A stretch of 63,524 bases of DNA, filler included, from Pelomyxa schiedti (lineage: Eukaryota; Protista; Evosea), in the NCBI GenBank assembly GCA_020536535.1. It is 5 parts of 5 records of this genome, joined end to end, with 100 filler letters (N's around TTAATTAATTAA, not from the genome) between each part and the next. Parts side by side here need not be neighbours in the genome. Positions count along the whole stretch, not along the records: positions 41,043 to 59,797 come from JAHLWZ010000730.1; 4 more parts are not named here. One strand, 5' to 3'. Positions 1 to 63,524 of the stretch are shown here, in pieces. The notes under the pieces are model-generated. The model did no database searches and was not told where the DNA came from. It saw only the letters and a list, made by a program, of their open reading frames with translations. How positions within the stretch are numbered: position 1 is the first letter of the stretch; each line of letters begins with the position of its first letter. Made by a program: the position numbers and the translations under genes.

Positions 1-840
1 CCACTTGCCTCACATGCCGTTGTGTCCCTCTTCGATGTGGCTTGTTGTCCCACCACAGTGCTACTGATAATGATACAGCACCAAATCCAAACCGCCACGC
101 AAGTACTAATACTAAATATTCCCATGACGCCCCTCTTCGTGAAGTGTCACTTGTAGTTAATTGCGAAAATGGGTGGATATGATATGTTGTTATTGCATTA
201 TAATGCGCATCGCCTGCAAACAACGCTATTTCGTTGATTCGAATGAGTTCTACGAAAAACTAAACAGCACAGCCTGACTCGTGCCCAGGTCACATCGTCT
301 TCTAGGAAATCAGAGGAATCTCAGCGGTTCGCCGACATCGAACAACACCGGAAAAGTTCTTGATGATTGGGGCGAATACCGTGGGTGTAGTGTGAGGTGT
401 TGTGATACCGTGAGAGAGATGAATGTATGTGGGTCTGGGGAAAATAAGCCAAGTGGAATGGCGTAGTTTCAGGGGGAGTTTTAAAACATCAAAGCTGGAT
501 GAACTATGCGGTGCGTTACACAGTATCACTGCGGTTCGCTTGTGCGTATGGAATGCACTAGAACCGGACGTGGTACCCATCAAATAATTCTGGGGATGCA
601 CTGTTTGGATTCAACTTGACATGTGCCTTTTTGAAAAGGGTCAGACCAGAAGAAGTGAGTTGCTCGTGCACACCGAATCCTACAACATAAATACACAGCT
701 GGAACGTGCCATAGTCTTCGGCTTTCACTCCTGACACACCAATATAATATGATACTCCACTTGTGACAGTCCAAGACACCGTTGTGTCGGAACTCCCCTA
801 CCAACATTCAGTATTTTCAAACACTATGTAGTACGTACCC
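1..840. repeat. Near-identical duplicate of ~11638-12332 (parts of the two secreted-protein genes), ending at an N-gap
   Basis: 1-110 matches 11638-11747 and 280-840 matches 11772-12332 with scattered SNPs. Probably an uncollapsed haplotype or a recent duplication. Confidence 0.9.
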
Positions 841-940
841 NNNNNNNNNNNNNNNNNNNNNNNNNNNNNNNNNNNNNNNNNNNNNNNNNNNNNNNNNNNN
901 NNNNNNNNNNNNNNNNNNNNNNNNNNNNNNNNNNNNNNNN

Positions 941-1060
941 AATCCAGTCACAGCATCGAGCACATGAATGGTGTTTGGTCCTGGTGGGCACCCAGAACCA
1001 TTGTCCAGGAACACCTCCAACCCAAATGACCACCTCACAACTCGACGCGTTGCCCTGTGT
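941..1060 (-). pseudogene. C-terminal fragment of an expanded-family gene, paralogous to the end of 5434..6675
   Basis: HRATRRVVRWSFGLEVFLDNGSGCPPGPNTIHVLDAVTG versus HRVTRRVVRLSFGSEMVFLDNGSGCPPGPNTIHVLDAATG. No upstream body; abuts a gap. Confidence 0.7.
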
Positions 1061-1159
1061 TTCTTGCTTCTTTTGAGAAGTGGGTATGGCTCTTCACTCT
1101 GGATCACAACAGTATCTTTCAATTACCAACAAATAATTAATCCCAAATTCTCTTTGGCT

Positions 1160-2764
1160 TCATAGGGATGACAGGAGAGAGAAAGAGAAGTGGGACCAGA
1201 CAGTGTCAAGAGAACCAAACAGCCAGAGGGTGATGACATGCACACCAGTGGCCTCATCTGTCACGTGTATTTCTTTTCGTTCTAAGGCACAAATGGTGGG
1301 GTTGGGTATTTCCCCCACCTGGAAAAGGAGGCCACCCTCAACAAAAGCCTCACTCGTGGTGCACCCACTCAGGCACTGCTGTTTCCTGACTGGCTTGCTG
1401 CCTGTGTTATTCACATCCCACACTGAGTACCAATTGGCAGCGAAGTCGTCGTCACCCATGACACAGAACTGTGACTGGCTAACCTGTGACACACGCAAAT
1501 CTGCGAAAGATCTCTCACTCTCTGGAAATGCTCTTCCCAGTTTGCCAGTTCCCTCCTCAATGGTGATGAAGTAGCCACCTAACGTCGCCCTCATGACAAA
1601 CAAGTGATTGGTGGAGCCACCACCACCCTCACAGTGTTGTTTTCTGAACACATGATAGTCCTTGCTCACAAAGCTCTCAAAGCCTCCAAAGGATGGAGGA
1701 AGGTCACTCAATCTTGGCACAGTTGAACTCAGCACCGCAAGTCTCTTGGACGAGCAAGTTTCCACAAGGTCAACCAAGACGAACTCAAAGAATGTGGGGT
1801 CAGTCTCCGCATCATGGCAGCACAGCAAAAGGTGGTTATCATTGATGACTCCCACGAACTGAGGAGTACAGATCTTCCACCTTGGGTCAATTTTCACAAC
1901 TGCTGGCCTCTTGATGGTGGTGGTTGTTGCACCACCATTTGCGTTTTTCCTCATGGGTATTTCAGCCACAACCATCTTCATGGAATGCGTGTCACAGCAC
2001 ACAATCCATCTCCCGTTTGTTTTACATCTAACAGAGTCATTACTACCATCTGGAAATTTCACCAGCTGTATCCTCTTGCCTGTTTGCCTGTCCTGCAAGA
2101 AAACACCCCTTCCTTTTTCCACAATCAGGTAGTGCAGGCTGGATCCATGCAGTAACTCGCCGCGCCTCATTGCCCACCACCTCATGTCGTGTGTCAGGGT
2201 CATCAGCGCCGTCGACACGCCAAACGTGACCATCACCAAGGGAAGGAAGCTGCCTTCAGAGTGCCCAGACCAGGTGACACAATAGAACCTCGAGTTGGCG
2301 GTAATCCACTCCCACACAAGCCCCAAAACCAGCGCGGCATCAACAACGGCTGGTGCTGCTGCCGCCATTCTGCGCAGCGGGCACACGGCGCCGCAGCGGG
2401 GGTGCAGCCCCGCGCACAGGGCGGCGACTTGGTCCCTCGCGGTCGCCTTCCTCGTTGTGGTGGTCGACTTTGTTGTTGTTGTGGTGGTGGTCTCTGTTGT
2501 TATGGTCGAGGGCGTGCCGTGGAGTCGTGCCCGCGTTTTTTTTGTTGTGGTGGTCGTGTGGCGGGTGGTTCGCGACACGGACACTGGGGCGACGGTCACC
2601 AGCCTACCAAACTGCCGTCGATGTCGTTGTCGTTGTTCGCTGTCGTTGGTGACGAAGGGTTGGAACGGGGTGGACGGTACCCCTTGGTGCAGTGGTGGTG
2701 GCTCCCTCTTGTGTTGTCGTTGTGTGTGTGGTCGGGCTGCTGCGTCTTCGCGGGATGATGGCAT
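1160..2764 (-). CDS. Expanded-family hypothetical protein, divergent subfamily (likely beta-rich repeat fold)
   Basis: Long intronless ORF; probable ATG at 2764 (MPSSRED). Shared motifs TARDQVAAL, TNGRWIV, LVDLVET, VSQVSQSQFCV, VWDVNN, IHVTDEATG. Confidence 0.75.
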   Translation of the reverse strand: MPSSREDAAARPHTQRQHKREPPPLHQGVPSTPFQPFVTNDSEQRQRHRRQFGRLVTVAPVSVSRTTRHTTTTTKKTRARLHGTPSTITTETTTTTTTKSTTTTRKATARDQVAALCAGLHPRCGAVCPLRRMAAAAPAVVDAALVLGLVWEWITANSRFYCVTWSGHSEGSFLPLVMVTFGVSTALMTLTHDMRWWAMRRGELLHGSSLHYLIVEKGRGVFLQDRQTGKRIQLVKFPDGSNDSVRCKTNGRWIVCCDTHSMKMVVAEIPMRKNANGGATTTTIKRPAVVKIDPRWKICTPQFVGVINDNHLLLCCHDAETDPTFFEFVLVDLVETCSSKRLAVLSSTVPRLSDLPPSFGGFESFVSKDYHVFRKQHCEGGGGSTNHLFVMRATLGGYFITIEEGTGKLGRAFPESERSFADLRVSQVSQSQFCVMGDDDFAANWYSVWDVNNTGSKPVRKQQCLSGCTTSEAFVEGGLLFQVGEIPNPTICALERKEIHVTDEATGVHVITLWLFGSLDTVWSHFSFSLLSSL

Positions 2765-2839
2765 TTTCTTCGGATCAACGAGATCGATGAGGGTTTCGGC
2801 GAAAACCTCATTCGTACGATCACACCAGTCACAAGCGAT

Positions 2840-3633
2840 GGCCCAAAGCCAAAGCAACACCAACCCCCTCCACCGACACCACACCAAGTGCAGCCGCGGC
2901 ATTGCTCACCTGGGCGCCCGCGGGCTACTACGTCGGCATTGCTCACCTGGGCGCCCCGGCTTTTGCTGAAGTGGTGAGGTGGCCGTGTTTCTCAATGTGG
3001 GTGAGCAACAGCAAGCGGATTGTGGGAATGGTCAGCGAGGACGAGATTCGCGTTTGGAGGGTTGTGGGTGGATTGATGAGTGGTGGTGGTGGAGCCGATT
3101 GTGTGAGGGCGGCAGAGGAGCAGCGTTTCAAAACCGTTGAGGCCGTTTCTCTGCAGTTCTCACCGATGTGTGACGACGTCATTGTGGTGTTCAGCACCTG
3201 TGGGTGGGTGAAATTCATTGACTTGGAGGCCAGCTGTAGGCAGAGAGGGCACAGCATGATACTGTGGAGGCCTGATGGTTCCACGTGCACTTTGCACTAT
3301 GGTGATGGTCCAGCAATCTTTCTTTTGAGAGAAACAGCAACAGGAGTTGCTGAAGCTGTTCCCAGAGTTCTCAAATGTGGTTGCAGTTGGTTCACATCAC
3401 TTCTTTGTTATCACACAGAATTCCAGGTTTATTCAACTGAGAACCTTTGCACTGCCTCACTGTGTGTCCCATGCACATGGGCATCACCAAGCATTCTTCC
3501 AACGGGCCTCATTGCCTCGACATCACACGACGAAGTGAAGTACTGTGATGATGATGGTACCACTGGATTCCATGTTGGTGATTTCTCAATTCCCCTCTCT
3601 GATCCAAATGCATTTAACCCTGCTTGTGATTGA
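2840..3633 (+). pseudogene. Internally deleted copy of the expanded family
   Basis: SNSKRIVG, LQFSPMCDD, FIDLEAS, WRPDGSTCTLH, FQVYST, CVPCTWAS, GLIAST, TTGFHVGDF match the intact paralogs. The 5' part is collapsed, lacks a proper start, and carries a 23-bp direct repeat (2897-2919 / 2934-2956). Confidence 0.7.
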
Positions 3634-3709
3634 TGAAGAACAAACAACAGCTCAAAAATGTATTCAATCAACTTCTTGTTTTGGAAAACGAATTTTCCAT
3701 TGGGTTTCA

Positions 3710-5008
3710 TCACCAGTGGAGGGAGGAGTAAAACTCTGCTGTTGGATCAAAGTAAAATTTTGGGTGAACTGGAACAGAAATATCAGCAATGTGAAAACCA
3801 GTGGGGCCATCATGGAGCTTGAACATAATTTCAGTCGCTTTGGAACTGTGCCAGAAGTTGTGAGTTGTGGAAATGATGAGGCCTGACTGTGCACTGGGAA
3901 GTGACCATGTGCATGGAACAGAGAGTGACGCTGCTGCAAGTTTGTCAATGGTGTTGTAAACCTGGAAGAACTGTTTCTGATGGGGCAACTGAGAAAGATA
4001 AGCATGATTCTTGCTGATTGGTGTCACTTGAGGGAACTCTGGAAAGTGATGCTGCTGCTTGAATGTTGCACAGTCGATGAGGCTAGATGATGTACTACTA
4101 GTTTTCAACAGTGCGAACATTGCACCATCAGGCATCCACATCACACCATGTGGGCAAATCTCGCCACACCAGATCGTGGATGTTACCACTGTTTCCTGTG
4201 CTTTGAAACTTGCTTGCAAGTCAACAAAGTGGAAGCAGCAGATGTCTGTTTTTGTAGATGGCAGCACAATCACGGTGTCATCACTGAAAGGTGAGAACTG
4301 CAAACTTCCAATAGTCACTCTTCCATTGGAAAAGAACTGCTGTGGCTCAACTGGGTCACCATTGACAACCTTCACAACCCAGAGTGTGTCATTGCGTGGA
4401 AACCCCACGATCCACTTCCTGTTGCACTTCACATTCATAACAGGAGTCCTGAAGAAGCACTGTTTGCAGCTCAAGGGCCATTCACGCAGGTCCAAAACAC
4501 TGTACTCGTACGCAAACTCTGACTCCATGTGCTTACCGAATTTTTTCACCAGGAGCTTGCCATCACCCACACAGCCACACATATCCCTCCCACAATGAGT
4601 GAACCAATGGACACCGACGATGCCAAGTGTCGGCGAAACGCTCACAGATATAACTTGAGTGACCATTTCGGATGCCTCGACGATCTTCTTCAATGGCAAC
4701 TCGAACAGAGCATCAGAGTTTGACGTGAGGACCCAGTCCTCAGCCCACATCCTGAACATTTGTGATTGTGCCCATTGTACCAGCAACGGCGATGGCAGGG
4801 GTTTTCCTCGAGAATGAGAGCCGCCGTTGATGCGCCGTTGTGCGATAATGGGAGCACAGCAGAGGGCCAGGGCCTGTGACTTGGCGGTTGTGGTCGCTTT
4901 TGATAATGACAATACAAACAATTTCTCACTTGAACGTTGTTGTTGTTGTTGTTGCTGTTGTTGCTGTTGTTGTTGTTGTTGTTGTTGCTGTGGGTGCTGT
5001 TGCCCCAT
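3710..5008 (-). CDS. Expanded-family hypothetical protein with poly-Q N-terminus
   Basis: 432-aa ORF with TTTAKSQALAL, SPTLGIV, CNRKWIVG, LQFSPFSDD, FVDLQAS, WMPDG, VPCTWS, LHDGPTGFH. Confidence 0.85.
   Translation of the reverse strand: MGQQHPQQQQQQQQQQQQQQQQQQRSSEKLFVLSLSKATTTAKSQALALCCAPIIAQRRINGGSHSRGKPLPSPLLVQWAQSQMFRMWAEDWVLTSNSDALFELPLKKIVEASEMVTQVISVSVSPTLGIVGVHWFTHCGRDMCGCVGDGKLLVKKFGKHMESEFAYEYSVLDLREWPLSCKQCFFRTPVMNVKCNRKWIVGFPRNDTLWVVKVVNGDPVEPQQFFSNGRVTIGSLQFSPFSDDTVIVLPSTKTDICCFHFVDLQASFKAQETVVTSTIWCGEICPHGVMWMPDGAMFALLKTSSTSSSLIDCATFKQQHHFPEFPQVTPISKNHAYLSQLPHQKQFFQVYNTIDKLAAASLSVPCTWSLPSAQSGLIISTTHNFWHSSKATEIMFKLHDGPTGFHIADISVPVHPKFYFDPTAEFYSSLHW
4936..4990. repeat. (TTG/CTG)n microsatellite encoding poly-Gln
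   Basis: Directly visible trinucleotide run. Confidence 0.9.
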
Positions 5009-5433
5009 GATTTGTGAAATTACTGGTTGTAGTGTTCAAGGAAAACATTTGATGGTGAATGCCCGGTACCCACTCTTCTAATCCTAAGGTCTCTGGATAG
5101 GATTAGGAGAGATACCGGTGAAGGGCACCCATTCCCTTGGCAACACCAAGTGCAAGCAAACGTCATTGCCCAACCTGGTTTTTTCTGTGAACGCCCGTAG
5201 AAACCGGTGGTGGTTGCATGAAGCACACATCGACAACATGTTTCATTGGGTTGACCCGGCAAAGGCACCGCCTTTGCGGAAGACCAAGGACTGCAAGGAA
5301 CGTGTGAACAACAGGCAAATTGGAAGTTGTTGAGAAATTGAGTGTTGAATAAAGTATTGTTGTGTTTGAGTTATTTGGTATTGACTGATGGAGGATTCTC
5401 TTGTCAAAACAAATGAAATTAATTTGTTTTCCG

Positions 5434-6618
5434 TCATGAAACACTGGCCACATAGCACCCAGAATGGCCGGCCATTTTGAAGACGACAAATCCAGTCGCA
5501 GCATCGAGCACATGAATGGTGTTTGGTCCTGGTGGGCACCCAGAACCATTGTCCAGGAACACCATCTCCGACCCAAATGACAACCTCACAACTCGACGCG
5601 TTACCCTGTGTTGCGAGAACACCTTGGTTGGCTCTAGAACGCTGAACACATCAATCCCGCACTCCTCTTCACTGGAGGTACGCACTGCAACATAAGGGCC
5701 ACCAAGTGGCTCAGCACTTCCTCTGCTCAATTCCGTGCTCACGCCAGTTGTGAGGCACTGCAGCCAACTGCTTCCATCAGTCCCAGACAGCACGGCATAC
5801 AACACCCCATTCCAGCATATCATGCTCTCAATCTGGTGCACCATCGGGTCACCGATGGAACCCATAACCGGCAGATGGGACGGGTCGGTCCACACAAGCC
5901 TGTTCCGTGCCAGCGTAGCCTCCAGGTCAATGACCATGACGCCGCCACCCCCAACCAGTGACACAACCAGTGAATTATCATCACCAACAAGCAACGCGGA
6001 GCCGACTCTCCACGGCATCGCGACGCCCTCCACCTTGGCAACACGGCCACTCTCGACTCCGTCAAAGTTCCACAGTGACAGAGGAGGAGGCGCCTTCTGG
6101 CACTCTGTGAGCACAGCGACCCAGCGCCTGTTGTTGCACCAGGGCCAGCACGCGTCCAGCCAGTCGCACAGCCTGACGTCGTCGCCGCGCCCGCTGGTGT
6201 CGATCACGGCCAGCATCTGCGGTCGACTGCGGTCCGCTGGCTGGGCCATCGTCAGGGCGAACCTGTTGCCTGCTGAGGCCTGCGGACCCACGCAGCCGTA
6301 GAACCATCTGACCTTGTTTTTGCGTCCGAAGTCGATCATTGTGGGACGGCCCACGAGTCCAAGGGTCGGCGACACGCCGAACCTGACGAACTCCTTGGCG
6401 TCGCTGCTAAGACGAGACGCCAGTTCCACGACTACGAGCCTCGCTGGGGTCACGATCCACTCTTGGCCGATGCACGACAGCAACGGGGGCGTGAGGGCCG
6501 ACACCGGGCTGCCATTGTGGAGGCCGCACCGTCCCACAATGACTCCGACGCCGAGGGCAATGAATTGGTCGCGTGCGTTGGTGTTGTCCTTGATGTCGAC
6601 TGCTTTTGGATCTGCCAT
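5434..6618 (-). CDS. Expanded-family hypothetical protein, divergent subfamily
   Basis: Intronless ORF; probable start MADPKAV. Motifs NARDQFIAL, EWIV, GVSPTLGLV, CNNRRWVAV, VIDLEAT, IHVLDAATGF. Confidence 0.8.
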   Translation of the reverse strand: MADPKAVDIKDNTNARDQFIALGVGVIVGRCGLHNGSPVSALTPPLLSCIGQEWIVTPARLVVVELASRLSSDAKEFVRFGVSPTLGLVGRPTMIDFGRKNKVRWFYGCVGPQASAGNRFALTMAQPADRSRPQMLAVIDTSGRGDDVRLCDWLDACWPWCNNRRWVAVLTECQKAPPPLSLWNFDGVESGRVAKVEGVAMPWRVGSALLVGDDNSLVVSLVGGGGVMVIDLEATLARNRLVWTDPSHLPVMGSIGDPMVHQIESMICWNGVLYAVLSGTDGSSWLQCLTTGVSTELSRGSAEPLGGPYVAVRTSSEEECGIDVFSVLEPTKVFSQHRVTRRVVRLSFGSEMVFLDNGSGCPPGPNTIHVLDAATGFVVFKMAGHSGCYVASVS

Positions 6619-6978
6619 CAAGGTCTTGCTCTTTGAAACGATTGGATTTCGTTGCGTGTCTTGTAACGGCAACAAATTGGACCCTGGGCACCAGAGTTGA
6701 AGGTGTGAGGAGTGATGGGCGAAGGATTAAGGGAATCTTGGTGTGATGATTGGGCGCCAAGTTAACCAACTAATTATGGCCATTCACGGGAACCCACCTT
6801 ATAAACCCCTCTGTATTGTGTAAATAGTTAAGACAAGTTGTTAGAGAAACAAACACAACACATGAGAACAACAACACTGTTCAGCCCACAACGTCCCTCT
6901 CCCAGACCACCACTCTTACAAAGGCATTGCTGAACCAAGATCAAACAGTCAAAATAGACTCCGATCGGAGGAAAAAAA

Positions 6979-8286
6979 ATGGGGCAGACACACCCAAAGC
7001 AACAGACACACCCCACGCAACAGCCACAACAACAGCAACCACAAGTCATCCACCACACCACACCCACCACAACCACGGCCAAGTCACAACTGATTGCCCT
7101 GCTCTCCGCCCCCGTCGTCGCCAGCAGGCCCAAACAACCATCAACGCCAACACCAACCCCCTCCACCACCGAACCAGATGCAGCTGCCACAACAGTAACA
7201 ACAACAACAACAACAACCACATCTGCCACTCCGGCGCCGTCATTTATCACCTGGGCGCGCTCGACGGCGCTCGTCGCGGAGTGGGCCCGCGGCTGGGTCC
7301 TCGCGCCCACGACCAACGCCGTGCTCGATCTCCCCGGAGTGCGGCGCTTCCTGCACGTCTGCGTGTCGTCTGCGACGCTGGGGCTGGTGTCGTCGCACCG
7401 GTTCGGGGACTCGTGGGGCGACGTGCGCGGGTGCGTCGGCGACCGCCGCGTGCTTGCGAGAAGGTGGGAGGACACCGGCCTTTATTGCGGTTATGGGAGG
7501 CACTACTGTGTTGTGGATGTTGTGGGTGGTCCTGAGAATCACGTTGTTGATGTACCAATGACAGGCGACAACCCACCTTCGCACATGTGCAGCAACAGGA
7601 AGTGGATTGTGGGAGTCTACGGTTGGAGGGAAGTGTGTGTTTGGAAAGTTGTTGGTTCTGGCTGTGATGATGTTGTCAAAGTGTCAGAGGAGCACCGCCT
7701 CAGTGGAATCGATGCAGAAATTGTGAGGCTGCAGTTTTCACCACTATCTGAAGACTGCGTGATCGCGTTCACCTATGCTAAATTCACTGCAAATGGGTGG
7801 ATTCCAGCCATCAGAAAGTGTGTGTATTTCATTGACCTGGAAGCCAGCTTCAAGGGTGGGAATGCAGTCATCAAATCAACAGTGGAGCACAGAAACAGGG
7901 CCATTGGACTGGTGTGGATGCCTGACGGTTCCACATGCACACTGCACGAGGACCTCTCTTCAGGCTTCCTGTTGAGGGAGACAACAACCGGAAACACAAT
8001 ACGCACGTTCCAGCAGCACTCAACAGTTATCCCTGTTGGTGCACATCACATCCTTGTGGTCCCTCACAACCCAGAGTTCTCTGAGTTCCAGGTGTATTCC
8101 ACCAGCAAACTCACAGCACCATTGCTGTGTGTTCCGTGCAAGTGGGCATGCACAAGCTTCCAAAGTGTTCAATCAGGTCTCATTGCTTCCACCCTGGACA
8201 AATTATGCACCGACACACTGTTTGCAGTTCACGACTGTGTCACTGGTTTCTGTTGTGGGGGCTTTAAGATTCCAACATTCCCTTGA
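6979..8286 (+). CDS. Expanded-family hypothetical protein (tandem copy 1)
   Basis: 435-aa ORF starting MGQTHP with all family motifs. Confidence 0.85.
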   Translation: MGQTHPKQQTHPTQQPQQQQPQVIHHTTPTTTTAKSQLIALLSAPVVASRPKQPSTPTPTPSTTEPDAAATTVTTTTTTTTSATPAPSFITWARSTALVAEWARGWVLAPTTNAVLDLPGVRRFLHVCVSSATLGLVSSHRFGDSWGDVRGCVGDRRVLARRWEDTGLYCGYGRHYCVVDVVGGPENHVVDVPMTGDNPPSHMCSNRKWIVGVYGWREVCVWKVVGSGCDDVVKVSEEHRLSGIDAEIVRLQFSPLSEDCVIAFTYAKFTANGWIPAIRKCVYFIDLEASFKGGNAVIKSTVEHRNRAIGLVWMPDGSTCTLHEDLSSGFLLRETTTGNTIRTFQQHSTVIPVGAHHILVVPHNPEFSEFQVYSTSKLTAPLLCVPCKWACTSFQSVQSGLIASTLDKLCTDTLFAVHDCVTGFCCGGFKIPTFP

Positions 8287-8384
8287 TGAAAAGAATCAAG
8301 TTTTTCATAATCCCCTGGTTATCACCATCACGCAGTGCAAAATCCATTTCGCATAAACAGTTTCCATCGACCGTAAAAACCAAG

Positions 8385-9668
8385 ATGGGGCAGTCACACC
8401 CAGTGCAACTACAGCCACAACAACAAAACCAGCAGCAGCAACCACAAGTCATCCACCACACCACACCCACCACAACCACGGCCAAGTCACAACTGATTGC
8501 CCTGCTCTCCGCCCCCGTCGTCGCCAGCAGGCCCAAACCACCATCAACGCCAACACCGACCCCCTCCACCACCAAACCAAATGCAACTGCAACAACAACA
8601 ACAACAACAACAACAACTACATCTGCCACTCCGGCGCCGTCATTTATCACCTGGGCGCGCTCGACGGCGCTCGTCGCGGCGTGGGCCCGCGGCTGGGTGC
8701 TCTGGCCCACGACCAACGCCGTGTTCGAGCTCCCCGGGGCGCGGCGCTTCCTGCACGTCGGCGTGTCGTCGGCCACGCTGGGGCTGGTGGCGTCGCGCTG
8801 GCTCGAGACCGACGCGTGGGCCGAAGTGCGCGGGTGCGTCGGCGACCGCGGCGGCGTGCTGGGCAGGAGGTGGGAGAACGACGGCATCGGCTACCCTGGT
8901 TATGGGAAGCACCACTCTGTTGCCGACGGCGGCGGGTCCGAGATCTTTGATTTGCCGATGACAGGCAACAGTCCATGTTTGAACATGTGCAGCAACAGGA
9001 AGTGGATTGTGGGAGTATACGGGTGGTTGGATGTGTGTGTTTGGAAGGTTGTTGGTTCTGGCTGTGATGGTGTTGTCAAAGTGTCAGAGGAGCACCACCT
9101 CAGTGGAATCGACGCAGCTGTTGTGAGGCTGCAGTTTTCGCCACTATCTGAAGACTGCGTGATGGCGTTCACCTCCGCTAAATTCACTGCAACTGGGTGG
9201 ATTCCAGCCAGCAGGGAACGTGTGTATTTCATTGACCTGGAAGCCAGCTTCAAGGGTGGGAATGCAGTCATCAAATCAACAGTGGAGCACAGCAACAGGG
9301 CCATTGGAATGGTGTGGATGCCTGACGGTTCCACGTGCATACTGCACGAGGACCTCTCTTCAGGCTTCCTGTTGAGGGAGACAACAACCGGCAACACAAT
9401 TCACACGTTCCAGCAGCACTCAACAGTTATCCCTGTTGGTGCACATCACATCCTTGTGGTCCCTCGCAACCCAGAGTGCTCTGAGTTCCAGGTGTATTCC
9501 ACCAGCAAACTCACAGCACCATTGCTGTGTGTTCCGTGCACATGGGCATGCACAAGCTTCCAAAGTGTTCAATCAGGTCTCATTGCTTCCACCCTGGACA
9601 AAAAATCCACCAACATACAGTTTACAGTGCACGACTGTGTCACTGGTTTCTGTGTTGGTTCTTTTTAG
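8385..9668 (+). CDS. Expanded-family hypothetical protein (tandem copy 2)
   Basis: ATG at 8385 (MGQSHP). Highly similar to 6979..8286 at DNA and protein level. Confidence 0.85.
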   Translation: MGQSHPVQLQPQQQNQQQQPQVIHHTTPTTTTAKSQLIALLSAPVVASRPKPPSTPTPTPSTTKPNATATTTTTTTTTTSATPAPSFITWARSTALVAAWARGWVLWPTTNAVFELPGARRFLHVGVSSATLGLVASRWLETDAWAEVRGCVGDRGGVLGRRWENDGIGYPGYGKHHSVADGGGSEIFDLPMTGNSPCLNMCSNRKWIVGVYGWLDVCVWKVVGSGCDGVVKVSEEHHLSGIDAAVVRLQFSPLSEDCVMAFTSAKFTATGWIPASRERVYFIDLEASFKGGNAVIKSTVEHSNRAIGMVWMPDGSTCILHEDLSSGFLLRETTTGNTIHTFQQHSTVIPVGAHHILVVPRNPECSEFQVYSTSKLTAPLLCVPCTWACTSFQSVQSGLIASTLDKKSTNIQFTVHDCVTGFCVGSF

Positions 9669-9691
9669 ATTGATTCTTTTGAAAAGAATTT

Positions 9692-10904
9692 TCATAGACT
9701 CCAAAGAGAACTTGGTGCTGGAATTGAGACGTCACCAACGTGGAAACTGGTCTCTGCATCATGCAGTGCAAACTCAATTTCAGTGGAATTGGTATCCCCC
9801 ACTTTGCGATGTGAAGTCGAGGCAATTAGGCCTGTTGGTACAATGCCTGCAGATGCCCATGTACATGAACCCTGAAGTGATGGTGTGGTGAGGTTGCTGG
9901 TGGAATACACTTGGAAGTCAGTGCACGGTGAGTTGGTGGTAACCAAGATGTGATGTGCTCCAATGGGTTCTGCTGTTTTGTACTGGTGCCCGTTGGATGG
10001 GCACCACAGCGAAAGTGCCCCGATTTCATTCCCAGTTGTTGTATCTTTCAATGTAATGAATTCCGACAGCACCCTGTGCAAGGTACAGGCATCCACAAGA
10101 TACCCAGCGGTATTTGGTCACACTCCACCGTTGCTCTTGTGACCACATGACCCCCGCTGAAGCTGGCATCCAGGTCAATAAAGCTCACACACCCCCTGTC
10201 AGCTGCCACCTGCAAACGAGACCGGAACGCCATCACGACATCCTCGCACAGTGGCGAGAACAGCACCCTATCAACACCAGCATCAACACCCACGAGACGC
10301 CGCTCCTCAGATACCTTCTTCGCGCCAACGGCGACGACCTTGCGGATGCTGACTTCACGCCTCTCGCGGGAGCCAGGGTACCACACACGCGTCCCACAAT
10401 CCACTTTATGTTGCACAGCACCACGCTGATGCCCGGGTCTACCTCCGCCACTTGCCGGCCGGCACCACCAGGCCCCGCGGCGCCGATGCACACGCCGCCC
10501 CCGTCGTCGTCAGCATCGTCGGCGGGGGGGTCGGCGCGGAGCACCAGCACCATTCCCTCGCCTGCGCAGCCGCACACGCTCACGCTGCGGTCCTGGCACC
10601 GGAACCAGTGCGACGACACCAGCCCCAGCGTCGGGGACACGCTCGCGCACAGCTCCGTGGACGCCGCCCACTGAATCAGTGACGGTGCCGGCGTCGTCGC
10701 CGTGCCTGTCATTCCTTTGGTGGCTAAGATGGGGGCACAGAGCAGGGCGATGGCCTGTGACTTGGCTGTTGTTGTTGTTGTTGTGGTGGTGGTGGTGGCA
10801 CAGGTTGTGACGCGGTTGTTGTGGTGTTGCATCTGCTGTTGGACAGATGGTGGTGGCGGTGATTGCGGTTGCTGTGGTTGTTCTTGTGAGTGGTTGTTCC
10901 CCAT
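9692..10904 (-). pseudogene. Frameshifted copy of the expanded family
   Basis: Starts MGNNHS at 10904. Family motifs are spread over three frames: AKSQAIAL/SPTLGLV/CNIKWIVG, then LFSPLCED/FIDLDAS/GILWMP, then CTLH/FQVYST/LHDAETSFH. WMPDGS is truncated by a deletion. Confidence 0.75.
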
Positions 10905-11097
10905 CCTCTCGTGCGTTTCAAGTTCAAAAAAAAAACCGTTTCTTGTAAGACTCCTCAAATCCAACACACTTGGTGGCACACTCACACTCGAGTACTGGTG
11001 TTTATTATTTTGCCTTATTACTTTGATGTTTTGCATCAAAGTTGCACCCAAACCTCTCCACATTTTCCTTAGTTTGTTACATGGCATTGTGTCATGC

Positions 11098-11771
11098 TCA
11101 AACTATTCTGGGGATACACTCTGCAGAGTGAGCCTCGCAAGTTCCTTTTTCAGAAACAGTTAGTTGAGTGGAAACTGGGAAAAAAGAGTGATTTGAACAG
11201 ATGTGTACAAACCATGTCCTTCAACATAAATGCACAGTTGGAATGTTCCAGTGTCAGTGAGGGAGCGTGGGATTACACCAACATAGAGAGTATCTCCAGC
11301 GTTCACAGTTGGGCTGAGGCTTGTCCAACTCTTTGAATGTGTTGGAGAATGCCAGTCAACAAATAAAATTACACACCCAATTTATACAGTTATCACAAGC
11401 CTCATTGATATACAGCACAGCACTGGGGAAGTACGCAGTAAGATTCAGGTACAGAGTACCGGCGTCAGCGGTGGTTACTTTGTAATATAGTGTCTAAATA
11501 ACACACACAATCAGCAATAATAAATACGGAAACTACACACGTGGGCGCCACCAACATCACAAGGTCCATCAGTGAGAGGAACTGTAGTCTCGTCTATTCT
11601 TCCAACAACAAGAGACGGCAGCGAACCAATGGTCGATCCACTTGCCTCACATGCCGTTGTTTCCCTCTTCGATGTGGCTTGTTGTCCCACCACAGTGCTA
11701 CTGATAATGATACAGCACCAAATCCAATCCGCCACGCAAGTACTAACTAACTTCACGAAGAGGGGCGTCAT
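11098..11771 (-). CDS. Small secreted-type Cys-containing beta-sandwich protein, paralog B (4 exons)
   Basis: Hydrophobic N-terminus. Spliced reading ...GPCDVGGAH|TLYYKV...|...VNAGDTLYVGV...GTFQLCIYVEGH|GTCEAHSAECIPRIV* is collinear with paralog A. Confidence 0.65.
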
Positions 11772-12072
11772 CGTGCCCAGGTCACATCGTCTTCTAGGAA
11801 ATCAGAGGAATCTCAGCGGTTAGCTGACATTGAACAACACCGGAAAAGTACTTGATGATTGGGGCGAATACCGTGGGTGTAGTGTGAGGTGTTGTGATAC
11901 CGTGAGAGAGATGAATGTATGTGGGTCTGGGGAAAATAAGCCAAGTGGAATGGCGTAGTTTCAGTGGGAGTTTTAAAACATCAAAGCTGGATGAACTATG
12001 TGGTGCGTTACACAGTATCACTGCGGTTTTGCTTGTGCGTATGGAATGCACTAGAACCGGACGTGGTACCCA

Positions 12073-12751
12073 TCAAATAATTCTGGGGATGCACTGTTTG
12101 GATTCAACTTGACATGTGCCTTTTTGAAAAGGGTCAAACCAGAAGAAGTGAGTTGCTCTGCACACCGAATCCTACAACATAAATACACAGCTGGAACGTG
12201 CCATAGTCTATGGCTTTCACTCCTGACACACCAATATAATATGATACTCCACTTGTGACAGTCCAAGACACCGTTGTGTCGGAACTCCCCTACCAACATT
12301 CAGTATTTTCAAACACTATGTAGTACGTACCCAAGTTTTGCAATCAACACTATTCGTGCAGCCGACATCAATGAGCGCCACTGAGGCAGCAAAATCTGCA
12401 ACCACCACTATTCGTAGGTCGCCGCCATCTGACGGGGTGATTTTGTAATATATATACTTACAGAGTTAGAGAATTCCTGGATACAGACCAAGTACATACA
12501 TGGTAGAATGCACCATAATCACATGGGCCACTGGACAGAGGCACAGAGGAATTTATTCTTCCAAAAACTTGTTGGGGCAAAGCACCTAGTACAACTTGGT
12601 GCGCAGCACAGGTTCCCGTGTCCCTCGTCGTCGGAGTTGCAATGACATCATCACCAAAATTCTGTGGGTGAGCAGAAGAGACTGAAGCGCAACTGTAAAA
12701 ACCCAAGGATACTAGCACCAGCACATTCACCACCCATCTAACACCACCCAT
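12073..12751 (-). CDS. Small secreted-type Cys-containing beta-sandwich protein, paralog A (spliced)
   Basis: Signal-peptide-like MGGVRWVVNVLVLVSLGFYSCASVSSA, followed by ...GPCDYGAFYH|...VTSGVSYYIGVSG...YGTFQLCIYVVGF|GTCQVESKQCIPRII*. Confidence 0.7.
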
Positions 12752-12957
12752 TACCTTATTGATTATTTTGTTGTTGGTTCAGTCGATTAGCCGTATCGCC
12801 CTCACCTTGATTTGTTCCGGCAGAACGAAAAACTTAGGACAAGGAAGAATCGAATGTTCCCGGTGATTTTTATGAGAGAGTGATTGCTTCTTGATTTGCG
12901 AGGAAGTACAACATTTTTTGGGGGGGTTCATTAGTGGAATAGCGGTGCCATGATAAG

Positions 12958-15900
12958 TTAGGACTTTGTTACTGTGGGACTTGTAGTTATTGGTGATGGT
13001 GGCAATGTCCTTGGAGGTGTTGGCCTCGTTGCGGGTGGTGATGTTGTTGAAGAGGAAGAGTTGGAGGATATATTGAGGCTGGATAGCTGTGAAGGAGGGG
13101 GCCTTGATGGTGGTGCTGGCGGGTGATTATGGTGCGTACTTGTCCCTTGTAGTGTTGAGCTGCTGTAGCTTCTTGGAGGTGGAACCGGCCGGCCAATGTG
13201 TGGTGTTGGTGACGTGGGTGATGATGGAGGTGTCATTGTGGTTGCTGTTGCTGCTGGTGGGTGTGATGGACTTGGGGGAGTTGGTGTGGATGGTGGCGGT
13301 GGTGTGGGTGTGGGAGTGGAACTTCCGGGAACAGTGGAACTGGGTGTGGAACTTCCGGGTGAAGTTGTTGCGGAACTTTCGGGAATGGTGGAATTGGGTG
13401 TGGAATTTCCAGGTATTGTTGGGGTGGTACTGTGGAGTTGTGGTGATGATTGGGTTGGTGGTGATGCGGAACTTGTAGAAGCCGGTTGGTTCGAGTTGTT
13501 GGTTGGTGTGAGTGTAGTTGTTGCCGGTGATAGTGTGTGGTATGTGCGGGCGGGTGGAAGCGGCGGTACTGGGCGTTGTGGGAGACTGCCGGAATGGGTT
13601 CTGGTAAGGTGTTCTTGGAGAGTGTGCGGGGTTACAAGCGGTGCGCGGGGTTGTGACAGATCGGCGGATGATTGTGTGTGAGTGGGTTTAGGTGGTTTAG
13701 GTGGTGGAGAGTGAGAAGAGGGGCGCGATGACGGTGGTGAGCTTCGTGGTTGTGGCCGTGAGTCCCTCTGGGGTATAAGCGGCTCGGATGTAGTGAGATG
13801 ACTGTGCTGTTGGGACAGTGCGGAGTTGAGAGTTTCCACTAGTGCGGTATTAGCGATTTTTCTGATTGAAGCGGTTGCAGCTGTGTCCGCTGAGGAGCTG
13901 GGAATTGGTGGTTGTGGTCTGGATGGTTTTCGGGGTGGTTCGATGGTAGTTTCTTTCTGGCTCAAAGGAGAGCTGCTCAGTGGTGTGGGTTTTTCAGATT
14001 GGATACTTACTGGTTGAGGGAAAGTCTTGCGATTGATTCTTAAACTGGAGGGACTGCTGGGCTCCGTTTGTTGCTCAGGATGTTTAGGGCTTTGCTCTGG
14101 TGATGTAGATTCAACTAATGGGGGTTCAGTAGCATCTGAGGCAGGGACAATTGGTTTTGCAGGAAGTGATCCCCTTCGGGGAGGTGGAACTGGTGGTGGC
14201 CGCGATGGTCTTTGAGTGGCTGGAAGTGGTACTTCCTCCTGTTGTGGTGCCTCTTGTGATGGCAAAAGTGGAGAGGTATCAATTGTTGATGTTGGGCCAG
14301 CATTGGAAGGTGTTTGCGCCGCTTCGGCGGGAGAAGTGAGATTTGCTAGTGCAGGAGCGGTTGCAGCTGGAGCGGCAACTACCACAGGTTCTTCTGATTC
14401 AGGAGTAGTTGATTTTGGAGCAGACTCTGCAAGATCAAGAGAAGGCAAGTCCTGGTTACTTTCAGAAGCAATAATGTTTGTAATCTTTTCTGAGGTTGAA
14501 GGTGTGAAAGGTGGTTCTGGTGATGATATGACGTCCCACTCAGCAGCTTCCATGGCCAATTTTATCAAGTCCGCAGATTCATCCTTAGATTCGTCCTTTT
14601 TCGGAATAAGAGTGCTGTATAAAAGACGAAAAGAATCGGATTACCTGCTGGACGGGAGTACTTTCGTTCAGAGGTTCATCAGTAGGAGTGTTCAATGTAC
14701 CATCACTGTGCTCACTGTCTACTTCATTCGGTATCTCCGGCAGCGGCCTACAGAAATGAGCAAAAGATTATGGAAGGGCGAGTGTACTCCGATTTTAGTG
14801 GTGCATTTGAATTCTTCCTCTTTGTCTGGTCTAGTTAGGAAAAGAAAAAAAAATGGCCACGAACCTTAACAAAAGCGGGTGGTGCTGGGTTGCTCTCTTT
14901 CTGTTTTCTGGTTATAGGTGAATGAAACAAAAATATTAAAGTGTATCTACAAGAAGGCTTGCAACCACTGCTTTTTCTGGAAGGCATCACTGCAACAAAG
15001 CAGATAATTGGAGTTCGCTTTATTAGATCTGAAAAAAGAAGACGCCATCTTATCATAGCGCTGCAGACGAATCGCATGTGAATAAACTAAAAATATTTGT
15101 CATGGACCTCTATTGCAAAAAGAATACCTTTGGTATCAGGGGCATCCTCAATTTCAATTTGAACTAAGGGGACAAGTCCACATAATTTTAATTTCCCACC
15201 TACCACTTCCTTACAGTAGAGAAACTTGGAGCAGTAAGAAAATAAGAAAGCTAAATAATCGCGTACCACATCGGAAAAAAGGTAACACTTCCGTTGTTGA
15301 GGTTTATTGTGAGAAATCTTTGTCAGCATGCCTTCCATGACATACTTTCGCCCGGGATGAACAATGTTAAATTGCTGCCGGTACGTTGTTAGGTCAGTAA
15401 CTGGAACTTTAAGAAATACCTTTCCTCCTATGATCAAATCAGTCAAGGAAAGCATTTTTTTGAGATTGTCAGAATGCGATTTGTTGCTATTTATTGCATC
15501 AATTGTCTTCTGCATTGCAACAAGAGCTTTCGAAAGGTTGCTGTAATCAGGTGACTCCGGTTTTGTATACTTGATAAGTTCCTTAAATCAATATTAATGA
15601 GAAAAAGAGGAAGAAAATGGAAGAAAAGATACTCGAAGTAATAGGGGATATTTCAGTAGTCTCTGAAAGGGTTTGGCAATGAAATCTTGTAACCCAAGCC
15701 TTTGTCCGCTCGCCTCGCGGCATTTCTGAATGACCGGGTTTGTGTGGTATTTTTTTGGGGGCAACAGTAATTGATACATTCATTAAAGTCGCAAAATGGG
15801 AATTAGTTTCAGCAAAGCTGGTAAGTTTTTCCATCGTCTCCTCCTGTTGATTGCAGAACACAGCATAGAAGTCCCACTCGTTTGCCTATTTCAAATTAAT

Positions 15901-17553
15901 GCTTATAGTGATCAAGTAGATGGAAGTCTACCGCTTTCAAAAACACCTCCCCAATGACCTGCTCTGACTTAGTTTGTATTAGGGCCTCAAATAGTTTGGA
16001 GTTCAGCTCATAAATCCGTTCAATAGTGGCAAATTGCACATTTAGTACCTGTTTAAAATAAGAAGGATTGGACTTATTTTGGGGAGATTACCATGAAAGA
16101 AGCTTGGAAGAAGTGCTCAAATTCTTGTCGAATGGGTTTTATGAAACTAGTATACATTTAGCAAATGGAAAAACCAGCGGAACTGTGGTACTATGTTATG
16201 CAGGTTTTCAGATCTTCCAAGTACTGCAGCAGTTTGAGATTCTAACAGTAAGATAAAAGATAAACCTTAGTTTCGGTAGTGAGAATTTCCTCAACTACAA
16301 GGGCTCTCAGTTTAGTGATCTTCTGTTCCTCTGATAAGACGGCAGGGTTGGTATTTTTGATTTGCTTCATTATCTGACGGAAGTTGGCATTGTACCGCTT
16401 TCCTAAGTTGTAGAATTAATGGAAACTGAAGGAGTATGTTTCCAATAATACCTGATGCATCATCCTCAGGTTTGGGCCGCGCAGTAACAAACGACCCACT
16501 GGAGGTCCTTGCACGCGACATTGATGCTAGTGCATCCACTGGGCTTCCATGTGAACTTTGAACCTCATTTTTCTGGATCAAAGGAGAGGCACTGTTTTCT
16601 GCAGTATTCTCATGCGAGGAAGATTTTGTTGGTGATGCACAGGAGTCTGGTGTAGTGCATTCCTTTGCCGTGTCAAGTTGGAAGCTGGTGGAGGGTTTGG
16701 CTTCCTCAGCTATTGACTCGCCATGTTCTTGCTTAATGTTACTACTATTTACTGGTGGTATCTGCGCAGCAGTCTCCTGCTGCGAGTGTGTTTTACCCTG
16801 TTATATAATACTTGTTAGTCCGGCACTATATTAGATAACTAATTAATTGAATTTTCATCTCTATAACAGCATAATAAGTGGCATACTCACATCAACTAAA
16901 GGACCATTAGTCTGATCAGCATGATTCGAATTTGCAACTGCACCCACCGCGTCACCACTTTTCCCTGGACTTGCTTTTGGTTCTATTATTGGTGTCGTGT
17001 CCGATAACGATTGGAGCGTATTGTCACACTGAAGTTGTTGATGTGGCAAAGATATTGATTGTGAGGAAGAGGATGAAGGAGACGACTGAGTTATTTGACT
17101 ATTCTCATCGTCATTTTCGCTGCCGCTTTCACTGTTGCTTTCCTGATTAAAGGTTTTTTGCCCTTGCTCTTGCTCTTGTTCCTCCATTTCGTTTTGTGTG
17201 ATGTCGTCGATTTCACGTATTACTGAAACGTCGTAGGCGCGTTTCGTCGTGGTATTTTTCTCTGGCGAACCGCACCCGTCTCCACAGCTCTCGGGTATAG
17301 CGCTATTTGTACAAGACGACGGCGGCGTAGGGGCAATTGTGGGAGTGCTGGGGGTTGGGGTGAGGGTGGGGTGCACGTCGTCGAACTGGGACATCAACTC
17401 GGCTAGTAGCTGGTTCTGGGTGTCCGGGTCGATCGGCTCGTCAGAGTCGGAGCCTGACATCCCATTATCGTCGTCGTAGTGGCTGTTGCTGTAGGGGGAA
17501 GTAGTGCCCAGCTGTTTGTTGCTGGTAGTGGTGCGTCTGGCACTCATCATCAT
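12958..17553 (-). CDS. Dbl-family RhoGEF (DH-PH) with long Pro/Ser-rich C-terminus, multi-exon
   Basis: DH motifs LRALVVEEILTTETK|YLEDL, IGEVFL, LGLQDFIAKPFQRLLKYPLLLR|ELIKYT..DYSNL. PH motifs GRKYVMEGMLTKIS, RKCYLFSD, KLKLCG. GT-AG introns; probable start MMMSARR at 17553. Confidence 0.85.
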
Positions 17554-17916
17554 AATTATGGGTTGTTGGTGCTGTGGTTGGTACTTGTTGACAGAACGAC
17601 GATTTAAGGGTTGATTTTTTTTCTTTTCTTTTGTTTGGAGCAGCACGGTCGCCCGGGCCGATTTTTTTTTTCTTTTTCGTAGTTCGATTCTCTTTTTTAT
17701 TTCCCGATTGTTTCATCGTGATGGTTAGCCGAAAGTTGGTTGTTGATCTCAACAGTGGCGAAAAAGTTGTTGGGCACAAGCAGTGAACAAAGAAAGAGAA
17801 CAACAAAAATGACTGCCATTGTATAATTAAAATGAAATTACAGACCTCACCCTTTGTTCGTTTGGGCGTTGGGTGAAGTACCAATATAGTGACCGTAATT
17901 ACTTTTGAATAACCCT

Positions 17917-20900
17917 CTATGTGAGGAACGGGTTATCTGTTGAAGGGTCGTTAGTTGAGTGAGAGTTGTCCAGGGTGGTTGCTTACCGGAATCATCTAGT
18001 GTTTGTATCTGTGCCCCGGTAGTTGTTGTTGTCAGTGTTGCTGGTTTGTTGTTGTTAAAAAACGGGTCCGCTGGAATCGAAGAACCGGAGGTCTGCTTAG
18101 AAATTAGATATAGAGCAGGAACTCTGGGGCTTTGTAATTTAATAATTATATTATAATTATAGCTGTTAACTATAAGTTATATGTGATTGAATTTGAATTC
18201 GATAAACTAACCTGAAGCGGAGAAAATGCGCCGTCATCAAATGGCTCGGAACAACTGAAGGGTGCTTTTAGGGTTGATGATGGCGTCGTGATTTTTGGTA
18301 GGGTTAATTTGGTTGTGACCGCCTTTGGAGGGACAAATTTCGTAGTTCTTGTTGTCTTGTCACGCAGGTTTACGGTTAGAATTCTCCTCTCTTTTCCGGT
18401 ATTAGGCAAAAATGGCATGTTCGAGTAATTACCTTGCTTTAAAAGTTCTAATGACTCAAGAGCATATTGTGATGGCTTGAATAAAGGTCTGTCACTCGAA
18501 ATATTAGCAGTGCCACTATGCGGAGAGGGGGCAGGCGCATTTTTCCGCAGATTTTGCCTCGTTTCAAGAAACATTAAGGATGACTGTGTTCGTGCAAGCC
18601 ACTGGCCGAGGTCTTCTTTTGCAGGAGGAACCTAGATTTTGTGAGTTCACTACCAGACAACAGTGTTATCTATACCTTATTTGGAGGTGAAGCGGGAGTG
18701 GCTGAAGCAGTGGAAGTAGTAGTGACAGCAGCTGTGGAAGTTGCGGAAGCGAGAGGTGTTATTGGTGCTTCAACAACTGGTTTAGGTGGTTCAGATACAA
18801 CCGGAGCAATGGTTACGCTGGGCGTTGTATCAGGTGCCATGACGGAACGGCTGGGTGTTGGCAAAGTTGGTAACGGCTTCTTTTCCGTTGAAGCAATGGG
18901 CTGTATGTAACTTGGTTCAGTTTTTGCAACCGGAATTACTGCTTCAGGTATAGCCTTGGTCTCTATTGCGGCGAGATTCTGTTCCTGTTTTTGCTGTACT
19001 TCCTTGATTGGCTCCGCGGGTATGGGAGTTATTGTAGTTTCCACTTTGAGGGTGCCTATATCTTGAGTGACAGGGACAGCAGGAATACTAAAGGGATCTA
19101 ATGTTGACTCAGAGAAGGGATCGTCGGCGGTTTCCCCTTCGTCAACACTGAAGGGATCTCCAGCATCGGCAGTAGCAAATGGATTATCATCCTCCGGCGT
19201 GTTGAAAGGGTCATCTGATAGGAATGGATCATTTTCCATAGCAAAAGGATCCTCAGGAGTGGCTGTAGGTTGCACAACAAAAAGAGGAGTTCCTGGAGGA
19301 GGCCATGCCGATTGTATCTCCTGCTTCGCATTGGCCTGTTCATCTGGTGGTTGTTGCTTTGGAGGTGGTTGTGGAACCTGTTTATTCAACAGTTGATGTT
19401 GCTGTTGATGAGCTGTTGGCCTTGGTGCTCTGGTCCATGTTGAAGATGGAGGAGTGGATTGCCTCTCCTTTAAGAATTTCTGTTGTTGTGGGCGAAGGAG
19501 CAGGGAAGACCGTTGAACTGGCTGTGGTAGCGGCCGGGCCATAGGAGAATGGCGCGCAACTGGTTGATTTGGTGTTTGGGGACTAGTGGGGGTTGCAGTT
19601 GAGGAAACAGGGGTGGGAAGTGGGGATGTAGGTGTAGCAGAAGGTGTTTCTACCTGTGATGTGGAAGGAGGATTGTTAACTTCTTTTTCTGGTGTTACTA
19701 CTGTGGGAGTAGGCTCTGGAGCAGCAGCAGGCACTGTTGTTTGTTGTTCTGTATCTGGATGTTCCTTAGCCTTTGTTTTGCGTACTGGCTTTTCCATTGC
19801 TGGAACTGCGGGTTTTTCGAAGATGGAAACAAGCGCTTTTATTTGCTTGGACGTTGTGGTGGCTGTTGTCTCCTTATCTTGTGGAACTTGAGAACTTGTT
19901 TCTGCTGGGGAATTCGGCTGAGAATCCACTGGCTTTTTGACTTCTGGTGAGGTCACTACTAAGGGTTCTGCCGCAACCCAAGAAGTGACTGAAGGAACTT
20001 GTGCTAACTCAGGGGGTGTTGTGGCGACCGCTTTTACGGACAAGTCAGCAGAAGGAACCGGCGGGATGAGAACTGGCTGTATGACGGTTGTGGGGGCTGC
20101 TTCTGGCCGAGGCTCAGCAGGTTTTTCGGCTTGTGGAGTAGGAGTTGTTTCCTCCACTTTAATTGTGTTACTGGCTGTGACACTTGGCGGAGCTGAAACT
20201 TCAGGTTGGTGTGGGACCTCTGTGTGTGCATTTGACACAGGACAACTCGAATTTGTAAGGGGCTGAGGTGGTGCTAAATCTGGTACTGTCGGTAATGAGG
20301 TTAAAACAGAGACTGGTGGAACGACTGGGGCCGGGACTGTAGTAATTTGAATTGCCACTGTAGTTGTTCCTGTGGATGGGCAATTGGGCAAGTCGGCTTG
20401 AAGAGGAGGTTGTTTGGGAGGTTCCTTTTCCGGAGTTTGGAGAGGAGACTGCTTGGGAGTTTCTTTTTCCTGAGTTGGGATAGGTTGGGTGGTACTAGTC
20501 GTGTGATCGGGTGTTTTACAAGGTGGAGGAGGTGGTTTATGCGAAGAAGGTGGGGGTGGTGGCTTATGTGAAGAAATCGCAGGAGGCGGTGGCTTTTGCG
20601 TGGAAGGAGGAGGTGGCGGCGGTTTGACAGCTGGCGGGGGTGGGAGTCTAGAAACTGGTGGTGAAGGTGTTGCTTTAGGTTCTGGTTTTGGAGGTAAAGG
20701 TGGGGCATCTTCCGGCATAGGCTGTTGCGGAGAACTGGTTACTGCAGACTGCTGGGTAACTGGGATTACAGCTTGCTCTGGGGCTGATGCAGGTGCAGTT
20801 AAGGTGGTAGGTGGTGTAGGAAGAAGTGCTATTGGTTCTGTAATCTGCTTCGGAGGTACGACGGAGTCCTCTTTGGATGGCTGCAGCGGTTTTGTAGCTT

Positions 20901-23900
20901 CCACTGGTGCATTTGGTTTTTCTGGCTCAGGCAGATTAACTTTTATAGGCGGCACTTCAGTTACAGGGAGACTTGTGTTGGGTTTCCCATTTAGAGACAC
21001 TGCAGTTGCCTCTGTTTCTTGTTTTGGAAGAGATGGGATTTCACTTGGTAGGCTGGGTTTTGGAGGCTCTGAAGGTGGTGGAGAACCACAGCCCTCAGGC
21101 TTGGGAGCATGTTGTTTTGGTGGAGGGGGGAGATTTATGGTTTGAGGAGAAGCTGTGACTGGACTAGATGGAGGAGGTGGTGGCAGATCAAATTTAGCAG
21201 GATGCGTTGGCGAAGGAACTACTGCCGCCACCTGAGGAGCGGTGTTGTTCACTGGAGGTGGAGGAGGTTTGCCATGTGTAGGAGGAGGAGGGGGAGGTCT
21301 TGTGTGTGATGGAGGTGGAGGTGGTGCCACCCTTGAATGTTGGTGTTTTGAAGCGGGAGATGACACCCTCCCTGGTGTGTCTGGAGATACTGAACGAGAT
21401 GCAGCCGGTGATTGTGAAATTGCTGTAGCTGGCTGCGCAACTGTTGGAACTTGTGCGGGTTGAGTGTCAGCTACTGGTGGTAGTTTTGCTGTAGGTTCTG
21501 GACCGGCTGCTGGTTGATTTGTTGTTGGTGTGGAGGTGGGCACTTGGGGTGCATTCGGTTTTGGTTGTACCTCATTAGTTGGTGTTGGTGGGGGTGTTTC
21601 GATTTTGGGGCTTTCTGCTGGGCTTGTTGCTGGTTTTAATGGAAGTGCCGGCGAAGTTGTTGTATCTTGTGATGGTAGTCCTGTGCTTGGACTAGGGGGA
21701 TTCGAGCTGACAGGAGTCTGTTCTTTAGGAATTGACGGGGAAGTTGTTGCTGGTCCTTTTTGGTTCGGTTGGGGAACTTTGGGTGCTTTGTTGTGTGGCA
21801 GAGGGGGAGCAGTATGTTGCTTGCCCGGTGGAGGAGGTCTCTGCTGTGGAGGTGGCGGCAGTGAACGGCCGGTTGTAGTTTTGGGAGCTGCTGGCTTAGG
21901 CTGTTGACTTGCTTTTTGTTCTGTGGTTGGAGCTTCAGAAGGGGATTTTGTTTGGGCAGGGGCAGCAGCGGCTCGCAATTCCTCAACTTGATTGGAATTC
22001 AGCTGGTACCGGGTTGGGCCAAGGGCAAATTTACGATTCATAAGTTTTTGGGAATTTTGTGGTGGTGCCTTATTGTCTGTTTTGGCAATAGAGGGGTCTG
22101 TCTTGGCCACTGGGGGAGATTCTGTTTGTGATATGGGCTGACTCGTGGAGGGTTGGGGTTTAGAAATATCTTCCTTTTGGACTGTTGGAATTGTTGCTGT
22201 TGCTGCTGAAGTAGGTGTAGCTGGTGTGGTTGCTGACTGTGATGATGGTTTTGGCACTTGAGTATTCTCGGTGTTTGGGCTGGTCAAAGTGGTAGTCTCG
22301 GGTTTGGAAATCCCAGAGGGACTAGGAGTAACAGTTGCAGCATTCGCGCTGTCAGCATTAGAACTTGTGGAAGCACTTATACCAGAGTTCACCTCACTTT
22401 TCTCGGAGGTTGGTTTGCTGGAACTGGGGCTGCTTGTAACATTCTGTGTTATATCGACTTTTGGCTTGTTACTTGGCTCTGCACCAGAAGAAAGTTTTCT
22501 GCTTGGAATTTCTACTGAAGTTTCTTTAACAGGTGCATCCGCAGTTGGTTTTATTGCCGGACTTTTTTCAGGTGACTTTTCAGGTACTACTGATTTCTCA
22601 GGTACAACTTTGTCCGTAGAAAGAACTCCCTTCTCTGGTACGACTTTATTTGCTGTTGTTTGGTTGTTGCTACTAGAAGGTTCAACTTTCGGTCTAGGCT
22701 GTTCAGCTGGAACTTTTTCAACAGTAGCGGCCTTTTCCAATTGTTGCTGGTCAGGCTGCTTATTTGGCGTCGGACTTTTACTTATAGCGGGACTTGGATC
22801 AGCAGAAGGAGCCTGATTGGAAGGAGATTTGTTTGTGGCTTGCTTCTCAGGTTCTGCGGAACTGGGAGTTGTTGCAGTGGGAGTGGCTGTCTGTGAAGTT
22901 TTCGGTGTACCTGGTTGCGGTGTAGGAGACACTGCAGCTACTGAAGGTGATGCAGTCTTTCTAAGAGGTGTTACTTGTTTTTGCACACCAGGTCCGGGTT
23001 GTGCATTTGGCCTCCCTGTGGGGGTTGTTGTTGTAGAAGCTGCTGCACCAGGCCCTTGTTTGATGGGCTGTTTTGCTGCACCTCTTGGAGGAAGAGAAGG
23101 GGGAGTACGCCCATCCCTTGATGGAATTGCCGGAGCATGTGCCGTTGATTTAGGAGGAGTCAATGCGGCTTTATCGCGGAGGGATGGAGTGGTTGTTGCT
23201 GTTGGTTCTTGTTCCTTTGGGCGAGGAGGAGTTGCTTGAACGCGTCTCAATTGAGGCAGTGCAATCACTGCTTCCCGCGGGGCTGCCGGCCGCGGTTGTT
23301 GGGTTCCAACTTTCCTGAGAACTGGGAATTGGGAAGGGTCGATACCCATAGAGGGTTGCTTTCCCGATTTCTTAATGACCAGTGGTTTTCTTTCTTTTGG
23401 AGGGGGTGGTGGAGGCGGGGGTGGAGGAGGAGGTGGTGGAAGGGCCGCGGGTTCAGCTGGTTTTTCTGCAGGCACTTCAGTTGGCGGTGCTTTCTCCTCA
23501 ACTTTTTCTGTATTTGATGCCTTTTCTTCAGGTGTTGCACCAACAGATTTTTCCTCGATTGTGGTTTCACTGGTGGCACCACTAGAAGTGGTTGTAGGTG
23601 GTTTGGCTGATTGCAATTCCGCTGACTTATCTGCAGGTGCTCCTGCATCATCTTTGCTTACAGGAGGCTTTTCCGATTGAATCACGGGTGTGGTTGAAGC
23701 AGTCTCCTTACTATCTACAGCAGAACCCCCATCCTTGGGAGCTGTTCCAGCTCTTGGTTCCGTAGTAGCAGCGGAATTGGTTTCTGATGTAGAACTACCA
23801 CTTGCACTTGGAGCAGTGGTAGAGCCGGTCTTATTTTTATCTGATGCATTTTCAGCATCTGATGCTGGCTTGGCTGTTGAGCCCTCCGCAGATGAAGTAG

Positions 23901-24369
23901 CTTGTACTTGTACTTGTGTTTGTGGTGGAGTATCCTTGTTAGAGATACTTTCCACCACAGTGCCATTTGTTGTTGTGTTTGTTGAGACAGCTGCACCTGA
24001 TGATGATGATGATGGTACAACATGTGCTGGAGTTGGTGTTATTGTTGGTGTTGATGATGGAACTTCTTGACTTGGCTGTGTCTGCTGTTGCGCAGGCGAT
24101 GGAACAGGGGGAGCAGGAGGGAGTGGCGGTTCGTCGTCAGGCACAGGTACTGGTGGGGCCTGCTCCTCGTCGGTTTTAACAGCGCCATCAGCTGTGACTG
24201 TTGGTGATTGTGTTGTTGATTGTGTTGGTTCTTGTGAGTTAGAATTAGGCGGGGGTGGTGGGGGTGGGGGCAAGTCTAGGACTTCCTCGTTGTCATCTCC
24301 ATCGTGATGTTGTTTGTTTGTTGTAACAACGTCGCTCTGGTTGTTCGGTTGGTGCCATATTAATGAAAG
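17917..24369 (-). CDS. Very large Pro-rich scaffold with WH2-like LRKV/LRRV motifs and DPF/NPF motifs (5' end uncertain)
   Basis: 1867-aa exon ORF 18670..24273 plus three downstream exons ending ...DDSDNPFLT* (TAG at 17917-17919). Contains poly-Pro tracts and a DPF cluster. Confidence 0.75.
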
Positions 24370-24815
24370 CTATTCCATAACATAGCTATATAATTTCGCA
24401 ATAAGTTTACATAACCCAAGAAAAAAAAAATAATTCGCCGTGTCAGCTGTTGGGTCTGTATTGGTTTTTATCAAACAAAAATTACTGTAGTACCATGATG
24501 ACTTTTTTTCGTCGTTGGCCGTGTCTCAACGACGCTTTGTTTTTCCCCTTGTTTAGTCGCCGAAAGTTTTGATCAAATCGGCGTCTATGAAAATAAAATA
24601 GAAATAGAAGGCATAGGGAAAAAATAAAAGTTTTGTCTTTTATTTCACAACAAGGGCGGGTGTTTACAGCACTGTGTGCCACCTTTTTTATGTTGGTGTT
24701 GCCGCGGTTGTTGTGTTTTGTGGTGGTGTTAGTAGTGGATAGTGCGGTGCTATTTGGGTTCACTAAGCGGTCCTACCGGGGGTACGGCGTGTTCAATTTA
24801 AGGTCTCTTTCCCTC

Positions 24816-26890
24816 TCACCACTTTCTTTTTTGGAACCCACCACCACCACGGCCTCCAAAGCCTCCAGAACCTCCAAATCTGGAGCCTCCTCCGTGGCCG
24901 CCCATGCTTCTGCCACCACTGGGTGCGCCGCCTTTGTGGCTCACCATGGGTACGAGGCTCTCGTCATTGACTCCAAAGCTCATCACTACGGCGTCGCGGG
25001 ACGGAGATACGAAGTGGAATGCGGTGCATACTTGTTGGTACCATCTCGACCAGGCTCGTACGGCATCGCCAACCTGCGGCAGATAAGTATTGTGAATTTG
25101 TGTGCAGGACTCTTACCATGTACTGGTAGTTCCTCTGCTTGGTGACCATCTCTGTGACTTCAGCGGAAACAGATTGTAACTCCGGAAGTGGTAGCTCCAC
25201 GATGGGGACACCCATGGATTGAATTGCCTTGCATACATCTACCTCGAACGGTTGGAGGAACAGAACGGCCTTTCCACTCCTTCCGGCACGTGCAGTTCTT
25301 CCCACGCGGTGGATGTAGGTCTTGGGCTCATCGGGAAGATCGTATTGCACAATCCAATCCACTTCGGGAATATCAATACCACGGGAAGTAACATTTGTGG
25401 ACAACAGAATTCCGCTTGCTGCCTGAGGAGGAGGTGAGCAACTTAAGCCGAGTAAAAAAGGTAAATAACCTGTTGATATTGGAAAAAGGTCCTTGTTCGA
25501 TCCGCCTGTTCCATGTGGCCGTGAAGGCATGTGACAGGCAACTGGTGGACAAACTTGGTAACCAGGGTATGGAACCAAATCACCTGCACAAGAGAAATTA
25601 GATCTCAAAGGGAAAAATATATGTTTACCTCCGCCACAGTGGCAAAGAAAACGATGACTTTGGAGGAGCCGGTGAGGGAACACAGGAAAGTAATCAGCAA
25701 GTCCACTCTGGACTCGGTTGGGCAAAGCACAAAGTGCTGCTGAAGACTTTCAGGAGTAGCCGCAGTATTTTCTTCTTCCACATCCACAAAGGCGGGATTA
25801 TTCAAGCTCATCATACTGAGACTCTTGACTCGCTGTGACAGAGTGGCACTGAAAAGCATTGTCTGTCTGTCCTTGGGGAGCACCTTGATGATATCTCTTA
25901 GTTGGACTTCGAACCCAATATCAAGCAACATGTCTGCCTCGTCGAGCACAAGGCACCTAAGAATACTTAGTAATCGGGTTTAGAGATGAAAAACACACTT
26001 CATATGGCTGTATTCGAAGTTGCAGTTGTTCAAGTGGTCTCCTATTCTTCCGGGAGTGCCCACTACTAAGTTCGCACCAGCAAGGAGAGCCCGTCGCTCT
26101 GCGTTGACGCTGTTGCCACCCATTACACATAGGTACCAGAGATTTGTGAACTTCATCAGCTTCTCCACAACTTGCATGATCTGGAGAACAAGTTCTCGTG
26201 TGGGGCTGATTACGAGGGCTCCCATTCCCATCATCTGAGTAGGAAATTGCAATGAGTTATTTTGTAAGAAAAACAGTGTTTGCATACCTTGGTGAACTTG
26301 TGCTTAAGAAGCTGCTCGACGGCAGGAAGTAAGTAAGCGAGGGTTTTACCGCTTCCAGTCCTGGCTTTGCCGAGGACGTCGCGGCCGGCAAGGCACAGCG
26401 AAATCGTCTTAGCCTGGATCGGCGTCATAGTGTCAAATCCGAACACCTTCTCAATAGCCTGCAGAATCGATGGCGAAACAACTCCCTGCAGCTCGCTGAA
26501 CAGCTTGTACTCGACGGGAGCATTGGGATCCGCGGGCTTCGCTGCTGCGGTCTTCTTCGCAGCAGCTGACACGGCGGGCTTCTCGGTCTCTGCCTCAGCC
26601 TCGGGCTCTGGCTCTGGCTCTGGCTCTGGCTCGGGCGTGGCGGCCTTTGGCGGGGCCTTGGTCACGGTCTTCTTGGGCGTCGCTACTTTTGTGGAGACGG
26701 GCGCCTTGGTGGTCGTTGTCGCCGCGATTTTCGCGGGCGTCGGCGTCGGCACCTCGTCGTCCTCGTTGGTCGCCGGCTGGACGGGTTTTTGCGGGGGTCG
26801 TTTTTGGGGGAGTAGTTTCTTTGGAGGGGCGGACGTTGTTGCCTTTGTGGTCGTTGCGGTAGCTGTTGCGTTTGTGTTGGCCTTCTTCAT
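24816..26890 (-). CDS. HAS1: DEAD-box RNA helicase, HAS1/DDX18-like, with RGG-rich tail
   Basis: Q-motif [65 protein letters not shown]. Last exon ends [13 protein letters not shown]. Confidence 0.85.
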
Positions 26891-27485
26891 TTTTTTATTA
26901 CGAGTAATAAGCGGGTAAAGTCTTAGGTGTTGCTGTTAGATCTTGGTGTGTCGCAGTTACGGCAGGTACGGTCCCAGTGAGCGGGGAAGGATAGTTTGAA
27001 AAAAAACGAAATACCACCCTACGTTGTAATTAAAAAATAATCAACACCCAGCAACTGCGGAGAGAAATCACATTCCTTGAAATCATAACAAACGCTACCC
27101 TCGCTGGTGCGGTGATACACTATTTTCGCCTAGTACACTACCAAACTCAACAATGTCGCCTATACGAGACAGTAACACGGAACTAAAATTACTTCTCCAA
27201 AACATTGCGGTGCACAATTTGGGTTAACAGGCAACCACCCAAAAGGGAGCGAGCAACGCGAGCACCCTTTTGGGTGGGTCCACCACACCTACAGTAAAAT
27301 GGCACCGGCACCCAAAATCCAACACCACTATTGAGAAAAAAATGGCTACAACGCCCAAGAGCCTGTGTTTTCACCCAGTTAGCTTNNNNNNNNNNNNNNN
27401 NNNNNNNNNNNNNNNNNNNNNNNNNNNNNNNNNNNNNNNNNNNNNNNNNNNNNNNNNNNNNNNNNNNNNNNNNNNNNNNNNNNNN

Positions 27486-30368
27486 CTGGCTGTGGTAGCG
27501 GCCGGGCCATAGGAGAATGGCGCACAACTGGTTGATTTGGTGTTTGGGGACTAGTGGGGGTTGCAGTTAAGGAAACAGGGGTGGGAAGTGGGGATGTAGG
27601 TGCAACAGAAGGTGTTTCTACCTGTGATGTGGAAGGAGGATTGTTAACTTCTTTTTCTGGTGTTACTACTGTTGGAGTAGGCTCTGTAGCAGCAGCAGGT
27701 ACTGCTGTTGTTTGTTGTTCTGTATCTGGATGTTCCTTAGCCTTTGGTGTTTTGCGTACTGGCTTTTCCATTGTGGGAACTGCGGGTTTTTCGAAGATGG
27801 AAACAAGCGCTTTTATTTGCTTGGACGTTGTGGTGGCTGTTGTCTCCTTATCTTGTGGAACTTGAGAACTTGTTTCTGCTGGGGAATTCGGCTGAGCATC
27901 AACTGGCTTTTTGACTTCTGGTGAGGTCACTGGTTCTGCCACAACCCAAGAAGTGACTGAAGGAACTGGTGCTGACTCAGGGGGTGTTGTGGCTGCCGCT
28001 TTTGCGGACAAGTCAGCAGAAGGAACCGGCGGAATGAGAACTGGCTGTATGACGGTTGTGGGGGCTGCTTCTGGCCGAGGGTCAGCAGGTTTTTCGCCTT
28101 GTGGAGTAGGAGTTGTTTCCTCCACTTTAATTGTATTAATGGCTGTGACACTTGGCGGAGTTGAAACTTCAGCCTGGTATGGGACCTCTGTGTGTGCATT
28201 TAACACAGGACAACTCGAATTTGTAAGGGGCTGAGGTGGTGCTAAATCTGGTACTGCCGGTAATGAGGTTAAAACAGAGACTGGTGGAACAACTGGGGCC
28301 GGGACTGTAGTTTGAATTGCCACTGTAGTTGTTCCTGTGGGTGGGCAATTGGGCAATTCGACTTGAAGAGGAGGTTGTTTGGGAGGTTCCTTTTCCGGAG
28401 TTTGGAGAGGAGACTGCTTGGGAGTTTCCTTTTCCTGAGTTGGGATAGGTTGGGGGGTACTAGTCGTGTGATCGGGTGTTTTACAAGGTGGAGGAGGTGG
28501 TTTATGCGAAGAAGGTGGGGGTGGTGGCTTATGTGAAGAGATTGCAGGAGGTGGGGGCTTTTGCGTGGAAGGAGGAGGTGGCGGCGGTTTGACAGCTGGT
28601 GGAGGTGGGAGTCTAGAAACTGGTGGTGAAGGTGTTGTTTTAGGTTCTGGTTTTGGAGGTAAAGGTGGGGCATCTTCGGGTATAGAAGGCTGTTGCGGAG
28701 AACTGGTTACTGCAGACTGCTGGGTAACTGGTGTTGCAGCTTGTTCTGGGGCTGATGCAGTCAAGTTGGTAGGTGGTGTAGGAAGAAGTGCTATTGGTTC
28801 TGTAATATTCTTCGGAGGTACGACGGAGTCCTCTTTGGATGGCTGCAGCGGTTTTGTAGCTTCCACTGGTGCATTTGGTTTTTCTGGCTCAGGCTGATTA
28901 CTTTTTATAGGCGGTACTTCGGTTACAGGGAGAGTTGTGTTGGGTTTCCCATTTTGAGACACTGTAGTTGCCTCTGTTTCTTGTTTTGGAAGAGAGGTGA
29001 TTTCACTTGGTGCACTGGGTTTTGGAGGCTCTGAAGGTGGTGGAGAACCACAGCCCTCTGGTTTGGGAGCATGCTGTTTTGGCGGAGGGGGGAGATTTAC
29101 AGTTTGAGGAGAAGCTGTGACTGGACTAGATGGAGGAGGTGGTGGCATATCAAATTTAGCAGGATGCGTTGGTGAAGGAACTACGACCGCCACCTGAGGA
29201 GCGGTGTTGTTGACTGGAGGTGGAGGAGGTTTGCCATGTGTAGGAGGAGGAGGGGGAGGTCTTGTGTGTGATGGAGGTGGGGGTGGTGCCACCCTTGCAT
29301 GTTGGTGTTTTGAAGCGGGAGATGACACCCTCCCTGGTGTGTCTGGAGATACTGAACGAGATGCAGCCGGTGATTGTGGATTTGCTGTAGCTGGCTGTGC
29401 AACTGTTGGAACTTGTGCGGGTTGAGTGTCAGCTACTGGTGGTGGTTTTGCTGTAGGTTCTGGACCAGCTGCTGGTTGATTTGTTGTTGGTGTGGAGGTG
29501 GGCACTTGGGGTGCATTCGGTTTTGGTTGTACTTCATTGGTTGGTGTTGGTGGGGGTGTTTCGATTTTGGGGCTTTCTGCTGTGCTTGTTGATGGTTTCA
29601 ATGGAAGTGCCGGCGAAGTTGTTGTATCTTGGGATGGTAGTCCTGTGCTTGGACTAGGGGGATTGGAGCTTACAGGAGGTTGTTCCTTAGGAATTGATGG
29701 GGAAGGTGCAGCACTTCCTTTTTGGTTCGGTTGTGGAACATTGGGCGCTTTGTTTTGTGGCAGAGGGGGAGCAGTATGTTGCTTGCCAGGTGGCGGAGGT
29801 CTCTGCTGTGGAGGTGGCGGCAGTGAACGGCCGGTTGTAGTTTTGGGAGCTCCTGGCTTGGGCTGTTGATTTGTTTTTTGTTCTGTGGTTGGAGCTTCAG
29901 AAGGGGATTTTGTTTGGGCAGGGCCAGCAGCGGCTCGCAATTCCTCAACTTGATTGGAATTCAGCTGGTACCGGGTGGGGCCAAGGGCAAATTTACGATT
30001 CATAAGTTTTTGGGAATTTTGTGGTGGTGCCTTATTAACAGAGGGGTCTGTCTTGGCCACTGGGGGAGATTCTGTTTGTGATATGGGCTGACTCGAGGAT
30101 GGTTGGGGTTTAGAAATCTCTTCCTTTTGGACTGCTGGAATTGTTGCTGTTGCTGCTGAAGTTGGTGTAGCTGGTGTGGTTGCTGACTGTGATGATGGTT
30201 TTGGCACTTGAGTATTCTCGGTGTTTGGGCTGGTCAAAGTGGTAGTCTCGGGTTTGGAAATCCCAGAGGGACTAGGAGTAACAGTTGCAGCATTCGCGTT
30301 GTCAGCATGAGAACTTGTGGAAGCACTGATCCCAGAGTTCACTTCACTTTTCTCGGAGGTTGGTTTGC
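27486..30368 (-). repeat. Gap-flanked second copy of ~19517-22420 (internal part of the Pro-rich scaffold gene)
   Basis: 987-aa ORF nearly identical to part of the 1867-aa ORF; all indels keep frame; bounded by N-gaps on both sides. Confidence 0.9.
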
Positions 30369-30412
30369 NNNNNNNNNNNNNNNNNNNNNNNNNNNNNNNN
30401 NNNNNNNNNNNN

Positions 30413-30424
30413 TTAATTAATTAA
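30413..30424. other. Artificial scaffold linker TTAATTAATTAA inside an N-run (also at 40987-40998, 59842-59853, 61944-61955)
   Basis: Identical palindromic six-frame-stop 12-mer centred in equal N-runs, four times. Confidence 0.9.
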
Positions 30425-33400
30425 NNNNNNNNNNNNNNNNNNNNNNNNNNNNNNNNNNNNNNNNNNNNTTCATCATCGTGTTGTGGCAAATCCCTTTCAA
30501 AGAAGCACACCTTGGGTACAGTGAAAAATACAATAAAGACTGAAGTACTACTGGCTAATCTGGCTAATTGTGGAATGGCCATGGCACGGTATCCATATGA
30601 GAGAAGAGAACATCTTGTTGCACTTGGTTGCTGTGGGAACAAAGTACAAATGGAGGGAAGCTCATGCCTGTCGGTGCTGAGAATCACAATAGCTTGCCAG
30701 TGTTTGCCATCATGGACATCACAGCCTCCAACTACAAATTTAAGTGGGAAGGTACAAAGGCTACACCATAGGTATGAAAGGGGACAAGTGGCTAACACTT
30801 GGGGTCAGAGCACCCACCTGCACAATCGAGGGACCCACCATGTAAACGTGATGCCACTCACCCATGGCGCTATTGCTCAGAGCAAAGCGGCACAGGGCGG
30901 TGGTGGGTGCCTGTCACAATAACCAGGGCCAACACTTGGCTGCCACTATCACGTTCCCACCTTCATGCTAGGCATTAGCCATAGCAATAGCAATAGCAAT
31001 AGCAATAGCAGTAACCATAGCAAGCAGCAGTAGCTGTCAGCATCCCCATCTCTATCAGTGTAGCTGTGGGCATTGTGGTCCTATCTCACAACATGGGGAA
31101 AAAAAGTGCAAAGAGTATCTCTTTGGCTGGCAAATGGCTCTTGTGGCAGTAAAGGCATTCTCCTTCTAGTTCGCTCAGGGGTTTCCTTCAATTTCCCTGA
31201 GTTTCATGTTAGAATGAATACAAAATGGGGGGGAAATATACCTAAGTTCTGTACAGTATACTGTAGATAAGTTCAACATTAGGCTCAACACCTCTGTCCA
31301 CAGATGAGAATGAACAAATGTGAAAAGAAATGCTAATACCTTAGATTCCCTGACGGGAGGTCCTGCTGCAACCTGTGACTGGGTCTAATACAGAAGAAAA
31401 TCTTTACCACAGGTCTTCAGTCAAGGTACTACATCAAGGGATTACCAAATAGAAACAAAATAGAGGCAGACCTGAGTAGCAATACCAAAAACCAAGCTGG
31501 GTGTCCAATCAAACATCAGAGTACATTCGCATGAGCTGGGAAAATACAAATGGCAAGACGGAAGGATGCCTTCTCCACCAGGACCTGCAGTAGAGTGGAA
31601 TAGCCACAAAGACAAAGGTGCCATATTGCCTCTCATGTGTGGTGAAGAGAACACTATGAGACTGGTGAGAACAAGGAACAAATTGAAGGCACAAGACCAT
31701 GCCTACTAGTTGGTTCCAGGGCTGGATGTGAAAGTCAGCTACTGCAAGGCTGGCAACAACAAAACAGAGTGTTCCTGTCAAACCTGTTGTTGTGCATTGA
31801 ACCGACGAATATACTCTACAGCTGTAAAATCAAGTGGAAGAGGAAGGCAGACCTGCGGTCTGGTACCAGCACCAGTAATCCAAAAGGGCCTGGTCTTTGT
31901 GGGCAAAGTTCCCACTTGATCACTTACTACGTGACTGAGTTGTGTAGAGTTGACACACAGGCCGTCATTGTAGATGGGCATAACAAATTGTGTTGGGGTT
32001 GCTGCTCTCACGTAGCCACAGCCGTCGCCACCGCCATCACCACGCCATATGGAGCCGGTCTAGTGAGAAGCACATGAGTGATTCATTGCCAATAAATTCT
32101 GCAGTCCTAAAATCCTTTTGTTGGACTCCGTTGAAATCGCCATTTGAGTTAGAAGAAAGCTCTGAGGAACTGAACATACTTGCTATTTGCCAAGAATCTG
32201 ATGAAGCTCAGCAACGAGAGCACTGGCTGGCAATCTAGCACTTGCTCAGGACCGCCATGAGCAAGAACATTCTGAGGCAAACCAATGCATCATTTCCAAG
32301 CATCTGCACAAGCTCTGGACACAGTAATGCACAAGTCAGATCAATATATACTCAATTGCACATACCTGCAAAAGCAAATGCGCAGCTCAGCAGCAATACT
32401 ATGTGCTTGCAGACACTGTTCAAATCAGCTGAGAGCAGCAAGCAGAACAACGCCAAGGCAATGGCACCTGGTGGCATCAGATTCTGATACGAAGGATACA
32501 AACAGAACCTGATTTGGCAAAACGCAAGAAGGACCATCAGCACAGATCAAAGCATGCTAGAACATTCAAGCAGCAGGAAGCCAGGAGCAGTTGGCAACAA
32601 CAGCAGTTTTTTCTACCTTCACCATGAGTAAGGAAGCATCTATTGCAAATGGAAGCATATACCTGGGAACAATTCATGTTCATTCTCTTCATCCAAGACA
32701 GCTGCAAGCCAGATGCGCAAGGACAGAGGAGATCATCCAGACCAATCACTGCAATGAGCATACAGCCATCCTAGCAACTGGCAGAACGAATCGGCAACAC
32801 CAGGTGCACCCTTCTCTCTGCCGTGGCTGGCTGTCACCTCCTCATCTCCCATTCTGGCTTTGCCCCCGGACGTCAACGCGGTACCCGAGTCGGCGCCAGT
32901 GTTGGCATCCAATCGAAGTGGCCAACATGGAGCCGGCAGACAGAATATCTCAGCTGGAAATTCCACATCTGATAAAAAGTGTGTGAGGCCAAACAAGAAG
33001 AAGCAGTGCCACAAGGTGCCAGAAATGCAGAAACGATGTGGTGTATGCAATGCCAGGGAAGACCCTGTTTCGTTTCGTCCAAGACAAGGCTGAGCAGAAG
33101 GAAAATGTCCTGGGAGAGAGACTTCAACAAGCTTTTCAACTGGCACTTTGGCAGCATGCATCTTGCAAAAAGGATTAGCGTGGAAATGATGGACTCCGGC
33201 ATACAAACGCGGGAATGCCAGGTATGAATTTGAATTCAAAGCATCCAAAGCTATGTATTATCAGAACAACTCTGCTTATTCATTTCGTATTTATTTATTT
33301 GTTGTTTTATTGGCTTATATTGGCGTTTTATTGACCAGTTATTGCTGGTTCCACACATAAAATAACTTGAACAAAAGTGTTACAATAGTAATATAGCACT

Positions 33401-35149
33401 AGCACCGAATTGGTGGAGCCATGTTTTCATTGTGTGGGAAAGAATGTGCACTCCCAGGGCTTGTGACATGGTCTCCCCTCGCAGCAGTCATCAATTTATT
33501 TGACGTTTTGTCAATAACGAAAGATGTAACTCACTGCGCGCTGCCGCAGCGACACAAAACAAATCCCTACAAAATCGGGATTCGTTTTCGTTTCGTTCGA
33601 CACGTAAAAACGCAAAAAAAAGTTGGCATGTGGGGCACACAGATAAGAGAAACAAAGGTTTGTTGTTGTTTTGTTTTTCCTTTCGTTTCGGGTTTTTTTT
33701 TTCCCTCTATTCCTTTGGTGTGTGGTCCATGTCTTTTTAACTTTTTCTTTAGCCACTTGTTCTCTCATCCTCTCTTTTTATTCTCAACCCACTCAGCAAA
33801 TAATAGGTGCCACAACTGCCGAATTGAGCAAACACCAAGGCCCGACTTCTACTCACCTTCATTCCCGCTTCACTTCCCTCCACACCTCTCCCTCTATCTC
33901 ACACTCCAATCCTGCTCTCCACCACTCTCTTGGTTCCTTCACCACCACTGCCCAGCAACTTACAACGTAAAGAGTGCAAAGGCGACGTTGGGAGTGATAG
34001 AGTGAGGTTGGCGAGGTTTGATGCAACACAACAACATTGGGAGTGGATACAGTGGCATCACTAGGGATAAGGTGAGGCTGCAAGTGAGTCAGCAGTGATG
34101 TTTTTAGTGAGTCAGCAACATCAGGAGCCCCCAGAACTGCCAGCTCATTTCCGAAATCATCACCAAGGTCATTGCCTTCCGTTATAATATAAAGCATTTA
34201 AACGTACATAGATCCCAAAAATTGCACTCAGTGGAAGAAAAGAGGGGGAGAGGATATGGAGAGAAGCAGCAAGAAAATTCCATGGTTGATTTTTTTCTTT
34301 TCTTTTTCCACTTTATGTGACCTTGATCAGACTCTGCTTGCTGATATCTGTGCACATTGCACATTTGCCATGGCTTTGGCCACCAGCAAAGCAAAGTATG
34401 ATGATATGATGATCTCACTCACCTTCCCAACCACAAAAAAAAAGGCCAGGTTGTGTGGTGGCACTGAACCAGAAAAGGGGAAGGAAAGAAAGAGTGTGGG
34501 GGGAAGTGGCTTGTGGCGGGGGCTACCGAAACCGCCAGAGATCCGCCAAAAACGAAAAATTTGGATAAGGAAGGGGACGCTTTCGTGCGCGTACTACTTG
34601 TGGTTCACTGTTCCTTCCACTTGCCAATCATCCCCTCCTCTCTTCCTCTTCACCTTTTGGAAATTCCCAACCCATGGCATTTTGGGTGCGGACAACAAGG
34701 TGAATATTTCCCAACTCACAATTTTATTTATGTTTGCCTCTCACACTCCCTTTCCACACAGACACAGGCATCCAGTCTTTTTTTTTATTGTTATTGGCAT
34801 TTGCCCATTTGGGGCAGGGGGGTCTTCCCCCCTACTCTCAGCCAGCTTGGTGGCTTTGCAGCAAAATCGCTTTGGGCTTCAGGTTCTCTCAGCCAAGTAT
34901 GCACCCAAATATGGGTACACTATGTCGATTGTATTCTTCTAATCTGATTTTAGGTGTTGCTCTCTTGTTTTGAAATCAATGATCCAACTTGTTGTCCTTT
35001 TGTCAATGTATGTTGATGTGGATAATGGCTGAAGCTACCAGCTGTTGCTTTCATTATTTACCTTTCATATCATTCCGGCAATTGTACGTCGCCTCCGCGT
35101 ACTGCTTGATGACAGCTCTACAATCAGGTTTCCATCTCAGGATTGTGCT

Positions 35150-38100
35150 GCACAATTTGACTTTCTTGCCAGCAAATCTTGCATCAATCTCCGCATTCTT
35201 CCTGCTGGTTTATCCCCGATTTCTCTATCACCAAGATTTTGGTGTTCCCCCTGATGACTCAACATATCTCTATTGCCATGAGGTCAATCCTTGCTATTAG
35301 CTGGTGGCCTCTCTCCAAGCAGGTAACTCCTTTGCTCTCATGGGGAACTCTTAACCCTGATTACACACAAGGGCATTTGAACTGTCCTGGGGGATCCCAT
35401 ATCAAATTTCATCGTTGGAGACAACCTGCCAGGTTGCCTCCTCAGAGGAGAAGAGGGCCACACAAATTTGTTCTCTTCTGCCTGTCTCCATGTTCCCAAA
35501 AGCTTGGTCCTCCATGGATACAACCTTTCCCACATGCCACACCAATGGCAGCACCAGTGCCTCAAATACTCACCTGGTGAGGTGATCTTGGGTATTTGTG
35601 CATCAGTCACCCAATGACCGTCGTTGTGGTGGTGTGTAAAAGGAGGGGTGTTGTGGAAGTACTCAATGTGAATGTGACCACAGCAGCCAAGGCTCAGACA
35701 AGTTCCTCCCCATCATTATCACATTCACCTTTGCTGTACCCGCACTTCTGACAATACTGCAGTATTGAAAGAGGGACTGAAGAGGCCGAGTCCATCAACA
35801 ATGAGGAGATGCTACACTGGCTGTCACATTGAGTCTGTACACAAACTGGTGTTGTGTTCTAACTCGTTATTACACTAGATATGGACCCATACTGGAGATG
35901 GACAACAAACGGCATGTTCACTATCTGAAACTTCAATCTAATTTACAGAATGACAAGGTGATCACAGTTATTCTTTAATGAACTGAATGTTTACAGCTGC
36001 ACACCAATAACACAACAACATAGATGAGACTAAGCTCCAGGTATACCATGAATTTGTTTTCATATCGCCAAAAGCTGGCTAAACTTATATTGGTGCATTG
36101 AGTTGCCTCTGGTAGAAATATTGACTGGACATAGGCGGAATGACTTCAGGGTCTAACTGAATGTGAATGCTATGTGGAGTACAACGAATGATTTGTCGGA
36201 GGAGAAATTATTCCATTCGTATGAGATGAAATCTAACAGCTGTTCAGATGTGCTGCATAAGTACGGCGCTGATGGAATCAGGGTTATCCTACACCTCAAA
36301 AAGTGATTACTACGCAAGTCAGAAAGCCTTGGGGTATGCCCAGGGATGCTGCCTTTGCTCGGGCATTGCTGAGTCAGGCCGACGCCCTGGCTGTTGCCGT
36401 TGGCTTCCCTGGTGTCGCGGCACATGCGCGCCAAGACGCCCCAGGTGGCTGGGCGCTCCGGCGCCGATGACGTCAGTCGATCGAAGCCACTCCAGCTGTT
36501 CCCAGCAGTGAAAGCCCTTTCTCCTGCAGCCGCGGGGTGTCGCCCGGCTGTCGCCTGAGCGTCGCCCACTTGTCGATGCTGCCTTTGCTGTTCAGTGTTG
36601 TAATAACCTCAAACGATTTTTTCTTCCCAAAAACATTGGCCTCCTTTTAGTGCGATTTTGATGCCCATAAAGGTCAAGAGTCATTGAGACACTGATTGAA
36701 TGCCAAAGATGTGGTCTTATATCACATCAATGCACTGTTCGTTGCAACCTTTGTTGGGGGAGATCCCAGATGATTTTCCAGTATCCTCCCACAAAAACAA
36801 CTGTTTTTATGTGTACCAGTACTTATGGGAAGGGTTTCACGAGATTCAGTGTAATTGATGGTTGTTGTATTGGTGTGCATGGAACGATTTATTCCACTAC
36901 CGGTGGTGGATATTAGAACCAGAAATGGTCTCTTAAAGGGCCAGGAAGAAATGCAGGACAATCCAACCAAGCTTCAAAGGCAAACTCTCCCGGCACTCAA
37001 GCGGCCATTCCCGACACTGGTACCATGCATATTGCAACAGATTTAGCGTGGGAATGATGGGAATGCCTACAAATCCAGAAATTATGAAAAACACAGGAAT
37101 ACTAGATATTCGAATATAAATCTCATTAGTACAACTCTGCTTATACGAATATGTCTATGTAATAGAGTGTAATCTCAACAGCATTAACTGGTCAATAAAA
37201 CGAAAATACACGGCAACTCATACACCAAGTCTGCATTTTCTAGAGTACCGGCTTGGAAACAAAAAAAGAGTAACAGTGACAGCAATAAATTCACACTCAA
37301 GCAGCTCCACCACCACTCTCAGTGAGCTGTGTAATGTAAGGAATTGCAGCAGAAACGGGATGGTGCATAGAATTCACCCAAGCCGGAAGGAGAATACCCA
37401 TGCTAGTTGCTGTAACGAGGAGACAGTCCACAATAATTCTGAACGAATTTGCAAACCATCCCAAGTCACTTTATATCCTGGGATTGATTCCTGTTGGGCA
37501 AAGTCAGACATAGGATTGCAACAATCCTGTACATACCACAAGGCTTTATGACTCGAGGGTAGGGATCGCTTTTTGAGGTGCAGGATCACCCTGATTCCAT
37601 CAGCACATCTGAACAGCTGAAGGAATTGAGTCCGCATGGCTAGATTCCATCTCACACAAACCTGGAATAATTTCTCCTCCAACAAACCATTCCAATCAAT
37701 ATTTCTACCAGAGATAACTCTATGCACCAATATAAGTTAAGCCAGCTTTTGCGATACGAAAACAATTTCACTGTATACCTGGAACTTGGTCTTATCTCTG
37801 TTGTTGTGTTGTTGTTGGAGTGCAGCGTTAAACATTCAGTTCATTAAAGAATAATGGTGATCGCCTTGTCATCACATGTCATTCTCTGTCAATTCATGTG
37901 GAGATTAACTACAATGTTTATCACCGTTAATGCGGAAATAAATATAGGCAGTGAACAACAAAAATAGATGCAAATACATACAAACGAAAAAAATGAATAC
38001 AGCAATAAAGCTGGAAACTACAGACCCCGGTAAAAAAGGGGGAGCACTGGTGCTCTGTCAAGGAGTGCTATGAGAGGTTCCTCTAGAGTGGTTGGGAAAA

Positions 38101-38665
38101 TATAAATCGTAAAATGGAGGTTATGCCATCTGGTGGCAATATGGAAGGCCTGACCTTGTTAATATGAAAATGCAGTAAAGTGGGAGAAGAAACGCATAAT
38201 CCACTGTGGAAAACTGGGGAGAAAAATAAGGAGAGCATGTTCCTTTGAACCTGAATGTAAATTAGATTGTTCATATCATGCCGGTTGTTGTCCATCTCCT
38301 GTCTGGGTCCATGTTGTCTAGTGTAACAACACAAGATAGAACACTGTTTGTGTATAGACTTCGGTCCCTCCTCTGGCAGTGTCGTGAGAGGTAAACATGG
38401 TCGCCGAAATCACCTTTACCCCCTCGTTTTACACACACCACCACAACGACCACGGTAATTGGGTGACTGATGCACAAGATCAAATGCCCAAGATCACCTC
38501 ACCAGGTGAGTGTTTGAGGCACTGGCCCTGCCATTGGTGGTGCTGCATGTTGAGTCAGCAGCAGGGGGAACACCAAAATCTTGGTGATAGAGAAATCGGG
38601 GATAAACCAGCAGGAAGAATGCAGAGATTGATGCAAGATTTGCTGGCAAGAAAGTCAAATTGTGA
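35150..38665. repeat. Long degenerate inverted repeat (arms ~35150-36130 and ~37690-38665)
   Basis: Blocks match as reverse complements in mirrored order: 35150-35275 with 38545-38665, 35535-35650 with 38415-38545, 35830-35947 with 38250-38360, 35948-36130 with 37690-37875. Confidence 0.8.
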
Positions 38666-40709
38666 AGTGGTTGTCATCCACAACTTGCGCTTTGGCTGCT
38701 TGCAGAGATGCACTGCTGACACAGGAGGACCTCTTTGTCAGCGGGAGTGTGGAGGTTGTGAAGATGTGCATGGAGTGGTTTATTGGTGCAGACAGAGTTG
38801 CAAATACATGGAGCTGGCACAGCAGAGGAACGACATCGAGTTCGAGGAAGGGTGCCAATGGACCAAGGGTACTTTTGGGGTTCCAATTGATGCCGGCATG
38901 TTGAGTGCGAGGAGTGTGTGGCCTCGATCAAGGTGGTGTCGACAGCCTTGTTTGGGTGCCAGGACAAGTACACCACTGTTCTGGAGTGTGACGTGTTCTA
39001 AAATCACAGTGTGGGCAACACACGACTGACTGTGTTTGCATGTGTTTCATGTTGTCACTGACTGTGTTTTTTGTATTTTACCCCAAGTCCCAGGAAAGGT
39101 GCCACCAGGGCATCTGGGGGAGTGGAAGGGCACAACTTTTCGCTCCAATGGCACGGTCCAACCAGCCAATGACGCATAGACGTGGTGGCTAATGTGGTCG
39201 ACAATTCGTTGTGGTCGCACACCCCAAGGTTTCATCATCATCACGCGTTCGGGGAAAATAATGAAAGAAAATGGGCGAGATGATGCACACATCTACAGCG
39301 GAACCGGCGGGAACATCCAGATCATCATCGCCGACACTACCATTTGGGGGGTGGACCACATCGACCAACACAGTGACAACGGCCTTGTCCAGCTTGGTGT
39401 TGTTACCTCGCTCGAATTGGAGGCAGTGCAACATGGGCAACCTGAGGAATTTGTGGAAATTCTGACGCCAAGTCTGCACACAGCATAGGTGCAAATGCAC
39501 GAGAATGTCACTGCACACACAGGAGGCACCTGGAAGCATGGGCATGGGAAATGCGAAAACGCCAGCAAGGAACCAAGGCAAGGAAGCCACAATTCGCATA
39601 TGTTCACCAGACCAGGAAATTGCTCAGAACGATGTCGCTGTCAAATCGGACCTATTTCTTGAGTTCGTCTCTCACTCTCCTGTTATTTCTCCCCACAGAC
39701 TAGCAGCAATCGCTCCTAGATTTTTAAATGAATATGTGCGACGATACTGGATGGTATCTGGGACTTCACTCCAGGTGCGGGGATTTTTGTATTTGAAGGG
39801 AATAGACTGTCATTGCCTCTACCTGAACCCTCGTCAACCCCTTCAGCAAATGGAGTACAAGGTTAATTTTCAACTCGGAATCAGTCTTTTTCTGTTTACA
39901 TTTCACACAGGTTGACGGCATGAAACTGACACTTTTTGACAGCTCGCAAGAGACCTGTAATAGAGAATGATGACTACCACAGAGGGAATTGCTTGGCGAA
40001 TGGTATGAGGCTGAAAAACAAATCACTCAATGACCTTTGGTATCAGGAGTATCAAGGACTGGAAGTATCAGGTACAAAAAAAAAAACGAAATGGCAAAAG
40101 CAACAACAAACCACACCCAAACATCTAACATTCTTGCCCCAGGAATGTGGCATCTATGAGATTCAGGAGCACGATACACTGAGAATAACTCTTTGAGTTG
40201 GATGGCACAATCTTACTGTTAGGGGAAAATCGATTTTTCTTGTGAACAGCAGGGTTCTGGGCCCACCAGCAGTGCCCCTTGGGCAATGCTTGACAACACC
40301 CAGCAACACTACCGTACACCCACGGGCAAGCAGGGCCTGTTGGTGAGATATCGAAAAAAAAAATTAAATTTCTCAGTCTTTTTTGACGGTAAAATTGTGT
40401 TATCCAACTCAAAGAGATATGTAGCCTGCTCCGGATAGCTGAGTCCCACTCACTGTTTTTGCTGAGTATGGAAAGACCACACTCATCACTTTGTCTTGTC
40501 CAAGGGCTACAAAAAATTGGGCAATGAAAGTTTGTTGGAACGAAGGTTTCTCAACATACGGTGCTCAACCGCGCAGTACGGTTGCACATGACGGAATAAA
40601 ATAATCAACGGACCGGAACGCTGTCTTTTCGTTATCGTCGCTCAGGATCGGTGGTGTTTTTTTTATTCAGCCACATCGCCGATCTCACTTCTCCCATAAA
40701 AAACAACCA

Positions 40710-40942
40710 ATGATTACTTCCGTAACCACGGCGAGGTCGCAAGTGATGGCGATGTGTTGTGCGTCCCTGGTTTCGGTCCCCACTCCCATAATGACGACCC
40801 CAGGTGCACCCGCAGAAACAACCTCTGGAGAACCTTCAATCGGCGCAACAAAAACCAAACCCCCATTTTCAATGACGCAGTGGGCACGATCGACAGTGCT
40901 GTTCAGGCAGTGGGCCGAAGAGTGGGTCCTGTACTCATTGTG
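40710..40942 (+). CDS. 5' fragment of an expanded-family gene, truncated by a gap
   Basis: TTARSQVMAMCCA...QWARSTVLFRQWAEEWVL matches the family N-terminus. Confidence 0.7.
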
Positions 40943-41044
40943 NNNNNNNNNNNNNNNNNNNNNNNNNNNNNNNNNNNNNNNNNNNNTTAATTAATTAANN
41001 NNNNNNNNNNNNNNNNNNNNNNNNNNNNNNNNNNNNNNNNNNAA

Positions 41045-44000
41045 TCTATCAATGCTGATGCTCATACTGCTCATAAGAAACGCAGTGATACATACCAGTG
41101 CATGCATGAGCTCATCAAGGAGTTAATGCCGCAAGTTCCTATGTTCACAGAGTACTTTGATGCCCTCTGCACCATTACCTTTTTTGCACACTATGTTTCA
41201 ACCTTGGTAGAATGTGGACTTCAACCTGATGTTAGCTTCAGCAAGCCAGAACCTCTTGAGCCGTTCCCAGATGCGATGCCGCCGATCCCAGTCCGAAAAA
41301 TAGTTTCTTTCCCAGTAAAAGTCACTTTGGGGGATTTATCGCTTGCATCTCCTTCCATAAATGAAACTGACATGAACCTTCTGCTAAACGATGTTCTTAA
41401 TGGCCACTGTTCCTCTTTTTCAAAAATGGAGCCAATGGTTCTTAGTGCTGCTAGCTCTGTAATACGTGGAAAATTGCTTCAGTTTATGCCACAAGCTGAA
41501 ACTCTGTGCTATGATGATGACGAGATAAAAGTTCCTATTGTTGCTGGTATTGTATGGGGTGTAGCAAGGAAAATGATACAAGAAATGTACTCTGTCCCCC
41601 TTAATTTATGGAAGCAGTTGTTCACAGAAATGCAGCCCCCACAGATGAATGACAATGTAACTAAAAGAATTATAAGTGCAAAGTCTTTTGATCAACGCAT
41701 AATTGTATGTAAGAAAGAGGCTGAGCTACTTCTGCAGTCCCACAGAGACAATGAGAAGAACAAAATTGAGTTCCAGTGTGCTCAAGTTGAAAAAAAGATT
41801 CAAGAGTCAGCTGCCACAGCTTTACAGAAAGCACTTGACGAGTTGAGAGTAAAAGAGGCAGAAGCCTATTCTGTAGTAAGGAGCAACTTTTGCAGTAGAC
41901 TTGAGGCTCTTGAGAAAGAAGCTAATGACGCAAGTGCCTCAATTACTGCTAAAGTTAACAGCTGCCCACAAGGTTATTCTGTTGATACTGCGAAAGTCTC
42001 TGCAGCTCGCGCGGATATTAACGCCCAAGTTGTCGATCAGCGTAATAAAATTAACCAAGCACTGGCAGAGGAAGAAAATTCAATTGCTTTACAGACTCGG
42101 AACCTAGAATATGAACTGAGACAAACGATCGAGAAGAAGAAGAAAGAAAATCTCGCTGAATTGCAAGTACAAGCACTAGCTGACCAAAGGAATCTGGAGA
42201 GTCGAGCAATGCGAGCTCAGAAGGAGTTGCAAGACAAGTTGACACAGATTCAGGTTGATTCGAGAAGTATGTTCACCTTGCTGTTGAAGACAAATGGGAG
42301 TCATGTTCTACTTGATGGCCTACGTTTATCAGTCATATCAATCTCCAACGCTGCCGAACGATGGTCAAACACAGTAATTGGTGGTTGTACAGTCTCATGC
42401 AACATAACCCCCCAAGTCCGAGCAGAAGCACTCTCTTTCTCTTTGAAAGCTCAGTTGACTTCTACCCGGGCCATGCAAGCAGAGTCCATTGTAACAGTTG
42501 ATGACCTAAATTACTGGCTTTTTGATGTGAAAATTGTGAACGAGTCACTGAATGGACCCTCGAGTAGCCAACTGCCCTCCCCTACTCTTCACAAGGAAGG
42601 TGTAACTGAAGAGGACTTTGATATTGGCCTTCTGCAAGTCGTTACCGGTGGTCCCAGTCAAAAAATTGGACGGAAAAGTGCTCTGTGCCATCTCGCATGC
42701 ACTGGAAACACTTCTTTACTGGGCTTCATCGTGGCTAAGAACCCACAGCACAAAGCATCCGCAATTTCGGCTGTCAATATTCCCGACTTAGAAATTGGTA
42801 TGAGCCCTCTTTTGATTGCCACATGCAGAAATGATGTCTTAATGGCTAAGCTTCTTCTGGATGGTCTCCTGGCAGACCCCAATTGGCGGCACCCCAACGG
42901 GTTATGCCCTTTAATTGTTGCTGTTCAACATAACTTCAAGGAGATGCTGTCACTTTTACTTACCAGGCCCAACATTAACGTGAATGTTTCCTTGGATAGT
43001 GGGATGACCCCACTTCACTTTGCTATTTTACATGAAAACCTTGATGCTATTTCACAGCTCATAAAACGTGGAGCTCTAGTAGATACAGTAAGGAGGCGCT
43101 CAGACGGACTGACTCCAATTTTATATGCGGCACACAAGGGACAACCTAAATGCCTTGGGTTTTTATTGAGTTTGACTGCCCTAGAAGGGGACATGAAAGT
43201 TAATCCTGGTTGTGTTACACCTGATGGCAGTACTGTGATGCATCTGGCAGCTGGTGCAGAGAAACTGTCTGCTGAGTGTGTGACACTACTATTACCACGT
43301 ACTACGACCCTCACTCGCTCTACTTTGAACATCTGTAAGCAATCGTCTCTTCATGTTGCAGTCCTAAGTCGAAATGACGAAGCAGCCATTCTCATCTACA
43401 ATAGTGCTCCTGCACTACTGACTGTAAAGGATGAAAATGGACTCACTCCCCTTGATTATGCTACCACTCTTCGGTCCCATGCATTTATTTCCCACATTTG
43501 TTGTACTCAGCCCTCCCTACGACACTCCCTCTCAAGGAACTTAGAAGAATACAACCCTGAAAGTAGAGAGGCCATTATTGACGCTCTTTACAGAACTAGT
43601 GCGCCCGATGTATCAAGACTGTTGCGGGTGGTAGGATCCGTCACAGTGCAGCAACTGGATAAGTACATTGATGCCTGCTTAGCAGTAAGATCTGAAGAAA
43701 TGTTAGACATCGTCATTCGCAGCACAGCGGACATCACTACAGTGAAATTTCCACCGCAACAGAAGTGCCTAGCTCACAAAGTAGCAAGTGCTGGAGTATA
43801 CAAGTGGATTGAGAAGATAGGAAAACTTACATTCACATTCCTTGAGAAGGACCGTTATGGACAGACTCCACTTCATTGCGCTCTTTTAGCTGATGATGCC
43901 AAAGTTTTGAGACGAATTCTTGACCACGCAGACAAAGAGAAAATCCCAGAAATGCTACGCATTTGCCAAGTTGCATTTGAACAGAGAAAAGCCAAATGCA

Positions 44001-47000
44001 TTCTGCATTTACTTAAGCGAAAGGAGCGATTGACCTTAAATGGGTCATACCTCTGCAAGAGTCTCTCTATCACCCCTCAAGACGTTGCTCTTGCATCTCG
44101 CTACTCATCTTTATTAATATCTGTGGAAGATGTTAGAGAAGCTGCGCAAATGTGCACCCCAGGAGTACTACGTGCTATTATAAAAGCTGCAGACCCCCTT
44201 CTTGACAAACCTAACGCATTTGATACTGTGGTTGGTGCAGCAATGAGACACAACAGGCTAGATAATTTGATGGTGCTGCAGAATATCTTTCCACGTAAAT
44301 GTAGTACCACTGCTTTAAAGCAAACCGGGTGGATACAAGCTGCTCTTCTAGGTGACGAGAAAGGAGTAATTAAAGCGAGGCTCCACCAAATCGCAGAGCT
44401 AATCCAGAAGGGTGTCGACGTTGAAGGAATGGGTGACGTTTCAGACCATCAAGTTCTTGCACAATGTGGTGTCAGAAAAGAGCTTAAGGATCTTTTGGAA
44501 GGGTTTCCCTTGGGGATCATGCCCGTGTTCAAATCCTTACCTCTACTTCATGCCGCATTTTTGTTTCGCGCATTCTGGGTACAAGATTGCCTTCCACCAA
44601 CATACAATCTTGCCCTTAAAGTAGATGGGAAAACTGCATTTGACCTTCTGGCTTATATTCCATCTGCGAGTGCGAAAATGGAAGATTTTGTAAATACTTT
44701 CTCTTTGGGTGCAATTCTAGGAAATATCACTTCAGCATTCAGCAGCTGTGTTAAAGAAAGTGGCAAAGCAACAGAACTTGTGTCCTACTTGGCAAAAGTT
44801 GCCCACAAATCCTCTCAACCCCAACTACTTCACACTTTGGTTCGTGCAGAGGCCACTGCCTCTCAAGTGGGTGACATCCTCCACAAGCAACCACGTTGGC
44901 TTGACATGTTGGATGATGAGGGATTTACACCCATCATGGCAGCGGCACAACAACAACAGCTCAGTGTTGTAGAGATGCTCTTGTCAAAGGGCTCCCGATT
45001 GGATTGCCAAAACTATGAGGGCAATAACGTTCTACACCTTCTCTTGGAAAATTACAATCCAAACCCACGAGTCACAATGTTAGCTTTAAATATTGCCCGA
45101 CGTATGCCCATACTTCTTCGGATAGTAAATCGTGACGGCTTTACTCCTGTGGCACTGGCTGCAATGAATGGGTACATAACATTTTTGGCTGCTCTCTGCA
45201 CAGAGCATCAGGTAGATGCTTGCTCCGTTCTACTTCACGGCTCTGCTTCCAACCAAGTGCGTGTTATTGACCTTTGTGTGCTCTCACTTGGTGTGAACGT
45301 GAATTCTGTGTACAATCAACCAGTTGCCCTCACACAAAAAATGAAATCCCTTGTTCGAAATGGAGATATGCCTATCCACTGTGCTGCGCGTGGAGGTGCC
45401 GTTGAAGCCTTTCATCATCTCCTTGCCCTTGGTGCTGATGCATCAATTCCAAATTCTGATGGCAAAAATGCTTTGATTATTGCCTTGGAGGGAGGAAATG
45501 TCTCTCTATGCCGTAGCTTGCTTTCAATGCCAATTCTGTACAATACCGGGGAACTTAAGGATGAGCTCTTAGTTGCGGCGGTAAAGGGTTGTACGAAATC
45601 TTTTACTCCCCTTGAGTCTCTTCTCAAGTTGGGCTTCCCCCCAAATTCTATAGATAAAACTGGTACCCCTGCATTACATTATGCAGTTGCCACAAGAAGA
45701 GTGCCGGCTATTAAACTTCTTCTATTATATGGCGCCCAGATCTTAGCCCATGACCACCTAAATCGCACAAGTTTTCACGTTGCTGCTCATCTCGGTTTTC
45801 CGGATGTTCTTCTTTCCTTGGCACGCTTTGCTGAAGAGCTTCATATCCTCAGAGAAGCACTGGAGAACTCAGACTTGGAAGGAAACACACCTCTCCACTT
45901 AGCTTGCAAGTATGACCGCGCTGAATGTGCTGCCGTTTTACTTTCATGTGGGGCTAATACACTGCTAGAGAACAAGTCTCACCTCTCTTCTGGTCAGGTT
46001 GCTGCTATTTCTGATAGCATAAATGCCGCTGCTGCTCTAGTTTCATTTGGACACAAGGAATGCTTTGCTGATATATCGTCATATCCCCTTGAGTATCAGT
46101 CTAATGCTACTTGTTTCTTGAAGAAGACGGAACTAGTTACTGCAACATCGACAAAGTTTGGAAGATATCAGAGAGAAATCTACCAATACAGTGAACTGAC
46201 TACTGGCCCTCTAGAAGAACTACTTCCTTCACTGAATGCGCTTTCTTCTCGAAGTAGTCTGAAAACGGGGTTCCCGGAACTGGATACAATACTAGCTAGA
46301 GGAAACATGATCGAAAAATTGCCACTAACATTTTCCAAAGTTGTTTTCTTATCTCGCTGGAAGCCCGACATAATCAAGATACTGCAAACAGTACTGCAGT
46401 TAAATGTTCCTCAGGCGGTGTGGGCTTCTTGTTTTCCTTCCATTCCCCCAGGTCAAGTCCTCGAGTTCCTTCAAACTGTGCAAAAACTTGTTACTCTGAC
46501 AAACTCCAACTCTGAGCATCCACTCTGGCTGTGGTTTACTTCATACTTCACTGCACCATCTGTTCCAGGCAGCAACTTTTTATTCGACTTCGATTTATTC
46601 AATTCATTCTTGGGCCTTGTACAAAGTGTACAGTGGGCCAGAGATATGGGGGTCACACGACTTCCTTGCTACCTACGGGGATTTCTGCCTGCTGAAAAGA
46701 ACTCTTTACAATGTGTAGTTCTTGCTCTCCAGCAAGCAAGCAATCCATCTCAACAAATGGCTCTCATTTCACATATTCCTCTCCACATACCGATCATTCG
46801 TCAGCTTACCAGTAGGGGGGCCAAGTACTTTGTTAGAAGCGCCTGCTTTGCATGTGGAACCTCTGTCGTTTTAGTTTCGTCACAAGCAGAGACTCTACTT
46901 GGCCACTTGACTCCTATTACACTATCAGAATCCTTGGTATGCCTAAGTTTGAAAGGAATGCAGCTGGCACAAACGGCGTCCAACTATTTTGTGGAAGATT

Positions 47001-50000
47001 TATTTAACGACAATAACCTTCCCCTGTGTGCCAAAAAGCTTCTCACAGATACGATTTTGAAACGGCCAAGCACCGAGCAGTCCAATTGTCGAGCGTGGCT
47101 CGCTGCTGCATCAATGACCTATTACACATTTGGCTATGACATTTTACACCAGCTCACACAGTTGCACTACAGTTTAGAAGATATACTGAGCCTGAGTAGC
47201 CAACTGGCAAGGCTAACATCCCCAAAAGGGGTAGGTGAAGCCCTTGAAAGTAGAAACCCAAAACTTGCATTGGAGGCATTAATGCGAAGAGACTACCCAG
47301 AAAAAGACATTGAGACACTTTTAAGAGAAATGGGTACTCCATGCGCCAACCATTGGGGTACAAAATTGCACTTGTTCCCCTTTGATGGAAGCCCAATTGT
47401 GTGCTTGGCTCCAAGTGAAATTCAAATCCTGCGGAGCATTCACGAAGCTATGATCATGACTGAGACTCCAAAGAGCAGTATCGGACTTTGTGAGAAGGCT
47501 CGAGAATTGGGAGCCATTATTTTTCAGCACCCTAATCCCAAAATTGTGGGACAATTGATAGCTATACTTGCAGTCGTATATGAGCAGGTTTATAAGATAA
47601 AACCGTACGTTGTCCAATGCATGGCAGTAGCTTCTCTTGTATTAGTTGATCTTCTTCCAAGAGATGACGGACTAAAGGGAAGGATCGCGCAAATGGCTAC
47701 AGGAGAAGGCAAATCTCTGACAGTTGCCTTGTTGGCCGCCTTTTATGCGGTACAGGGTCACTTTGTGGATGTCATAACCTCAACACACTACCTTGCAGTG
47801 AGAGACTATAAAAAGTTTTCTCCATTCTTTGCGTCCCTTGGAATATCCTGTTCTACAATTGCTGTCTCTCCATACCCTTCTACAAAAGATTTCAAAGGCA
47901 CAGTGTTATATGGGATAAACACTGATTTCGAGTTCACAGTGTTAAGAGAGGGTATCAACAATACAACAATCCAATTTTCAGAATGCATGCAGACGAAATT
48001 GGTAGTACCCCGCACTCCAGATGTGATAATTTCCGATGAATCAGACAATTTACTCATTGATGAAGGTCTTAATTCTGCCAGACTTGCCATCCCATCCACT
48101 GAAAATACTGCATGGGTCTTCAAACCCACGTTAGAGTATGTACTGGCTGAGAGGGGAAAGAATAGGTCACCTACTGTGCCGGGAGTGAGGCAGTTTCTGA
48201 CTCTCTACCTTGGGGGAAAGTTTACCATAGATGCGGCAACATTAGAGGAATCCTCACTTGCCACATGGATTGAAAGTGCCAAAACATCCCTGAAGAAGGT
48301 CAAAGGGAAAGACTACGTAGTAGATCAAAACAAGACCACACACCAACTAGAAGTGCAGATTGTGCACCTTGGGACTGGGAGAATCATGCATGGTTCTAGG
48401 TGGTCAGGTGGCGTACATGAATTCGTGGAAGCAAGGGAAGGACTATTGCCACAGGATCAAAGCTACACTATTGCGTCAATATCACACCCTACCTTCTTTG
48501 GCCGTTATCGGCGTATCTTCGGCCTTACTGGCACAGCTGGAGAGCCAGCGGAAAGAAACGAAGTGCAGGAGATTTACAAAGTAGACTCGTTCGACGTTCC
48601 ACCTAATCGCAAGTGCATGAGGAAAAAACTGCCCACAAGGATTTTTCACACATCTGAGCAACACAGGGAAGCCATTCTGGAGTCCATTTCTACAATACAG
48701 TCTCAGAGAAGAAGCATATTAATACTGTTTTTATCAATTTCTGAAAGTGAGGAATTTTCAAAGCTTTTGTATTCAAAGGGGATTACCCACTCGTTACTCA
48801 ATGAAATGCAGAGAGAAGACGAAGACTACATTGTATTCAAGGCTGGGCAACCAGGTGCAGTAACGGTTGCCACTAATACAGCAGGTCGTGGTACCGACAT
48901 AATCCTGAGCCCTGAAGTGAAAAACCATTCAGGGTTGCACTGTGTGTTCACTTTCTTCCCTGAAAATTTTAGGGTGGAATGTCAAGGACTTGGAAGGGCT
49001 GGAAGGCAAGGGGAACCAGGAACATGTGAGATTTTGGTGTCTGCTCAGGAACCCGGAGTGCAAAAACTGATAGTGAGTGCTGACCTCTCTGATATTTCAG
49101 TAGAGTTATTATACCAACTAAGGAGTCTAGATGTTCAATCTCAGTCGGCGTCAAGAATGGAAAGGAGTAAGCTTGAACAAATTTTGTTTGGATTCCTGGA
49201 GCACTTCTTCAAATTGTACGCATCCGTTAAGAACAGACTCTCAAATGATCACGAACTTATCAGTGCACTCGCAGCCCAAAGGGAAAAATTACCCTTCGAG
49301 CACAATAGAGATCTCTTCTTGCACAGATTGCATGAAGTGTGGGCTAAACTCTTCACTGAGATGACTGAGATGCAAAATGAGGCAGAAATGAGCAATCACT
49401 TTAATGAAAACTTCTCTTCACTCCAAGATTTGATGTCTGTTAGTTGTACAGTGGCATGTTGTGCTTTTCAAAAGTTGCTTAAGTCAGCTCAAACAGGAGT
49501 TACACGTGTTCTGCCTCTAGACGTGGAGCCAAGAACTAAAATAGCAACTTCCCAGAACACAACCACTTTATCCGTTCCAAAATCAACAAACTGCACACCC
49601 CCAAGTTCGAACAACGTAACGCCTGTGGGACTCCCTCAGGTCATTCCAAAGTCAAGTGTAGGCTCAAACATGATTCCATCACCTGTTACCTCCACAAGCA
49701 CTAACCAAAGTTCAAAAATTGATTCGAACACAAAGCGAAGTCAGAGTTCTGTACTACAAGAAACTTCTCCTCAATTACCCCCCTGTCAACCATCCTCACC
49801 CAAGATAACCAGCACCAAGCCAGCCACTACACATGTCGAGGAAGGAAATTCTGCTGTGTCCGCTGTTCCCAGGCAACAGCCAACCGCAACGGGGACATCA
49901 TCGGGCAGACATCTTCCCACGCCGCGACAATTACCACTCCCAACAGGACCAATACCCAGGCCAAATCCAGAGTTCACACCACCACAAACACAAAAGAGTG

Positions 50001-51025
50001 TGATGCCATACGTACAGGCAAATGGCACAAGTGCTATGGGAGGAATCACTGGAGCCTCTTCCACTATTCCAAGGCAGCCAGTTGTATTGGGTGCAACATT
50101 GGGCCTTCACCCACCCGCACAAGGAACCGCAACGCAACTCGCTTTTTCGGGTCGAATGCCACTTTCAGCGCAGCCTAATTCACAACCGAACTTAGGAGCA
50201 ACGCCAGCTTTTTCACCAGCACAACCCGAAAAACGAGTCCCCGCCCCCACTCCAAACACGGCACTCGACAAGGTGTCTGCGTCTACACTAAAAGGGGCTG
50301 TCCCTCCATTGGGCGTCAACTCCACCGTTAAGCCTGAGTCAGCAACAAATACTGCAGCACTGTTCGCGATTCCAAGAAAACAGTCACCCCCTGTAACTGG
50401 GCCGAAATTAGGCACAGACAGCCCAAGTAAAGTATCTCACTATTCTGCTTCGAAGGAAGGATTCACCCAACCTCTCCCATCACCGATACCCGGAATGGGG
50501 AAACTTACCTCTCCAGATATATTGGCAACACACTCAGCAGCTGCGCAGGCTGTTTCTATCCGGACTCCTCCAAACGCAACCGGTTCCAGCACAGCACCAG
50601 CAGCAACCACCACTCCGCGGGTGCTTACCCCCGCAAAATCGACAGCTACCACAACCCCACAACCAACCACGACCCGGATCCCGCCCCCAGTCACCTATGT
50701 GGCTTCGCCTACCTCCACAAATCCGGGTCAAATTCAAAGCCCCCGCGTAACGCCGCGAGAACCTGGGCGTCCCTCTGCGCCACAAGCAGCCACCCCTCGC
50801 TCTTTACCTACAGCACCACTGCAACACCTCACAAGCACCAAGCCCACCACTGTGAGTCCCACTCTGGTAGGAACAAATTCAGCAGCGGTGGCGACAAGCA
50901 CGCCTCCGATCCTGAAAAAATTCTGCACTCTCAACTCCACCACACCCACAGCAACACCAACCTTTCTGCACATACAACAGCAGACCCCAGCACCTCCAAC
51001 GAAATCCGCTGTAAATCGACTGTAG
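41045..51025 (+). CDS. Giant intronless protein: coiled coil + ankyrin repeats + SecA-like DEAD/helicase ATPase + P/T/S-rich tail (5' possibly truncated by gap)
   Basis: ORF of at least 3307 aa, open back to the gap. Ankyrin motifs GMTPLHFA, GQTPLHCA, GNTPLHLAC. SecA motifs IAQMATGEGKS, VDVITSTHYLAVRD, IISDESDNLLID, TGRIMHGSRWSGGVHEFVEAREG, GLTGTA, AGQPGAVTVATNTAGRGTDIIL, QGLGRAGRQGEPG. Confidence 0.9.
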   Translation, partial: SINADAHTAHKKRSDTYQCMHELIKELMPQVPMFTEYFDALCTITFFAHYVSTLVECGLQPDVSFSKPEPLEPFPDAMPPIPVRKIVSFPVKVTLGDLSLASPSINETDMNLLLNDVLNGHCSSFSKMEPMVLSAASSVIRGKLLQFMPQAETLCYDDDEIKVPIVAGIVWGVARKMIQEMYSVPLNLWKQLFTEMQPPQMNDNVTKRIISAKSFDQRIIVCKKEAELLLQSHRDNEKNKIEFQCAQVEKKIQESAATALQKALDELRVKEAEAYSVVRSNFCSRLEALEKEANDASASITAKVNSCPQGYSVDTAKVSAARADINAQVVDQRNKINQALAEEENSIALQTRNLEYELRQTIEKKKKENLAELQVQALADQRNLESRAMRAQKELQDKLTQIQVDSRSMFTLLLKTNGSHVLLDGLRLSVISISNAAERWSNTVIGGCTVSCNITPQVRAEALSFSLKAQLTSTRAMQAESIVTVDDLNYWLFDVKIVNESLNGPSSSQLPSPTLHKEGVTEEDFDIGLLQVVTGGPSQKIGRKSALCHLACTGNTSLLGFIVAKNPQHKASAISAVNIPDLEIGMSPLLIATCRNDVLMAKLLLDGLLADPNWRHPNGLCPLIVAVQHNFKEMLSLLLTRPNINVNVSLDSGMTPLHFAILHENLDAISQLIKRGALVDTVRRRSDGLTPILYAAHKGQPKCLGFLLSLTALEGDMKVNPGCVTPDGSTVMHLAAGAEKLSAECVTLLLPRTTTLTRSTLNICKQSSLHVAVLSRNDEAAILIYNSAPALLTVKDENGLTPLDYATTLRSHAFISHICCTQPSLRHSLSRNLEEYNPESREAIIDALYRTSAPDVSRLLRVVGSVTVQQLDKYIDACLAVRSEEMLDIVIRSTADITTVKFPPQQKCLAHKVASAGVYKWIEKIGKLTFTFLEKDRYGQTPLHCALLADDAKVLRRILDHADKEKIPEMLRICQVAFEQRKAKCILHLLKRKERLTLNGSYLCKSLSITPQDVALASRYSSLLISVEDVREAAQMCTPGVLRAIIKAADPLLDKPNAFDTVVGAAMRHNRLDNLMVLQNIFPRKCSTTALKQTGWIQAALLGDEKGVIKARLHQIAELIQKGVDVEGMGDVSDHQVLAQCGVRKELKDLLEGFPLGIMPVFKSLPLLHAAFLFRAFWVQDCLPPTYNLALKVDGKTAFDLLAYIPSASAKMEDFVNTFSLGAILGNITSAFSSCVKESGKATELVSYLAKVAHKSSQPQLLHTLVRAEATASQVGDILHKQPRWLDMLDDEGFTPIMAAAQQQQLSVVEMLLSKGSRLDCQNYEGNNVLHLLLENYNPNPRVTMLALNIARRMPILLRIVNRDGFTPVALAAMNGYITFLAALCTEHQVDACSVLLHGSASNQVRVIDLCVLSLGVNVNSVYNQPVALTQKMKSLVRNGDMPIHCAARGGAVEAFHHLLALGADASIPNSDGKNALIIALEGGNVSLCRSLLSMPILYNTGELKDELLVAAVKGCTKSFTPLESLLKLGFPPNSIDKTGTPALHYAVATRRVPAIKLLLLYGAQILAHDHLNRTSFHVAAHLGFPDVLLSLARFAEELHILREALENSDLEGNTPLHLACKYDRAECAAVLLSCGANTLLENKSHLSSGQVAAISDSINAAAALVSFGHKECFADISSYPLEYQSNATCFLKKTELVTATSTKFGRYQREIYQYSELTTGPLEELLPSLNALSSRSSLKTGFPELDTILARGNMIEKLPLTFSKVVFLSRWKPDIIKILQTVLQLNVPQAVWASCFPSIPPGQVLEFLQTVQKLVTLTNSNSEHPLWLWFTSYFTAPSVPGSNFLFDFDLFNSFLGLVQSVQWARDMGVTRLPCYLRGFLPAEKNSLQCVVLALQQASNPSQQMALISHIPLHIPIIRQLTSRGAKYFVRSACFACGTSVVLVSSQAETLLGHLTPITLSESLVCLSLKGMQLAQTASNYFVEDLFNDNNLPLCAKKLLTDTILKRPSTEQSNCRAWLAAASMTYYTFGYDILHQLTQLHYSLEDILSLSSQLARLTSPKGVGEALESRNPKLALEALMRRDYPEKDIETLLREMGTPCANHWGTKLHLFPFDGSPIVCLAPSEIQILRSIHEAMIMTETPKSSIGLCEKARELGAIIFQHPNPKIVGQLIAILAVVYEQVYKIKPYVVQCMAVASLVLVDLLPRDDGLKGRIAQMATGEGKSLTVALLAAFYAVQGHFVDVITSTHYLAVRDYKKFSPFFASLGISCSTIAVSPYPSTKDFKGTVLYGINTDFEFTVLREGINNTTIQFSECMQTKLVVPRTPDVIISDESDNLLIDEGLNSARLAIPSTENTAWVFKPTLEYVLAERGKNRSPTVPGVRQFLTLYLGGKFTIDAATLEESSLATWIESAKTSLKKVKGKDYVVDQNKTTHQLEVQIVHLGTGRIMHGSRWSGGVHEFVEAREGLLPQDQSYTIASISHPTFFGRYRRIFGLTGTAGEPAERNEVQEIYKVDSFDVPPNRKCMRKKLPTRIFHTSEQHREAILESISTIQSQRRSILILFLSISESEEFSKLLYSKGITHSLLNEMQREDEDYIVFKAGQPGAVTVATNTAGRGTDIILSPEVKNHSGLHCVFTFFPENFRVECQGLGRAGRQGEPGTCEILVSAQEPGVQKLIVSADLSDISVELLYQLRSLDVQSQSASRMERSKLEQILFGFLEHFFKLYASVKNRLSNDHELISALAAQREKLPFEHNRDLFLHRLHEVWAKLFTEMTEMQNEAEMSNHFNENFSSLQDLMSVSCTVACCAFQKLLKSAQTGVTRVLPLDVEPRTKIATSQNTTTLSVPKSTNCTPPSSNNVTPVGLPQVIPKSSVGSNMIPSPVTSTSTNQSSKIDSNTKRSQSSVLQETSPQLPPCQPSSPKITSTKPATTHVEEGNSAVSAVPRQQPTATGTSSGRHLPTPRQLPLPTGPIPRPNPEFTPPQTQKSVMPYVQANGTSAMGGITGASSTIPRQPVVLGATLGLHPPAQGTATQLAFSGRMPLSAQPNSQPNLGATPAFSPAQPEKRVPAPTPNTALDKVSASTLKGAVPPLGVNSTVKPESATNTAALFAIPRKQSPPVTGPKLGTDSPSKVSHYSASKEGFTQPLPSPIPGMGKLTSPDILATHSAAAQAVSIRTPPNATGSSTAPAATTTPRVLTPAKSTATTTPQPTTTRIPPPVTYVASPTSTNPGQIQSPRVTPREPGRPSAPQAATPRSLPTAPLQHLTSTKPTTVSPTLVGTNSAAVATSTPPILKKFCTLNSTTPTATPTFLHIQQQTPAPPTKSAVNRL

Positions 51026-51375
51026 GTAGTTTGTAGAGAATAAACATTTATTCTATTCTTAGCACTCAATCGTTGTGGTAATTCTTGTCTTCCAAAGGAT
51101 GCAGTTGCTGTGGTGAGTGTGTAGGTGGGTGTTGGGTAAGTGGAAGTGAGAATCCCGCCGATCTTAGTGGGGTTCTACACTGAATTTCTTTTGCTACTGG
51201 GAAAGGTAGTTTGTTTGTACCTCCCACTAAGATGAGGAGAAACAGCCCTCCTCTTGATTGTTTGAGCGCTTTAAGTTCGAATGAACAGGGGCAGGAGCAT
51301 TTCCTTCCCCAACATGTATCATTCAGGTTTTGTACAACATTTTTTTTGGAGAACATATCGACGCTTGGATTGGTC

Positions 51376-54300
51376 TCAGGGTAAATCGTTGGCTTTCAGG
51401 AGCCTGTCTGGGGAGGATGATACGGAATGGGGACGGTGGTGATGGTGATGGTGCTTGCTGCGGTGGCTACCAGACTGGTGCGGCGGCGGCGTGGTGACAG
51501 GTGCGGGAGTTGAGTTGGCGGCTGCAGAGAGCGTTGTGGGCCTGCCGTTGGAGATTGCATCCAGTTCTACTTGAACGCCGGAGAATGCTGTTGTTTTGTG
51601 AGCGTTTTAGGGATGGATGCAAGTCGAAGTTAACTTACTTGGTCTTTTTTGAGGCTCTTGTGACCAGCAGACTTTGATCAAGTTGGCGATTCTTTCAGGT
51701 ACCGACGGTGGTATCGTCAACCTTTTCCCTGAGATAACGAACTGCGGTATCACTGGTAAAAAGTGAGCAAAGCAGAGGGCAAAAAAGTTGTTGTACTCCA
51801 GTCTTGTGTAAACTCGGCTCCTGAGTAGGACTGAATGCCGGAAAACACTTCATACAGTAAAACAGCAAAAGAAAAAACATCAGTTGACATGGAGTACTGG
51901 CCTCCTTGATATACCTCAGGAGACATGAACGTGGGGGCTGGACTTTGAGTAAGTAGTTAAAAAGCTCAATTGGAGATCAACACACTTCCAATCCCTCTCG
52001 TCATCCTCTTTGTGTCATCTGTGCATTCACGTGTCGTTCCAAAGTCAGTTAATTTGCATACCACATTTTGGTTTGCATCAAGAGATACAACTAAAATATT
52101 ATCTGGTTTAAGGTCCCTATGCATAATACCACTACAATGGTTTAAGAGAAGATAATGTTGGGAACAGGGGAAACTACCTCTTGTGTAAAAAGGTCATTCC
52201 TGTTGCAGAGTTCAACATGGCTTTAAATTTATATTCCTCACTCAGAGGAGTTGCAGATTCCCCAAATACATATTTGCTCAAACTTCCGAGTGGAAGAAAT
52301 TCGGTGACTATGCACAATGGGTTGAGGCAGAATCCCACAAAAGACACTATGTATGGGCTCCGTAACTCTTCCAACACACCACATTCCCTCTCAAAGTCCC
52401 GTTTCTCTACTGGGAGAGGGTCTTGGTTATGCAATACTTTCACTGCCACTTCTTGCCCTCGCCATTCGGCCTTGAATACAGAACCATAGCCACCCTTGCC
52501 TACTTGAGTTTGCCGGTTGATTTCATCAAAGTCAAGTCTGACAGAGAGTTTTGTTTCTGCAGAAATTGGAAGGGAAAACTGACTGGTTTTCCCTGTCAAT
52601 TCAGCAGAAATTCGCGCTTCACTGGAAATGATGGTTGTGCACAATGCTGTTAAAGTGGCTTGCACATCTACACTGAAGTGCGGTTTGATCACGCCGTTTG
52701 CAGGATAAAAGCTCAGAGTGTATTTATGGGTATTGATGTCATCAATTGAGTACCTTGCTTTATCTTTTGTAGAATTTGTGATTTGAAATGACTCCTTCAC
52801 TGCTACACCAACAGGCAGCCGCCCACTACCCGAGAAAGTGAGTTTCAGAACAGAGAGTGAGAGTGGAAACTCTTCTCGAGGTGGAGGTGTAGTTGAAGTT
52901 GAAGTCGATTCTCTTGGTGTCCCACCCGAATCTCGTGTGACACTGGAATCTCTTGGAGTCACACTGGCATCTCTTGGAGTAACACTAATTGCTATTTAGG
53001 TTTTCTTCAAGGGAGGTGGAGTGAACCTTCCTGCAGACTTGCCAGCACTGACAGATAGAAGAGAGGAACCAACTAAATTAATGGAAAGGGCTGGTTTCAC
53101 AGGCTGGTCAGAAGACAACCTGGCGTTGAATTTGCTATTTTGGAAGAAATTTGGTTGAGGCAATTCACAACCAGAAATAAAGACGGGAATCTTGTCTCCT
53201 CTTTCTGTTTGTAATTTAGTGGCTCTTTGCAAACAAATGAGGAAGTTAAGTACTTGAATTGACAAGGAATCTAGAACACAAGCCATCATCAATGTGCTTA
53301 ACACAAATTGCGATTGTGTGTGGTCTTGGAGGATCGAGATGTATTGGGGTGTAGCACCGTGGTATAATGGGTGGGATCATGGACAGTAGCACTTCAAGGG
53401 AGACAATACTTTTGAATTGCCTGAGTATTGAAAAGTAGGTTTGATCTTTGGCCCACTGGACAAAACCCTCCTGGTCCAATGTAATTTCCACCAAAGGACT
53501 TGGAGTGACGTTAGATTTGTCTGTTTCTGATGGCACAAACTGTTTTTCTTCACCAGATGCTGCCAGTAGACGCTCAAGGAAATCTTTTGAAGGTCGACCG
53601 TACAGGTCCACAAACTGTTCAAAAAGCTGAAGAACGGTCAGGTGTGATGGGATGTTTTCCAGAGGTTTTCCTAAATTTTTTTAGAGAAAGGTACAGATAA
53701 AGGGATTACCTGAAAGAGAGAGTACTGTGACTGATACATTTACCATTCCTGGGAAAAATGTATTAAGAAACTGTTCCACCTCCGCTCGTGGGTTGGATGG
53801 CAGAATATGCAAATAATCTCCAGGTGAGGGACTAAATAGCAAGTAACTATTAAGAAGTCGGGTGTAATAGTTACTCGATGAAATTCTTCTCTGTGGCGAA
53901 TTCAACATAAAAATAATGTTCAGTTGCACTCGAGAGAGCTTTGTATTCAGCAACTTTGGTGACTGTAACCATATGGTAGCCACTTGGGCAAACCGCCGTT
54001 GATGCTTTGTGTCTTGCTATTGTGTATGTTTAATTTCCTTGTAAACTTTAAATTCAAAAGTAAAAACCAGGAGCAACTGAAGGGATCATTAAAATTCGAG
54101 GCGAAGGCAGGTCTGTTGAAACAAGGCTGGAAGTAATGGCTTTCATCCACCGATTAAAGGGCTTGACACCCCTTATTTTGTTTTTACCTCATTTTACATC
54201 CCTATTTTGGGATACCTGTCCGTCCTTTCAACATCAATTTTCACAAGATCCATAAAAGGGGAGGCCCCAAGTCGCCTCAGCATAGTATATAATTCAATGG

Positions 54301-56996
54301 CGAAACCACAGAACTTAAGGTAATTACTAAACAGAAAAGAATGCTCCAAGTACAAACATGTTGGTATTTTGTGGAACCAAATCCAAGTACAGCAAATCGG
54401 GTCCCTGCCAGCTTTTTATGGTGCTGGTTCAATGGTACCCCACACAAAAACTCATAGAACTTTTGAGCATTACAGGGCATAAGTTTGTTTTCAGTAGCCC
54501 AAGTTGATGTAAGGAAAATGAGAGTGAGACAATTTGAGAGCAGTTTGAGAGGAAACCTGTGATGAGGGTTAGAAAAAACAAACAATACAACTTCCCAACC
54601 TATCCATAGAATATATAAGGATCTGCTCGTTTAGATTGGATTCGAAGAATGAATGCAATTGTCTAGCATAAGAAGCTGTTACTCCTCCCTGTGATCCATA
54701 CAATATGCAAATGCTTGCAGAGGTCTCGGATGTGGAAGAAGTGCTATCATCAAGATTTTTTGTTGATCTAGGGGAGAGAAACATAGGGTGTTCATATTCT
54801 AGGATAGCATGTGCCTTATCTGACATCACACCAGATAAGTGTTTTTGCTGAAATTTTTGTTGAATGTGAAATGGTGACAGTTCAGTGGCTCTTTTATCGA
54901 GTGCATAAATAGCAGCCCGTCGCTTCTCGATGATGTGTTCGTCTAAAGATTTTGGCTGCCCTCCCCCGCCAATGCAGCCACTTGGGCAGCACATGCACTC
55001 CACAAAATGTTTTTGGTGTACCCCTTTGGCAGTTGAGTCAGGATCCTCCAATCCCTCAGTGGAGAGAAATTCTTGGATTTTCTTTGAACTGCTCACTATT
55101 GCAATATCCAACATGGACCTAAGCCTATGCCCTGGAGTAGCATCAACCTTCGTTTCCAGCCAGGACTCTGTATTCCCAATATTGCGGCATTCCTCGAAAG
55201 TTGCCGATAAGCTTGGAGTAAGTTTCTCCTTTGAGAGATAGGTGTAAGCCACACGAAGAGCTGCTTCCTTTTGAGGGTGGAGACAGTATTAAAATTAAGA
55301 AAAAAGGTCCTAAACACACAGTAACACCGCCACTGGTGGCAAATAAGCTCCCTCCTCCACTTGATAAATTAAATGGTTCGTCAAAGGCACAGTTTCCGGC
55401 GCCATGCAGTGAGGCCCATGCAGGGGTCCCTAACCGCTTTTTCAGTAGAGTTCCCATTTCTCTCACAGTAAGAACAACATCTACATCAGAGTTCCCACTT
55501 TTAAGTAAGTTAGGACAGGAAGAACTGGTGAAGTATACTCACTCGGGGTCCTTGAGCTCTGGTCTGGTAATTTCCTCCTTTTTAGCAATGCAGGGCATCA
55601 GAGCTACAACAAAATACTTTTGCCTTGGGATATTTTGTTCTTTCATGAACATTCTTATCATGGAGCCAAGCATCATCATTGGTGACCTTCCTTTCGACAA
55701 CAGTGGTCGGAGATGGGGATATTTCTGTAAAAAACGAGTGTTAAAGAAATGCCATGTATGAGGATAAAACATTTTCAACTAGCTTGACCCAGCCAGGACA
55801 GCATGAAGTGAAGAGAGGGAATGGGCCACCTGAATTCACCCGTTCTACTAACTCCATAGCTTCATGAGTTGCACATGTATCAGCAGCAAATTGTGTATCA
55901 AAAACAAGGTCGAATCCAATTGTGTGAGCTGCTTCCACAAGTTTTGCTGTGCAATCCTGTCCAGGTTCTTCCCCCAGCATCTCTCCAATAGAGACTCTAC
56001 TTGAAGGAGCTGTCTGAAGTACTAGGATTTTTTTTTCCTTTCCCACTTTTGTTGCTGAAATAGCTAGGTCAAGTTCTTTCTCAACAATTGCACAGTCATT
56101 CCTTTCCGCTACAGCACCAGTTGGACACACTAGAGTGCACTGCCCACATGTTATGCAACTGGTAGCATGCAATGGAAGATCATTTTCAAAGACAATCGGA
56201 CTGAGTGGAGTATTGAACACAATTCTCAAAACATTCATGTTCTGTATCTCCGAGCAAATTCGAACACATCTAGTGCACAGACAACACAAACTTTGGTCTC
56301 GAATGACTGCATATTCCTGTTGTTCATCATTGACAGCACTTGATTTCTAAATAATCTAAGCCCAATTCGAGAATAAAAGATGAAAAGAGTAACCCTTGTA
56401 AATGCAATTAAGTCTTCAATTTCTGGGGCAGGTAGCATTCCTTCCAATCTTCTGGTGCCCAAGAATTCAGCCAGATTGGTTGAAGATTGGTACAAGACTG
56501 CTGCCGAGTTGGTGGTGATTGACATACCTTCCTCCACTTGTGTTTTACAAGCCATGACAAACTGAGGCTTCAAATGATGGAGTTGAGCAAGCATCTGGTT
56601 CGGTTTTTTACCAAAAATGGGTGGCGTTCCGGGGGGAGAAGGGCTTGGTGCAGAAAAGCTCGGGGATGTAGGAGGCCCTCGTTCCACCTGCACTACACAT
56701 ACTCCACACTTACCAAAAGGAGGCACACTAGGGTGGTGACAAAGTGTTGGTATATGTATGCCGTTTTCTCTGCACGCTCGTAAAATAGTCCAGCCATATT
56801 GAGCACGTATTGGACGTGAATTGACGCGAATATTAACAAAAGGGGGAACAATTGCCTGAAAAAAACAAGAAAAAAAAAGGTGAACAAGAAGAAAGCAAAG
56901 ATGCACATGTGCAAGTACTTTTTGAGGGGGCAAGTATTCCGGTGGCGGAAGTGCCTCAGAAGAAACCAACAACCCATGCCGTCGGGACAGGAACAT
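51376..56996 (-). CDS. hydA: [FeFe]-hydrogenase ([2Fe-2S] + 2x[4Fe-4S] + H-cluster) - flavodoxin - FAD-binding - Ig-like - protein kinase fusion; ~17 introns; start uncertain (56996 or 57151)
   Basis: Fe-S: IPTLCHH..GKCGVCVV..MACKT, CCLCTRCVRIC, CITCGQCTLVCPTGA. H-cluster: TSCCPGW, MPCIAKKEE, ECMCCPSGCIGGGGQP. Flavodoxin: ILYGSQGG, FAVLGFGSTKYQHFCG. FAD-binding: PGDYLHILPSN, PRCYT, GLCSRFL. Kinase: GKGGYG, VAVK, HRDLKPDN, DFG, GTPTFMSPE, DVFSFA, CWSQEPQKRP. All exons join in frame through short GT-AG introns; TGA at 51376-51378. Confidence 0.85.
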
Positions 56997-57311
56997 TTAA
57001 ATGATCTATGCTCTGCTGTGTATCACCGGGTCTATGTACCCACAACTGCACCGGAGATCCCTGGTGTCACACCGAGAATAAAAGAAAAGATACAACGGTA
57101 TTATTCGCATCTTCGCGAAACATCAGCAGAAATCTGACTGCCAGAAGACATGATATTTTTTGTTCAAAGAAACTATTTTCTTTTGCTTTTTTCTCACCAA
57201 CAAGAAAATTGTGGATGTTTATTGTTTGGGTGAAAAAATAAGCCTGTGGTGCGTTGGTTATGTACTATTGGTATCCGAAATGTTGGGGCAAAGCAAGCAA
57301 ACTATTGCAGT

Positions 57312-59421
57312 TTAGCCCTTGAGGCAGCATGCCTTGTACTTTCTTCCAGAACCACAGGGGCAAGGGTCATTCCTACCAACCTTGGGGCCAGTGGGTGCTT
57401 TTCGTTTGATTGTAATGCCCATCTCTTTGGCGCGTCTTTGTATGTTCTCCTCTTGGCGTCTGGAATTGTGGTTGTTTTAGTGCCGAGAGGGTGTGAATGG
57501 GCAGTCTAAAATACCTGTCAAACTCGTCTGCTTCTCTCTTCGTTGTTGGGAACCCGTTGTCAAGTCGCACTACACGTTCAGACATAAGCTTGTCATGGAC
57601 CATTGATATTTTGAACTGACTGATGTCTTCTCGGAGGTTTTTATACTGCGATTTCATGATATCAAAGCCAGTGAGAAGTTCGAACTCGCCGACCTGTTCG
57701 ACGTTGGTGAAAGTGACAAAGCGGTAAATCACAGTAGAATCACCTGAATCTTGAAGTTGTAACAACCTGCCCAAACAATCATTCGGAAAGTTTCCTTGTC
57801 GGGGAATGCGAGGTCCAGGTCGCGGTTCATATCCGCTTGGACTGTGTGAACTTGCCCACTCATAACCGCTTTCACTCCCTTTTGAAAAATAAGTGCAACC
57901 AGGATAAGACTTTCAACGAAATACCTCACAGTGGAAAATCTCCATCGTGCTTGTTATTACTTTGCCCACAATATGTAACTGAAGTCCGGTGCAACCTTGA
58001 AGGAAGATTTTTACACACGGAGCTTCAATCCTATATTGGCAGTCAGTACAATCGATAAAACATATTGCAGCACCCTTTTTTTGAGGCATTATTAAGAAAA
58101 ATAGCCAGTGAGGAGGGGAAGAGGTGGAGGTGGAGGAGGAAAATCAACCTCGGGCACTTCGGTGGAAGTCAATGTTGCATTCACACCAGTTTTCATAGAC
58201 ACGGTGTGGATATTGCTTCCTCTGCCTGACCCAATCATAGCCTGCAATCGAGCTTGGTCTTTGGCAGCAACTGGAGCATCACCCGTGATATTTGCCTTTC
58301 CTGTTCCTGGCATGAGTTTCGGTTTCCCGTCCGCGGAGGCAGTTGTGGTTGTAGAATTGGTGACAAGCTCTGGAGGAAGCGAGGAATTATTAGCTGCAGA
58401 TTGAAGTTGCTCAGGTGGTACTGTGTCGGCAGACACAAACCCTTCAGGAAGGGGTGCAGAGGGATTGGTCTTGGCATGGATAATTTGGGGATTTGCAACG
58501 GGCACCGCTGACGCGGCTGCTTCTTGTTGTGCCTGACGGCTTTTTGCCGCCCTCGTGTGGGCACTGGAGTCGAGAAGAGGAGCAACGTTAGAACAGGTCA
58601 TCGTTAAGAGTGTAAGCAACAATAGACTTACTCAGGCTCGTGGTCAATGGGAACCGCCACCACGTTGCAGTGCTTTTTGTGGTCTCTCCATCCCTTCTTG
58701 AAGCACTGTGCTGAGCAAAACACCACCTGTTGGCACCTAAAAAAACATACACACAGGTGTCACCGAAACTCACACCAGTTTTCATAGACACGGTGTGGAT
58801 ATTGCTTCCTCTGCCTGACCCAATCATAGCCTGCAATCGAGCTTGGTCTTTGGCAGCAACTGGAGCGTCACCCGTGATATTTGCCTTTCCTGTTCCTGGC
58901 ATGAGTTTCGGTTTCCCGTCCGCGGAGGCAGTTGTGGTTGTAGAATTGGTGACAAGCTCTGGAGGAAGCGAGGAATTATTAGCTGCAGNNNNNNNNNNNN
59001 NNNNNNNNNNNNNNNNNNNNNNNNNNNNNNNNNNNNNNNNNNNNNNNNNNNNNNNNNNNNNNNNNNNNNNNNNNNNNNNNNNNNNNNNAAAAAAAAAAAA
59101 AAAAAAAAAAAGCAACCTGCTGCACTGCTTGTGCACGGTTGGATCCAACTTGGCCACGACGGTGCCGCAGCTCCAGCACTTGTGGGTTTGTGGTTGTGGG
59201 GGGGTGCCGCTGTCCGCTGTGGCGGTCGGAGTGCTCGTTGTCGTGGCTGTGGCTGTGGTTGCGGCGGTGGCCGTGGCTTCTACTGCAGCAGGCGAGGCGG
59301 TCGTTTGTGCCGCGGTTGTTGCTGCCGGGGTTGCAGGTGCGTTGTTGGTCGATGTGTTATCCGTTGCCGCCGCGGCGGTGGGCGTTGTCGCAGTTTCGGG
59401 CTTCGGTGTTGCGTCGGTCAT
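57312..59421 (-). CDS. MYND zinc finger + C-CAP/cofactor-C-like beta-helix + C-terminal SEC-C motif protein (spliced)
   Basis: MYND: CWSC...KQCSR|[27 protein letters not shown]-like: [45 protein letters not shown]|GVKAV..VHTVQAD, then [13 protein letters not shown]. Terminal [23 protein letters not shown]. Confidence 0.75.
58771..58988. repeat. Duplicate of 58182-58399 lying within intron 1, next to a gap (likely assembly artefact)
   Basis: Near-identical ~218 bp; abuts an N-run. Confidence 0.8.
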
Positions 59422-59897
59422 TTGATTTTTATTGTCTTCCTTTTTGGCGACTGAGACGACGACCACACAGAGGGCAACCGTCAACAACTATTTGAGAGTG
59501 ATTCGCACCACAATTTACTCTTGTCCAAGTGGGATCGCGTCACATCATGCACCGGCGTGGGGTGAGGTTTTTCGATGCTGGTTCTGTGTAAGCGGGAACA
59601 CACCCGCAACAGATCTGCTGGCCGGAAATAGCACTCCCTTGACACCAAGCAGTTGGTGTACTTCCACCACTTGCGAGACACTTCTCTATTTCAAAGAGAC
59701 TGGATTGGTGTTGCGTGGTTTGAAGTTACAAGATTCTTTTTTTAACACAACGCGGAATGAGGAAGGCAGTTGAGAAGAACAACTCGCAGACTGTTATNNN
59801 NNNNNNNNNNNNNNNNNNNNNNNNNNNNNNNNNNNNNNNNNTTAATTAATTAANNNNNNNNNNNNNNNNNNNNNNNNNNNNNNNNNNNNNNNNNNNN

Positions 59898-60490
59898 CCA
59901 CTCTCTCCACGACCAAGCAGTACCAGCCACTTTGAGTTGGCAGCCTTACACTCGTGTATGAACCCCACAGGCTCCTCACAAACATCGACACTGTCATCCC
60001 TCCTCCTCAGGCCAGCACTGTATATCCACCTCCTCACTGGTTTGGTACGTGGTTGTTTGTGAGGAGGTGGATGTACAGCAGCACATACACCCCCTCCACC
60101 ACCACGACCGTGACTCTGCACTTCACTGAGATCATCAGAATCGAATCTATTCCACAAGTACCGCGTGTCATCCACCAGCGGCCTGTACCGTATCTCACCC
60201 ACGACGCTGAGCAGCAGCGGCGACACCCTCACGCACAAGCTACTATCGCTGGCCCTCATCCCCCAGTAGTCCCTGCCAATCACTCTAACCAGCAACGGCC
60301 TGGCCGTGGACGCCACCAGGTCCCACACCAGCCTGGCCACAACGTGCCCCTCCGTCGCGGGCACCAACGTGGTGCTGGTCGTGGTGGTGGCTATTTCATC
60401 AGTTGCCACGGAACTACTACGCCACGCCGACGCCAACGCGCCAAGTTGGTCACGGGCACGCAGAACGGGGTTGTTGTTGTCGCCCCCCAT
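59898..60490 (-). CDS. Expanded-family gene, 3' truncated by a gap
   Basis: LRARDQLGAL, LVWDLV, VRVSPLLLSV, ANSKWLV. Confidence 0.65.
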
Positions 60491-60920
60491 AACGAACTCC
60501 TCCTCATTTGACGGTGTCAGCATTGTTGCTTTGGTTTTTTTTTTTCCTTGAAACTGGTCCAGATCACATGCAGGGTGGGTCCCAAGCTGACCCAGAAGGT
60601 TGGCCTCAAAAAACTCTACTCAAGGAGCACTGTGATTTCGAATCACACCCAGAGTGGGTTCCAAGCTGTTCCCAAAGGGTGGTCTCAAAATGGGAAAAAA
60701 CACTACCCAAGTGGAGAAAGTGGAGGTAAAATCACAACGGGCTCGATGTGGGAGCTCCCAATGTGGACGCACAGTGTTCCCCAGGTGGTCCCTGTTCCAG
60801 CCCCTCCTCCCCATGTACTTTCTGAAAGCAAATAATTTTTTTTCTTTTGCCTGAAGTGGAAAACCAACTTCAGCCAGGAATGGAAGCGTGCAGGAGCCCA
60901 GTGGGGTGGGGTGTGTAGGA

Positions 60921-61028
60921 GTGAGAGAGCGAGCGAGAGAGTGAGAGCGTGAGAGTGAGAGAGCGAGAGTGAGAGCGTGAGAGTGAGAGCGTGAGAGTGA
61001 GAGCGAGAGAGCGAGAGCGCGAGAGAGC
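60921..61028. repeat. GA-rich compound microsatellite (GAGAGT/GAGAGC)n
   Basis: Directly visible. Confidence 0.9.
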
Positions 61029-61999
61029 AAGGGCAAGGGGTGTTAGTGCCGAGGTGAAGTGGGTGGAGGCGGAAGTAAAGCCTGACATTGCACTCTGTTT
61101 GTCAGCCCTTCTGGCATCCAGGGTCCTGTTGTCGTTGAGTGGGGTGATGTTAAAAAGGGAATGTACCTTGGTCATAGATTGAGTAGGCAGGTCGGCCTAC
61201 ACCTAAATAATATCTTGAGCCTAGAGAAAAAGTCAAAAAAAAAAAAAAAAAGAAGAAGAAGCCACCAACCAGAAGGAGGTCACAAAGTGCCAGAAATGCA
61301 GAGGCGCAGGGACAGTCTTCGCATTTACCTGTCATGGTTTAGTGGGGGTGATCATACAAAGAGAGAGGGGGATTTACCTTCTTGGTGATGACAGGCTTTC
61401 ATCTCAGCAGCCGGCAAGTTGCCACACCTGGTCTCAAGTGTGAGAAATCGAAAAAGAAAAACAGAGAAATACCTGCAGTTCAAGTCTGCCTTGCTTGGAT
61501 TCTGCAGAAATCGAAAAAGAAAAAAAGGAGGAGTCACACAAATGTGGGAAAAGAAAAAATCTGGGATTGGAGGTGAAGTGATGTTTAAGTTTGGGGTGAC
61601 GATGAAAAGGGAGAGGGGGATTTACCATGGTGACAGGCTGTCATTGCAAGTCCAGTCCACCACCAACTGTACAAGGTGAAACGAGAAAAAGAAGAAATAA
61701 GAAACCATACCAGTGAGTGGCTGAGCTGCTGAAAGTCACAGAGGGCTCCAATGCCAACACTCCCATGTGCATACAGCGTGAATGCGTAAAAAGGACCTAG
61801 AAGTGAGTTATATATTGGGGGGTAGACTTAGAAGACTAAGCTAAACGAAAACGAAATAAAACAAGCTTTAACACGAAAAATTATAGCAAAACAAAAAGAN
61901 NNNNNNNNNNNNNNNNNNNNNNNNNNNNNNNNNNNNNNNNNNNTTAATTAATTAANNNNNNNNNNNNNNNNNNNNNNNNNNNNNNNNNNNNNNNNNNNN

Positions 62000-62537
<538 letters not shown>

Positions 62538-62633
62538 TCCGAGAAGAATACGTTTGATGAAGAGTTTGATTTTTTTTTGTTTCTTTGTCATCAAGAAATG
62601 TTGATGTCAACGAAAGAAAGGGGTGATGGTGTG

Positions 62634-63524
62634 TCACCAGATGCGAGAGGAGCGAGGAACAAAAGCGGCAAAGGAGCAACCAGGGAGGAGGAACTCAACA
62701 GTGGCAACAGTCTTCATGTCTGACGATGCATCAATCACGTGCAGTTTCTTCTTGTCGTCACTCACTTTCAGAAAGAACCCAAGGCCAATCATGAAGAAAT
62801 CCATATGGGGAACTTGGATGCAGGAAATTGCGTTGTGGAGGTTGTTGCAATCCCAGACCAGAACTTGGGTCTTTTGTATCACACAGAACAAGGACTCACT
62901 CAGTTGAGACAATCCTCTGGCTCCTCTGTTTGGAATTGAGGTCTCAATTGTTTCTTGGGCACCCCTTGGCTCCACTGAATAGATGGGACACTGACGGGGA
63001 CGGGGAGAAAACGAAGCAATGAAAATGACTTGGCCGTTGCTTTTTCTCATTGGCAGAAGACATGTGATCCTTGAACCGGGGGAACTGGACATCCACTTGA
63101 TTGAGGTCATCTTGAGGGTTTTTGTTGCCCAGGATGCAGCCAAATCAATGGTCCAAAGTGTGAGCTCGTATTTGAAAATGTCAGTCAACGCTTCACCAGC
63201 ACGGTCGTAGAGCAGCTGAAAGGCTTCATTCTCAACAAACTTATTGAGGCCGACAAAGCCACAGACCATTTCACGAGGGAACGGGAAGACATGGTCAGCA
63301 ACAGCAGCACCCCGTTGTGTTGGCAGACTCCCCAAGATGATTCTGCTTTCCCGTGTGCGTTTACCACTGCAACAAGCCACGAACCACTTGCTGTTGACGC
63401 AAGACCAGTTGTCTCCAGAGAGGTACATTGAGTCATCAAGTTTCTCAGCATACACCAGCGTGTCAATTCCCATAAGTTCATCCCTCAAGCGCAGCTCACG
63501 GCGCGACACCCATTTTACTCCCCG
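62634..63524 (-). CDS. 3' part of an expanded-family gene (same subfamily as 1160..2764), continuing beyond the window
   Basis: CVNSKWFV, TIDLAAS, LSQLSESLFCV, VWDCNN, LHVIDASS. Confidence 0.75.
   Translation of the reverse strand, partial: RGVKWVSRRELRLRDELMGIDTLVYAEKLDDSMYLSGDNWSCVNSKWFVACCSGKRTRESRIILGSLPTQRGAAVADHVFPFPREMVCGFVGLNKFVENEAFQLLYDRAGEALTDIFKYELTLWTIDLAASWATKTLKMTSIKWMSSSPGSRITCLLPMRKSNGQVIFIASFSPRPRQCPIYSVEPRGAQETIETSIPNRGARGLSQLSESLFCVIQKTQVLVWDCNNLHNAISCIQVPHMDFFMIGLGFFLKVSDDKKKLHVIDASSDMKTVATVEFLLPGCSFAAFVPRSSRIW

What the first reader, a model, noticed from the sequence alone, without database searches (positions are those of the whole stretch)
51376..56996. [FeFe]-hydrogenase fused to a protein kinase: candidate eukaryotic H2/redox-sensing signalling enzyme
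Seen: the ORF track shows only fragments, but splicing ~17 short introns by hand gives one polypeptide of roughly 1,600 aa (my estimate). The order is [2Fe-2S], 2x[4Fe-4S], H-cluster domain, flavodoxin, CPR/CysJ-type FAD-binding domain, S/T linker, Ig-like domain, complete kinase, His-rich tail. The kinase-bearing exon (52174-52984) has no ATG until deep inside the kinase domain. It lies in the same frame as the upstream exon, separated by a single TAA inside a 42-nt GT-AG intron (52985-53026), so it cannot be a stand-alone gene. Established: H-cluster motifs L1 TSCCPGW, L2 MPCxxKKxE and L3 ExMxCxxGCxxGGGQP are all intact, as are the proton-path-equivalent residues by my alignment to CpI (Cys of TSCC, HEAME glutamates, LVER Arg, Ser of LSKGRSP). 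The kinase keeps VAVK, HRD and DFG. Sensory [FeFe]-hydrogenases are known in bacteria (group C, PAS-linked), and hydrogenase-flavodoxin-FAD/NAD fusions are known in anaerobic protists. I know of no described hydrogenase-eukaryotic-kinase fusion. Inference: H2 or the Fe-S/flavin redox state controls kinase output.
Basis: partly seen in the sequence, partly recalled or inferred. Interest (0 to 1): 0.96.

Follow-up and report, generated by a model that had tools for sequence, protein, structure and literature searches.

The report
Amoeba hydrogenase fused to protein kinase
An anaerobic amoeba makes one protein that joins a hydrogen-converting enzyme to a protein kinase, and its relatives keep the same design or swap in other signalling parts, which points to a family of hydrogen or redox sensors that I found described nowhere for eukaryotes.

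Summary
The fusion is real. The gene is Pelomyxa schiedti Pelo_9301 (KAH3758890.1, 1,593 aa, 18 introns), filed only as '[FeFe]-hydrogenase'. An RNA contig splices the key 42-nt intron, joining the end of the FAD domain to the kinase exon, and one DNA unitig spans nearly the whole gene.

It is not a one-off. The same layout (Fe-S, H-cluster, flavodoxin, FAD barrel, Ig, Raf-like kinase) occurs in a Pelomyxa paralogue, in Mastigamoeba and in metagenome contigs, one of them an intronless genomic ORF. The hydrogenase halves form one clade and the fused kinases form one clade (both 100/100). Sister proteins carry RasGEF, Ig plus beta-propeller, or a SAM-like tail instead of the kinase.

Intact members keep the H-cluster ligands and the proton path. 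All lack the NAD(P)H-binding domain and have a remodelled FAD motif. The NAD(P)H electron exit is therefore cut, and a signalling domain sits in its place.

Best reading: a cytosolic H2/redox sensor derived from CysJ-fused group A hydrogenases, independent of bacterial group C sensors. Sensing, cofactor loading and kinase control are inferred, not shown. I found no description in the papers searched; one supplementary figure and one key paper could not be read.

The parts
51376..56996 (-). Whole gene, 19 exons, 1,593 aa (KAH3758890.1, Pelo_9301)
56919..56996 (-). Exon 1: basic start plus a family-conserved motif PxP(D/E)YLPPQ; supports this ATG
56514..56840 (-). [2Fe-2S] NuoG-like domain (aa 32-140) with an exonic Pro/Ser insert at 56574-56672; the His-ligated cluster motif is absent, as in the canonical eukaryotic CysJ fusions aligned
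   Evidence: Pfam Fer2_4 E 8e-16; RNA continuous over 56394-56700
56101..56304 (-). Two [4Fe-4S] motifs (aa 195-262)
54938..56031 (-). H-cluster domain (aa 286-602): L1 at 55789-55809, L2 at 55572-55598, L3 at 54953-55000; proton-path C362, E342, E345, R349, S382 kept
   Evidence: model matches CpI with TM 0.8
54788..54937 (-). Degenerate small-subunit segment (aa 603-652); the RKSHEN and HELLH motifs are lost across the family
   Evidence: Pfam E 0.038
54138..54712 (-). Flavodoxin (FMN) domain (aa 678-825), FMN-binding loops kept
53164..54014 (-). CPR/CysJ-type connecting domain plus FAD barrel (aa 850-1075); RxYSIASS changed to RCYTPIH (53339-53359), 9-residue loop deleted; no NAD(P)H-binding domain follows
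52985..53026 (-). Key 42-nt GT-AG intron holding the in-frame TAA; seen spliced in RNA; same position in the paralogue
52882..53157 (-). Ser/Thr/Pro-rich disordered linker (aa 1078-1155) with repeated S/T-P-R motifs
   Evidence: sequence; pLDDT under 50
52543..52869 (-). All-beta Ig-like (MSP/ASH/Cep192-type) domain (aa 1160-1268)
   Evidence: Pfam E 0.002-0.006, below cut-off; all-beta with pLDDT over 90; not fold-searched on its own
51553..52524 (-). Complete TKL-type protein kinase (aa 1275-1535): GxGxxG, VAVK, HRDLKPDN, DFG, SPE
   Evidence: closest solved folds CRAF, CTR1, BRAF, Z about 30
51379..51552 (-). Low-complexity tail with a run of six His (51436-51453); not conserved in sequence across the family

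Best explanation
A cytosolic one-component H2/redox-sensing kinase, member of an Archamoebae family of signalling [FeFe]-hydrogenases.

Shown: (1) The protein is one chain. (2) It descends from the CysJ-fused group A hydrogenases of anaerobic protists. (3) In the family's ancestor the NAD(P)H-binding domain was lost, the FAD site and the small-subunit lid were remodelled, and an amoebozoan Ig plus TKL-kinase cassette was attached where the NAD domain had been. (4) H-cluster ligands, proton path, Fe-S relay, FMN loops and kinase catalytic residues have been kept under purifying selection.

Inferred: the H-cluster is loaded and equilibrates with dissolved H2. Electrons pass through the Fe-S relay to FMN but cannot leave through NAD(P). 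The redox state of the module therefore tracks H2 partial pressure, or the ferredoxin/flavodoxin pool. The redox-linked opening and closing known for diflavin reductases (own knowledge), or redox-dependent oligomerisation, then switches the kinase, or the RasGEF in the sister protein. A likely use is tuning fermentation, movement or symbiont handling in a cell whose metabolism depends on methanogens keeping H2 low (PMC10579272).
For: - Key intron spliced in RNA; DNA contiguous.
- Same architecture in the paralogue (split only by a 100-N gap with a duplicated overlap), in Mastigamoeba m51a1_g2097 and g192, and in JGI, ENA and Logan contigs.
- Family hydrogenase halves form one clade against 15 canonical long hydrogenases, 100/100. 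Ten fused Ig-kinases form one clade among 48 amoebozoan Ig-kinases, 100/100.
- Output swapped for RasGEF in Pelo_9198 (Pfam E 6e-54; all introns about 40-80 nt, no gap), Ig plus beta-propeller in two transcript-derived Mastigella proteins, and a SAM-like tail in Mastigamoeba g3373 (lead only, score 0.83).
- NAD_binding_1 and the GxGxG motif absent in all members that extend that far, present in canonical fusions.
- Between the Pelomyxa paralogues, pN is 0.09 against pS 0.66-0.72 in the H-domain, flavodoxin and kinase alike.
- Most modules are more conserved within the family than among canonical enzymes.
- Predicted non-mitochondrial by the genome authors.
Against: - No biochemistry.
- The active site is of the fast catalytic type (C299, M353 and M497 equivalents kept), unlike bacterial sensory groups C and D (PMC8163306).
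- The maturases of P. schiedti carry predicted organelle-targeting signals (PMC8887013), so loading of the di-iron site in the cytosol is uncertain, although maturase-poor protists are reported to make active hydrogenases (PMC11216029).
- About 80 disordered residues separate sensor and kinase, which allows uncoupled domains.
- One member has a dead kinase and an altered L2 (P0010); the g3373 model lacks L3.
- No RNA contig over the H-cluster and flavodoxin exons in the runs available.
Confidence: 0.6

Rival explanations
1. A sensor, but not of H2. In the cytosol the protein carries only the Fe-S clusters and FMN, without the di-iron site, or uses O2 damage of the H-cluster. It reports O2, Fe-S supply or general cytosolic redox state to the kinase, loosely like the hydrogenase-derived Nar1/IOP1 proteins (own knowledge).
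For: Maturases predicted in the organelle. Family-wide changes around the active-site pocket and lid: FG to FA/FS/FP, VMEAA to VTEAA, TIMEE to AxxEA, an extra conserved Cys583, loss of the small-subunit motifs. Flavodoxin and the 2x[4Fe-4S] region are strongly conserved.
Against: Residues that matter only for the di-iron site and proton transfer (C362, K420, M415, M584, E342, E345, R349, S382) are nearly invariant across the family; they would be expected to drift without a di-iron cofactor.
Confidence: 0.2
2. A metabolic ferredoxin- or flavodoxin-linked hydrogenase whose appended kinase, RasGEF or propeller regulates, anchors or scaffolds the enzyme. Information then flows from signalling to metabolism, or the two halves work independently.
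For: Prototypical group A catalytic motifs. Published need for a cytosolic route to reoxidise ferredoxin in this amoeba (PMC10579272). Long flexible linker rich in S/T-P-R sites that the kinase could phosphorylate.
Against: Several unrelated output domains on the same degenerate module are the pattern of an input module; a RasGEF is an output and would not regulate an enzyme in cis. Canonical-type long hydrogenases appear to coexist in the genome (Pelo_7496 has the canonical N-terminal motifs). Low RNA depth in the runs laid, though contig depth cannot rank genes.
Confidence: 0.17
3. Annotation or assembly artefact: two neighbouring genes joined by gene modelling.
For: RNA does not cover the whole gene. 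Smart-seq adaptor ends lie inside the kinase exon at 52703 and 52443. One Mastigamoeba model (g192) is probably over-joined to a transporter.
Against: Spliced RNA across the junction. Single open frames on transcript-like contigs and on 35-40 kb genomic contigs without introns. Same intron position in the paralogue. The internal cDNA ends have no in-frame ATG before 52218, so they cannot encode a whole kinase; they fit truncated cDNA.
Confidence: 0.03

Closest known systems
CysJ-fused cytosolic group A [FeFe]-hydrogenases of anaerobic protists (Trichomonas, Pygsuia, Stygiella, Carpediemonas; PMC4989108, PMC10579272)
   Same: Same N-terminal order: [2Fe-2S], 2x[4Fe-4S], H-domain, flavodoxin, FAD barrel; about 30% identity over 1,000 aa; nearest group in the tree.
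   Different: NAD(P)H-binding domain gone, FAD motif and small-subunit segment remodelled, signalling domain appended; long separating branch of about 0.8 changes per site. The published account of the P. schiedti long hydrogenases (CysJ with an NADH pocket) does not hold for Pelo_9301, Pelo_16670 or Pelo_9198.
Bacterial putative sensory [FeFe]-hydrogenases, groups C and D (TmHydS, TamHydS; PMC8163306, PMC8924675)
   Same: H-cluster domain tied to signal transduction and proposed to report H2.
   Different: Those lack C299 and the group A proton path; group C carries a PAS domain. This family keeps the group A site, has no PAS, derives from group A, is eukaryotic, and outputs through a TKL kinase or RasGEF in the same chain.
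Amoebozoan Ig + TKL kinase cassette (intracellular part of Entamoeba transmembrane kinases and many Pelomyxa, Mastigamoeba and dictyostelid kinases)
   Same: 33-42% identity over Ig and kinase; Raf/CTR1/Roco4-like fold.
   Different: No transmembrane or LRR input; the input is a metalloenzyme module. The fused copies form their own clade.
Nar1/IOP1 (hydrogenase-like cytosolic Fe-S proteins; own knowledge, not tested)
   Same: Eukaryotic cytosolic hydrogenase derivative with a non-metabolic role.
   Different: Nar1 lacks the di-iron site and has no flavin or kinase domains; here the di-iron pocket residues are kept.

Membership tests
Group A [FeFe]-hydrogenase H-domain | L1, L2, L3 motifs with four cluster Cys, plus C299, M353, K358, M497 equivalents | tested here: met
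Group A [FeFe]-hydrogenase H-domain | Proton path E279, E282, R286, S319 equivalents | tested here: met
   E342, E345, R349, S382 align with the algal enzyme, checked against a Glu-to-Gln variant entry
Group A [FeFe]-hydrogenase H-domain | Reaches the curated family cut-off (TIGR02512 405.95 bits; NF040763 765 bits) | tested here: not met
   347.5 and 428.5 bits; best models but below cut-off, while a canonical fusion passes TIGR02512
Group A [FeFe]-hydrogenase H-domain | Holds a di-iron subcluster and turns over H2 | not testable with these tools
   needs biochemistry
CysJ-fused NAD(P)H-dependent hydrogenases of protists | Flavodoxin and FAD-binding domains after the H-domain | tested here: met
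CysJ-fused NAD(P)H-dependent hydrogenases of protists | NAD(P)H-binding domain with GxGxG motif | tested here: not met
   absent here and in all family members that extend that far; present in canonical rows
CysJ-fused NAD(P)H-dependent hydrogenases of protists | FAD motif RxYSxAS and the pyrophosphate-binding loop | tested here: not met
   RCYTPIH and a 9-residue deletion, family-wide; whether FAD still binds is untested
Group C/D sensory [FeFe]-hydrogenases | Loss of C299 and of the group A proton path; Met changes at 353 and 497 | tested here: not met
   all retained
Group C/D sensory [FeFe]-hydrogenases | PAS domain (group C) or C-terminal Cx2Cx4Cx16C cluster motif | tested here: not met
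   no PAS hit in Pfam or NCBIfam; flavodoxin follows the H-domain
Group C/D sensory [FeFe]-hydrogenases | Slow turnover and signalling upon H2 | not testable with these tools
   needs assay
TKL protein kinase, catalytically competent | GxGxxG, VAxK, HRDLKPxN, DFG, xPE | tested here: met
Amoebozoan Ig + TKL cassette | All-beta Ig domain directly before the kinase | tested here: met
   Pfam Ig hits are below cut-off

The most novel reading that the evidence does not exclude
Archamoebae evolved their own hydrogen-sensing receptors: a group A hydrogenase with its NAD(P)H exit removed became a reusable H2-sensing input module, wired directly into kinase and Ras signalling. I found no H2 receptor described for a eukaryote in the papers searched; this would give a molecular handle on how hosts monitor their methanogenic symbionts.
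Probability: 0.5. Interest if true: 0.96.

Novelty: categorically new. Interest (0 to 1): 0.88.

Why it matters
Hydrogen sensing has been proposed only for prokaryotes in the papers I could read, and even there the [FeFe] sensors are called putative (PMC8924675). This family puts sensor and a readily assayed output (phosphorylation or nucleotide exchange) in one chain, so the question 'can an H-cluster switch a signalling domain' becomes directly testable.

It also bears on how H2-producing protists regulate syntrophy with methanogens. And it corrects the published metabolic map of P. schiedti: at least three of its long hydrogenases cannot bind NADH through the CysJ domain as proposed.

I rate it categorically new as a eukaryotic class because it fails membership of both neighbouring families. 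The general idea of a sensory hydrogenase exists in bacteria, and the sequences themselves are already public.

Tried and rejected
- Stand-alone kinase gene: rejected (spliced junction, no ATG, orthologous single frames).
- Misassembly near 53000: rejected (single unitig).
- Alternative splice sites for two introns: enumerated; only four combinations stay open and RNA selects one.
- Mitochondrial-type targeting by the basic N-terminus: considered. The genome authors' predictors did not call it, and the start motif is shared by the whole family.
- Prokaryotic members: a scan of 185,579 genomes gave only partial 23-33% CysJ/flavodoxin-like matches.
- Entamoeba members: none appeared in three protein searches; these searches are limited, so absence is not shown.
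- Literature: ten searches found no description of a hydrogenase-kinase or hydrogenase-RasGEF fusion. Nyvltova 2013 and 2015 were not held. Fig. S4H of PMC10711303 shows HydA domain composition as an image I could not read, so the kinase may be drawn there; its text does not mention it.
- PDB sequence search with the FAD exon alone found nothing.
Full report
Observation. The minus strand between 56996 and 51376 holds a gene broken by short GT-AG introns. Splicing 17 of them in a script gave one open frame of 1,607 aa. A protein search later returned the deposited product of this very contig (length 18,755, the size of the piece): KAH3758890.1, Pelomyxa schiedti Pelo_9301, 1,593 aa, named only '[FeFe]-hydrogenase'. 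It differs from my model by one more in-frame 42-nt intron at 53499-53540. Both paralogues share that intron position, and with it the two models are identical.

Reads. Three single-cell RNA runs (one sample) confirm nine introns. The decisive one, 52985-53026, is skipped in a 367-nt contig that starts in the last strand of the FAD barrel (53200) and ends in the Ig domain (52792). One DNA unitig covers 51250-56896 without differences; this run may be the source of the assembly. RNA does not cover the H-cluster or flavodoxin exons, so full continuity rests on the gene model and on orthologues. Template-switch adaptor ends at 52703, 52443 and 56988 are best read as truncated cDNA, since no in-frame ATG precedes 52218 in the kinase exon. 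An unspliced contig over intron 1 carries its two differences inside the intron, which fits intron status.

Anatomy. Pfam, exon by exon, gives [2Fe-2S], 2x[4Fe-4S], H-domain, a weak small-subunit segment, flavodoxin, FAD_binding_1, weak Ig hits and a protein kinase. The N-terminal model matches CpI and HydA1 with TM about 0.8. The C-terminal model is an all-beta domain plus a kinase closest to CRAF, CTR1 and BRAF. All four H-cluster Cys, the C299, M353, K358 and M497 equivalents and the proton-path residues are kept. The kinase has every catalytic motif.

A family. A search with exon 6 against 1.84 billion representatives and three follow-up searches found the same module elsewhere. It is fused to Ig plus kinase in the paralogue Pelo_16670, whose 'partial' annotation comes from a 100-N gap with a duplicated overlap. 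It is fused to Ig plus kinase in Mastigamoeba balamuthi m51a1_g2097 and g192, in four JGI proteins on transcript-like contigs and in one further metagenome contig. A Logan protein has the same layout with a dead kinase. A 1,804-aa intronless frame lies on 35-40 kb eukaryotic contigs from gut metagenomes; these are 58.6% G+C, gene-dense and encode a hydrogenase, so I took them for a protist, not human DNA. Other members end in RasGEF (Pelo_9198), Ig plus a probable beta-propeller (two Mastigella eilhardi transcripts) or a SAM-like tail (lead only). No prokaryotic member was found.

Evolution. On 456 columns from the ferredoxin, H-domain and small-subunit region, 17 family rows separate from 15 canonical long hydrogenases with 100/100 support on a long branch (four fragments or duplicates left out; LG+G4, midpoint root). 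On Ig plus kinase, the ten fused kinases form one side of a branch among 48 amoebozoan Ig-kinases with 100/100 (eight hits lacking the Ig domain left out). Kinase-bearing members occur in three subgroups, so the kinase fusion is most simply ancestral, with later output swaps; this order is inferred, as the trees are unrooted. Between the two Pelomyxa paralogues, synonymous sites are near saturation while pN is about 0.09 in H-domain, flavodoxin and kinase. Family-wide changes include RxYSIASS to RxYTPxH with a 9-residue loop loss, loss of RKSHEN and HELLH, FG to FA/FS/FP, and an extra Cys in L3; FMN loops are kept.

Mechanism. Shown: one chain, intact metal and kinase motifs, no NAD(P)H domain, an old fusion, interchangeable outputs. 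Inferred: the H-cluster is loaded, the Fe-S/FMN chain adopts a redox state set by H2 or by ferredoxin, and a redox-linked change in shape or assembly controls the output (0.6). Rivals are an O2, Fe-S or redox sensor without the di-iron site (0.2), a metabolic enzyme with appended regulation (0.17) and artefact (0.03). The setting fits: this amoeba needs low H2 and dies when its methanogen is inhibited (PMC10579272). The weak points are the organelle-targeted maturases (PMC8887013), the catalytic-type active site and the long flexible linker.

Comparison and novelty. It is not a member of the NAD(P)H-dependent CysJ fusions (NAD domain and FAD motif fail) nor of groups C/D (C299 and proton path kept, no PAS; PMC8163306). 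It may work like the latter while descending from the former. The papers that list this gene describe it as a NuoG-FeFe-CysJ enzyme with an NADH pocket and do not mention a kinase. Earlier Mastigamoeba deposits are truncated before the kinase, which may be why it was missed. Ten literature searches found no description. One supplementary figure (PMC10711303 Fig. S4H) and two Mastigamoeba papers could not be read, so prior depiction is not excluded. The joined spliced sequence was not sent to any search tool; exons were searched by reference and whole-protein steps used the stored database protein.

Verdict. Real, conserved and apparently undescribed; function untested. Interest 0.88.

Noticed in passing
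window 41102-51025 (+): Intronless 3,307-aa frame with many ankyrin repeats and SecA DEAD, preprotein-binding and P-loop domains, in an otherwise intron-rich genome; convergent with the hydrogenase-kinase gene, 350 bp away. Possibly of viral or mobile origin; not tested.
   Followed up: partly
window 57320-59200 (-) and L003 5807-7459: The upstream gene with a SEC-C motif is duplicated together with the hydrogenase-kinase (66% nucleotide identity), so the two Pelomyxa copies come from a segmental duplication or from a second divergent genome in the assembly.
   Followed up: partly
window 58730-59200: Run of N flanked by a repeated stretch (58092-58622 recurs after the gap): a scaffolding artefact like the one that splits the paralogue.
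   Followed up: no
L011 3001-9542 (KAH3758981.1, Pelo_9198): Hydrogenase-flavodoxin-FAD module fused to RasGEF_N and RasGEF; regular short introns, no gap. No RNA check was possible. Deserves its own study.
   Followed up: partly
Proteins P0005 and P0008 (matching AGA37391.1 and AIW52598.1, Mastigamoeba): These deposits are listed as soluble organelle HydA in Table S2 of PMC10711303 but belong to this family, are cut short at the C-terminus and start well upstream of the family's conserved N-terminal motif, so their apparent targeting extensions may be mis-called (inference).
   Followed up: partly
L002 (Logan SRR33036527) 501-5884: Family member with both an altered L2 (SSC for MPC) and a pseudokinase; keeps an intron at the same place as intron 3 of this gene.
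   Followed up: partly
Protein P0002 (Cyanophora paradoxa, 4,122 aa): Model with seven near-identical H-domain repeats before flavodoxin and FAD domains; likely a tandem-repeat or gene-model artefact.
   Followed up: no
Protein P0162 (Mastigamoeba m51a1_g192): The model runs on into an MFS transporter and lacks part of the kinase N-lobe; probably two genes joined by annotation.
   Followed up: no
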